The notes under the pieces: generated by a model | Seen by the model: the letters and a program-made list of their open reading frames with translations, nothing else | The model's database searches: none | What the model was told of the DNA's origin: nothing | Made by a program: the position numbers and the translations under genes | Shown: positions 1-64,000 of the stretch, in pieces | Layout of the letters: each line of letters begins with the position of its first letter | Position numbering within the stretch: position 1 is the first letter of the stretch | Source of the DNA: Mobula birostris | Lineage: Eukaryota | Length of the DNA: 64,000 bases | NCBI RefSeq assembly: GCF_030028105.1 | Contig: NC_092371.1 | Location: forward strand, 215,138,031 to 215,202,030 | Direction of reading: 5' to 3'

Positions 1-394
1 CATGCAAATTACTATTGACTATTTTGGACTGAATTTGAATTTGTGCAAGCTGATAGTTGAGAATGAGTCTGTTCTTTGGAGGTTGGCTACAGGCACACAG
101 GAAGGAGGGGCAGGGAGGCTGGCGTTCTCCACTGCTAATGGTGCTCCATTGCCTCTTTCGTCTGTTCATGGGGACTGGATGGGGGTGGGGGGAGGGAGGT
201 CGGCCTGGCGTTTGGGAGGGTCTGGTGAGACCACGGAGACTACATGTTCTTGGAGAGGGATTGATAGCAGTAGTAGGAGGAGTGGGGAAAAGAAAGGAGG
301 GAGTTCAGCAAAGGTTTGGGTAGAGATGTAGGGTTCAGGGAGTAGGCTGCGAAGGCAGCATTTGGAGGAGTTTTTACTTAGAGATATGGCAATG

Positions 395-578
395 AGCTCA
401 CTCTGCTCAATTGCACACATATGACCAATTAAACCACTAACCTGTACATCTTTGGAATGCCGAAGGAAGCCAGAACACCCAGAGGAAACGCACGCAGTCA
501 TGAGGAGAATGTGCAGACTGTAGCGGTACTGAACCTGGCGGAGGCTGTAAATCATTACACTAACCACTAGGCTAGCAT
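395..578 (-). mobile_element. V-SINE (HE1-like) fragment
   Basis: ccaattaaaccactaacc...tctttggaatg...ggaagccagaacacccagaggaaac is the reverse of the V-domain SINE body. Confidence 0.6.
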
Positions 579-1059
579 TGAAGACTTTGAGAGTAACCTG
601 AAGAGTGGGTTATATATTTTAACTCAAGACCCCCCCCCCCCCAAGGTCTGTGTACCCCTATGACAAGCTCATTCAGGACAAGAAGTCTGGGGTTTGCCTG
701 CTATTTCAATAGCTCATGGAGACATGGTGTGGAACTTGCATTGGGGTTGCAAGGTTGACTTAACACCAGGAAGTGTTGAATCCATATTCATGAACTGCCA
801 TAACTTAACCTGGAGATGTTTGGAACTTTGAGCTGATTCAAACCCCGGTCAGATACCAGTGGAAAATAAAGCATCACGTTACCCAGTTTCCAAGCTGTGT
901 TTCTCCTGTCAGTGGGGGAAAGATATGAACAACTCTGCATGAATTTCAAAGGAGACTCATATGGGATGGGGCATCAGAATCTTCAAAATGCACCAATTCA
1001 TTAGGATTTGTCCCATTGGCTACATGCTAACTAAAAGCCTAACTCTTCAAGGATATCAG

Positions 1060-1690
1060 GATCATAAGACATTGGAGCAAAATTAGGCCATTCCGCCCAC
1101 TGAGTCTGCTCCTCTATTCATCATGGCTGATCCATTTCTCTCTCAACCCTATTCTCCTGCCTTCTCCCCGTAACCTTTCACATCATGAATAATCAAGAAC
1201 CTATCAACCTCTGTCTTAAGTACACCCAATGACCTAGCCTCCACAGCCACCTGAGGCAACAAATCGTACAGATTCTCCATCTTCTGGCTATAGAAATTCC
1301 TCCTCACTCTGTTCTAAATGGATGCCCCTCTCTATGCTGAGGCTGTGCCCTCTGGTCCTTGACTCCCCACCATAGGAAACATCCTCTCCACATCCACTCT
1401 ATCTAGACTTTTCAGCATTTGATAGGATTCAGTGAGAACCCCCTTCATTCTTCTCAATTCCAGCAAGTAAAGGTCCAGAGCCATGAATGTCTCCTCATAA
1501 GCCTTTCCTTACCAGAATCATTCCCGTGACCTCCTCTAAACCATCTCCACTGTCAGCACATCCTTTCTTAAATAAGGGGCCCAAAACTGCTGACAACACT
1601 CCGTGAGGCCTCACCAGTACGTTATAAAGCTCCAGCACTGGTGAGGCCCTATAAAAGTGAGGCTTTGTAAGACACTGGTGAGGCCTCAGT
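1060..1690 (-). mobile_element. CR1 LINE 3' fragment
   Basis: Reverse of a CR1 ORF2 C-terminus and 3' tail (cataagac..ggagcaaaattaggccatt). Confidence 0.85.
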
Positions 1691-1772
1691 TGCCTTTAGG
1701 TGTCTGATACCTTAATTAAGAGGCAAATGTAGTGGAAGCAATATGGTAATTCCTCAACAAACTGGATAATGG

Positions 1773-2591
1773 AAAAATGCAAATATGGGGAATCTAAAAT
1801 AAAAACAGAAACTGCTGAATCACTCAAGAGAGGTCAGGCAGCATCGGTGAAATGATAAACAGTTAGAATTACAGGTCCAACGCCCTACACGAGGACCTGG
1901 AAATAGAGAAACACAAGTCTGAAGTTGCAACGAAGTGGTGGGCACATGGGGGTGGGGAATAGATAGAAGCAAGAGAATAATTGTGAAAGGGTGAGGTCAG
2001 GGTTGCCATGGGGATGAGTAATGGTCGGTAGGTTAATGGCAGCAGTCAGACTGTGACGGGACAAGCAATGGAGAATAAAATGTTGCAGGTTTGTTGGACA
2101 TGTTCAGCAAGTCGGGAGGTGACCATGGAGAGAGGAGAAATGGAGCCAATGTCACCTAGAAGAGACTTAGAAGAGAAATAGCAGTTCTGATGCAGACAGA
2201 GAAAGCAAGCTACCTCAAACTACGCAATTCGATACTGAGTGTGAAAGGCTACCCAGTGTGCCAGTTCCAAAGCTGAGGTGTTGTTCTAAGTTTCCAGTGG
2301 GCCTTACTCCAAACGGTGTAGGAGACCATAGGCAATAGTGCCACACAACAGGAAACTGAGGATTACTACTGCAGACTGAATGCAGGTACTCCACAGAATG
2401 TTCACCAAATCTGCATTTGGGTTTTCCACTGTCAACCTATCACAGATATTCACTCCCGCTCTTCTCTGCAAATTAAAGCAAACTTGTTTTTCCCTCTTTC
2501 CCAGTTCTAATATGAAGGGTATTAACTCACTTCCTCTTTCCGCAGATGCTGCCTGATGCACTGAGTGGCTCCAGAATTTTCTGTTTTTATA
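1773..2591. mobile_element. Old Penelope-like fold-back insertion
   Basis: Ends are diverged inverted copies of the PLE tail (ataaaaacagaaactgctg...ggcagcatc / gatgctgcctg...aattttctgtttttat). Confidence 0.55.
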
Positions 2592-2800
2592 ACTGGATTG
2601 ACAGTCTCAGGTTGGGTGAATTATCTTCCAGTGGTAGTGGCACCGCAGTGGTCATGGCAGGTAACCTTTCCTGCTGACAGGAATTCGTAAAAACTAAAGG
2701 GAGGGAGTATAACACCTCTCCACAACTCCTGATTTCCAAAGTTGCTAAAGTTGAAAAGAATCCTCAGTAGTGCCCTTTTGAAATCAAAGTGCATTTGGAC

Positions 2801-2881
2801 CAGGAGTTCCCAACCTTTTTTTATGCCATTGACCAATACCATTAAGCAAGGGGTCCATGAACCTTAGGTTGGGAAACTCTC
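2801..2881. mobile_element. About 80-bp hAT MITE
   Basis: Imperfect TIRs caggagttcccaacc / ggttgggaaactct. A reverse copy lies at 16594-16676. Confidence 0.65.
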
Positions 2882-3259
2882 TTTGACATTCTTCGGGTCT
2901 GATGACCACAGAGTGCTGTGTTTGATCAAGGGATCCCCAGATAAGGCAAAGTGACTTTCTGTAGCATGCCTGGATAAAAAGAGTGTGATAACCTTTTTGA
3001 GTTTCCCATGTTTCTGATCTGCACCTCGATCACAAGGAGAGGACTGAACCATGTAACCTGCTGATACTCACCCTGCAAGGGTCATTCCTGTTACTCATGG
3101 AGAAATACCACACCAAGAATTGCTGTCATCGGGAGAAGCTTGGAGGAAACGGGGAAATAAAGTAAAGGGGAAAGCAAAACATTGGGGAAAAAATCAGAAA
3201 AGAGAAAACTATTCAGCCTTATTCAGCTGTTAAATGCAGTTAAACAACACACGATGCTC

Positions 3260-3538
<279 letters not shown>

Positions 3539-4134
3539 TTAAACAAAAACTCTGTGGATTATTATAATAACAAGCAGCAAAAACACATCAATACCGCATT
3601 AGCAAACAGGCACATTTTCTGGCTTGCTGTAGTTGGCAAAACAGCCATTACAATGTTAGTAGCGTAGTTACACTACATCACTGAAGACAGGTCTGAGGAG
3701 TTTTGAAGGTTTTCCATAACTTATACAGTAAATTCTAGTTTACATGCAGTAACTGAGAAAAAAATTGGGAAGTATCCCCAGAAATAATTTAACTTTTCAC
3801 CTTCAATAAATATGCCATCAAAAAAGGTTGATGGCCTTTCTATATCTTCTTATGTCAAATTTAAGGACAGGTGGAATTGAAGCCAGAGTAATTATAACAA
3901 CCAGAAACCTTGCTGCCTAGCCCACCGATATCATTCACTCAGCAAACAATTGCTTCTTAGCAAATACCTTCTTAAAAGCATTGATTTCTTGTTCCATGCC
4001 TTTCTGTCTAGCCGACTTGTTGGTGAAGATATCCATGTTTCACAGATCAGCAACTTATTTTTTTAGATATTTAACTTTTGGAATGTAACTGAATTGCAAT
4101 TATAACTTACTGTCTATTACCAAAAATGTAATCA

Positions 4135-4362
4135 AATAAGACCGTAAGCTATAAGATGGTGGAGCAAAATTAGGCCATTTGGCCCATCGAGTCTGCTCTG
4201 CCATTTCATCGTGGCCAATCCATTTTCCCTCTCAGTCCCAATCTCCTACCTTCTCCCCGTGTCCTATCATGTCCCAACCAATCAAGAATCTATTAACCTC
4301 TCCCTTAAATATTCACAAAGACTTGGCTTCCACAGCTGCCTGTGGCAAAGAATTCCACAGAA
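4135..4362 (-). mobile_element. CR1 3' tail
   Basis: Same family as 1060-1690 and 49820-51080. Confidence 0.75.
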
Positions 4363-4689
4363 ACTAATTACAATGTCAAATTAACAATGTCATTAAATAG
4401 GATGTAATACTTTAGACTAAAATTTGCATCAATATAATATGCAAACTCAATTGCATTGCTACCCATTTCAGTCATCTGTTGATATCCGATTGCAACTGGC
4501 TAACGTAATGTTAATTGTCAATGCCTCAGTATACAGAAGGCTGCAGTTCTTAATGGTGTACATGTGCTTTACAGATACTTCCTTTGCTCTCAATACTTTT
4601 TCCTTTCTTCACTTGATTCTTCCTTGATTCTTCACTTGTCAGGGTTACCTGTTGCTACTCTTGTCATCTACCACCAGCTTTTAAGATTA

Positions 4690-4930
4690 TTTATTTATTT
4701 TCATTCAACGATACAGCACAATAGCAGGCCCTTGCAGTTCAACGAGCCCCCGCTGCCCAATTACGCCTCCATGAACAATTAACCTACTAACCCCATATGT
4801 CTTTGGGATGTGGGACGAAACCCACACAGTCAGTGAGAATGTGCAAACTGCTTACAGACCGCAGGATGAAATGACGCAGGGACAGTGGCGCTGTAGAGCG
4901 TTATGCTAACCGCTATGTGACTGCGCCGCT
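4690..4930 (-). mobile_element. V-SINE (HE1-like) with CR1-like tail
   Basis: caattaacctactaaccc..gtctttgggatgtggga body preceded by an atacagcaca..caggccc tail. Confidence 0.55.
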
Positions 4931-5806
4931 CCAAGTTCTAGCTCTCAAATATTATTCATCTTTTTCCCTTCATAATTGCAGCTCTTCACTCAACTTTCTC
5001 TAGCACCAGTCAAGGATATGAAGTGAAGCCAAGGGGCGGGTGGAGAAAATGAAGGTGACAAAAAACTGAATATAAAGATAATTCAGCCCCCACAACTGCA
5101 ACAAAATAAGATGGCTAATATCTGCAAATGAAAGATTACAGTTCTGTCTGGGAGAAAGACACCTTCTTTCTACTAAATGGTTTGCATTCATTGTGTAAAT
5201 TTTCAGGTAAAAAAAAGGAAGATCAGGTTAGATGGCCCTAGAGTCTTCTACCATTCAATAAGATCACAGCTGTTCTCATCACTGGCCTCATGTTGACTTC
5301 CTTATCCGAATCCTGTAACTCTATTTCCCTGTGGGTTAAAACTTTATCCACTTCAGCTTTTGGTAAATGACAGTATTGTGCTTTAAAGAAATGGCTATTG
5401 CCAGCAGCAATCAATTGCTGTGAAAAGAACTGCTCTTGATCACAAGGTGTTTGAGAGTGTGTGGTGACACTCTGTTAAAACTATCATCCCTTCCATGATG
5501 CCATGGGATAAGCACCTTTGATGTGATATCTCCTGGGCAAAGTGAGCTTTATTTTAAAGAGGGGATTGAATCCTGAGCTGGCTTAAGGCAAATGCATTAT
5601 GCTCAAGACACACAAGCCTGCTTTACAGTTGATCTCACAGTAAACAAGTGGTTTAAGTAAAAATTTAAACCGCCAAGATTTGAAATTTGCCATTTACAAA
5701 AAAGGGAAAGAAAATCAATTTGCCCAAGTATTATTCAAATTTCAGCAATAAATAACCTTGAGGAGAAACAGAAAAGGAAAATGAAAGAGAATGTATTTAA
5801 GCTTAC

Positions 5807-6175
5807 CAATTCCTTCCTGAGCCAGTTCAATGCCTGGTCGATATTTTCAAAGCCACTAAATTTCCCTGGAGTCAAGCTCCTATCCTTGTCAGAATTCTCA
5901 CTGAGTTGCTTTTGTGCTTTCTTGAGGTTGCTGGGGTCCTCACTGGGTTTCTTTGTAACTGCAGGCTCTTGGTCATCCAATGGCTTTGTGCTTTTCCAGT
6001 CTTTCCTTTCCAGATTGGCTTTCCACTCTAGGTAAGAAGGCCTTCTGGTTTCAAGTCTCAGTTTCTGGGTCAGTGCTTTTAAACTCCTCAGGTGATCATC
6101 AGTCTGACTCTCTGGGTTGTCCTGTTCATCTTTGAAAAGACTTACTTCAAGTTTTGGCACAGACCAGGAGGCCAT
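5807..6175 (-). CDS. FAM167A: FAM167A first coding exon (123 codons)
   Basis: Motifs DDHLRSLKALTQKLRLETRRPSYLEW and GFENIDQALNWLRKEL. Donor TTG|gtaagc at 5806-5801. Exon acceptor ttctgttctctattacag| with the exon starting at 6203. Spliced protein is 210 aa. Confidence 0.95.
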
Positions 6176-8084
6176 TCTGCCTTACTTACAGCGTAGCTGT
6201 TATCTGTAATAGAGAACAGAACCTCACTTTTTTAAAAAACTAATTCATTAAGACATTTCAGAAGTTCCAACATTAAAATTCCTCAATTTATGAGATTATT
6301 ATTAAAGTAAACAAGATTACCTTAAGAACTAATATTATTTGGATTGTAAAGAATCATAAAATACAGCATTAATAATGATCATTCAGTGTACAAATATTAT
6401 TATATATTTTATAATGCTCAATATAAACTCAAAAAAGCTAAAGATGGTAAATAACGTAATCTTTTTTATAGTGACACCTTTACGTTTATGAAGATTGTTT
6501 ACTGACATAAAATTCTGATGATCCTGGTAGTCATGAGTAATGGAAACACATTCAAATTTTTGAACCTACACACAGATGGCTGTCGTTTTTGCCTGCTTCC
6601 TTTAGTGCCCAGCAGGCCACAGACTCAGTACACAAACACTCAGCTGCAGGTTGCCTGTCTTAACTGAACAACAAAATCTACCGTGGACAGAATTCATTCA
6701 TCATTGTAGTAGTCCCAACAGTAAACAGCATCACTGGATATTCTGTTGTTTGACTCAGTACAGTTGTTTACCACCTGTCATGGTTGGTGCGATTGCAATA
6801 GCAAATTTGGACTCTAAACTTGCAGGTGGCAAACGTCTTCCATGTGGCTGAGTATTCCTGCCAGAAAGCTGCCATGCCATTACATTGGAATAAAAAACAC
6901 CAGGATGTTTATGGATGCCAGGAATCTACTTGAGCGCTCTCCCATTAAGCACACTGACTTTATCTAAAGATCAATAGAAACTCAGATTAATGACTATCTG
7001 GACTTGCTGGTCAATTGAGAGTCGCCAAGGAAATTTCTAGTGACAAATGTAGGAATACTTAAAAGAGAACAAGTAGACAGAATTTAGAAATAAATGAAGT
7101 TTTATTTTAAATAAGTAAAGAGAAGAATAAATTATCAATATCATCACTGGGACTTATTGGGGTGTTTTGTTAATTGGCTGATGTAACTTCAGTGTAGGAT
7201 TGATAAACGAACCTTTTATCTCAGCTGGGGTTTTTCATCGTTTACCTGTTAGCAAGAAAACTCTCAAGGAAGCATAAAGCAGATTTAATACTCAACAACT
7301 AAAGGTGGCCAACATCTTCTAGATTTCCTTCTTGCAGAACAGTGATTTGTAATAATATTCCACCTGTAAGTTTGTGAACAATGCACTCACCTGGTAGCTT
7401 AAGGCAAGGTGACAAAGTACAGAGAAAGTTTTAACTGCTTAGCGTGCATAGATAATTAATCTGCCACTGAATCTCTTGAGCACAGCTTCAATAAATTTGA
7501 GGGTGAGGAATGATTTGTGAATGACTGGCAGATTCAGCATCAGTTTTCAGTGGTTGTGGTGGGGTAGGTCATGAGCCTCTCCCTAAAGTGGAATCCCATA
7601 TTTTCTAGGGCAGCCGAATTATCTTTCAAACCTGTTCTGGTGCTGCCTGATAATGCTGCTTCAATATTAGCTTTCCGTTGGCAATAGCTCCCAGAATCCT
7701 GTTAGCGATTGGAGGAATAGTCAGAACTGCAGAATTGGGTGTTGCGACGGCCAAGCTCTTTGGAGAACACAAGCATCATTCACTTTTGTTTACTTTTCGA
7801 ACAGATGGCCACTATTTGAGTATTTAGTTTACCTGCCATATAATTCTTTATTTTACAATTAAATATTATCCGTTATCAGGAATGAGTCTTGTGGGAGAGT
7901 CCGCTGTCAACCCAAGCCTGAAATCGGCTGAAGAAAGCCCCTCTGCTTCAGATACTCCCGTACTTAGCACAGGCTCAGTTTTAAATAGGCTGTTAGTAGG
8001 CGTCCACTAGTCCACCGAAAGCAGAGGTGCTCAGGTTAGGATTGGAGGACACTGATTAAGAGGTTGATTATATCTGCCTTCACC

Positions 8085-8290
8085 CAACACCTTCTAGCCT
8101 CTTTCTCCTCCCCCACCACCCCCAACCTTTTATTCTGGCATCTTCCCCCTTCCTTCTCAGTCCTGAAGAGGGGTCTCGGCCCGAAACTGCTTATTTATTT
8201 CCATAGATGCTGCCTGACCTGCTGAGTTCCTCCAGCATTTTGTGTGTTATTCAGGATTTCCAGCATCTGCATACCTTCTTGTGTTTATGA
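8085..8290 (+). mobile_element. Penelope-like 3' terminus with hammerhead motif
   Basis: cagtcCTGAAGAggggtctcggcccGAAAc followed by the gatgctgcctgacctgctgagttcctccagca...ccagcatctgca tail. Confidence 0.75.
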
Positions 8291-8524
8291 TTTGCTGGTA
8301 GACCTTGGTTTGTTGAATTTTAATGGCTTAATCAATTTAAAATTTGTAAACATTTATCTTTGATTTATTTAGTGCGTCCTCTTTTGGGGGTATTACCCTT
8401 TACAGTATAATTTTTGTTATTCTCTATCTGAAAAATGTTATTTCATACTTCTACATGCTGAATGGCATCCAACTCCTAACAGTCTAATGCACTAATTATG
8501 TCCTCATTTGTCTATGAAGGTTCT

Positions 8525-8800
8525 CGTAATCCAAGTCACTGCATATCAAGCAGTAGTAAATCAAGGTAACTGGACTTGCCACTCATCTGAGACGCTTCTT
8601 TAGTTCTGATCCATGGTGGGTAGTTTTCTGGTTTATAAACTCGGTGAGTTTAATGGTATAGCAATCACATGGGGGTTGTTAAGAGTCATAGAGGTAATGA
8701 GAGGGCCATTAGTCTCACCTTTGCATGAACAGAGGTGTGAACTGTTGTGGCGACGTTGGGGTAGAGATGTTAGGACTGCACTGCAAGTAGTTGACAGGTG
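8525..8800 (-). mobile_element. Degenerate second-family Penelope-like terminus
   Basis: ggtaactggactt...ctcatctgagacgcttctttagttctg resembles the reverse of fish PLE ends that carry a CTGAAGAAG..GAAAC hammerhead; strongly decayed. Confidence 0.35.
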
Positions 8801-8899
8801 GTGTTGTACCCACCCCCTCTGTCCAGGGATGGGTTTTCCAGCTAGACAAAAATTTCTCCTTTACCCCCTTTTTCAAACTATCAAGAGCCAATCTTGATG

Positions 8900-9490
8900 C
8901 CAATTTATATTACAGATCCTCTTCCTGTGTATCATTCATATTCCTCCAACCCCTTCAAGTTCATATGGCTACCTAAAAGCCTCTTAGATTCCACCAGAAC
9001 TTCCCAATTTCACTCCTAAACTTGGAAACCCACTCTAAACATCTACCATCCTCTGCTTAAAAACTTTCCCCGCACATCACACTTAAACTTCCCTCCTCTA
9101 ACATTAAAAGTATGCCCTCTAGTTTTGCCATTTCCATCCTGGGAGAAAAATTCTGTCTGCATTATTCATGCTTTTTGTAACTTATAAAAAATCTCTGTTA
9201 GGTCTCCCATCAACCTCTGAAGTTCTAGGGAGTCTGTCCTATCATTCCTTATACCTGTAGCTCCTACCAGTTATACCAGGCAGTATCCTGGTAAACCTCT
9301 TCTGCACCCTCTCCACATTTTTCCTATAATGGGGTGACCAGAATTAACACAGGACTCCAAGTGTATAAAGTTTTATATAGCTGCAGAATAACTTTATTAC
9401 TCTTACACTCAAAACCCTAACCACAGAATAACTTTATTAATCTTACACTCAAAACCCTAACCAATGAAGGCAAGTATGCCATATGTGCGG
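8900..9490 (-). mobile_element. Degenerate CR1 fragment with a 40-bp tandem duplication (9384-9463)
   Basis: Reverse CR1 ORF2 remnants (ggtgaccagaatt..cacaggactccaagtg). cagaataactttatta.tcttacactcaaaaccctaacca occurs twice. Confidence 0.65.
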
Positions 9491-11756
9491 ACAGAAACTC
9501 TCCTGAGTATTTCCAGCACTTGTTGCTTTTATTTCAGAATTCCAACATTTGTCAATTTTGCTCTCAGATGATAAAATAAGTGAGGTTTCTTGCCAATTTG
9601 TTTCCTGAAAGGATCTGCAATCTGTGGCTCACATTGCTCCAGTTCCTCACCTTCATTCATAACGTGTGTCTAGACCTGAATTAGCCAGGCTCTTCAATCA
9701 ACCTCATATATAACAGAGAGAAAAAGACCCTGGAACATTTTTAATTCCATTTTCACAAATGGTAAAGTAGAATGACTCTCAAAAGGTCATTAGACAAGGA
9801 TTTAGATTTAAATAGTATGAAAAGAAAGAGTGAAAAAGCAGGAAAATGGTCAAATTGTTCCAGTTGGGGGGTTAATACAAGTAAGAAGGACTGAATGACC
9901 TCTATGAGGTTTTATACACTTCTGAAGTAATCATTTTAAATATTTTCTGGTTGAGTCACTAACACTGATTGTTTTCAAAATGTATACAGTATATGAAAAC
10001 AATTTCCTGCTTATAAATCTCTCTGTATTCCACTTACTGAAATTTTTTTACAGAGATCTTTACTTATTTGTCTATATCCCAGTGAGTGAAGGGCTTTCCC
10101 ACTCTTCTGTTCCCCTCAGGACAACCTTTTCATCTCAGTAATTAATCTATACTGTATCATCAACAAGGAGCAACATCTTTCCATGGGTAAGAGGTGAAAC
10201 TGCACACAAGAAAACATGTACAAAAAAAACTTGTACAAAAACAGCAAGATTCTAACCTTACTGCAACAGAGTTCCACAATCCTTCCCAGCTGTAGTGGCA
10301 CCTATATATCTATATATTTACCGTTTTCTATGTAAACACATTCAGATCCCTCTTTAAACAGTTTAACAGTTTGTCATCATTTCTAAAACATGTTTACTCT
10401 AATCTTCTTTCTAAAAGGAACAATCTTAATTTTCATCACACTATATATTCAATGCCATCTTCTTCCTACAGAAATTTCTGTCCAGATTCTTGGTCAAACT
10501 CTACAGTACATCCTTCTCACAGCTCTGTTCATCTCAAACTTACTTATCCCCCATTTTTCAGATCTTTACTATGGACAATTCAATGTATACTGATTCATAT
10601 GGCAAAAATGGGCCAACCAAAGGATGATGCATTATTCATACTTTTGTTTTCTTTCTATCAATCAGTCTACTGGTCTTACTACTCCAAATCACAAGCCTTA
10701 TTTCATAACATAAGCTATCACAGCAAAATACTTTTGAACAATACCCAGCACTTAATTGGTCTCCTTGTTAAAGGCGTCAGATGCAGCAAAGCATGAAAAC
10801 ATTTTCATTTTATGAAATATGCCTACTCCACCCAAACACAGTAAATTGCTCTAAAACCACCGTGACCACTTGTGAATAACGATTTCTAGCACTTTCCGAT
10901 AACCGATGTCAGGCTCTCGGGTTTGCATTTTCTTTCTTTCCGGAAAAGCATCATTATGTTCACTGATTTTCATTCTATTAGAATCATTCAAGAATCCCAG
11001 AATTTTTTTCTCTCTGAAGATCATCACCAATTTATACAGCGAATTTTAGAAATCATCAGTTACAGGGCATTTTATTTGCATTTCGCTAATGTTAATTACT
11101 TCAAGTTCCTCAATTAAGTTCATTGGCTTCTCGCTATTTTTGGTTTGTTGTACTGTTTCTTCTACCATGAAGCAAAACAAAATATTTGTTTAACGTTTTA
11201 GCCATTTCCTTCTAATCTTAAGATACAGAATGTTCTACTCCCAGTGAATGGTACACTTAAACCTAATTTTACAATGAGAGATCTATAACTAGTTACAAAT
11301 AGATTATTAAGATTTAGGACTGGCATGAATCGCCCTTGTTCGTTTTCTTTAACATGGAAATATTTGTACTCACGTGCTTTAGATAATAATACTGTTTTAA
11401 ACGGTTGGCAAAGATATATTTCGTTCTGAGTGCTGGTTGATACAGTATTAAGATTCTATTATTGCAAAAGCGGGAGGCAATCCTTTGTAGTGAGCCCCCA
11501 CATGGCATAGATCAGAAATGACAGACACATTCGGGTGGTGTGGCAAATGACAGTTTCATGGGTGAAGTACTGCCCGCCAATTCTCACTCCTTCAGTCTCC
11601 CCCATCCTTTAGATCCTATAAAACTGGAAAGGTCTTGTTTAGGCAGGTATAAAAGCATATGGAAATAAATCGGACTGCCCCTTCATTTCTTACATTTACC
11701 ATTCTGTTCACAAGACCCAGAAAGCAGGCGTCCCTCCGAATGCACTGAGAGAGAAG

Positions 11757-12110
11757 GTGTGCTCACCTGCTTTTACTGGGGGAAGGAGCTATGCCCAGGG
11801 TCCATGCTGCAGCTTTCGGATTGCACCGACCACCTGCAGCCGGCGGCGAGAGCTTCTTCTCAGCACGAGTCCCTGGGAAAAAGCTGGGATTTCTGCGTCA
11901 GGGCCGTTGCTGGGAGACCGCAGAGGGTATTTAGCTCCAGTTATTCCTCAGCTCCTCGTCTGTGTGTGTGTGCGGTGCAGACTCCTATCTGTCTCACTCC
12001 GACAGGGAATGCAGCACTAGCTGCCCGGGTCCTAGCGCCTTCATGTTACTGCCTGTTCCAGTTGTGGTGAGTCAGTGCACACAAAAACCGTTTTCAGGGC
12101 AGGTCTCGGC
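11757..12110 (-). promoter_or_regulatory. Probable FAM167A promoter / non-coding first exon (small CpG-rich segment)
   Basis: Locally CpG-rich unique sequence. Strong minus-strand donor CAG|GTGAGC at 11767/11766. AP-1 sites TGAGTCA at 12068-12074 and 12518-12524. The ATG-bearing exon has an acceptor, so an upstream exon must exist. Confidence 0.55.
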
Positions 12111-13940
12111 ACGCAATAAAGAACATTTAGATTCTTGATTTTAATGCCTTGTTGACTATTAGTTAAATTTAGTTCCCGATTTTTTTTATCTTCCTGAAGA
12201 TTCTATTCACTTGGACCAATATATTTCCATACAAACTTCTATTCGTTTCTGCTTTGAAATTTTGCCATGTTTTCGTCCTTTATAAGCGGCATGGCGGAAG
12301 AGTGAAATGGACGATATTGAGTAGGTAACAATTTTTACAATCACTTCCCATTCCTCACTTTCACAAATTTAACAGAAGGAGGTGGAACCGTGGCCCTGAC
12401 CTTATCCGAAGATGGATCTGAATCTGAATCTGATGAAGTTCCCGAATTGCTGCTCTGCCTGACATTAACTAATACCGTACTTTCAGAGAATAAGCCTAAG
12501 AGTCCAGTCCAAGTGGCTGAGTCATTCGCTTAAAAGTAGTGGGAATGTTTTATCTTTTTTCCTAAATAACACGTTTTTAATGGATGGAATATATTCTGTA
12601 ATGTAATTCAACACCATCCTGCAGAAAGCACTAATTTACCAGTGGATGAAGCTGACAATTGAAGGGATAGCTACACACCTGGAAATAAACTGAATTTGTT
12701 GCTCAAAGTAATGAATGTTTCGTTAAAATTGAACCTTGCTCTTGGATGCTTGACGTAGCATTACACATGTTGTATCTCTGCAGCTGCCTGGGGATCAGTT
12801 TGCTTGATTCCTATTTTCAACTATTCTGAAGTACAAAGTAAATTTATTACTTTAGTTCATATATCTCACTATATACGACCCTGAGGTTCATTTTCTTGCA
12901 GGAATACTGAATAAATCCACAATAGAATAATGACCATAATAAAATCAATAGAATCAAGAGTCTGATGGTTGAGGGGTAATAACTATTCCCAAACCCAGTG
13001 GTGTGACTCCTGAGGCTCCTGTACCTTCTTCCAGGTGGCACAATGAGAAGAGAATATGTCCTGGGTGATGGGAGTGAGGGTGTCCCTAATGATAGATGCT
13101 GTTTTTTTTTGTGAAAACGTTTCATGTAGATGTGCTCAATGGTGGGGAGGGCTTTACCTGTGATGGACTGTACCATATCCACCACTTTTTGTAGGATTTT
13201 CCATTCAAGGGCATTGGTGTTTCCTACCAGGCTGTGAGGCAGCCAGTCAATATACTCTCTATTACACATCTATAGACGTTTGTCAGAGTTTTAGATCTCA
13301 TGGCAAATCTTTGCACACTCCTAAGGAAGTAGAGACACTGAGGTGTTTTCTTCATAATTGCACTTACATACTGGGCCCAGGACAGGTCCTCTGAAATAAT
13401 AACACTGAGGAACTTAAAGTTGCAATTAATAATAGATCTCTGGTTTCCTCCTCCTGAAGACAGTAATCAGCTCCTTGGTCTTGTTGACAAGGAGGAAGAG
13501 ATTGTTGTAATGGCACCACTCAGCTGGATTTTCAACCTCCTTCCTATATGCTGATTTGTCACCACCTTTGAGTCAGCCTATGACAGTAGTGTCATCGGAA
13601 AATTTGAATATGGCATTGGAGCTGTGCTTAGCCACACAGTCATAGTGTAAAGTGAGCAGAGGTCTAAGCACACAGCCTTGTGGTGCACCTGTGTTGATGG
13701 AGATTGTGCAGGAGATGTTGTTGCTAATCCAAACTGACTGGGCTCTGCAGGTGAGAAAATTTAGGCTCGAATTGTGCAAGGATGTGTTGAGGCCAAGATC
13801 TTGAAGCTTATTGATTAGTTTTGAGGGGATGACAGTATTGAATGCTGAGACAACAGGAATTCTGCAGATACTGGAAATTCAAGCAACACATCAAAGTTGC
13901 TGGTGAACGCAGCAGGCCAGGCAGCATCTCTAGGAAGAGG

Positions 13941-13980
13941 TACAGTCAACGTTTCAGGCCGAGACCCTTCGTCAGGACTA
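13941..13980 (-). ncRNA. Minimal type-I hammerhead ribozyme motif (PLE)
   Basis: Minus strand tagtc-CTGACGA-agggtctcggcct-GAAAC-GTT-gactg; stem I tagtc/gactg. Confidence 0.7.
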
Positions 13981-15412
13981 ACTGAAGGAAGAGTGAGTAA
14001 GAGATTTGAAAGTGGGAGGGGGAGGGGGAGATCCAAAATGATAGAAGACAGGAGGGGGAGGGATGGAGCCAAGAGCTGGACAGGTGATTGGCAAAGGGGA
14101 TATGAGAGGATCATGGGACAGGAGGCCCGGGGAGAAAGGCAAGGGGGGAGAACCCAGAGGATGGGCAAGGGGTATAGTCAGAGGGACAGAGGGAGAAAAA
14201 GGAGAGTGAGAGAAAGAATGTGTGTATATAAATAAAAAATGGATGGGCTACGAGGGGGAGGTGGGGCATTAGCGGAAGTTAGGGAAGTCGATGTTCATGC
14301 CATCAGGTTGGAGGCTACCCAGATGGAATATAAGGTGTTGTTCCTCCAACCTGAGTGTGGCTTCATCTTTACAGTAGAGGAGGCCGTGGATAGACATGTC
14401 AGAATGGGAATGGGGTGTGGAATTAAAATGTGTGGCCACTGGGAGATCCTGCTTTCTCTGGCGGACAGAGCGTAGGTGTTCAGCAAAGCGGTCTCCCAGT
14501 CTGCGTCGGAAGTGTAAGGGCATGTGTAGCACTTGTTCCGCTTAGAAGGATAAGTGCCAGGAGGGAGATCAGTGGGGAGGGATGGGGGGGACGAATGGAC
14601 AAGGGTGTCGCGTAGGGAGCGATCCCTGTGGAAAGCGGGGGGGGGGAGGGAAAGATGTGCTTAGTGGTGGGATCCCGTTGGAGGTGGCGGAAGTTACGGA
14701 GAATAATATGTTGGACCCAGAGGCTGGTGGGGTGGTAGGTGAGGACCAGGAGAACCCTATTCCTTACACTTCCTCCCTCTTCACCATTTAGGGCCCCAGG
14801 CAGTCCTTCCAGGTGAGGCGACACTTCACCTGTGAGTCGGCTGGGGTGATATACTGCGTCCGGTGCTCCCGATGTGGCCTTCTATATATTGGCGAGACCC
14901 GACGCAGACTGGGAGACCGCTTTGCTGAACGCCTACGCTCTGTCCGCCAGAGAAATCAGGATCTCCCAGTGGCCACACATTTTAATTCCACATCCCATTC
15001 CCATTCTGACATGTCTATCCACGGCCTCCTCTACTGTAAAGATGAAGCCACACTCAGGTTGGAGGAACAACACCTTATATTCCGTCTGGGTAGCCTCCAA
15101 CCTGATGGCATGAACATCGACTTCTCTAACTTCAGCTAATACCCCACCTCCCTCTCGTACCCCATCTGTTATTTATTTTTATACACACATTCTTTCTCTC
15201 ACTCTCCTTTTTCTCCCTCTGCCCCTCTGACTATACCCCTTGCCCATCCTCTGGGATCCCCAGGCCTCCTGTCCCATGATCCTCTCATATCCCCTTTGCC
15301 AATCACCTGTTCAGCTCTTGGCTCCATCCCCCCCCCCCCCGTCTTCTCCTATCATTTTGGATCTCCCCCTCCCCCTCCCACTTTCAAATCTCTTACTCAC
15401 TCTTCCTTCAGT

Positions 15413-15450
15413 TAGTCCTGACGAAGGGTCTCGGCCTGAAACGTCGACTG
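15413..15450 (+). ncRNA. Minimal type-I hammerhead ribozyme motif (PLE)
   Basis: tagtc-CTGACGA-agggtctcggcct-GAAAC-GTC-gactg. Intact core, GUC triplet at 15443-15445, loopless palindromic stem III. Confidence 0.75.
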
Positions 15451-15824
15451 TACCTCTTCCTAGAGATGCTGCCTGGCCTGCTGCGTTCACCAGCAACTTG
15501 AATGCTGAGCTATAGTCAATAAAGATCATCCTGATGTATTCATCTTGGCTGTCTACATGTTCTAGGTTTGAGTAGAGAACCAGTAAGATGACATCTGCTA
15601 TGGACCTGTTGCTCCGGTAGGCAAATTGGAGCAGATCCAAGTTACTTCTCGGGCAGGAGTTGATATGTTTCCTCGCCAACCTCTCAAAACACTTCATCAC
15701 TCTGGATGTAAGTGCCACTGGATGATATTAATTGAGGCAAGTTATCACATTCTTCTTGGGCACCAATATAATTGAAGCCTGCTTGAAGCAGAAGGGTACC
15801 TCAGTGAACACTGCAGCCAGACGA

Positions 15825-15844
15825 TCTCTCTCTCTCTCTCTCTC
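15825..15844. repeat. (TC)n microsatellite
   Basis: Ten TC units. Confidence 0.9.
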
Positions 15845-16593
15845 CTTGCTTTCTATTTCACATTTCCCATTGGTGACCCTGGCTTAGACCCTGCAGTTAG
15901 TTGCAAAGTAACAGTACTTCCCTGGGCTGAACCACGAAAGCAGCCACCCATAAATATGGAATCAGCTAGGTTTGGATTTTTCTCTTCTCTGTCAGTGGGC
16001 TCCATCACCCATTGTATTCTTTGTGTCAAACTGCTGTGATGACATCACGTGGAAATATTCTCACAAGCTGTAGACCAGGAAGTAAAAGGCACAATTTTTG
16101 AGAAACACTTTGAACGTAGAAAAATTAAAGGGAATGACAACTGATTCATAATTACAAGGTTAAAGCGATACTGCGATACTTTTTAAATAAACCATTTAAG
16201 TTCAGAAGAATCTGTTGAATGCTGTTAATATTTACTGTGACGGAATAAAAATCCACAAATATAAAACTAATATTTGAGCACCAGAAAACTATTATAACCA
16301 GTATACTATTAAAACCCCATTTATACCTCATGCAACAAAGTTTAATACTTTTACAGTAGCAATAAATGCCTTCGATTTTCATCAGATTCTGGAATTTGGA
16401 AAATCGAAGTTGTATAGATTGCAAAATAGCATTTCCTATTGAGAAGCAGCAAATCGGTATTAGTAATATCCAGATTACCATAATTAACGGTGCAAAATGT
16501 ACTACGGAGATTGTTACCAAATTTGCTGTTTAATGACAAGGTTGCAGTGCAAAACCAGGCATCATCTGCAGCCATGGGGGTCATCTGCTTCAT

Positions 16594-16676
16594 CAGGGGT
16601 TTCCAAGCTGGGAACCACAGACACCTTGCTTAAGGGTATTCATCCACAGCATGAAAAGAAAGGTTGGGAAGCCCTG
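16594..16676. mobile_element. About 80-bp hAT MITE (reverse copy of 2801-2881)
   Basis: caggggtttccaagc...ggttgggaagccctg. Internal ccttgcttaa is the reverse complement of ttaagcaagg in the first copy. Confidence 0.65.
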
Positions 16677-16714
16677 GCTTGAGCTGAATGTATGCTGAAA
16701 ATATTTGGCTCATT

Positions 16715-17095
16715 TTCTCTGACACCCCTCTTGGATCCCAGTGGCAAATTCCCCACTCTTACCTCTTCTCTTCTCCTCACCTGCCTATCATCTACCCCGG
16801 AGTCCATCCCCTTCCCTTTCTCCCATGGTTCACTCTCCCCTTCTATCAGGTTCCTTCTTCTCCAGCCCTTTGCCTTTTCCACCTATCACCTTACCTCAGT
16901 CCTCCCGTCCCTCCCCCCACCCAGCTGGCTTCACCTATCGCCTTCGAGCTTATACTCCTTCTTATTCTGGCTTCTTCCCCTTTCCAGTTTTGCCCTGATG
17001 AAGGGACCCGGCCCAAAGTGCCAACTATTTATTCATTTCCATAGATGCAACCTCACATGCTGAGTTCCTCCAGCATTTTGTATGTGATTCTGGAT
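16715..17095 (+). mobile_element. Penelope-like 3' fragment (older subfamily) with a decayed HHR
   Basis: Pyrimidine-rich pLTR body, cctgatgaagggacccggccc, and the gctgagttcctccagcattttg tail. Confidence 0.7.
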
Positions 17096-17873
17096 ATTGA
17101 GTCTCAAATGGGCCGTAGCAGTTTCTTTGATGAAATCCTTCATTAATCTCTTGCAACAGTTTCATTACTCTGCTTGGCATATTTGCATTCTTAGCGTCTT
17201 ATTTTTAAAACATAAGGTGAACTTCCAGTATTATGCATTTTCCATCACAGCAAACCCTTTTACTTTCATGTATGTTACAACTCCACTTTATGTCAGCTCA
17301 TTAGCCACTAGAAGTATCATCCTGAGTCCTGTCACTCAAAATTTGACTATTACAATGCTCTCCTGGGAAGTGTTATAATCTTTTTATTAAATAAACTCCA
17401 TCTTAAGCCATTTGCTGCTGCCCATGTTTTATCTCTGAGGTAGTCACTGTTCAAAGAAGCAGAATTAATTTGAAGCATAAACACATAAAAACTGAAACCA
17501 GTCAGTTTTTTAATATTATGCTTCTTATTAATATTTTTGGTGTTTTCCAGGAATATCCTCAGTGCAGGTGGAAATTCAAATAGGGATTAGTTCAGTTTGT
17601 GTCATTCTGGGGAGAACAAAATTAAAAGTATTGTGAAGAGGTTTAATTGCAACAGAGGGAAAAGCCTGCACCTGCCTTTATCTATCTAATCACTTCTGTA
17701 AATCCAGGTACATCCAGGTGAGGAAGTTATTGAAGAGATTCCAGGTCAGCAAGATGGCAGTAATTGATATGCCCCATGACTAGATGCGAACAGAAGGTTA
17801 AAACGTTCTGTAATAGGAATGATACTGCCATTGTCAGATATTTATCTACATAAAGCTTATCACCTGGTACATA

Positions 17874-18352
17874 ACAACAGGAATTCTGCAGATGCTGGAA
17901 ATTCAAGCAACACATATCAAAGTTGCTGGTGAATGCAGCAGGCGAGGCAGCATCTCTAGGAAGAGGTACAGTCGACGCTTCAGGCCGAGATCCTTCATCA
18001 GGACTAACTGAAGGAAGAGTTAGTAAGAGATTTGAAAGTGGGAGGGGGAGATCCAAAATGATAGGAGAAAACAGGAGGGGGAGGAACCATGATCCTCTCA
18101 TATCCCCTTTGCCTGTCCCATGATCCTCTCATATCCCCTTTGCCAATCACCTGTCCAGCTCCTGGCTCCATCCCTCCTCCTCCTGTCTTCTCCTATCATT
18201 TTGGATCTCCCCCTTCCCCTCCCACTTTCAAATCTCTTACTAACTCTTCCTTCAGTTAGTCCTGACGAAGGGTCTTGGCCTGAAATGTCGACTGTACCTC
18301 TTCCTAGAGATGCTGCCTGGCCTGCTGCGTTCACCAGCAACTTTGATGTGTG
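17874..18352. mobile_element. Short fold-back PLE insertion, same subfamily as 13850-15497
   Basis: Inverted arms. TSD tcacctggtacata at 17860-17873 and 18353-18366. HHR motifs at 17969-18006 (-) and 18257-18294 (+). Confidence 0.9.
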
Positions 18353-18914
18353 TCACCTGGTACATAGCAACATTATTTAATCCACTCTTTACCAAATCAT
18401 TAAACAGGTTGTTCATTTGTGCAAACAGAATCATCCAGTCCCTGGTTCCAATCCTACCTCCTGTACAAGCTCAATTTATATCTAGAAAACATGTCCAGAT
18501 CTTCTAGGTGCCAGCATTTTCCCTAGACAATTCTCCATGTTCCTTCCATTGTTGTGCTCCCGTTGGGTGTTTGCCTAGTAACAGAGATGGCCAGCATTCT
18601 GAACCTGCAAAATTTCTGCTGGCTTCTGGGCCGAGCATTAAGGTCTGTAGCTAGTGTCTCCACCCTGATGCTGACTGGCTCCCATTCAACCATAAAATGA
18701 TTTGGGAAGATAAGTCTTGTTTTCATTTGATATTCTACATGATGTCTGAAATTTCTAAAGCTTTCTTTTTCCAGCAATAAGGTACCTATGGATTCAGATA
18801 TTTAGCCATCAATGTTAACACAGAATATCTGATTTCTAATTGCAGACACTGTTGTAATGTATGAAAATCTTCAATCAATTTTCACATAGGAAGATTCTGC
18901 AAATAATGCAGTTT

Positions 18915-19505
18915 GAGGCCTCTGTTGGTCAGGGTCAACCACGGATGCTGTGTCCTAGCTGTCATGCTCAAACCAGGGCAGTATGAAATGGAGAGCATCT
19001 GTTGCCTATGGAGGAGGCTCCCCCCTCCACGCAGCTGATGAATCTAAAGGATCTTCCAAGACTGATACATTTTGGCACCAGCAGCATCGCAGAAGTTGCC
19101 AGTCAGGGTTAAACAACGTTGGACACCTTTAGGAACCCCAGCTTTGCATCTTTCCTCGTTGTTTACTCCCGAGGCCTTCCCCACGAGTGAGTAGAATCGC
19201 AAGGCAAAGAAGGTTTGAGGTCAGAGTTGTACTTCTTCTAGATAAGCTGCCAACCATGGCTGACAAGCTTCATCTGCCTGAAGTGATTGGTTTTAAGGCT
19301 ACAGTAACTCGCCTTAGTCTCTTTTTCTGTCAATAGAAATAGTTCTGCCGTCCTCAGTAGCTAAGCCACATGTGAAGGCCAGGAGCTGGACTTGGAGGGT
19401 ATTTGAGATGCACGCCATTGGGAGCATTTAATAGGTAGAGGGAGCTTATCCTCACTACCACCAACTGCACTCCCCCCCCCCCCCAACCCAGCTATGACAA
19501 CTTTA
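18915..19505 (-). mobile_element. Non-coding RTE-type interspersed repeat, apparently inserted in an older Deu-like SINE (about 18830-19730)
   Basis: Resembles RTE 5'UTR-derived repeats. The flank ctcggtttt...catctgcaagatagcagc...gtgcagcact resembles a decayed Deu domain. Recognised from memory only. Confidence 0.4.
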
Positions 19506-20449
19506 AGGATCCAACAATATATCAGCAGATATTCTGTTCAAGATTTGGTGGTTAATGCTACAAAATGAGGAAAACTTCCTGACATTCTTTCAACCTACCC
19601 AATGTCTTTTTTCATGTTAAGGGAACAAGATCTCGGTTTTCTGATACATCTGCAAGATAGCAGCTTTGAAGTGCAGCACTAAATAATGGCCCGGATTAGG
19701 AGCAAACGTTTCTGGCCTGCAAGTTCATCTCAAAACAATAAAAGTTATAGGAAGTCTTGATCAAATTGCAAACTGTTTTGGCTACATCATATCTTACAAG
19801 TGTAAGTATGATGCCTACTATTAACCATCAAATGCAAGAAATATTCTCACACACTGGAGGTAGTCCAGATAAGAGCTGCAAGACTATTGTTCTCATCTGA
19901 AGAATGAGTATAAAGATTAAGGGCCAGAGAACTGAACAAAACATTATAACTGAAAGCTTCACATGTTGGAAAACTTACGTTGTACATCTGGTCAGTTCAG
20001 TCCAGATGAGCTGATGGAAATGGGCAATCACATTGGCAGTGTGGCTTATAAAGGATAATCAGGAGACTGCTAGAATCTGGGGGTGCTCAAAGAAACTGAA
20101 GGGCTGAGCCATGGAAGGAGATGGGCAGTGTTGCAAAATTAGAAGTGGGGAGGGAAGCTACATGAGTGGCAGTGCAATGGAAAACCACTGATGGAGACAG
20201 AAATCCTGCCCCACATTTTCAAAGTTCATGGATGAGCACAGGACCAAGGACCAAAGGCTGGACAATGAACATAATCTGCTTTGATAGCCAAGGACACGAA
20301 CAGCTGAACACCACTGTAAGTTTTTATAACAGTATGAGAATATGAACTTGATGGCTGGATGGGATGTTGAGGTTTTGTATAACCAGCTTCGAACTGAAAT
20401 AAGTACTGGTAAGGTTGGAGAGAGCCAGTGCAAGTGGTAGAGTTGGTTA

Positions 20450-20610
20450 TAGTTACAGTGTTTGAAAGAAAGTTGGACAGGTTCGTGGATAGGAAAGGCT
20501 TAGAGGGATGTGGGCCAAATGTAGGCAGATGTGATTAGCTCAGGAAGCTTGGTTGGCATGAAAAAGTTGAGATGGAGGGCATGGTTTGTGCTCTACGACT
20601 CTCTGACTAG
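20450..20610 (+). mobile_element. CR1 3' tail
   Basis: ttggacagg..ggataggaaaggcttagaggga..gggccaaatg...gtgctctacgactct. Confidence 0.6.
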
Positions 20611-20735
20611 AAAACTTTTGGTGAGGGACAAAGCCAATAGTTTGCTTTCTAAATGTTTAAATAGAAGAGACTGCCACTTGGTGAAAATGACCAGTCAAAC
20701 AACCTGACCTCACATGGGAAACCCAGTTAATCCTA

Positions 20736-20749
20736 CTGCCACCTAGTGG
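20736..20749 (-). promoter_or_regulatory. Candidate CTCF site
   Basis: Reverse complement CCACTAGGTGGCAG matches the CTCF core consensus. A weaker co-oriented copy lies at 20671-20684. Confidence 0.5.
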
Positions 20750-22859
20750 TGGTTTAAGAACGTCAATTGCAAAAGCAGTAAATATACTGCAATATGGATT
20801 AAACACCCTCCTCTGGAGGCCCGTGGAACTATCACTAAAGTGGTATGGTTAACAATGACCCAACAGATCCTAAAACTTGACTAATGTGACGTCTTCCTCT
20901 TCCAGGAGGGTAACTTGCCAATTTATGACAACAAGTCCTATGGTAGGATCACACTAACATCTGCAGCGCAAGTTTTATTCTGTAGAAGCCATTGGAGTAG
21001 AACATAATTTTCCTTAAAAAATAATAATTTATTGTTTCAAAATAGATTCAAGAACCTATCACCCTCAATGTCCCCAAAGCACTCCCAGGGTTTTACCAGG
21101 CTGCTGGTAGAAATTGCCTTTGGCATATTGGATACCACCTTCATCCATACTTTGAGCTACCTTTGCACAAGCAGGTCACTGATGCAAGCTGAAGGAGATA
21201 TGAGTACGCTGCTGAAAGTTCCAGGTGACTTGCCAGCCAGCTACCATGACTTAGGATCAATAACTTATATTTTGGATAAAGGTAGTGGGTTGGTTATATT
21301 GTTGGTCTAGTAATCTTGAAGCAGCCACAAAGACATTCAATTTGCATCATAGCAGTTTGTAAATCTGAATCTGAAATAAAGAGCCAATATCCATATACAG
21401 ATCCAGGACAACGTTGGATAGCTGTGAAAATTCAATTCATTTAACAATATTCTAATTCCAGACTCATATCATTGCAGATGGGCAGAAGTGGAATTTGCTC
21501 CTGTTAGCCTACTTAGAGAGCTGCCTTGACCTTGTTTTTTGCCAGTGAGTCCAATCACAACAGAACACTCTACTTTTGAATCATGTGGAAGATTGACTCA
21601 CAATTTCATTGGTTATGAATCTGTTTTCCAGGAGCAATGTTATGCTGCTTATCTCTGATGAGTTCCTTCAGGTTTGAACCAACTCAGTGATGAGAAGGAC
21701 CTCCTTGCAAATGCTCCGCACATTCAGTTAATGGGCCAATCAAATGTACACTGAATAAATGACCCCACTGGTTTTGATTTGTCATTTTGTTCACAGTGAT
21801 TTATAACTAACTAAGCAAATACAGAGTAAGATTGCTGTGAAGTTGGGTGTTACGTATCTAAACTGCTGATTATCACATTTGCAGAAAAAGCTCAGTGTTA
21901 CACGACTGATTCGTTGAAAGCATTTAACTGTGTTAGAAAAATATACTCAACAGTCTTCAGGGTGCCAGCATTTCTATATACTGGAATTTTTTTATCTTGG
22001 GCCATCTGCTTACGACATCACTATAACATCACTAATGAATGCATTTTACTTCACAATCTATTGAATAAGATTCAACATAAATATATACTCTGTGTTGATA
22101 TTTTCAACATTAATTTCTATGCCAATAGATTCTTGCTGGAGAAAAAACAAGTTTATTCAGATTGCAACATTAATTTTTGTAAATGTCAACTAACTTGTTA
22201 ATTAATGTTGACTGTCTAAAATACCTGAGTTAGTTAAATTGTGCTAATTGGCATTTCATATTATTGCTTATGGTTTTAAGTAGGTTGGTTACCACTGCCT
22301 GTTGTATTTGGAAGTTCTGGATATGATTGGTTAATGAGATTCTACAGTAGTATGGCACTATGGTGACAAAACTAATATACAAATATATTAAATGAAGGAT
22401 AAAAGAAGTTATTCGGGTAATCCTATCTGTTTGATGGACAAATAAGCATGAATAATCTCAATGATTAATTTCTATATGCTGGCTCTCTGGATAAATCTAA
22501 CAAGGGACCAAGCAGAGAATGGGCTATTTTAGATCTTGAGTAAAGAGAAATGCTTAATCAATAATCTGGTAGTTATGAAGCCTTTAAGGGAATATTGATC
22601 ATAACATGTATATAAATATTGGAAAATTTTTCATTCAATCTGATTCTATCATCATAAACTTGCATAAAGCAAACTACAAAGGCATGAACTCTTAGAGAAT
22701 GTACTATCATCAGCCTGTGTGAAGTTTATTCTGCACCCTTATGTTTTTTGTCTTTGGTTCTACTGATGCTCCAAGATGTAATTAAATATGTAAAAAAATA
22801 TAAGATCATGAATTTTTGGGAAAAAAAGGAAGACAGAGGAAAGGAAAAATGGTGAGATA

Positions 22860-23420
22860 TTGAAAGGTATTCAGATGTAACCAGGTGCCTTTGCATAGGA
22901 AGTATTGAAAATTATCATGCAGGTTCTGCAAGCAATCAGGCAGGCAAATGGTATGCTGACCTTTACGCAGAGAATTTGATAATCAAGGATACTTGGCTCC
23001 AAGCATTTGGCTGTGCAGAGTTTGCAAATGGAAGATTGTGTACTGGTCTGCTGCTCTCAATACCCAAGAACGGTTTGCTAGATTGATTCCTCCAATGTTA
23101 GGTTTGTTGAATGACGAGACATTGATTCTTTCAAAAGTTTAGAAGAATGGGAAGTGATCTCATCTATCAGAAATGTACAACATTAGAAAGGACAGACGTA
23201 GATAGAGTTGACGCTTACCTTGGTTGGGGTGTTTAGAACCAGAAATCAGTGTTTCAGAATGAGTAAACTGACCATTCATGGCAGAACTGAGATGAAGTTT
23301 CTTAGACATGCCCTTAAAATTCTTTACCTGAGTGAGCTGGAGGCTGCAGCTGATAGTTATAGACCTAGATATTAGGGGAATCAGAGGATGAAGAATTAGT
23401 GCAGGAAAGTGGCACTGAGA
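22860..23420 (+). mobile_element. Highly degenerate CR1 ORF2 3' part
   Basis: aggcaaatggtatgctg.cctt, tttagaagaatg, gatattaggggaatcagaggat remnants. Confidence 0.5.
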
Positions 23421-23439
23421 TACAAGAGGCCCACTTTCA

Positions 23440-25070
23440 GAGAACATAGAACGTAGAACAGTACTGCACAGGCACAAGCCCTTCGGCCCACAATGTTGTG
23501 CTGAACAAACTAAAAAATCTAAAACTAATATCTTCCAACTGCACAATGTCCATATCCCTCCATCCTCTTCACATTCATGTGCCTATCTACATGTCTCTTA
23601 AAAGCCTCTAATGTATTTGCCTGTACCAACGTACCAGGCAGCACATTCCACCCCGTCTAACCTTCAATGCATGCTCTCTGGTATTAGACATTTCTATCCC
23701 AGGAAGAAGATACTCCCTGCCTACTCTATCTATGCCTCTCTTAATCTTATAAACCCCTGTCAGATGTCCCCTCCGCCTCCGCCACTCCAAAGAAAACAGA
23801 CCAAGTTTGTCTGGCCTCTCATGATAGCACATGCCCTCTAAACCAGACTGGTAAATCTCTTCTGCAGCCTCTCCAAAGCCTCAACATCCTTCCTGTAGTG
23901 TGGTGACCAGAACTGTATGCAATACTCCAGACGTGGCCTCACCAGATTTTTATAAGGTTGCAACATAACCTCTTGACTTTTGACCTCAGTGCTTTGTTTA
24001 ATAAAAGCAAGCATTCTATAAGACTTCTTAACCACCCTATTGACTTGTGTGCCCACTTTCAAGGAGCTATGAACTTGGACCCCAAAGTCTCTCTGCTCAG
24101 CAACATTTGCCCTACCAAAGTGCAACACCTCACACTTATTTCCATCTGCCTTTTCTCTGCCCATATCTGTAACTGATCTTTATTATGCTTTATTCTTTGT
24201 CAGTCTTCTACACTATCCACAACTCCAACAATTGTGGTATCATTTCCAAACTTACTAACCCACCCATCTACATTTTCATTCAGGTCATTTATATACATCA
24301 AAACAGCAAAGGTCCCAGCACGGATCCCTGCGGAACTCCACTAATTACAGATCTCCAGCTTGACTAAGTTCCTTCGGCCACTACCCTCGATCTTCTATGC
24401 GCAGGCCAGTTCAGAATCCAAGCAGTCAATTCACTGCAGACTCAATGCATCCTAATCTTCTGGATTGGTCTCCCATGAGGGACTTTGTTAAATGCCTTAC
24501 TAAAATCCATGTGGACAACATCCACTGCCTTACCTTTATCAATCTCTCTCATCACCTTTTCAAAAAAACTTAATCACATTGATAAGACATGACCTGGCCT
24601 GCATTAAGCCATGTTAGTCCTTCCTAATTAGACCATAGATTTCCAAATGGTCTAATATCCTATCCCTATGAATTTTCCCCAGCAATTTCCCTTCAACTGA
24701 CGTGAGACTCATCGGCCCATAGTTCCCAGGATTTTCCCTTGTTCCCTTCTTAAATAGAGGTTCAACATTAGCCACTTGCCAGTTCTCCAGGGCCTCGCCT
24801 GTGCTTAACAGGGGACATGAAGATACTGGTCAAGGCTCCAGCAATCTCACCTCTTACCTCCCTCCATAACCTGGAGTAAATTCCATCCGGCCCTGAGGAA
24901 TTATCCATCTTAATACTCATTAGGAAGTCCAACACTTCCCCCTCCTTGACCTCAAAATGCCCCATCATATTTATACACTCAGCACTGATCTCCTGGTCCT
25001 CCATGTCCTTTCCCTTGGTAAATCCTGAAGCAAAGTACTCATTAAGTACCTCACTCACATTCTCCGCATC
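23440..25070 (-). mobile_element. CR1 LINE (RT and 3' end)
   Basis: LNEYFASGFT, SSGPDGIYSRL, KCEVLHFG, LVRPRLEYCIQFWSPHYRKD motifs; (AACATAG)n-type tail. Confidence 0.9.
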
Positions 25071-25139
25071 TAGTCAGTAATTGATTAGGCAGGTGGGTGG
25101 GACCGAACAGTTTACTCTTGATTTGTTATTTTCTCTTAT

Positions 25140-25490
25140 ATATGTTGAGAAGCATTGATTGTATGGATAGTCAGGGGCTTTTTCCCAGGGCTGAAATGGC
25201 TAACATGAGAGGGCACAGTTTTAAGGTGCTTAGAAGGTACAGAGGAGATGTCAGGGGTAAGTTTTTTTACGCAGAGTGGTGAAAGCATGGAATGGGCTGC
25301 CGGCGATGGTGGTGGAGGCGGAAATGATAGGGTCTTTTGAGAGACTCCTGGATAGGTACATGGAGCTTAGAAAAATAGAGGGCTATGGGTAACCCTAGGT
25401 AATTTCTCAAGAAAGGACATGTTCAGCACAGCTTTGTGGGCTGAAGGGCCTGTACTGTGCTGTATGTTTTCTATGTTTCTATGTTTGCTC
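25140..25490 (+). mobile_element. CR1 3' fragment
   Basis: DSQGLFPRAEMANMRGHSFKV; tail ttctatgtttctatg. Same subfamily as 42920-43708 and 56867-58092. Confidence 0.85.
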
Positions 25491-25949
25491 TCTTTCATCC
25501 TCCCCTTCCCCTAACAGACGACATTTCTTTTGTCCTTGAGCTCTTGAATAGAATAAATATTGTCAGAATCTCTGCATGTATTTAGGGAGGGCAATATTCC
25601 TGCTCCAGTGTCCCACAAATTGACTATTGCTTAGAGAGCAACTCAGTGAAGCAGAATTCCACTACCCATCTCATCAAACTCTGATTCACAAGAGATGTAG
25701 GGCAAATAGAGTAAGCTGCAGTAAGAGGATCCCAGCCTGACTCAGGGAAGCTTTGCCAAAGTCAGGCAACTGACAACATCCATTTTTCAGCACTATTATA
25801 TTTGCAAATAATGCACTTAGCTGTGCCTCGTTTATAGAAGCAGAAGTATCATCTATCCTGTGAGCAAGAGAGCAAAATGAAATCCTATAATGTTATAAAA
25901 TAGCAATATTTCCAATGTGTCACTATGTGGTCTTACACATGGGAATACC

Positions 25950-26190
25950 CCATTGGAGAGGGTCCAGAGGAGGTTCAGGATAATGATCCTGGCAATGAAA
26001 GGGTTAATGCATGAGGATCATTTGATGGCTCTGGGCCTGTACTCGCTGAGCTTTAGGAGAATGAGGGCATCTCATTGAAACCTAACTGAAGGATTCAGCC
26101 ATGAACTGAAGGATTCAGCCATGATGGTATGGCAGAGCAGGCTTGATGGGCTGAATGGCCTAATTCTGCTCCATGTTTTATGGCTTTGTG
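25950..26190 (+). mobile_element. CR1 fragment with a 20-bp tandem duplication (26084-26123)
   Basis: ttggagagggtccagaggaggttca; aactgaaggattcagccatg twice; gggctgaatggcctaattctgctcc tail. Confidence 0.7.
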
Positions 26191-26431
26191 GTCATTCTTC
26201 AAAAACATAAGTTTTCATTTCATTGAAGTTCATTTTACATTGAGCTTAATACATGCAATATTGCAGGTGAATGGCTAATTCCTTGGCAGCAGCCTTGATA
26301 TTTAACGCTAGTCTACTTTGCCACTGAATATGAGCGTGGATAGTAGGTCAAATTCCTTTGCAGCCTGTGATTTTCTTGGCTTAGTGCCCTTCATTCACAC
26401 CCTGAGGCACTAACAGAGCAGATTAAATGAC

Positions 26432-26582
26432 TAACAAGAAAAAATCTGCAGATGCTGGAAATCTGAGCAACAAACACACAAAATGCTAGAGCAACTCAGC
26501 AGGCCAGGTAGCATCCATGGAAAAAAGTACAGTCGACATTTCAGGCTGAAACCCTTCAGCAGGACTGCTGAGTTCCACAGCA
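26432..26582 (-). mobile_element. PLE terminus with a mutated HHR and a very short inverted arm
   Basis: tctgcagatgctggaaatc...cagtcgacatttcaggctgaaacccttcagcaggact, then gctgagttcc.cagca. Confidence 0.75.
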
Positions 26583-27014
26583 GGAAATTCGAGGTCTTCC
26601 CAGATCGATACAATTAAGTATAAGTTTACAGAGTAATTGTGCTGCATTTCCAGAAAATTACAGATGAAAAGAGAAATTAAACAGAGCAGTTACAGCAAAA
26701 GCTCTCAAAAGAAAAATTAGAGTACATGTCTGGCATTGGCATTTGTCAAGTTAGTCATCATTTCAGAGAGATGATAAATAATTATGTGAAGAGGATATAA
26801 TAAGGGTTGATAAATTATTTGAAATGTTGTAGGTGGTTTGGTATGATCAAAATTAAATATAACACCCCCAGTAAAAATTTGGATCACTAATCAGAAACAA
26901 ATTAGAGTTAGTTAGTGCTGCATACATTCATGTACCAAGTATACATTGAATTGGGAGAAGGATTGATAGGCAGTGTTACCATCAGTTATGTTCTCAATAA
27001 ATGAATAATTGGTG

Positions 27015-27708
27015 CAACACACACAAAATGCTGAAGGAACTCAGCAAGTCAGGCAGCTTCTACAGAGAAGAATACACAGTTGGCATTTTAGACTGAGATC
27101 CTTCATCAGAACTAAAAAGAGATCAGAATCCAGAATAAAAGTTTGGGGGGGGGGGGTGGTGGTGAGGAGGAGGAGTACAAGCTGGCTGGTAATAGATGGG
27201 ACTAGGTGAGGGGAAAGGTAGCTGGGTGGAAGATGGGGGATGAGATGTTGTAAGATACTGGGAGAAGATAGGTGGAAAAGATAAAGGCCTGAAGAAGAAG
27301 GAATCTGATAGAAGACAGTGGACCATGGAAGAAAGATAACGAGCAGTGAAACCATATAGAGGTAATGGACACCAGAGAAGAGGAAGAAGGGTGAGAGAAT
27401 CAGAATGGAAATTAGAAAGAGACGGGAGGGAGAGGAGAGATTACCATAAATTGAAGAAATCGATGTTCATTCCATCAGGTTGGAGATCACCCAGATAGAA
27501 TACGAGATGTTGCTCCTCCAGCCTGTTAACTTCGATTTCTCCAACTTCTGGAAACCTCTCCCCCTTCCCTCTTTTATATTCTCCACTCTGGTTATTCTGT
27601 CACTCCTTTTCGTCTTGGCCCATAGATGCTCCCTGACTTGCTGAGTTCCTCCAGCATTTTGTATGTGTTGGCAAAGATTTCTGACAAATGCAAAATCTCT
27701 TGTGTGTT
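27015..27708. mobile_element. Older fold-back PLE insertion
   Basis: Inverted ends caacacacacaaaatgctg / cagcattttgtatgtgttg plus tail. GIY-YIG C-terminal remnant at about 27450-27520. Confidence 0.75.
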
Positions 27709-27839
27709 AACAAGAGCTGCAGGTCATTGACCTTTGGGTCCTACAGGAGAATGAGGTGTTACAGGGAGGTAGTCACCAATAATTTGCAGGAGGCAAGTAC
27801 TGGATAATTCAGGAGAGAGAAACTGAATAGGCAGCAAAT

Positions 27840-30800
27840 GCGGAGTACTTTTGTGGCTGTTCAACAGGTATACTGCTTTGGATACTGGGAGATTGTCTCA
27901 GATATTGCACTTGCAATGCCGAGACTCTGGACAGTGGACAGTGATAATGTAAGTTACCCAAGGCATTTTACCTTCATCTGTTGGAGTGACATGGGAGCTG
28001 TGTAGCCTCAGTTGTAGTGAAAACCACACTTCAAGCCTCAAGCTTGCTTGCAGTTACAGACCAGGTGAGTGACACAAAAATGCTACAGCCTGGTGAGTTC
28101 AGCTGGGGCCTGGCCTCTCCCATTGGGGGGTGTCCTCCTATGTTCGAGCGGTGGAATGACAGGCTGGATTCCGTGCGTCTTCGCACAGCTGGGAGACCGT
28201 ACCATTGATTGCTGGGCATTGTCACCTAGGTCTTGGACCATATATGTTATTTTTCAAGTGAATATACTTCTTTGCTTGATATTTTTAATTACGTTACTTG
28301 TTCTTTTTTAATGTTTGCTTGCTATTTTGAATGCTTTGCACCTTGGCTCCAGAGTAACCCTGTCTCATTCAGCTGTATAGTTTGAATGATCATTAAACTT
28401 GATCTGATTTGATACTTTTATGGGAAAGACAACCTCTCAGAAGGAAACTGCAGCAACCGACTCTCTAGGGGCATTCTAAAGAGGAATGGAGAGCAGCCAG
28501 AAGTTGTGGTACACATTGGTTCAAAAGACATAGGTAGGAAAAGGGGATAGTGCTGAAGAGAGAGTATAGGGAGTTAGGTAGAAAGCTGAAAAGCAGGACC
28601 TGTAGGGTAGTAATCACTGGATTGCTGCCAGAGAGGGTAAGAAGTGGGTGATCTGGCATGTGAGTGCGTGGCTGAGGAATTGGTGCAGGGAGTAGGGTTT
28701 CAGATTTCTAGATCATTGGGACCTCTTTCAGGTAAGGTATGAACGAGTTGCAGCTGAACCCGACAGGGAACCAATATCCTCACGGGCAATTTCCTAGCAC
28801 TGTTTGCAGGGTTTAGACTAACTTGGCATGGGGATGGGAACCAGGGTGATAAAGCTGAGGATGGGGCAGTTACTTTCCAAGTCAATGCAATGTGTAGTGA
28901 GACTGTGAGGACGGACAGGCAGATGACAGGCACAATTGCAGTCAGTGGGATGAGTTGAATTGAAACATGAGGGCAAAATTGAAAAGGGTGATGAATACTT
29001 GACTGTAGGTGCTATATGTGAATGCACACAGTATACGGACTAAGACAGATGATCTTGTAGCGCAATTATAGAATTGCAGGGATGATGTTGTGGGCATCAC
29101 TGAGTTGTGGCTGAAAGAAGATCATAATTGGGAGCCAAGGATAAACATTGTATTGAAAAGACAGGCAGGTAGGCAAAGGTGGGGGGGGGGGGTGGCTCTG
29201 TTGGTTAAAAAAAAACATGAAATCAAATTCATAGAAAGAGTTGACATAGAATTGGAAGATATAGAATACTTCTGGGTAGAGTTAAGAAACTGCAAGGGTA
29301 AAAAGACCCAAATGGGTATTATATACAGGCCTCCGAACAGTAGCCAGGATGTGGAATCCAATTTGTAAAGGAAATAGAAAAGGCATGTAAAAAGGGCAAT
29401 ATTACAAAAGTCATGGGGGGGGGGGGATTCCCATATGTAAATAGATTGGGAAAATTAGGTTGGTGCTGAATTCCAAGAGACGGGGTTTGTAGAATGCATA
29501 CGAGATGGCATTTGGTTGAGCCCACTAGGGGAAAGGTAATTCTGGTTTGGGTGTTGTGTAATGAACCAGATTTAATAAAGGAGCTTGACATAAACAAACT
29601 CTTAGGTAGCAGTGATCATAATATGATAGAAATCACCCTGCAGTTTGAGATAGAGAAGATAAAGTCAGGTGTATCAGTACTACAGTGTAGTAAAGAGAAT
29701 TAGAGGTGTGACAGAGGAGCTGGTCAAAGTTGATTTGGAAGGGGACACTAGCAGAGATGATGGCAGAACAGCAATGGCTGGAGTTTCTTGGGGAAATTTG
29801 GAAAATGCAGGATAGATCCATCCCAAACATGAAGAGGTATTCTAAAGAGAGGATGAGTTAACTGTAGCTGACAAGGGAAGTCAAAGACGGCATTAAAAGG
29901 AAAAGAGAGAGCATATATTAGAGCAAAATTTGGTGGGAAGTTAGAGGATCTGGAAGCTTTTAAAAACAAATAGAAGGCAACTAAATAAAAATTTATAAGG
30001 AGAGAAAAGATGAAGTATGGTTAGCAAGCCAGTAATATCAAAGAGGATACAAAAATTGTTTTGCAGATATACAGTAAGAGACATGAGTAGATATTGGGCC
30101 ACTGGAGAGGTGGTAATGGGCGGCAAAAAAATGGAGAATGAACTTTATATTTTGTATCTGTCTTTACTGTGAAAGAGACTAGCAGTATGCCAGAAATTTG
30201 AGTGCATCGGGGCAGAAGTGAGTGTACTTGCTGTAACAAAGAAAATGCTTGGGAAGCTGAAAGGTCTGAAAGTAGGTAAGTCACCTGGATCAGATGGACT
30301 ACACCCCAGAGTTCTGAAAGAGATAGCAGGAGAAATTGTGCAGGCGTTAGTGATTATCTTTCAAGAATCACTGGATTCCAGAATGGCTCCTTGAGGACTG
30401 GAAAATTGTAAATGTCACTCCCCTCTTCAAAAAAGGAAGGAGACAGAAGAAAGAAAATTATAGTCGCAGCACGCTGGAGGAACTCAGCAGGTCGGGTAGC
30501 ATCAGTGGAAACGATGAGTCAACTTTTCGGGCTGGAACGTCCTGACAAAGGGTTCCGGCCCGAAACGTTGACTCATCGTTTCCACTGATGCTGCCCGACC
30601 GAACTCAGCGTGCTGTGAGTGTTGCTTTGATCCCAGCATCTGCAGATTATTTTGTGTTAGTCTGACTTCAGTGGGTGGGAAAATGTTGAGTCCATTATGT
30701 ATGAGGTTTCAGGGTACTTGGAAGTACATGATAAAATAGGCCAAAATCAGAATGGTTTCCTTAAAGGGAAATCTTGCCTGTTGAATTCTTTGAGGAAATA

Positions 30801-31870
30801 ACAGGCAGGATAAACAAAGGAGAGTCAGTAATCTTGTTTACTTGGATTTTCAGAAGGCCTTTGGCAGCTTAGCAAGGTAAGAGCCCACGATGTTACAGGG
30901 AAGATACTAGCTATTAGTAATCAGTGTTCTACAAGGGTCGGTGTTGGGACTGCTTCTTTTCACGTCATGTCAATGATTTGGATGACAGAATTGATGGCTT
31001 TTTGGATGACACAAAGATAGGTGGAGGGGTAGGTAGTGTTGAATAAGCAGAGAGTTTGCAGAAGGACTTGAGACAGATTGGGAGAATGGGCAAAGAGTGG
31101 TAGATGGAATATAGTGTAGCGAAGTGCATGGTCATGAAGTTTGTTAGAAAGAATAAAGGTGTAGACTATTTTCTAAACAGGGAGAAAATTCAAAAATTAG
31201 AGGTGAAAGGGACTTGGGAGTTCTTGTGTGGGATTCCTTAAAGGTTAACTTGCAGATTGAGTTGGTGGTAAGGAAGGCAAATGGAATGTTAGCATTCATT
31301 TTGAGAGGACTAGAATATGAGAGCAATGATGTAATGCTGAGGCTTTATAAGGTATTGGTCAGACCGCACTTTAAATATCGTGAGCAGTTTTGGGCCCCTT
31401 ATTTAAGAAAATGTGTGCTGGAATTGGATAGGATCAAGAGGAGGTTCACGAGAATTATTTTGGGGGTGAAATGGTTAATGTATGAGGAGCATTTGATGGT
31501 TCAGGGCCTGCACTCACTGGAATTTAGAAGAATGACAGGGGATCTTATTGAAACCTACTGAATATTGTAAAGCCAGACATAAACTGGAAGAGGAGAGGAT
31601 ATTTCCTATAGTGAGTGAGTCTAGGCCCAAAGGGTATTGTCTCAGATTAAAGGAACCTCCATTTAGCACAAACACTAAGGTGAATTTATTTAGCCATATG
31701 TTAGTGAATTTGTGGAATTGAGTCTATTTAAAGCTGAGGATGATAGGTCCTTGATTTGTCAAGGCGTAAAGGCTACAGGAAGAAAGCAGGAGAATGGGGT
31801 TTGAGAAGAATAATAAAGCAGCCATGATGGACTGGTGAAGCAGACTTGATGCGCCAAATGCCCCAATTCT
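27840..31870 (+). mobile_element. Long degenerate CR1 LINE (ORF1 remnants, APE endonuclease, RT, 3' tail), interrupted at about 28020-28415 and 30464-30657
   Basis: VGITELWL, GGGVALLV, GIIYRPPNS, LGSSDHNMI (APE). KSPGSDGLHPRVLKE, DDTKIGG, KANGMLAFILRGLEY (RT and C-terminus). Confidence 0.9.
30464..30657. mobile_element. About 190-bp fold-back PLE mini-element inside CR1
   Basis: gcagcacgctg...gaaacgatgagtcaac and gttgactcatcgtttc...cagcgtgctgt are inverted. HHR-like gtcctgacaaagggttccggcccgaaacgttgac at 30539-30572. Confidence 0.85.
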
Positions 31871-32826
31871 GCTTCTATGTCTTATGGTCCAAGTCACAGG
31901 ATATGTCATATTACAATACACCATTAACACAATGTACCTATGCCTCTGAACCCTATGTTTCTCTACCTCTTTTGGATACGTTCTCTATGGCACGTACATA
32001 TAGGATATCTCTAGAGGTGGATGGTTCTGATTACGTGAAGAGAGTTGAGATACTGCAACGGATAAACTGAGAGATGTTTAAAATGATTAAGTATTTTGAT
32101 AGTGAGGGAGGAAATGTTTCTCATTTGGAGAAGTCAGCAACTAAAATGTTAAAATTACCACGCAGGGAATGAGGAGAAAAGTTGGGAGAAATATGTATAA
32201 TGACATAGATTACAATCACTCATCTTTAGCCAGAAGCACACATCTCAAATGCAATTATGACTATAAACCAAGGAGAATGCAAAGTTTTGTAGTGGACTAG
32301 CACTGTGGGAGTTTTGTAAAATGCTCAATAAACAGCTGGTCCAGACCCAATGACTGATTGGGTTCTGTATTAATATGGTATTTATAACCTACTGTAACAA
32401 ATATTTAAAAAATTGTGAACAGTTAATTGAAATGTACATTATACAAACATGTTTATGGTGTATTTAAGGTACTTATCTACCAGTACCTGTGCATTTTTAA
32501 AACGCTGAGTCCATCTTACATCTATTACACCTTAATATTAATTTTCCTGTATTTTAGTAAATAATCGTTTTACATTACTTCAGAGATTTAAAATTGTGTT
32601 TCCTTTCTTTTTGTCAAGCCATATATATGTACTATTTCAATATGGCCATTATAAGGACGGAATCAGAACACGATTCTTGGAATGTCACATCATTAAGTGA
32701 CTGCTTTAAAAGGCTCAGCATTAAAACCGTTATCGGCGTCAGTACACAAAATTACATTATAGAACCACTAACAGTGCAACGAGGGCATCGAAAAGGGTGA
32801 GATTTTACTGACACAACCCAGTACGA

Positions 32827-33627
32827 TCAGTCGTTCATCGTCTCTGCTTTCCTATCTATAACGCTCACACACTTGTTGCCTTTGATGTAAAACCGGAGAG
32901 GTTTGCTAACCCACTCCCCTGCATAACCTATACCAATTCGGCTCGTAGAGATTATATCAGTTTCAACAATGGCTTCGGGACCTCGTTCCATCCAGAGACC
33001 CGTGCCCGTGGCCAAGTGCTCCTTGTTAAAGCTCTTGGTGATGTCCAGCGCTTGGCACAGTTTGGAGGGGCCGTTACACAACTGGTGGTCTTTGAGGGGC
33101 TTGCCCCCCGCCCTCCTCCGCTGGCCGCGGAGCCCCCTCATGGCATCGAGTCCCTGCAGAGGCTCCAGCGAGCGCACCAGCACGGCCGCTCCGTCGCCCT
33201 GGCTCGACACGTTGAGGCAGAAGTACACGCCGTAGATCTGGTAAACATACAGCGTGCCCGGGCTCATGAACATCGCCTCATTCCGGAAGCTCCGCCTGCC
33301 GCCGCGGGAGTGCGAGGCCTGGTCCTCCCCGCCCAGGTAAGCCTCGGTCTCCACAATCCTGCCCCTCAGCTCGGTGCCGTCGGCCAACTTCCGCACCATC
33401 ACCTGACCCAGGAACTCCCGGGCCAAAGCCACGCACGGCCGGCTGAAGAAGTCCCACAGGAGCCGGCCGGGGTGTGACAAGCCAGCGGGAAGTTGCTCGG
33501 TGCAGGCCGCGCCATCCTGCAGGGTCTCCGCGACCGCGCCGTCCTCAGCAGCCGCCTGCAGTCCGCTGGATGGCCCACGCCTCCCTGGGCTTGCGGCGTG
33601 CGCCAGCCCCCTTCTCCTCCATGCCAT
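32827..33627 (-). CDS. MPG: DNA-3-methyladenine glycosylase (alkyladenine DNA glycosylase, AAG), single-exon CDS, 266 aa
   Basis: Motifs LAREFLGQ, GRIVETEAYLG, DQASHS, MFMSPGTLYVYQIYGVYFCLN, VLVRSLEP, LCNGPSKLCQAL, RIGIG, PLRFY. First ATG at 33627 in a strong Kozak context (gaaATGG). In-frame TAA at 33669-33667 upstream. Confidence 0.96.
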   Translation of the reverse strand: MAWRRRGLAHAASPGRRGPSSGLQAAAEDGAVAETLQDGAACTEQLPAGLSHPGRLLWDFFSRPCVALAREFLGQVMVRKLADGTELRGRIVETEAYLGGEDQASHSRGGRRSFRNEAMFMSPGTLYVYQIYGVYFCLNVSSQGDGAAVLVRSLEPLQGLDAMRGLRGQRRRAGGKPLKDHQLCNGPSKLCQALDITKSFNKEHLATGTGLWMERGPEAIVETDIISTSRIGIGYAGEWVSKPLRFYIKGNKCVSVIDRKAETMND

Positions 33628-33830
33628 TTCCAGCAGAACCTGCTGCAGCCCGGAATCCTGCGGCACTTAACTCTGCTCACCCTCGGAACAGGAAGTAGGA
33701 GCCAGTCCCGACAAACGACCACTCCGGGCGTCCTAGTTCATCCCCAGCACCTTCACTGGTGTGTCCCAATTCAAACGCTCTGCTGCGGTATCACGGTTTT
33801 GCCTTCGGCCGAGCAAGTTAAAAGAGCTGC
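32970..33830. promoter_or_regulatory. CpG island over the MPG 5' region
   Basis: Very high GC and CpG density. ETS-type CAGGAAGT at 33689-33696, just upstream of the ATG. Confidence 0.75.
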
Positions 33831-33889
33831 AAGGTTCTTGCTATTTTACCGTGTTAAATTACCTACAATCTGTGTGCCCTTCTTTGTCA

Positions 33890-34145
33890 AGCGACTCATC
33901 TAGAAATTCAAATTCCACCGCGGCCGTGATGGAAATTAAATTCAGCAATCAGCGGTTTAAAAAAAAGAGCGACTAACTCTCAGGAATCAAACTCTCCTGA
34001 CTACTGGATTCTGTTCACTGATGCCCCCTAAGGGAGGAAATCTGACATTAGGTGTGAGTCTCCTAGCAGAATGATTGACTCAATTTGGCATCAGCAATGA
34101 ATTCCAGTCAGTGTCCCACAGATCCTCAGAAGTAAATAAAAAAAA
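33890..34145 (+). mobile_element. Elasmobranch-type SINE remnant just upstream of MPG
   Basis: tcaaattccacc...ggaaattaaattca...tctgttcactgatgccccctaagggaggaaatctg, ending aataaaaaaaa. Similar remnant at about 21285-21470. Confidence 0.4.
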
Positions 34146-35727
34146 GGATCAAATTACTCGCCCCGAATGTTTCCCAAAACCAAGCGATTATATTAATACA
34201 GACGATCTCAATTCCTCACATTAGCCCCTCCCCCCGAATTACATCCCCTGAATCCTCACCATATCTGTTGGGTTTTTCAGCCAGTCCATATCCAAAGCTG
34301 CTTCCCGAGTTTTTCTATGTCTTCTGGTCAATTCACCCCAAGCAAATGCTGATCCTGACTACTCTGATATCCGTCTACCCCAAGTGTCCCAACGCCAAGA
34401 GCTTCAAATCGGCTGGGAAAAAAAAAACAAGGCATCAAGCGGTATATTCAAATTGTATAAGGTATATTGAATAATTACAAATGGATGAACCACATAGATT
34501 CATTTCGCTTCTTCACTGCCAATACTGTACTAAACCAAAAATGAATATCTATATACCTCATCAAAGGTTAAAGCACGACGTAGTCCGCACATCTGGGGAT
34601 GCCGCTGGGCAGAACCTAGACAACTCAGGAGCATCTCAGGAAATCAGTAGGAAAAGTCAGCTCTTGGGACAATCTGCTCTTCAACGATGGAAACCGAAAC
34701 AAAACAGCTCATGACATACGGGAAAGTTCTCTATGTTTTCAGATTTAAATTTCCTTGCTCACTATTTCCAGGTACCGTAATTACTGACAGAAATTACGTC
34801 TGCCTGCATAAAAATTGCAAGCACCTGTTAAGAATTCAAAATACCAGCTTCCTAGTACATTTCTGTTCAGTTTTTAAAGCAATCCCGAATTCTGAGCCCT
34901 GGGCCTTGTTTTTCCTATCCCCAGTATTAGAGGCTCTGCAGTATTGTGAGTGTTGTGAATGTCCTCGCAGAACCTGCCTACCCCGGTAAGGCGACTTATT
35001 CAATTCACCTGCTGACCGTTTCCCTCCATGGAGCATTCCGCCTTTCCTAGATGTTAAATTTGGATTGATGGAATAAACCCCTTGTTTCCAAAGCCACGCA
35101 TTACTGCAGTGGGTATGTTATTATGGGGGAGGGGGCCCTGCTGAACACGCCAGTCGTGGCATAAAACAGGGCCTTTGTGTAGGCGTGTTGAGATGTAAAA
35201 AAGCCTTAAGGCATGTGGCATGAGGCAAGAGGCAGCACTGGCAGTACCCTCCTGCACCGGTTGACTCATCACGTCGGAGGATGCCTGTCTGTAGAAAGTC
35301 CGGTGTTCCACTGGCGTTACCGGCTCCAAGTCTTTACGTTGGTGGACGGCCGCGGCGTCCGGTGAAACAGGCATCACCACCACCGGGAATAGATGCATCA
35401 TCACAAGGACGCCTTTCCATCACGTAAATGGGTGGTGGGTAGCAAGCTGGAACCAAGCAGGAGAAGAAATTGAACAAATCGTCTTTACTTCATTTCAACA
35501 AAATACAGTGCTGTATAAAAATACCTATCATCACAGACACCCGTAAAACATTCAGTGGCATAACTACAGGGTCAGTGTGCGGTGGAAAATGTAATGGATA
35601 TGGCCCGAAGTTAGCCAGGGAGTTTGATCATAACGTGGCTCAGTTGAATGTGTCCTATCTGCGATCCATTAAGTCTGAATTCAAATCCACAGTCACGACA
35701 AAATGAAAAGCCCGACACGTTAAGAGG

Positions 35728-35890
35728 ATACACAGAAGGCTGCTGATGCTGGAATCTGAAGCAAAAGAAACGCAATTTATCAGAGCAACTGAGTGCGTCA
35801 GGAACAGTCCGCAGAACATCGACTGTCCACATGCCTCCAGGGATGCTGCCTGACCCGCTGAGTTTCTCCAGCAGTTTGCTTTTATTAAAA
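35728..35890. mobile_element. Small fold-back PLE remnant
   Basis: ctgctgatgctggaatctgaagc... and gatgctgcctgacccgctgagtttctccagca. Confidence 0.6.
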
Positions 35891-36044
35891 ACTGTAGAAA
35901 GAATCCTACTTCTGTAACCGCACTGAGAATAATGAATTGCTGAGTGACATCACGATGTCCCGTAAATTGCCATTCTTTTCTGTAGGGAATATCTGTACAA
36001 TGAAATGTGTAGTTCGTTGTCAATAAATTACCATTGTAACAGTA

Positions 36045-36375
36045 TTGTGCCTTAAATAACAGCGGTCAGCATGAGAAAAAGTGCATACTACGATCTTCAT
36101 AGCTGAACTGGTGCTGTACTTGCCCTCTTCTCAGTAGAGGGGAGGAGGTACAGGAGCCCGAAAACCCACACTTTACCTTTTAGGATCAGATTTGTCCCCT
36201 CTGCCATCAGATTTCCGAATAGTCCGCGAGCCCATGAATACGACCTCGCACTTCTTTTGAAAGTTTTATTCATGTGTTAATTATAACAACTTATAGTAAT
36301 AAGTTTATGTCGTACACTGTGCTGCCACCCCAAGATGTCCCTCCATATATCAGTGATAACAAACTTCATTCTGAT
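36045..36375 (+). mobile_element. Rex1-type LINE 3' end
   Basis: gaggggaggaggtacaggagcc (G.RYRS), ccctctgccatcagattt, gtgataacaaacttcattctgatt tail. Confidence 0.6.
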
Positions 36376-37355
36376 TCGGTTTTTCAGTGTTCAGTTCTGT
36401 TTTTGCAGATGGTTCATATCTCAGGTGTATGCTACACTCGGCTGCACATGTTTGCTTATAATTGGATCTGTCTGTTTGTTTGCCGTTAATCAGAAGGCGA
36501 GGATGCCCCGATATCTTTACTTATACTTAATATTGAAGTATGTGCACTATTATAAATAACACCAAGTATCCGGAAGCAAACGATTCATCGCATTGATTTT
36601 AATGTCTTATTTTTACTATATTTAATGCAGGCAAGTTTTATCGGCATCAGCAAAATTGGAATGTTTTTATTTTGCGCTGCTTGTATTTTGCCAAGTCTTT
36701 GATGGCAGTGAATTCCAAGAAACGCCGGGTTCGGGTGTGGATGTCGAAATACTGAGGTGTAGCTGGGCTGAAAGCCTTCACAGAAACCCGGACAGTTCTG
36801 GCGGGAGATACTTCTGACGCTCACCCAGCGGAATTCGGACGTGGAGGTCGTGTAGCGCCATAATGATTGGAGTTACAGCCCCATGGGCTGCTAAAAAGCC
36901 AGATAAACAGCGAGTTGAGTAATCCAAAAAAAAAACACTTTTGAATAATGTAGAATTTCTTCCCATCAAATCTGGAGACAGTCTAACAAACCCAGTAACT
37001 GGGAATACAGTCGATCGGCTCTGCGGAAAATATTTACTCATTAAAATAGACTTATTTACTTGGTGTTCTTCTATGATTACTCTTTACGATTCATTTGTTC
37101 AGTGTCTCCCTCTCTGGGAAAGTCACTATGTAATATTATCATTTCGTTATTGTAGGTTAAACGGCAGGTTTTATTTGACACAATTTCATGGAAAAATATC
37201 ACAGTTTCACCTGCAGCCTTCAGAAAGTTGAAACTAAATTTATTATCAAAGTACATACATCCATATGTCACCTGAGAGGCATTTTATTGCGAGGATGCAC
37301 AGTAAATACAAAGAAACAGAATAGAAGCAATGAAAACGGACAAACAAAAGACAAC

Positions 37356-37598
37356 GCACACAAAATGCGGGAGGAACAGTCGGGAGATGTCACACAGCAA
37401 CTTTACGTGCGGGAGAAAAGAGTGAACAGTCGACATTTCGAGCCGAGGCTTTTCATCAGGACTTCGTGATGAAGGGTCTCAGCCCGAATCGTCGACTGTT
37501 TACTCTTTTCCACTGATACTGCCTGGCCTGCTGAGTTCCTCCAGTATTTTGTGTGTGTTGCTCGGATTTCCAGCATCTGCAGATTTTCTCGTCTTTGT
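37356..37598. mobile_element. About 240-bp fold-back PLE mini-element with two back-to-back HHR motifs
   Basis: TSD caaacaaaagacaac at 37341-37355 and 37599-37613. HHR (-) 37427-37463 has an intact core; HHR (+) 37465-37498 is mutated. Confidence 0.85.
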
Positions 37599-38715
37599 CA
37601 AACAAAAGACAACAAACGATGCAAATAGAAAAAGAAAAAAAAACGTAATAAATATTAATCGGTAAAGCTAAGACAAATTCAAATAGTAGAACTATCTTCT
37701 AAAGATGAAAATATGAACTTTGGATTGGATAAGTGCAAAACATTAAACATAAGGAAAGGTGCAATAGAGCTAGTAGAGTATAAAATAGAGCAGCAGTATA
37801 CTATGTATACAAGATAGAATACGAAACATAAATATCTTGGATGCTTATCCCAGATAAACTACATAGATCATAGTGCAATAAAGGGATTTACTTCAAGGCT
37901 TAAGAAGATCTGCCGAACGGAGCCCAATAGTAAAAATATAACAAAGGCAACAAATACTTTCGCTATACCCATATTAACGTATACTTTTGGCATAGTATCT
38001 TGGTCTGAAACTGACCTGGAAAATTTACAAAGAAAAATAAGAACTGAAATGACAAATTTTAGAAAGCACTTAGAATAACACTACCTGGGACAGAAAGAGG
38101 AAGAGAAAAAAACAGACAGAAATAATTATACAACAGTCATATAAAAACATATTTTCATCAACAAAAACAGGATTCAGTACCTCACACAAGCATATGCAAT
38201 TCTGATCAGCAATCCTTAGTGGTACACACCAGTAAACTTAAATGAAACTACAACCCCCCAAAATGAAGAAATTATCACTGCAGAAGAAAAAGTTAACCAA
38301 TGGAAGAATCTGACCAAAGGAAGACATCCCCACAATCTGAGCAGACTAGATGTTGACAAGGAAGTGTGAAACGCCTGGCTCAGATTTGGAGTCCTCTTTC
38401 CAGAAACAGAGGGATTCCTTGTGGCAATACAGGACCAGGTGGTTAATACAAAAATATCAAAAATAAAAGACCAACAGATTCAAGACAATAAATGCAGAAA
38501 ATGCCAGAAACAATCCAACATATTAAAGAATTGCACAGCAGTTTAACTCTGATTACTTACACAGGCACAATCAAATGGCAAACATCATTCATCAAAATCT
38601 TGCTTTAAAATACAAACTCCATACCTTACTATAAGTACAAGCCTGATCCAGTTTTAGAGACCCACAAATTATATTACTTCAATCCATAATAACGATCCAT
38701 ATATAATATTACAGG

Positions 38716-40352
38716 GCATAGAGTGTATTGAAGTGAGGCAAAGAGGCAGCAACTTCGTGAACCCTACACAGATTACAGAGGAGGAGCTGTTTCACGTCTT
38801 GAGGCAAATTAGTGTGGATAAATTGCTAGGGCCTGACATGGTGTTCCCTCCGACACTGGGGGAGGCAAGAACAGTAATTGCCAGAACCCTAGCAGAGATA
38901 TTTAAATCATCCTTAGTGACAAGAGAGGTACCAGAGGATTGGATGAAAGCTCATGTTGTTCCACTGTTTAATAAAAGTTCTAAAGATAACCCAGGAAATT
39001 ATAGGCTGGTGAGCCTGACATCTGTAGTAGGAAATTTATTGGATGGGATCTAAGGGACTGGATATATAAGTATTTGGAGAGACATGGACTGATGAAGGGT
39101 GGTCAGTATGGCTTCGTGCGTGATAGGTCATGTCTAACCTATCATAGAGTTTTTCAAGGAAGTTACCAGGAAAGTTGATAAAGGCAAGGCAGTGGATGTT
39201 GACTACATGGACTTTTGCAAGACATTTGACAAGGCCCCATATGGGAAGTTGATCAAGAAGGTTCAGTCACTCAGCATTCAAGATGAGATGGTAAATTGGA
39301 TTAGACATCGGTTTTGTGAGAGAAGCCAGAAAGTAGTAGCAGAAGGCAGCTGGCTCTCTGATTGGAGGCCCGTGACTAGTGGTGTGCCTCAGAGATCAGT
39401 GCTGGGTTTGTTATTGATCGTCATCTATATCATCAATCTGGATTATAATGTGGTTAACTGGATCAGCAAATTTGCAGATGACACCAAGATTGGAGGTGTA
39501 GTGCAAAACTAACATGACTTGCAGCAGGATCTGAACCAGCTGGAAAAATAGGCTAAAAATGGCAGATGGAATTTAATGCAGAGAAATGTGAGATGTTGCA
39601 CCTTGGTAGGGCCAACTAGGATAGGCCTTATACATTAAATATGTAAGGCACTGAGGAGTGTGGTAGAACAAAGGGATCTGGGAATGCAGGTCCATAATTT
39701 ATTAAAAATGGGGTCAAAGATAGATAGGGTCATAAAGAAAGTTTTTGTCACATTGGCCTTCATAAATCAAAGTATTGAGTACAGGAGATGGGATGTTATG
39801 TTGAAGTTGTATAAGACATTGGTGAGGCCTAGTTTGGAGTATTGTGTGCAGTTTTGGTCACCTCCCTACAGGAAAGATGTAAATAAGGTTGACAGCATAC
39901 AGAGAAAATTTACCAGGATGTTGCCAGAACAGAAGGAAAGATTAAATAGTTTAGGACTTTATTCCTTGAAATGCTGAAGATTTAGAGGAGATTAGACAGA
40001 GGTATACAAAATTATGAGGGGTATAGATACAAGTAGGCTTTTCCCATTGAGGTTTGGTGGGACTACAACTAGTGGTCATGGGTTAAGGGTGAAAGGTGAA
40101 ACATTTAAGGAGAACATAGGGGAAACATCTTCACTCAGAGGGTCGTGAGAGTGTGCAATGAACTGCCAGCGCAAGTGGTGCATGGGAGCTCCATTTGAAC
40201 GCTTAAGAGAAGTTTGCATAGGTACGTTAATGGTACAGGTATGGAGGGCTATGATCCCAATGCAGGTCAATGGGAGTAGGCAGTTTAATTGGCTCAGCAC
40301 AGACTAGATGGGCTGAAGGGCCTGTTTCTGTGCTGTATTTTTCTATGACTCC
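38716..40352 (+). mobile_element. CR1 LINE (RT and 3' end) nested in R4
   Basis: PEDWMKAHVVPLF, GNYRLVSLTS, MDFCKTFDK, SGVPQRSVLG, KFADDTKIGG, LVRPSLEYCVQFWSP. Confidence 0.92.
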
Positions 40353-40585
40353 AAACAAGCAAGAACAATTTACTTAATAGATTCCAAACAAACGTAACAT
40401 ACAGATATAAATAAGTGGGAAAACAACAGACGTATTTTGAATTAAAAGATGAAATTGAAAGACTATGGAACATGACCATTGTCCCAATAGCAATGTCTAC
40501 GACTGGTATCACCTCCAGTCACTACACAATAGTATTAACCGATTAAGCCTACACAGCAATATTTACATAAATCTCCGGAAAGCCA

Positions 40586-40872
40586 TGAAGTTGAGAGTTA
40601 AAGGGCAAAAGTTTAAGGGTAACATGAGGGGGAACTTCTTTACTCGGAGAGTGGTAGCTGTGTGGAACGAGCTTCCAGCAGAAGTGGTGAGGCAGGTTCG
40701 ATGTTGTCATTTAAAGTTAAATTGGATAGATATATGGACAGGAAAGGAATGGAGGGTTATGGGCTGAGTGCAGATCGGTGGGACTAGGTGAGAGTAAGAG
40801 TTCGGCACGGACTAGAAGGGCCGAGATGGCTTGTTTCCGTGCTGTAATTGTTATATGTTATATGGTTATATG
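40586..40872 (+). mobile_element. CR1 3' fragment nested in R4
   Basis: RGNFFTRRVVAVWNELP; tail ttatatgttatatggttatatg. Confidence 0.85.
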
Positions 40873-41099
40873 ATAATAAACACGACTAGAATAGTTCCAA
40901 AGTTCCTAGCAATTGAGAAATGTGTATGCATGGCTATGCTCGGACCTCAGTTTTACCGGAGAAAAATATAACACTAATAATGTAATAAATATCCAGAACG
41001 TGAGATGAAGAGTTCTTGAATGTGGAACAGTTCAGAGATGGGGCGAGGGAAGTTATTGCCTCTGGTTCAAGAGGCTGATGATGTGGGTCTTGAGGTTTC

Positions 41100-42500
41100 T
41101 GTAAGTTCTTCCTGATGGAAGCAGCGAGAAGAGAGCATGGTTTTCCCAGCGCGGGTCCTTGATAATACCGCTTTCCGCGACAACTCTCTGTATAGATATG
41201 CTCGGACATTACTTCTTCGGTAAGCGAAAAGGGAATTGAAAAATATCGCCTGGATGGGCAACGGTTGATGGGAACATTACCTATCTACCGCGGCCGGACT
41301 TCAATGTCACATGGGTTTACGAAGGGTTAAATTTTACCGACAGCATGGGACCATGGTGAGTCCAGAAGGCAGTTCCCATTTAGCCGCTCACATGCGGTAT
41401 AACAACACCCCTTGGTTCAGAAAATTTGCTCCCGGCATCTCAGAGCGACGCTTTCTGTTTGTTGGAGGAGTAGAAGTAAATAAACCAAATGGCACGGAAG
41501 ACCCGAGGCTTGACTCCACCCGTGACGGCATCTCAGCAAAGTGTGTCTAGTCCAACTGAGAAGTCCGTTCAACCTGTGGCGTAGAGTGGACGGGAGTGAC
41601 AGACTGGAGTGGACGCAAGCTGAAGGAAGGTCGTACCTGCTGCCGAAACCACTGCCCCGAGGAAGCGGCGCACAATGCACGCCTTTCATGCGGCTGGTGT
41701 GACTGACCTGAGTTCCCCGCAGCGCTGATCACTCGCTCAAAGGCACCCTTATTCTTCGCCTGTATCCTCTCTGGTGCCGGGCCAGCGTGGTCGAAGGGCT
41801 GTATTACCGCTGATCATTTTCTGTGGAAACTAGACCAAAAAAAAAACAAGGTGTGTTGTGGCCATTTTCGATGGTTTCCGATTATTCTCGATGTCCAACT
41901 TAGTTAGACAGCCAGGAAAAAAACAAACTTGCACCTCTCAACCGGGTTGTAAAGGACGTCCCCTCATGTTACCTTCCGCAGAATCAGACGAAGCCGTTGC
42001 CATTTTCACGGATTGAGACTTAATGTAAATAGACTACAATTCAGGTAAATATCCAATAAAGTTGAACTTTTGTATAAAGATTCCGTTAAGTAAATTTGTT
42101 CTTTTCAAAGGAAAAGATTAAGGCAATCAGTGAGGTGTATCTGTACAATAAAGGTTGTCTATTTTTATTCGCCAATATTTAAAGTGAGGGGTACAGTCTT
42201 TCAGAAAATGAATGGAATCCAAACAGGAGCAAGTCAAATCTTTCCGAGGGTGACAGAATGATAATACCGTTTAACATCAGTAAGGGGACGGGATATCACT
42301 TGATCTTGCCATGATAAAATTAACTTTGTACTTAAGTGAGGTGAACTTTCTGAGATCGCTCGCCGGGATTTACAACTGTCGTTTATTATTACTGTTAGAT
42401 GGGATATTGCCAACAGCGAAAACCCCGAATCCCCTGTCCCTCACTTTTAAATTCAACCAAAGCGCCTGGCTCCCTTTTCAAATACACGGAACATCATGAA
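41100..42500. promoter_or_regulatory. Second CpG island / candidate promoter
   Basis: CpG-rich unique sequence. YY1-type GCCATTTT at 41861 and 41999. ACTACAATTC (ZNF143-associated-like) at about 42033. Splice donors on both strands. Confidence 0.6.
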
Positions 42501-42919
42501 GCGCTGGATTACGTCGGCACAAAGTCAATTAATTTGAAATTGACCTTAAAGACATAATAATTAGTAATTACTTCCGAACAATCTCGTTGGTACTGAAAAT
42601 TAGCAACAGCAATTGCAGATTCCTACTCTTTCAGGTTTCATTTATGATAAGTGACTTTAAATTAAAAAATTTTTTTATTTATTTTCCTTTTTTACTCCTA
42701 CTTGGACCTTTTGGCCTTTATTTCACTTTCTATTCCTCCTCTGAAATTAAGACGGTATTCTCACAGGCACTTCCTGCTTTTGACTGGTATTCAACAGGGA
42801 TTCCGAAGTTCATTCCGTAAAGTAGTACCCAGTGGTTTTGCCTTCTTGCCACAGATGTCCTGCAGAGGCTGCAGCATTGTGCAACTTGCATTGCAAAGCC
42901 TGGAAGTAAGTTTGTGGAT

Positions 42920-43708
42920 AATGGTAGATGGAGTTCAACCCAGATAAGTGTGAGGTGGTTCATTTTGGTAGGTCAAATATGATGGCAGAATATAGTTTTA
43001 ATGGTTAGACTCTTGGTAGTGCGGAGGATCAGAGGGATCTTGGGGTCCGAGTCCATAGGACGCTCAAAGCTGCTACGCAGATTGACTCTGTGGTTTAGAA
43101 GGCGTACGGTTCATTGGCCTTCATCAATCGTGGGATTGAGCTTAAGAGCCGAGAGGTAATGTTGCAGCTATGTCGGACCCTAGTTAGGCCCCACTTGGAG
43201 TACTGTGCTCAGTTCTGGTCGCCTCACTACAGGAAGGACGTGGAAACCATAGAAAGGGTGCAGAGGAGATCTACAAGGATGTTGCCTGGATTGGGGAGCA
43301 TGCCTTATGAAATTAGGTTGAGTGAACTCAGCTTTTTCTCCTTGGAGTGACAGAGGATGAGAGGTGACCTGATAGAGGTGTATAAGATGATGAGAGGCAT
43401 TGATCGTGTGGATAGTCAGAGGCTTTTTCCCAGGGCTGGAATGGCTAACACGAGAGGGCACAGTTTTAAGGTGCTTGGAAACAGGTACAGAGGAGATGTC
43501 AGTGGTAAGTTTTTTACTCAGAGAGCCGGGGACAATGGTGGAGATGGATACAATAGGGTCTTTTAAGAGACTCCTGGATGGCTACATGGAGCTCAGAAAA
43601 ATAGAGGGCTATGGGTAAAGCCTAGGTAGTTCTAAGGTAGGGACATGTTCGGCGCAGCTTTGTGGGCTGAAGGGCCTGTATTGTGCTGTACGTTTTCTAT
43701 GTTTCTAT
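42920..43708 (+). mobile_element. CR1 3' fragment
   Basis: MEFNPDKCEVVHFG, LVRPHLEYCAQFWSPHYRKD, MRGDLIEVYK; ttctatgtttctatg tail. Confidence 0.92.
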
Positions 43709-44479
43709 GTGAATGTACCCGGGCACTGGTCATTCTTAGTCCATAGTGGAATCCTGTGCCTTGGTCCTATTTATATATTTAATTATAGGGTCAAAATAGC
43801 AAAATCACATTTTTTTATGTTGCTTAGCATTCCATTAGTACTGGAAACAATGTGTGTGATAAGTGTAATCTACCAGTATATTATCACAGAACTGGGCTGG
43901 ACAAACACATGAGAGAAAGGAATACAGAAGTTTTGATGAAAGCATTAGAGAAGGACAGGGAGGTACACGCAGTAACTGAAATGCTCCCGAGCACATTGCC
44001 TTTGTAACTACGCAGCTGAAATTGGATGCAGCTAGAAAAAGTTTATGAAACATAAAAGATTTTCTTTGTTGCACTGTAATTCATTCCACCCTTCAATTAA
44101 TAAATAAAATCAAGTCTATGTGATTTTTAACTTTTCATTCTAAATATTAATAGTATGCAAATTACAAAAAAAATTCAAATTGCTACGCAGTTTTCAGGCT
44201 GTGTAATAAAAAAAATAATTCCTGCTCAGAGTAATGGTTGGTTTTTCTCCCATCTGTAAAAAATATATATAGAGGGGATATTAGAGAGGTGGTACCTAGG
44301 TATAAATGAATTGAGATGTATGATTTGTTTTTACACAGTATTTTCTATCAAATTCATGTTACCAAGAAATTGGGCAACTACTCACGGAAGAGAACTTTGC
44401 AGGGCCCCATGAAGGGGACAAGGTTACAGGGTTAATTGGATTGCTCATCCAACAGGAAACACAGGCACGATGAGCCTTT

Positions 44480-44755
44480 TGAAGATAAGACATAGGAGCA
44501 GAATTAAACCAATTGGCTTGTTAAGTCTCCTTCGTCTGATTTATTTTCCTTCTCAAGCTCATCTCCTGCCCTCTTCCTGTCACCTTTGATGCCTTTACTA
44601 ATCAGGAACCTATCCATCTCCGCTTTAAATATACCCGACAACTTGGCCTCCATGGCCATCTGTGGCAATGAATTCCACAGATTCACCACCCTCTGGCTAA
44701 AGAACTTCCTTCTTATCTCTGTTCTAAAGAGACATCCTTCTATTCTGAGGCTGAA
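44480..44755 (-). mobile_element. CR1 3' fragment
   Basis: FFSQRVVNLWNSLP. Confidence 0.85.
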
Positions 44756-44929
44756 GTAGGACAAGATCAGATCATTCAATGCCCCAAACCAGCAACAAGG
44801 TACTGACATGTTACTTTTATCTTAGCATCACTTTCCTGTACTAACACTATAACTAAACATTCTTTATATTCTGGGTGAAGAAGTCCCTGAGTGGCTGATG
44901 CTTTATTGTGTAATCGCCTCCCCTTTTTC

Positions 44930-45330
44930 TAGATATCCCAGCCAATAGGTGATCATGCCTGCCTTTTCAAATCCCGTAACAAATTTGTATATTTCATTGA
45001 GATTATTTCTCATTCTTCTATACTGTAGAGCGTACAGCCACAGATTATATAATCTCTCCTCATATAATTAATGTATTATCACAGGAATTAATCCAGTGAA
45101 TCTGTGCAGCATTCCCTCCATTACACATACGTTCTTGCTAAGTATCAAACACAGAACTGTACACAATATTGAAGGAGCAATCACCCTGGGCCCAATGAAT
45201 CTGTATTAAGACATCTTTATTCACGTCTTCAAATCTTCTTGAAATAAACGGCAATATACTATGTGCCTTCCTAATTGATTGTTATGCTTGCATATTAGCT
45301 TCAAGTGATGCAGATACAAGAGCGCCCAAG
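44930..45330 (-). mobile_element. Old CR1 fragment
   Basis: ctcattcttcta, cagaactgtacacaata, tgccttcctaattg remnants. Confidence 0.5.
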
Positions 45331-45764
45331 CCTTGATCTGTGCTATGGAGTTATACTATTCAGCGGTAAATAAGCTCTCGCCAATTTATGTGGAATTTTT
45401 CTCAAAGTAATATTCTAGAAGATTGATTCATTTAACATTGTCTTCAGAATAACAGAAGGTTTTAAAGTCAGTGAAGCTTTGAAGAACAGCTTTGCATAGT
45501 TTGTTTCTAAACCTATTTCTAGAACTAAAATCTGTTCCTGAACTCACATTGAGGCTTTAAATGTCCAATATTTATCTTTAGTGATAAGAAGCAAAGATTG
45601 CAAATGACTTTGCAGGGTATTTGGGATGGCTGACCATTTAAATTTGAGCAATTAAAATAAATATATTTAAACTAAAGAATGCTGATGACATATAGTGTAA
45701 GTAATTGGGAGTTTTAGAGGACAAGATATAATATTAAATTCTGCAAATACTAGAAATACTTGCT

Positions 45765-46040
45765 TTTGGACCCCGGCCATATTCTACCGAGATACAACAC
45801 TGGGCGTCACGGGAGGTTGTTCCTGCCTGTGGCCATCGAACTTTGCAGCTCCTCCCGTGGAGCGTCAGACATCCTGAGCCAGTAGGCTGGTCCTGGACTT
45901 ATTTCCATCTGGCATAGTTTGCACTTTGTTGTTTGATTGTTTGTGGTGTTTGTATTGCTATATTTACGCTCTATTCTTGGTTGGTGCGGCTGTAATGAAA
46001 CCCAATTTCCCTCAGGATCAATAAAGTATATCTATCTATC
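45765..46040 (+). mobile_element. Rex1-type LINE 3' tail
   Basis: ttcctgcctgtggccatcgaact...aatttccctcaggatcaataaagtatatctatctatct. Confidence 0.65.
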
Positions 46041-47569
46041 TAATGTAGAAAAGAATGCTGTGATATCTCAAGAAGAAAAGGAAAATGTCTTTTGTTTGTA
46101 ATTTATCATTAGAAATCTCGGTATTCCACAGAGTTGCTTTTGGGCAGCTGTTTGAACTGAGTTTAGGAGCAGAATTCTTTAAGAATAATTTGGAATTTGG
46201 GCTGTAAATGTGTTTTATTAATAAAACATTATTATTGTTAGTAATATTTATCAAATCTGCAATCTAAATGAAATGCAATCCTCTGTGTGAACATTCATTA
46301 AGTAATATCAAAATTTATGTGCTGATTTTTGCAGCAAATAAAAACGACTATGGATTTTGTCATATTCTCACAAAAACCCTATTTGCTCAATAACTTCCTT
46401 CAGGAGCATTAAAATTAGAAACTGGAGCTGGTTGCCCAGCCCTTCAGACCTGCTTCACCAGCCAATAAGCCCTTGGTGTATCGGAACACAAATAGTAACC
46501 TTAGTTTTGTATTTCTTTCTACCCCCTTGCTTATCAAAAATTAATCCACCCTGCCTTAAACATATTTAAAGAGACTGCTTCCGGTATCCTTTGAGATTGT
46601 GAGGTGCAAAGACTCATGGCCCTCCGAGCGAAAATAACAAAAATCTTCAACTGTTTGTGAAATGGAGAGCATTTTATTTTCAAATGGTGGCCTCGAGAAG
46701 AATTGCCCTTTCCATTTACACCCTATGAGTAACTGTCATATATGTTTTAATAACACTTGAGGAAGAAATCCTCCTTCATTTCTGGTATGATCTGTGTGAC
46801 ACCACAGAATCTCTTAACAATTTGTCTGTTAGTAAGTTTGAGGTGACTAGATGTGGACAATAAAAACCTCACACCAGTGTCACATGTGGCACAAATAAAC
46901 TCAATCTTTCATTGTTATAAATTTTTTCAAGCTGCAATTTACTTACCATTTGATCACACTTCTGACATGATATATTTTATTTCTCTTGGGCAGGTAGCTC
47001 AATAAAAAATACTGCAACTCACTGAAATACTGATTTGGCCTTTCAGATTAATGAGCAGCTGACAACAGTCGGTAAGCATAACATCTTAATAAGAACGTCA
47101 GTTTCATTAGGCCTCAGACCAAAACTGTGAGAGATAAAAGCAAATGCATTTTGTATTTTATGTGCAGCCATTTATCACCTCTCCATTTCATTAATAGCCG
47201 TGCTCAGGGTTTTGCTGAAAATGTCACAGTGGCCAAGTCCATTGCTAAGTGCATACTTACATTAGTTGCACTGGCATTTAATTTTTGTGTAAAGGAAAAT
47301 ATATTTTCTCATGGAGATGAGGGAACAAATTCAGAGTATGGGAAATCACAAATAATTGTAGAAAAGCTAGAGAATATGTCAGTGGCTAGAAGATAAACAC
47401 AATATTGAAGATCTGTTTATTGTGTAGACTGTGGTAAATCCATTTATAGCTTTTATCTCTTTTAGTTTCTTGACCACTCACCTGCAAACTAATTTTTTCA
47501 TTTTGGCTTGGCCTCCTAGACTGATTTATGTTGTGTTCCTTTTATTGAACTTTTTGGTGAGCACGCTCC

Positions 47570-48045
47570 ATTTTAATGTCTGAGGAAACATCTACTAGTT
47601 GGTTATATTATCTGTGGGCGGTTCACGGGGACGCACGTGGAGACGAACATCAAATGCTGTTGGTAGATCATCAACTCTTTTGCCTACCAAAGGTTGTTGA
47701 TCTGCCAGCGCATTCAGATGCCCACGGAGGAATGCTGCCAACTGGCATATTCCAGACTGCAGCCGTACCTGCTGCAGAATGCACTGTAGTCACCGCAAGG
47801 GCTCGGTGAGGAAGGACCACAGTGGAGATTTCTCCTCCCAGGGAGGAAGGGGTCTGGTTGGGGGAAAGAAGCCTCTCAATTATTTTAGTAGATAGTATAC
47901 TACCCCAGGGTCCCACATGAGTGGCAGCAGAGATATATATCAATGTAATAGAAGAGTACAGAAAGGAATGTAAAGAATGAAAAGGCATTGAATGGTTATT
48001 CTTGTAAATAATTTAAAAATTATGAATAAAGTTTATTTGTTTTAA
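47570..48045 (+). mobile_element. Tx1-like (L1 group) LINE 3' fragment
   Basis: Remnant CCW*IINS...LLICQ..QM..EECCQLAYSRLQ; tatgaataaagtttattt end. Confidence 0.6.
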
Positions 48046-48169
48046 AATAGGCAGTCTAACAACTTAATAAGCGTTAACTTTTTCAAACTTTGCTCTTAAA
48101 ACACCTTAATAGATTCAAGGTGAACGCCAAAATGAATGCCTCATATTTTGAAACGCATTGGTAATTGAT

Positions 48170-48685
48170 CATCGGTTTATTATTGTCAGATGTACTGAGT
48201 TAAAATGAAAAGCTTTGTTTGTGTACCATCCAGAGAGATTATTCTATACATAGGTGCATCGAGGCAGTACCTAAGGAAGACAAAATAGAGGACTGAATAT
48301 ATCGTTAAGAGTCCCAAAAAGGGTGCAAGTAGGCAAATAAAGTGCAAGGGCCAGGATGAAGCTGATTGAGAGATCACAGCCATTCCAGAGTCTTATAATA
48401 GCAGGCTAAACTGTCCCTGAGCCTGGTGGCACATGTGTTCAAGCTTTTGCATCCTCTGCCTGATTGGGTGTGTGTGGGTGTGTGTGGTGGGTGGTGAAGA
48501 GAGAATGACCAGGCTGTGAACGATCCTTGATAATGTTGGCCGCTTTCCTGAGGCAGCAGGAAATGTAGACAGAGTTAATAATGGGAAGGCTGATCTGCAT
48601 GATAAAATGGGCTGTGTTTACAACTCTGTCATTTCTTGCGGTCTTGCGCAGAACACTTGCCATACCAAGCTGTGGTGCATCTGGG
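48170..48685 (-). mobile_element. Rex1-type LINE 3' fragment
   Basis: RVVNTAHFIMQISLP..NSVY.SCCLRKAANIIKD.SQPGHSLF. Confidence 0.75.
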
Positions 48686-49054
48686 AGTTTTATTTTTTTC
48701 TCTGTTTATGAGCAAAGAATGACTTCATGAAAGTTTGGTTTAAACATATTCTTTGTTTTGACCTGATAAAATAATACAGAATATTCACAATATGGGTAGA
48801 ATGTTGTGGAATTCGATGCAGTTTCTATTAATTTCAGCTTTTCCTTTAGAAGTGAGGAAATTGTGAACCTAGCCATCTAATCTGGGAGATCACTACTAAT
48901 AGCAACTGCTGTTATCTGCAGATTCCCCTTCTCTGAGTTGTATGTTTTAAAAATTATAAAAGAGATTATACTTGGTTTGCATGATCCCATTGTGGGGCCT
49001 TGTCAACTTTCAGTTAAAGTATTAATCAATCTGATTTTTAAAGTACTTAAATGT

Positions 49055-49815
49055 TATGGGTATAAAAGTAGAGAGGTTGTACTTCCATTGTATTGGGCTA
49101 TGGTAAAACCACATTTAGAGTATTGAGCAGAGTATTGGTTTTCTTATTTAAGTAAGTATGCTAACATGTTGGAGGCATTTTAGAGAAGCTTTACTGAACC
49201 TGCATTTGGAATAAGTGGGTTATCTTAGCTGTAAGGATCGGTTAATGTCACTGAAGTGAAAACGTAAAATGTCGGAAACTCTCACCAGGCTCAGGAAGCA
49301 TCTGTGGAGGGAGACATATATGACGTTTATGTAGACGACTCTTCATCAGAACTCTTGTTTCCAAAATTTTCTGTTTTTATGTCAGATTTCCAGCACCTGC
49401 AATCTTTCTGACTTTCATTTACGATTGTATCTCTTTTGGAGTTTAGAAGAGTGAAAGGGGATTGGATTAAAATATAAAAGATTCTGAGAGGTTTCTTCAT
49501 GAATGTTTGAGAGAATGCTTTCCTATGTGGGGACCTAGAACTAAAGGTCACAGTTTTACAATAAATGGTTGCCCATTTTGATAGAGATGAGATTTTTTTT
49601 CCCTCTCAGATACTTGCAACTGTTTGGAATTTTCTTCTTAAAGTCTTCTAGCTCAATTAGATGAAATGTTGTTAAGTGAAGGAACGAAAGGTTACCGGGG
49701 TAGATTGGAATGAAGAGTAGATGTATTGTTAGATTAGCTTTGATCTTTGAATCCATTGTTGAACGGAGAGGCAGGCTTAAGAGGTTCAATGGCTTACTAC
49801 TTTCCTAATTTGTAT
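49055..49815 (+). mobile_element. Old CR1 fragment containing a PLE fold-back remnant (about 49260-49415)
   Basis: YKSREVVLPLYWAMVKPHLEY; aaatgtcggaaactctca... / ttttctgtttttatgtcagatttccagcacctgca. Confidence 0.6.
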
Positions 49816-49819
49816 GTTG

Positions 49820-51080
49820 GATAAGACCATAAGATATAGGAGCAGAATTAGGCCATTTGGCCCATCCAGTCTGCTCCACCATTTCATCATGGCTGACTCA
49901 TTTTTCTTCTCAGCCCCAATCTCCTACCTTCTCCCCATATCCCTTCATGCCCTTACCAATCAAGAATCAACCTCTGTCTTAGGTAAACATACAGACTCGG
50001 CCTCCACAGCTGCCTGGGGCAAAGAATTCCACAGATTCACCATTCTCCAGCTCATGAAATTCCACCACATCTCCGTTCTAAAAGGACACCCCTCTATTTT
50101 GAGACTGTGTCCTCTGGTCTTAGATTCTCCCACCATAGGAAACATCCACTCCACATTCAGTCTATCAAGGCCTTTCACCATTGACAGGTTTCAATGAGGT
50201 CACCCCTCATTCTTCTGCAATACAACCAATACAGGCCAAGAACCATCAAACACTCTTCATATGACAAGACGTTCAAACCTGGAATCATTTTCATGAACCT
50301 CCTTTGAACCCTCAACAGTATCAGCACATCCTTTCTAAGATAAATGGCACAAAGCTGCTCACAGTACTCTGAGTGTGGCCTCACCAGTGTTTTATGAAGT
50401 CTCAACATTACACCCTTGCTTTTTATTCTATCCTCTTGAGATTTATGCCAACATTGCATTTACTGCCTTCACCACAGATTCAACCTGCAAAATAACCTTC
50501 AGGGAATCCTGCACAAGGACTCCCAGTCCCTTTGTGCCTCAGTTTTTTGTAATTTGTCTCCATTTAGAAAATAGTCAACCTTTTCATTTCTTCTACCAAT
50601 CTGCATGATCATACACATCCTGACACTATATTCCACCTGCCATTTCTTTGCCCATTCTCCTAATATGTCTGTCCATCTTTAGCCTCTCTACTTCCTCAAA
50701 ACTACCTGCCCCTCCAACTATCTTCATATTGTCTGCAAACTTTGCAATAAAGCCATCAATTCCATCATCCAAATCATTGACATATAATGTAAAAGGAATC
50801 GGTCCCAACACAGACCCCTATGGAAAACCACTAGTCACCAGCGGCCAACCAGAAAAGGCTCCCTTTATTCCCACACTTTGCCTCCTGCCAATCAGCCACT
50901 GCTTTATCCATGCCAGAATATTTCCTGTAATACCATGGACCTCATGTGTGGCATCTTGTCAAAGGCCTTCTGAAAATCCAAATACACAACATCAACTGAT
51001 TCTCCTTTGTCTATCCTGCTTATTATTTCTTCAAAGAATTCCAACAGGTTTGTCAGGCAAGATTTTCCATTGAGGAAACC
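49820..51080 (-). mobile_element. CR1 LINE (RT and 3' end)
   Basis: SVLGPIPFTLYVNDLDDGIDGFIAKFADNMKI, LVRPHSEYCEQ, VNLWNSLP. Confidence 0.9.
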
Positions 51081-52110
51081 ATTTTATCATGTGTGGGTAT
51101 ATATGGGCCTTTCCCACGTTATAACAGGGCTCCATTCTTGAGAGCTGCTCGTAAACAGAACAGTTTGCAAGTCTCCACTATGCAATGATAGTTACCATCA
51201 AGTTTAGTGGTTTGATGAAAATACAAAATATTTAGAAATTGTTATTACTAGAAATACCCAGCCACATATTGTAGATGCTGAATGTGTTTCATCATTAGAT
51301 AACAAGGTAAAAACTATCAGGAACAAATAGATAACAGCTAATGATATTTTGAGGTCCTCCAAAAATTGTCCATGAGTTATCAATGACCAGGAACATGGAC
51401 AAGAAGTGAAACAAGCAAATTAATATATTGGCTACTTAATTTTAATTAAAATTTCCAAGTTTGCCATACCAATGAAATACATTTTTGCACATGTATTTGA
51501 ATAATTACAGGAAGTAATTTTGGAATCCATGAAATATTTTAGAAGAATGATGAGCCTACTAGATTTTCCTTTTAAAAAAAAATAATCTTGAACATTTAGA
51601 GAATTATGAAATAAAGTCTGTAAATTTCAATGAATTAGTTACTCATCTGAAATGCAGACAGACAAGAGATGTACGAAGGTGCTTCCAATTAATTTGATAG
51701 CATTGGTCTTGAGAGTTTCCAGTTTGTGAAGCATCTGTACTTGTGAAGTTTTGTATTAAGAGATGCCTTAGCATCACCAACCTCTCACATAATGAGAAGC
51801 AACAATAAAACTCTGATTTCTTAAATGAATCCCTCAGGAGTTCTGAAATAGTTTGTGGAGTATTTTTATTGGCTTCTATCATGTTTTCTATCAAGTCAGG
51901 GAAAACTATAACCTGTTGGCTATTTAACAAAATGTTGCATTATCTACTTAAAGAAACAGACTCGAAGAATTTATTGAACATCAGACACATAAAACGGTAA
52001 ATTGCAATAAAAATAGTTTTAATTTGAAACTGGTATTGTCAAGTCACCTAAGACTTGCAGTAACATGGCAGCATGCTCGTACACAGCAGCCTCTTGAGGG
52101 CAAGCCGAAG

Positions 52111-52170
52111 GTATGTGTTTATATGTATGTATGTGTGTGTGTGTGTGTGTATATGTATGTATATATATTA
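52111..52170. repeat. (TG)n/(TATG)n microsatellite in a LINE tail
   Basis: gtatgtgtttatatgtatgtatgtgtgtgtgtgtgtgtgtatatg. Confidence 0.8.
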
Positions 52171-54699
52171 TTTTTGCACCATTGTATATTTGTTTGCTAT
52201 CTTGAATGTGTTATGAGTGCCATGTGCTGTGCATGTTTGCACTTTTGCCCCAGGAATGCTATTTCGTTCGGCTGTATTCATGAATAGTTGAATGACAATT
52301 GAACTTGAACTTCCATTTCTAATGACCTCTCCTGACTGCTTTCAATGAACTATGCGCTTGTACTCATCAGTCCCTTTGTTCCTACACTCCCCGTGCCCCT
52401 CCATTCGCAGTGTAAGGCTTGTACTGGTCTAACTTTAAATGTAAACCGTTCGCTCTTCCTGCTTATGTTTGTCTGCCGCAACTGTGCAATATACTATCTG
52501 GGTGTGAAATTCCTAACTGAATTCTAGCTGAGACAAATCCAGAGCACGTGGGAGAAAACTGGGGAATTATTTTTTCCAATTATGAAGATATTTGTCAGTT
52601 TTTCAAAAGGAGATAAAACTCATTGGACTGGAATTGGTCTAGTAAAATGGAGTTAACTCAATGACGGACAATCTAAACTGCATACCCTAGAAATTTCTCA
52701 TGTAGTACAACATTCCTGTGTGGTTCAGGATAGAACTTTAACAATAAACTTGAATTTGAAGTACATCTTGGTGACACTGAAAGGGGTCTTGCCCGAGCAG
52801 ATCCCAAATCACGGAGTCTCTTGGTTAGGACTGGTTACAATTTGCTGCCTTTTTTGGTAAAACATGCTGCTTTCCGCAGGTGTCTCAGCTTCACTGGCTT
52901 GCACTTCTCGCCAACTGATGTATTATGACCCCACCCACCACATGAGGCTCGCAGCACCGATACCTGCTTCCACCACGTCCCACTCCACTGTGATGTGTGA
53001 TAGAGGAGCCTTTGTCTATCTTTCTGACAATGGCTCTACTCTGTAGTAGTGGAATGAGTGGATTCAAGGTCTTAGTGCAAATCAAACATGAACAGACTGC
53101 TCTATTGTACATGTGATAGAACTTTGCAACAAATGGCCCTTGAAGCAATGAGAAGCAAGAAGCACCTACCATGTGAAGTTTCTCTCCCCGTGTGGGGAAA
53201 AAAAATCCTAAACCTGTTTCCGTTCATCACAACACTGCTTCATGATGTATTGGATGTGCTGTCTAGAATCTGGGACTAAATACCAATTTAACCAATCACT
53301 AGAGCATTTGAACAGCTTACTTTTAATTTACATAAAAGACCTCCTGTCATGGAAAATTAGACATTTAGATCAGTGAATTGCTGATTTACCAAGATTCTTC
53401 ACAGCTGCCTGTCTCATTTTTTTTTCTCAATAAATCAAAGATCGCTGGTTTGTTTCTTCAAAACACTGTGCATAAAAATCAGGGTTGCAACTAACCGACA
53501 CCATTTTTAACTTAAACTCCACGAAAACATCATGGTCGCTAATTGTAATATTTAGTTAGCATTCTGACAATAAATTCTGATTTCAAGTTTCAGTGGTTGC
53601 TTCTAGATGTCAGCTAAATATAACATTTCTAATTTTATAAATCAGATTTCAAATTGGAGAAATAATTATTATTTTCTGAATCTGTTGTTACTCTGCTCTG
53701 TTCACTGTAGTTTTCACTGCCATTTCCAAATTTGTTGTCTGACCTCTTAAAAGTGCAACATGATGGCCAGAAATCTGCAATAAACAATGTCAAAGCAACC
53801 TGCACTCGTATCACAAATTTAATCCATCCTACTTAGAATATCAGTCTCAGGAGATGCTGTGACTGTGGAAGAGAAGCCAGGATAGTGCGTTGCCTCCCAG
53901 GTGCTAGGGTCAAGGATCTCTTTGAGTGGCTGAAGGAGATGAGTGAGTGGGGAGGAAATTATGACTTGGGTAGAAGAAGGGATGAGGCCTTGCAGTATGA
54001 ATATAGGGAGTGAGGTGAAAAATTAAGCAACTGGACCTCTGGAGTAGTGCTATGTGTAAACAAGGTCAGAAGTAGAAAGGCCAAATGAATTTGTGGCTAA
54101 GGAGCTGGTACAAAGGGCAGGGACTTGGGTTCTTGGATGACTGGGGATCTCTTCTGGGGAAGAGGCAAGCTGTACAAGAGGGCCAGGTTCTGCTTGAACC
54201 AGGGAGAGACAAATATCCTTGCAAGGAAATTTGCTAACGCTAGATTTAAACTAGATTGGCAGGGACCGAGCAGGAGCAAATCATGGGATAAAGCAGCAGC
54301 CAATGAGGGCATGTTGAGTAATTGGAATAGTAAAGGACACAGGAAAGGGATACTCGGTTAAACTGTACTTACTTTAATGAACAGTGTTTAGCAGCTAAGG
54401 TGGACTGGGATGCTACAACCCTGACCCAGTGAAGGGCGGGACAGGCAGGATACAGCTGCTTCATGTTAACTTCCCTGGTATTGACTGGGTGGAATTTATG
54501 AAATGTGGCCAGGAAAGTTTCCGGATTCAATATATAGAGAGTCCTACTCAGGAGGGTATGAGAGTGACCTTCTTTTAGAGAATGAGGCAGGACAAGTAAC
54601 TGAAGGTGCAGACACCATGCACTTTGGCTCTGACGGCTATAATTCTATTAGTTTTTACATTGAATTAAATTGACTTTATTACTTACATCTTCCATATAT

Positions 54700-55850
54700 G
54701 TGAGGAGTCCCGCAGAGACTAGTGGAGGAACTGTCTCTGCTTGCCCTTAACACTACCATGTGTTGGTGGATTCTGGATTTCTTGACAGAGAGACCACAGT
54801 CAGTCCGTGTTGGCAGGAACCTCTCTGACTCCATCACACTGAGTACTGGATCCCCACAAGGCTGTGTGCTCAGCCCATTGCTGTTTACACTGCTAACACA
54901 TGACTGTGCAGCCAGATTCAAGGAGAACCTGATCATTAAATTTGCTGATGATACCACAGTTGTGGGGCTCATCAGCAAAAATGATGAAACAATGTACAGG
55001 GAGGAGGTCAAACACCTAGAGAACTGGTGCAGTGATAACAACTTGATGCTTAATGTCACCAAAACCAAGGAGATGATCGTCGATTTCTGACGGTCTCAGC
55101 CTGAGCACACACCCCTCAGCATCAGTGGCTCCACAGTGGAGAGAGTGGAAAACATCAAGTTCCTTGGGGTGCAGATCTCGGACAATCTCACCTGGTCCAG
55201 GAACACCACTGGGGTTGTGAAACGGGCCCAGCAGAGATTGCACTTTCTGAGGTAGTTTAAACAAGCATCACTCCCCACTAACATCTTAACTACATTCTAC
55301 AGAGGCATGGTTGAGAGTGTGCTGACCTTTTGCATCACAACCTGGTACTCCAGCTGCAGTGCTGTCGACAAAAAAGCCTTGCAGAGGGTGGTTAGGGGAG
55401 CAGAGAAGGTTATTGGGGTCTCCCTACCTTCTGTCCAAGACCTCTTTCAGAGTCGATGCCTCCAGAAGACACGGTACATCATTAAAGACCCCTCACACCC
55501 TCTCCATGAACTGTTTGTGCTTCTGCCATCAGGCAAACATTACAGGAGCATCAAAACTAAAACCACAAGGCTACTAGATAGTTTCCTCCCACAGGCAGTC
55601 AGACTGCTAAATAGCTGCTCTACCTGACTCTGCTTTGGACACTTTTAACTTGCACTGGACACTTATAACTTGATTTTAACTGACGTGGCTGTTGTGTTTT
55701 ACTACTTATTGTTATGTTTATTATTTAGTGTTACGTTTGTTATGTTATGATTGCACTGCTCCTGGGAAACGCTGTCTCATTCTGCCCTGCAGAGCTGATG
55801 TATGGTTAGAATGACAATAAAGTTTTTTGAATTTGAATTGAATTTGAGTA
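54700..55850 (+). mobile_element. Rex1/Babar-type LINE 3' part
   Basis: [58 protein letters not shown]; (TTGAA)n tail. Confidence 0.92.
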
Positions 55851-56866
55851 AAAATCTTTACACTATGTCTCCCTCTAAATGTGCAATTTATAGTAATTTA
55901 TAAAAAATAGTATGTACAACAGGACAGCCAATATAACATAGAAATACAATTGTATCAGCATGAATTCATCAGTCTGATGGCCTGGTGGAAGAAGCTGTCC
56001 CAGAGCCTGTTGGTCCTGGCTTTTATGCTGAGGTACCATTTCCTGGATGGTCGCAGCTGGAAAAGTTTGTGGTTGGGGTGACTCGTGTCCCCAATGATCC
56101 TTTGGGCCCTTTTTACATACCTGTCTTTGTAAATGTCCTGAATAGTGGGAAGTTCACATCTACAGATGCGCTGGACTGTCCGCACCACTCTCTGCAGAAT
56201 CTAGTTCCCATACCAGGCAGTGATGCGGCCAGTCAGGCTGCTCTCAATTGTGCCCCTATAGAAAGGTCTTAGGATTTGGGGGCCCAAATTCTTCAACAGT
56301 CTGAGGTGAAAGAGGCGCTGTTGTGCCTTCTTCATTACACAGCCGGTATGTACGGACCACGTGAGATCTTCGGTGATGTTCTTGCCAAGGAACTTAAAGC
56401 TGTTCACTCTCTCAACCCCAGATCCATTGATGTCAATAGGGGTTAGCCTGTCTCCATTCCTCCTGTAGTCCACAACCAGCTCCTTTGTGTTTGCAACATT
56501 GAGGGAGAAGTTGTTTTCTTGACATCCCTGTGTCAGGGTGATGACTACTTCTCTAAAGGCTGCCTCATTATTATTTGAGATTAGGCCAATCAGTGTAGTG
56601 TCATCAGCAAATTTAATTAGCAGATTGGAGCTGTGGGTTATGATACAGTGATGGGTATACAGAGAGTAAAGGAGGGGGCTTAGATCACAGCCCTGAGGGG
56701 CACCTGTGTTGAGGGACAGAGGTAAGGGAGCCCACTCTTACCACCTGCTGGTGATCTGACAGGAAGTCCAGGATCCAGCTACACAAAGCAGGTGAAGGCC
56801 AAGGTTTCTGAGTTTCTTGTCAAGCCTGAGGGGAATTAGGGTGTTGAATGCTGAACTGTAGTCCAA

Positions 56867-58092
56867 TAAATATTCAGCAAGGCTTACTGAGAAAGTAAGG
56901 AGGCATGGGATCCAAGGAGACATTGCTTTGTGCATCCAGAACTGACTTGCCCACAGAAGGCAAAGAGTGGTTGTAGAAGGGCCATATTCTGCATGGAGGT
57001 TGGTCACCAGTGATGTGCCTCAGGGATCTGTTCTGGGATCCCTGCTCTTTGTGATTTTCTATAAATGACCTGGGTGAAGAAGTGGAGGGATAGGTTAGCA
57101 AATTTGCTGAAGACGCAAAGGTTGGAGGTATTGTGGATAGTGTGGAGGGCTGTCAGAGGTTACAGTGGGACATTAGTAGGATGCAAAACTGGGCTGATAA
57201 GTGGCAGATGGAGTTCAACCCAGATGAGTGAGAGGTGATTCATTTTGGTAGGTCAAATATGATGGCAGAATATAGTATTAATGGTAAGACTCTTGGTGGT
57301 GTGGAAGATCAGAGGGATCTTGGGGTCTGAGTCCTTAGGACACTCAAAGCTGCTACGCAGATTGACTCCATGGTTAAGATAGCATACGGTTCATTAGCCT
57401 TCATCAATCATGGGATTGAGTTTAGGAGCCGAGAGGTAATGTTGCAGCTATATAGGACCCTGGTCAGACCCCTCTTGGAGTACTGTGCTCAGTTCTGGTT
57501 GCCTCACTATAGGAAGGATGTGGAAGCCATAGAAAGGGTGCAGAGGAGGTTTACAAGGACGTTGCCTGGATTGGGGAGCATGTGTTATGAGAATAGGTTG
57601 AATGAACTTGGCCTTTTTTGCTTGGAGCGACGGAGGATGAGAGGTGACCTGATAGAGGTGTATAAGATGATGAGAGGCATTGATCATGTGGATAGTCAAA
57701 GGTTTTTTCCCTGGGCTGGAATGGCTAGCACAAGAGGGCACAGTTTTAAGGTGCTTGGAAGCAAGTACAGAGGGGATGTCAGGGGTAACACTCACAACAC
57801 GCTGGAGGAACGCAGCAGGTCGGGCAGCATCCGTGGAAATGATCAGTCATTTCGGGCCAGAACCCTTCGTCAGGACACAGAGACGTCAGGGGTAAGTTTT
57901 TTACTCAGAGAGCCGGTGACGGTGGTGGAGGCGGATACGATAGGGTCTTTTAAGAGACTCCTGGACAGGTACATGGAGCTTAGAAAAATAGATGGCTATG
58001 GGTAAGCCTAGGTAGTTCTAAGGTAAGGACATGTTCGGCACAGCTTTGTGGGCTGAAGGGCTTGTATTGTGCTGTAGATTTTCTCTGTTTCT
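56867..58092 (+). mobile_element. CR1 LINE (RT and 3' end)
   Basis: VPQGSVLG, KFAEDAKVGG, LVRPLLEYCAQFW. Confidence 0.92.
57789..57884 (-). mobile_element. 96-bp PLE-terminus insertion with an HHR core
   Basis: TSD gtcaggggtaa at 57778-57788 and 57885-57895. Minus strand gtcCTGACGAagggttctggcccGAAAtgactg. Confidence 0.85.
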
Positions 58093-58265
58093 GACAGCAT
58101 TTTCATATAAGCATCCTTCTTCTCCAGATGTGTGAGAATGGTGTGGCTATTGCATTGTCAGTCGATCAGTTGTGTCGATAGGTGAATTGTAGTGGGTCCA
58201 GTGTGGGTGGCAGCATGCTTCAGATGTAGTCCTTGACCAGCCTCTGAAAGCATTTGCTTATTATT

Positions 58266-59047
58266 TTTTTTTTTTGGTAATATAATTTTTATTGAATTTT
58301 CAAAAGGAATACATGAAAAAATAGAATCTACCCTCCCCCCTCTCCTTAACCCTCCCCCCCCATATAAAGTCCTACCTAAAAAGAAAGAAAGGAAGAAAAG
58401 AGCCGCCTGGGTATTGGAAGGTTTCCACATGCTCCATGGGATTCAAAATAAATTTGGTATAATTATTCGTTACTTTCCCCAAGTGACCAAAGTCTTTATC
58501 GGAGCACTTAAATATGCCATCCTATCTTTTGTAAATAAGGGCGCCAAATATTCAAAAATGTTACATATTTGTCTCTTAAATTATAAGTAATTTTTTCGAG
58601 TGGAATAGAACTAGCCATTTCATTATTCCAACGATCCATACTTAAATATGAATCAGATTTCCAAGTAACTGCTATAGTCTTCTTAGCTACTGCCAATGCA
58701 ATTTTTATAAATTCTTTCTGATATTTATTCAATTTAAGTTTCGGTTTTATCCCTTCAATATCACCTAATAGAAATAATACAGGGTTATGTAGAAGTTGAG
58801 TTCCAGTAATTTGTTCCAATAAGATTCTTAAATTTATCCAAAAGGGTTGAATTTTAAAACAAGACCAAGTAGAATGTAAAAAAGTACCAATTTCTTGATT
58901 ACACCGAAAACATTTATCAGATAGATTTGAATTTAATCTATTTATTTTTTGCGGTGTAATATATAATTGGTGTAAAAAATTATATTGTACTAATCTAAGT
59001 CGAACATTTATTGTATTTGTCATACTGTCAAGACAAAGTCTTGACGT
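58266..59047 (-). mobile_element. 5'-truncated LINE-1 with an open ORF2 C-terminus (zf-RVT), 3'UTR and poly(A)
   Basis: [44 protein letters not shown] plus an A-tail at 58266-58293. TSD tttgcttattatt at 58253-58265 and 59048-59060. Confidence 0.9.
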
Positions 59048-59702
59048 TTTGCTTATTATTGAAGTGAATGCGACAGGACGCCAGTCGTTCAGACATGTTA
59101 CCTTGGTCTTTTTAGGTACAGGAACAAAGGTGGATGTTTTGAAGCAGGAGGGCACTTTACACTGGGAGAGGGAGAGGTTAAAGATATATGTAAACACACC
59201 TGCTAGTTGTGCCGCACATACTCTCTGGGATGCCGTCCGGTCCCACAGCCTTGCGACTGTCCACTTGCTGGAAACACCTGCGTACATAGTGATTGAAAAG
59301 GATAGGACATGTCCACAGGTTAGGTTTCTACACTGGAGCTGAGTTTGTTTTGGGGAAATTAGGAGGGTCCAACAGATGTCAATTGGGCAGACCTGACTGA
59401 AGGCTTTTAAGGGTATGATATCAAGATTCCAGCAGCAGCATGTTCCTGTAAGAGTGAAGGGTAAACCTGGCAAGTTTAGAGAACCTTAGCTGATGAGAGA
59501 TATTGATGTTCTGGTAAAGAAATAGAAGGAAGCATACATTGGGCTTATAAGATTGGAGATGACTATAAGATGATGAATACCCTTAGGAGGGAAATTAGGA
59601 GGGCAAAGAAAGGGTATGAGATGGATGTGGCAGGTAAGGCTAAGGAAAATCCCAAAAGGTTCTATAGTTGTAGGGTTAAAGGGTGCCTAGGGAAAGAGTG
59701 AA

Positions 59703-60846
59703 CAGGGGTCCCCAACCACCGGGCCGCGAGGAAGCGATATGATTTGGCGATAGGAGGCAGCTGCACCTTTCCTCATTCCCTGTCACGCACTATTGAACCA
59801 TTAACGTATGCGAGGTCATTACCTGCGTGTCATCCATGTCAGCGCGGGAAGAAGATCTTGTAAATGACGGCGGGCTGAAAAGTATGTTTGACATAACTTC
59901 TCTGCCGGCATTCTGGATCAAAGTCAAGGCTGAATATCCTGAGATAGCCACGAAAGCACTGAAAACATTGCTTCCATTTCCAACATATCTCTGCAATGAA
60001 TGCAACAAAAACTAAATTGCGGAATAGACTGGACATAAGGAACCCCCTTCGAGTATCGCTGTCTCCCATCACCCCTCGATGTTGCAGGGAAACAAGCCCA
60101 GGGCTCCCACCGATTCAGCGATATTGGTGTGTTGCAATGATTTTATATGTTCATACGGGGAAAATATGTGCTGTGTGTTTAATATCCAAACATTACTTAA
60201 AATGTTATGATGCTATTGACTTATATAATCATATAACAATTACAGCACGGAAACAGGCCATCTCTGCCCTTCTAGTCTGTGCCGAACGCTACTCACACCT
60301 CGTCCCACCGACCTGCACTCAGCCCATAACCCTCCATTCCTTTCCTGTCCATATACCTATCCAATTTTTCTTTTAAATGATAATATCAAACCTGCCTCTA
60401 CCACTTCTACTGGAAGTTCGTTCAACACTTCCCTGATAACTCAAATTTCAAACTCCCCTGATAATTGACTTATCACTATATTCATGCGAGGAAAATATGC
60501 GCTGTGTGTTTAATATTAAATTCGTCAGATAAACACTTTTAGAAACGAAATTGAGTGTATTAGCCATTTATCACCTATATTCTGGTCATGATTACCCCCT
60601 CGACCCGAACAGAGTCGCCAAAAGTGAATTGTAGAAAAAAATCAGCAGGTAAACGCAAACGCAAATTACGCCTGCGCACTGGTGCCCGCGCATGGTTTCT
60701 TGGTCATTGTAGTCATTCTCGGGGTAAACCCAACGTATTTGACTACTCTTGGCCGTTGGCGACCGTCCCCCCCGCCCCCACGTCCGCAAGAATATTGTCA
60801 ATAAGAAACCGGTCCGCCTTGCAAAAAAAAGGGTTGGGGACCCCTG
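59703..60846 (+). mobile_element. Non-autonomous hAT (Charlie/Buster-like) DNA transposon with an internal CR1 tail (about 60222-60425, minus strand)
   Basis: Perfect 15-bp TIRs CAGGGGTCCCCAACC / GGTTGGGGACCCCTG. Transposase dimerisation-domain remnant FWIKVKAEYPEIATKALKTLLPFPTYLC...TKTKLRNRLD. Confidence 0.9.
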
Positions 60847-63164
60847 CTCGTAAAGATCAGTAGGGCTGTCTATTCTTGAGCCAAAGGCCATGGGTGGGAT
60901 TTTTCAAAAATATTAATTCTGTTTTTTTTTACTGAGGAAGAGATAAGGGAAACAAGTGGAATTATTTTGGATAACATTCATTTTACTCAGTGGGAGGCAT
61001 TTGCAGTCTTGCAGTGTATTAGATAGATAAATATCTAGGACTGACTGACTGCGTCCTCAGACTTTGTGGGAGGCTAAGGGAGACAATTCTGGATGCTCTT
61101 GTCGAGATACTGCTTCATCATTAGCTATGGGTGAAGTTCCCTAAGACTGGAAGGTGGCTAAATTATTATCTAGTTTAAGAAGGGTAGCAAGGACAAGCTG
61201 AGGAACTACAGACTGGTCAGCCTGATATTTGTAGTGGAGAAGTTACTGGGGGGAATTCTGAGGAACAGGAAAACTACCAGCATTTACATAGACAGAAGCA
61301 GAAGGTACTGGTCGAAAGCTGTTTCTCAGAAAGGAGGCTGGTGAGTAGTGGTGTGCTGCAGAGGTCAGTGTTGGGATCTTTGTTATTATTTATTTATAGA
61401 AATGATTTAGTTAAAAATGTATAAGGCTTGATCAGTAATTTTGTGGATGACAGAAAATTAAGAGATGTTGATAGTGAAGAAGTTTATCATTGGTTACAGG
61501 GGATCAAAGAGAGGAAAATGGGTTTCAATACAGTTACATACGAGGTGATGAACTTTATACAGTTCAGCCAGTGTAGGACTTGTACAATAGATAGCAAGGC
61601 ACGGGGAAGTGTAATGAAACAGAGGAGCCAAGGAATCCAAGTGCATAGTTCTTGAAACAGCATCACAGGTAGACAAGGTGGTGAATAAGGCACTTAGCAT
61701 GCTGGCCTTAATCAGAGTACTGAGTGTTGTAGCTGGGACAGTACATTCAGATAGACAGTATAACTCATTGGTGAGGCTGCACAGGGTACTGCATGCAGTT
61801 TTGGTCACTCCTTTCTAGGGAAAAAGTGATTAAACTGGAAACGGTGCAGAGAAAATTTATGAGAATGTTGCCAGGACTAGAGGGTCTGAGTTATAGGGAG
61901 AGGTTGGCCAGGCTAGGTGTTTATACCTTGAAGAATGAGGGATGACCTTAATAAAGATGTTTCAAACTATGAGAGGCATAGATGAAGTGGATGGTAGCTG
62001 TCTTTTCCCCAAGGTAGGGGAGTCCAAAACTAGGAGATACAGATTTAGGGTGATAAGGGAAAGATTTAGAAGGGACCATTGGGGCAACATTTTCACACAG
62101 AGGGTGGTGAGTATATGGAATGAGCTACCAGCGGAAGTTGTTGAGGCAGTTATTGTAGTATCACTTAAGAAGCAATTGGTAGGTACATGAAGGGCATGCT
62201 CAGAGATAAGCAATTGAGTGATTCAAAGTGAGCAATAAAAGAGTCAATTTTAATCCTTAAAATTTATTCCTGTGATACCTATTACATCATAAACAATTTT
62301 TTTTCTCTATTTAAATGACGTGCAACAGCTAGGCCATTCTTCAAGGCTTGCTGATGTGAAAAAATGGGAAATTAAATGCACCAGATTGTCAGTCACAATG
62401 AATTAAAATACGGAATAACAGCTTTGAATATCTGCCATGTTCCATTTTCTTGTGGGGTTTGTGCCATTTTGCCTTTGTGAAATTGAGCAACTCACAAAGT
62501 AAATCAAAAAACAGTGAACCAAGCCTACAACTTAAAAGTCTATTAAGTTAAAGGAGAAGACTCAGGGAGAAGGAAGGGTATCTAACTGTATCTTTTTTTA
62601 CTCCCTATTTCAGGATTCCAAGGTCACAATGAATTTTTCACTATAGTTGCTGTTTTCTGACATCAATTAGTTGTGGAGATTTACAGCAGTGTGGAAGATA
62701 ATTTTTATAAGATTTTGGAAGAGCTATCAGAGGGTGGAGGTTGTTGTACATTCTGAAAGTTGGCATTGTTTTCCCATCATTTGTTTTTGTAAATTTTATG
62801 ATTTAAAGTTAATGATTAAAGATTGATTACTTCTAATATCAAAATTACAGCCGAGGTTGACATTAATTAAAAAAATGTCAGTGGAGAAAATGCACTTCAT
62901 ATCTTTGATGTTGTCCTGAACTTGTAGTTATGTTAGAGACAAACTATTGACCATTGGTGAAAGTACCTGCAGAATCTCTTGTGTTGGTTTAAGTATATGT
63001 TTCTGGTTCTACCTTTCAACTACTAGCTTTCATTCCAAACACCACAACCCTTTCATACTGTTATACATTAGCAATCAATCCTGTTTCTTCTCAAGTCATT
63101 GTATCATTTTTTAATGCATGTATGCATTTCTAAATGACAATAAAATAGGACTGTGTCCTGATGT

Positions 63165-63275
63165 GAAACACTAGCTTTTGCTCTTCTTTCTACGGTGGCT
63201 GCTTGACCCACTGAATTTTTCCGGAGGTCTGTATTTTGTTTGGATTCCAGCATCTACTGTCTGTTTTTCCTTCAT
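63165..63275 (+). mobile_element. Decayed PLE tail
   Basis: ggctgcttgacccactgaattt...ggattccagcatctactg. Confidence 0.45.
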
Positions 63276-64000
63276 TCACCATGTGGAACTCATGACCATG
63301 TCTCACCAAACAGGGATTTTATTTTCTTGAGGCATCTAATTATCTCTCACTATCATAGTAACTGCCAGCTCTTCTGCCCACCTTGAGGCCTTGGATAAAT
63401 ATCTTGAGGTGGATGTATTGTTTCTTATTCCACTTCAAACATCTGACCATTTCCCATCCAATTATCCTCTGAGACCTTGAATCTTAGTAAAGCAAATTAC
63501 TTGCAGACTCATCACCGCAGCTTAGTGAAACTGACTATAGTCCCTTACCTAGTGTGAAGCTAGGTTAATTTGTCCTGGAAGTTCACTCCTTCAGTTATAT
63601 TGTTATCAATCTCCTTGCTAATATCTACTTTAACTTTCTCAGAGAGCATCACGAACCATTAAGCATCCTTGTATGTGGCAACCTCCAAATGTTGACTCAA
63701 ACTGCAAACACTGTCCATTCTTCTATTCTGGGATAGTTGATTTTAACCTCTATGTCCACTATATTGGATATAGAAAAAAGCATGAGATTATTGAGAGGTA
63801 GCCGTGCATTAATTAATGTGATGATCAATTCAAACTTTGTTTAAAAAAAGAATTTGATCCACTAGGCATTGCATGGAAAGGATATTTTTGCATCTGATAT
63901 GAATAGAACTGACTTAGCTTTTCTTGAGCAACATAAATGTAAGCGCTGTTTTAAATATAAATCTTTTTAAGGGAACTTACTTTTCCATGGTAATTTAATA

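What the first reader, a model, noticed from the sequence alone, without database searches (positions are those of the whole stretch)
15413..15450. Multi-copy minimal hammerhead ribozyme in the commonest short repeat
Seen: AGTC-CTGAYGA-(stem II agggtctcggccy)-GAAAC-GTY-GACT recurs about ten times. Cores are intact at 13941-13980 (-), 15413-15450 (+), 18257-18294 (+) and 37427-37463 (-). Mutated copies lie at about 8158, 16993, 17969, 26530, 30539, 37465 and 57845. Stem I pairs across the core and stem III is the loopless palindrome AC|GT. Known: Penelope-like elements carry minimal type-I HHRs thought to cleave as dimers. Inference: at this density the genome holds a very large HHR reservoir hidden in what looks like an ordinary SINE tail.
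Basis: partly seen in the sequence, partly recalled or inferred. Interest (0 to 1): 0.7.

Follow-up and report, generated by a model that had tools for sequence, protein, structure and literature searches.

The report
Penelope retrotransposon's minimal hammerhead, mass-copied
The motif is real: it is the already described minimal hammerhead (a predicted self-cutting RNA) in the end repeat of a Penelope-type jumping gene, present here in tens of thousands of intact-looking but likely inert copies whose start and join points likely record where the element's RNA begins and, more tentatively, where it cuts.

Summary
The motif at 15413-15450 is real. It has the minimal type-I hammerhead layout of Cervera and De la Pena 2014. 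It is not a SINE tail. It lies about 275 nt behind the stop of a GIY-YIG endonuclease frame, in a TSD-flanked head-to-head insertion (13850-15497) of a Neptune-type Penelope-like element (about 3.5 kb, RT plus EN, motif in both end repeats). One 28-letter pattern has 40,006 exact matches in the 4.0-Gb genome (control 0). A 0.99-Mb sample suggests about 60,000 descriptor-intact copies and about 0.7 million remnants. Copies decay neutrally (core 5/279 vs tail 56/1833, p=0.34), and I found no compensatory covariation. Two junction patterns go beyond the papers I read. First, copy 5' ends pile up at the motif's first bases (about 7-11 times two control positions), not at the cut. Second, in rare local duplications 13 of 30 pieces end exactly at the predicted cleavage nucleotide. 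Cleavage is untested. This scan has already noted the family and both patterns many times, in this genome and others. Verdict: new member of a known kind.

The parts
15413..15450 (+). Minimal type-I hammerhead layout (stem I, core, extra A, stem II with G10.1-U11.1, loopless palindromic stem III); predicted cut after C15445
14762..15139 (+). 3' end of the Penelope-like ORF: GIY-YIG endonuclease and stop codon, 95% identical to the long ORF of L061
   Evidence: (PF01541 E 0.003, below cut-off)
15140..15412 (+). Pyrimidine-rich 3' UTR/pLTR; its last 14 nt are predicted to pair with the motif's 5' half; ends in a branch-point-like, polypyrimidine, CAG stretch and an Inr-like word (motif names recalled)
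13850..15497 (.). Whole insertion: inverted 5'-truncated arm (13850-14764, -) plus forward arm (14762-15497, +); the optional tail is on the minus arm only
13838..13849 (+). 12-bp target-site duplication, left copy (right copy 15498-15509)
13943..13980 (-). Second hammerhead copy of the same insertion, U at the cleavage position
17873..18352 (.). Second young head-to-head insertion, 14-bp TSD (17860, 18353); motifs at 17969-18006 (-, A15.1 changed) and 18257-18294 (+, passes descriptor)
37348..37598 (.). Older head-to-head stub pair joined at the motif's front edge, 15-bp direct repeat at 37341 and 37599; minus copy fails the descriptor
57789..57884 (-). 96-bp stub that begins at about +2 of the motif, 11-bp TSD (57778, 57885), inside a LINE-like repeat; 3' half of the motif degraded
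26443..26567 (-). Copy of the A6C core-variant subfamily
30464..30648 (.). Head-to-head stub pair of the subfamily with a changed loop II
8157..8273 (+). Older decayed copy, 3' half of the motif deleted
16990..17109 (+). Older decayed copy
26994..27114 (-).

Best explanation
The motif is the minimal hammerhead layout carried in both pseudo-LTRs of a Neptune-type Penelope-like retrotransposon; it is predicted to cut only when stem III is completed by a second copy or with help from the element's protein, and the scattered genomic copies are likely inert by-products of copying. Shown: the element is about 3.5 kb with one RT plus GIY-YIG frame; the motif sits about 170 nt before the ATG and about 275 nt after the stop; insertions are 5'-truncated, often head-to-head, with 11-15-bp TSDs and an optional tail; copies decay neutrally. 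Inferred (about 55%): the element's RNA starts at the motif's first bases, and reverse transcription primed at the nearby tail of the upstream repeat runs off there, which yields the many stubs of about 100-140 nt that look like a SINE. Inferred (about 45%): most copied RNA is uncut, but a small part is cut after C17, and RT restarting on that end leaves the rare duplications that stop at C17.
For: GIY-YIG frame directly upstream and TSD. RT+EN in one frame. The motif regex matches about 300 nt behind the EN match in 19 of 20 long-ORF loci. The motif lies in the same orientation ahead of the ORF start in 24 of 30 loci, 22 of them whole (read by eye). The extra nucleotide between 9 and 10.1, the palindrome at 15.2-16.2 and opposite-strand pairs are as described in PMC4209133. 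Majority differences in related organisms fall in the flanks, at N7 and at 11.1 only. 5' ends: 1,913 matches at +1 versus 158 at -10 and 169 at the cut, about 11x and 7x after correction; 12 of 30 core-ascertained loci start at -6..+5 and 1 at -7..-40; 7 of 39 young sample copies start at -3..+7 and 0 at +30..+36. Duplication ends: 13 of 30 events at C17, 8 without a 2-nt microhomology. Anolis PLE: protein-assisted cleavage, uncut RNA is the main substrate, RT starts internally at the tail (PMC11167929).
Against: No cleavage, RNA-end or expression data. No compensatory pair change in stems I or II. The monomer's predicted fold mispairs the core and is no more stable than shuffles (z -1.24); the predicted two-copy fold is a plain duplex, not a double hammerhead. 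The youngest copies mostly carry U11.1 instead of the conserved C (71 of 100 listed rows, by eye). A subfamily with A6C amplified to at least 2,971 copies. No clear excess of G before +1 that a copied cap would leave (by eye). The junction counts rest on two or three control positions and rows read by eye; clade was assigned by motif, not by a tree.
Confidence: 0.8

Rival explanations
1. The motif no longer cuts in this lineage. It is an inherited structure that only stalls or redirects reverse transcriptase, and both junction peaks come from RNA or cDNA hairpins and microhomology.
For: U11.1 in most young copies; A6C subfamily amplified; the natural leader is predicted to fold over the motif with its loop at about -2..+4, where the 5' ends pile up; C17 lies at the edge of stem I and in a 6-bp palindrome; 5 of 13 C17 junctions have 2-nt microhomology. 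HHR mutants did not affect insertion in the Anolis assay.
Against: Core letters are kept across subfamilies and organisms while flanks change; 8 C17 junctions lack such microhomology (corrected p about 6e-4 under a uniform model); the leader hairpin is not consistent in five older copies, and 14-20% of shuffled or random leaders block the fold as well. A6C is a natural active variant (PMC7151607, abstract).
Confidence: 0.3
2. The 5' pile-up marks a splice acceptor, not a transcription start: RNAs spliced to the AG just before the motif are the templates.
For: A branch-point-like word, a pyrimidine tract and CAG lie directly before the motif; the Drosophila virilis Penelope intron ends at helix I (PMC4209133).
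Against: In young copies the acceptor predicts starts at -2, but the modes are +1 and +2 (by eye); no recurring upstream exon appears in 100 listed junctions.
Confidence: 0.15
3. The short copies are a self-propagating non-autonomous family (SINE or retrozyme) whose dispersed ribozymes act on host RNA.
For: Stubs with their own TSD exist (57789-57884); tens of thousands of copies keep an intact core.
Against: Stubs share subfamily letters with full-length copies and start at a spread of positions; only 37 short head-to-tail junctions genome-wide for the young pattern; neutral decay; no tRNA gene in the window.
Confidence: 0.08

Closest known systems
Minimal hammerheads (min-HHR) in pLTRs of metazoan Penelope-like elements (Cervera and De la Pena 2014, PMC4209133; read parts 1-2 of 4 of the text and searched one of two supplements)
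   Same: Type-I layout, 4-5-bp helix I, extra nucleotide between 9 and 10.1, loopless palindromic 15.2-16.2, both pLTRs, mostly single truncated copies, opposite-strand pairs 100-700 bp apart; reported there from fish Neptune elements.
   Different: Copy number: at least 40,006 exact and about 60,000 descriptor-intact here against about 4,000 (coelacanth) and 9,000 (Xenopus) there, though by different searches. One near-invariant lineage rather than many covarying families; helix II only 4 bp; U11.1 in the youngest copies; junction peaks not mentioned in the parts read.
EN+ Penelope-like elements, Neptune/Nematis type (Craig et al. 2021, PMC8557442; passages)
   Same: RT then CX2-5CxxC linker then C-terminal GIY-YIG; partial tandems, adjacent inverted truncated copy, 30-40-bp tail at one end.
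   Different: Clear 11-15-bp TSDs in the four window insertions where one was found; clade not tested by a tree.
PAc Poseidon element of Anolis (Frangieh et al. 2024, PMC11167929; passages and second part of the main text)
   Same: Hammerhead in the pLTR, internal RT start at a tail, uncut RNA as the main template.
   Different: There the ATG lies inside the ribozyme; here it lies about 170 nt downstream of the motif's start. Activity was assayed there, not here.
Non-LTR retrozymes (PMC7229834, search listing and abstract start; bioRxiv 10.64898/2026.07.22.740005, part 1 of 5 and passages)
   Same: Type-I hammerhead, PLE pLTR origin; reported in one chondrichthyan genome.
   Different: Defined by head-to-tail tandem units; the copies here are dispersed or head-to-head.

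Membership tests
min-HHR of metazoan PLEs | Core CUGANGA ... GAAA, NUH site, helices I and II | tested here: met
min-HHR of metazoan PLEs | Extra nucleotide between 9 and 10.1; palindromic 15.2-16.2 without loop | tested here: met
   features
min-HHR of metazoan PLEs | G10.1-C11.1 pair | tested here: inconclusive
   G-C in older subfamilies and as majority in three of four other-organism runs at about half or more of depth (X17, X18 majority; X9 45%; X19 24%); G-U in the copy at 15413 and in 71 of 100 rows
min-HHR of metazoan PLEs | Located in both pLTRs of a PLE | tested here: met
min-HHR of metazoan PLEs | Compensatory changes among families | tested here: not met
   No two-sided change among subfamily majorities, in 100 listed of 366 closing-pair variants, or in four other-organism runs; the stems barely vary, so the test has little power
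min-HHR of metazoan PLEs | Self-cleavage as dimer or with protein | not testable with these tools
   only indirect junction evidence
EN+ Penelope-like element | One ORF with RT and C-terminal GIY-YIG | tested here: met
   L061 614-aa frame: RVT_1 E 8e-6 and GIY-YIG E 5e-4, both just under Pfam's cut-off; L076 935-aa frame
EN+ Penelope-like element | Partial tandem pLTR, inverted truncated copy, optional tail | tested here: met
Neptune/Nematis clade | CX2-5CxxC linker between RT and EN | tested here: met
   C-x4-C-x2-C before the EN; feature
Neptune/Nematis clade | Placement in an RT tree | not tested
   no reference PLE proteins were fetched
Non-LTR retrozyme | Head-to-tail tandem units each with a hammerhead | tested here: not met
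   window copies are dispersed or head-to-head; 37 short tandem junctions genome-wide for one young pattern, one 58-bp array; longer units not searched
tRNA-derived SINE | tRNA-like head | tested here: not met
   upstream of the motif lies PLE 3' UTR, a partner arm or unique flank; no tRNA gene in the window (a weak test for decayed heads)

The most novel reading that the evidence does not exclude
This genome is a fossil record of the Penelope RNA cycle: the RNA begins at the first base of the hammerhead, is held off by its own leader when embedded in longer RNA, and is cut after C17 in the germ line. Thousands of stub starts and the duplications ending at C17 would be in vivo evidence that a vertebrate minimal hammerhead cleaves, the open question left by the 2014 and 2024 papers.
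Probability: 0.35. Interest if true: 0.6.

Novelty: new member of a known kind. Interest (0 to 1): 0.3.

Why it matters
The class is known, so the motif itself is not news. Two things have some value. The copy number is several-fold above the published vertebrate counts I read. And the role of PLE hammerheads is still open: weak in vitro activity, dispensable for insertion in the one reconstituted system. A genome with tens of thousands of young copies lets one map RNA starts and cuts from insertion junctions alone, and names a precise construct to assay (start at 15414, not 15400).

Tried and rejected
Rfam scan: no hammerhead family hit; the 9 hits were 8 miRNA and 1 CRISPR-repeat models, all below their gathering scores. 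RNA evidence: no RNA holder listed; only assembled contigs were available, which cannot show starts or cuts. Cap-G test at -1: G 31, A 27, C 30 by eye among about 89 non-old rows, with about 13 G from inversion microhomology; not supported. Leader switch: strong for the young copy (stem I probability 0.88 without leader, 0.04 or less with 10 or more nt) but not consistent in five older copies, and 14-20% of control leaders do the same; kept as a lead only. Search for another family with a swapped stem I closing pair: 366 matches, nearly all of the 100 listed are the same family with chance double changes. Plain count of pieces ending at the cut was not higher than at +37 (31 vs 42); only the duplication subset differed (7 of 31 vs 0 of 42 rows). 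One search's first letter removes most untruncated copies, so it gives the shape of the truncation profile, not the share. Literature: searches found no paper that describes this family in sharks or rays or the junction peaks; one search was swamped by unrelated papers, and Repbase and Dfam could not be searched. File 1 of the 2014 supplement and the bioRxiv supplements could not be seen and may list a cartilaginous fish.

Full report
Observation. Stem I is 5 bp (15413-15417 with 15446-15450). The core is CTGACGA, followed by one extra A, a 4-bp stem II, GAAA and the loopless palindrome, with C17 at 15445. My descriptor needs both stems, the core and an NUH site. It passes 3 window copies (15413, 13943-13980, 18257-18294) and gives 0 hits in 20 shuffles. 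The fourth 'intact' copy at 37427 fails at stem II. nhmmer finds 17 family pieces in the window. Rfam has no matching model hit.

Surroundings. Upstream lies the end of a reading frame with a GIY-YIG endonuclease. The stretch 13850-15497 is one insertion with a minus arm, a plus arm and a 12-bp TSD. The stretch 17873-18352 is a second, with a 14-bp TSD. A TSD-like repeat was found at 4 of 7 tested insertions. The EN piece has 184,096 first-look candidates in the genome, of which 150 were scored (not a copy number). Twenty loci chosen for long frames gave RT plus EN in one frame (L061, 614 aa; L076, 935 aa, with a frame change near its end) and a C-x4-C-x2-C linker, the Neptune/Nematis mark in PMC8557442 (passages). 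Of 30 loci holding the ORF start, 24 have the motif in the same orientation ahead of it (22 whole), about 170 nt before the ATG. The unit is about 3.5 kb. So the 'short repeat' is the pLTR end of a Penelope-like element. The host is a 4.0-Gb genome, probably a ray or shark; that label is recalled from repeat types and from other AI notes and was not tested.

Copy number. One 28-letter pattern has 40,006 exact matches, control 0. In 100 evenly spaced 10-kb stretches (0.99 Mb without N) there are 15 descriptor-intact copies and 179 nhmmer pieces. That scales to about 61,000 (32,000-93,000) and about 730,000. About 4% of the sample matches the element (40,522 bases). PMC4209133 gives about 4,000 for coelacanth and 9,000 for Xenopus, by a different search.

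Selection and covariation. Among 39 young sample copies, non-CpG core positions differ in 5 of 279 and tail positions in 56 of 1,833 (p=0.34); CpG sites differ in 38 of 296. This fits neutral decay, with modest power. 21 of 24 copies that span the motif keep all 11 core letters, as expected from their youth. 20 of 39 have an opposite-strand partner within 3 kb upstream. Subfamily majorities from 158 aligned pieces differ at N7, loop II, 11.1, the end of stem I and, in one subfamily, A6. The A6C form has 2,971 exact matches; A6C is a natural variant favouring manganese (PMC7151607, abstract). In contigs of four other coded organisms, majority differences lie in the flanks, at N7 and at 11.1. 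No two-sided pair change was seen. The core is thus conserved among source elements, but covariation gives no independent support.

Folding. The 38-mer forms stems I and II with the core mispaired, z -1.24 against shuffles. The two-copy prediction is a plain duplex; these programs do not model the catalytic fold. Ten or more bases of the natural leader lower the stem I probability from 0.88 to 0.04 or less. The effect is not specific enough to claim a switch.

5' ends. Positions count from +1 = 15414; the cut is between +32 and +33. Patterns of two non-consensus letters followed by 29 consensus letters gave 1,913 matches at +1 (about 11 of 100 listed rows are older intact copies and were discounted), 158 at -10 and 169 at +33. 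That is about 11-fold and 7-fold after correction for letter chance; totals per 29-mer were not measured. In a tail-anchored list, 48 of 100 rows begin at -3..+7 and 3 at +33 (by eye). Of loci L001-L030, 12 begin at -6..+5, 1 at -7..-40 and 17 run further. In the unbiased sample 7 of 39 begin at -3..+7 and none at +30..+36. Two of the 30 ORF-start loci begin at +1/+2. So the copied RNA is mostly uncut, as in the Anolis element (PMC11167929), and often ends near +1. A transcription start at an Inr-like word is my preferred reading. The D. virilis element has an internal promoter with Inr and DPE, but its start lies upstream of an intron (PMC2377424, passages). A splice acceptor or a hairpin stall remain possible.

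Ends at the cut. This test followed leads from earlier AI notes. Pieces ending at +32 are not more common overall than at +37 (31 vs 42), but 7 of 31 versus 0 of 42 rows are local duplications of the motif. A direct search for motif-piece-then-leader junctions gave 37 rows, which I collapsed to 30 events (dropped: 1 likely duplicate pair, 1 identical pair, 4 array repeats, 1 tandem repeat). 13 end at +32, 4 at +31, 1 is ambiguous and 12 are spread over +24..+47 (by eye). Eight of the 13 lack a 2-nt microhomology (corrected p about 6e-4 under a uniform model); three of those share the same junction and may not be independent. RT restarting on an RNA cut after C17 would give this pattern.

Verdict. 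Identity is well supported and the class is published. Function of the dispersed copies is unlikely. Activity of the source element's ribozyme is hinted at, not shown. The scan has recorded the same family and both junction patterns before: 55 notes held all search words, in at least 18 genomes. New member of a known kind; interest 0.3.

Noticed in passing
window 32830-33666 (-): 279-residue uninterrupted frame matching methylpurine-DNA glycosylase (PF02245, E 1.9e-61). The whole domain is in one stretch, so it is either a large exon or a processed copy.
   Followed up: partly
window 5738-6181 (-) and about 3250-3420 (-): Two coding exons that look like a FAM167-type gene (name recalled; no Pfam hit for the first; translations). 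The insertions at 8-18 kb lie upstream of them on that strand.
   Followed up: partly
window 26443-26567 (-); genome-wide: Subfamily with the A6C core variant, at least 2,971 exact copies, about half with a linked loop II change. A natural comparison group for whether cutting matters.
   Followed up: partly
G000:C9:21104465-21104813: Short head-to-tail array of 58-bp units (leader plus motif up to +31), a retrozyme-like by-product.
   Followed up: no
G000:C17:106.0-109.9 Mb and G000:C12:35.5-44.1 Mb: Single motif-bearing junctions amplified about 17 and 16 times inside larger local repeats.
   Followed up: no
window 40710-40857 and 60230-60376: Inverted repeat arms of about 150 nt, 92-93% complementary, 19.4 kb apart; could be ends of a DNA transposon or two copies of a short repeat.
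   Followed up: no
window 25142-25484, 39557-39930, 42919-43710, 57199-58097, 56204-56737, 58511-59485: Many LINE-like fragments (RVT_1 hit at 56204-56737; CR1/L2 labels recalled); one Penelope stub is inserted into the copy at 57.2-58.1 kb.
   Followed up: partly
L072:899-2491: 531-residue frame that looks like an LTR-retrotransposon pol (RT and RNase H; label recalled) next to a cluster of Penelope copies.
   Followed up: no
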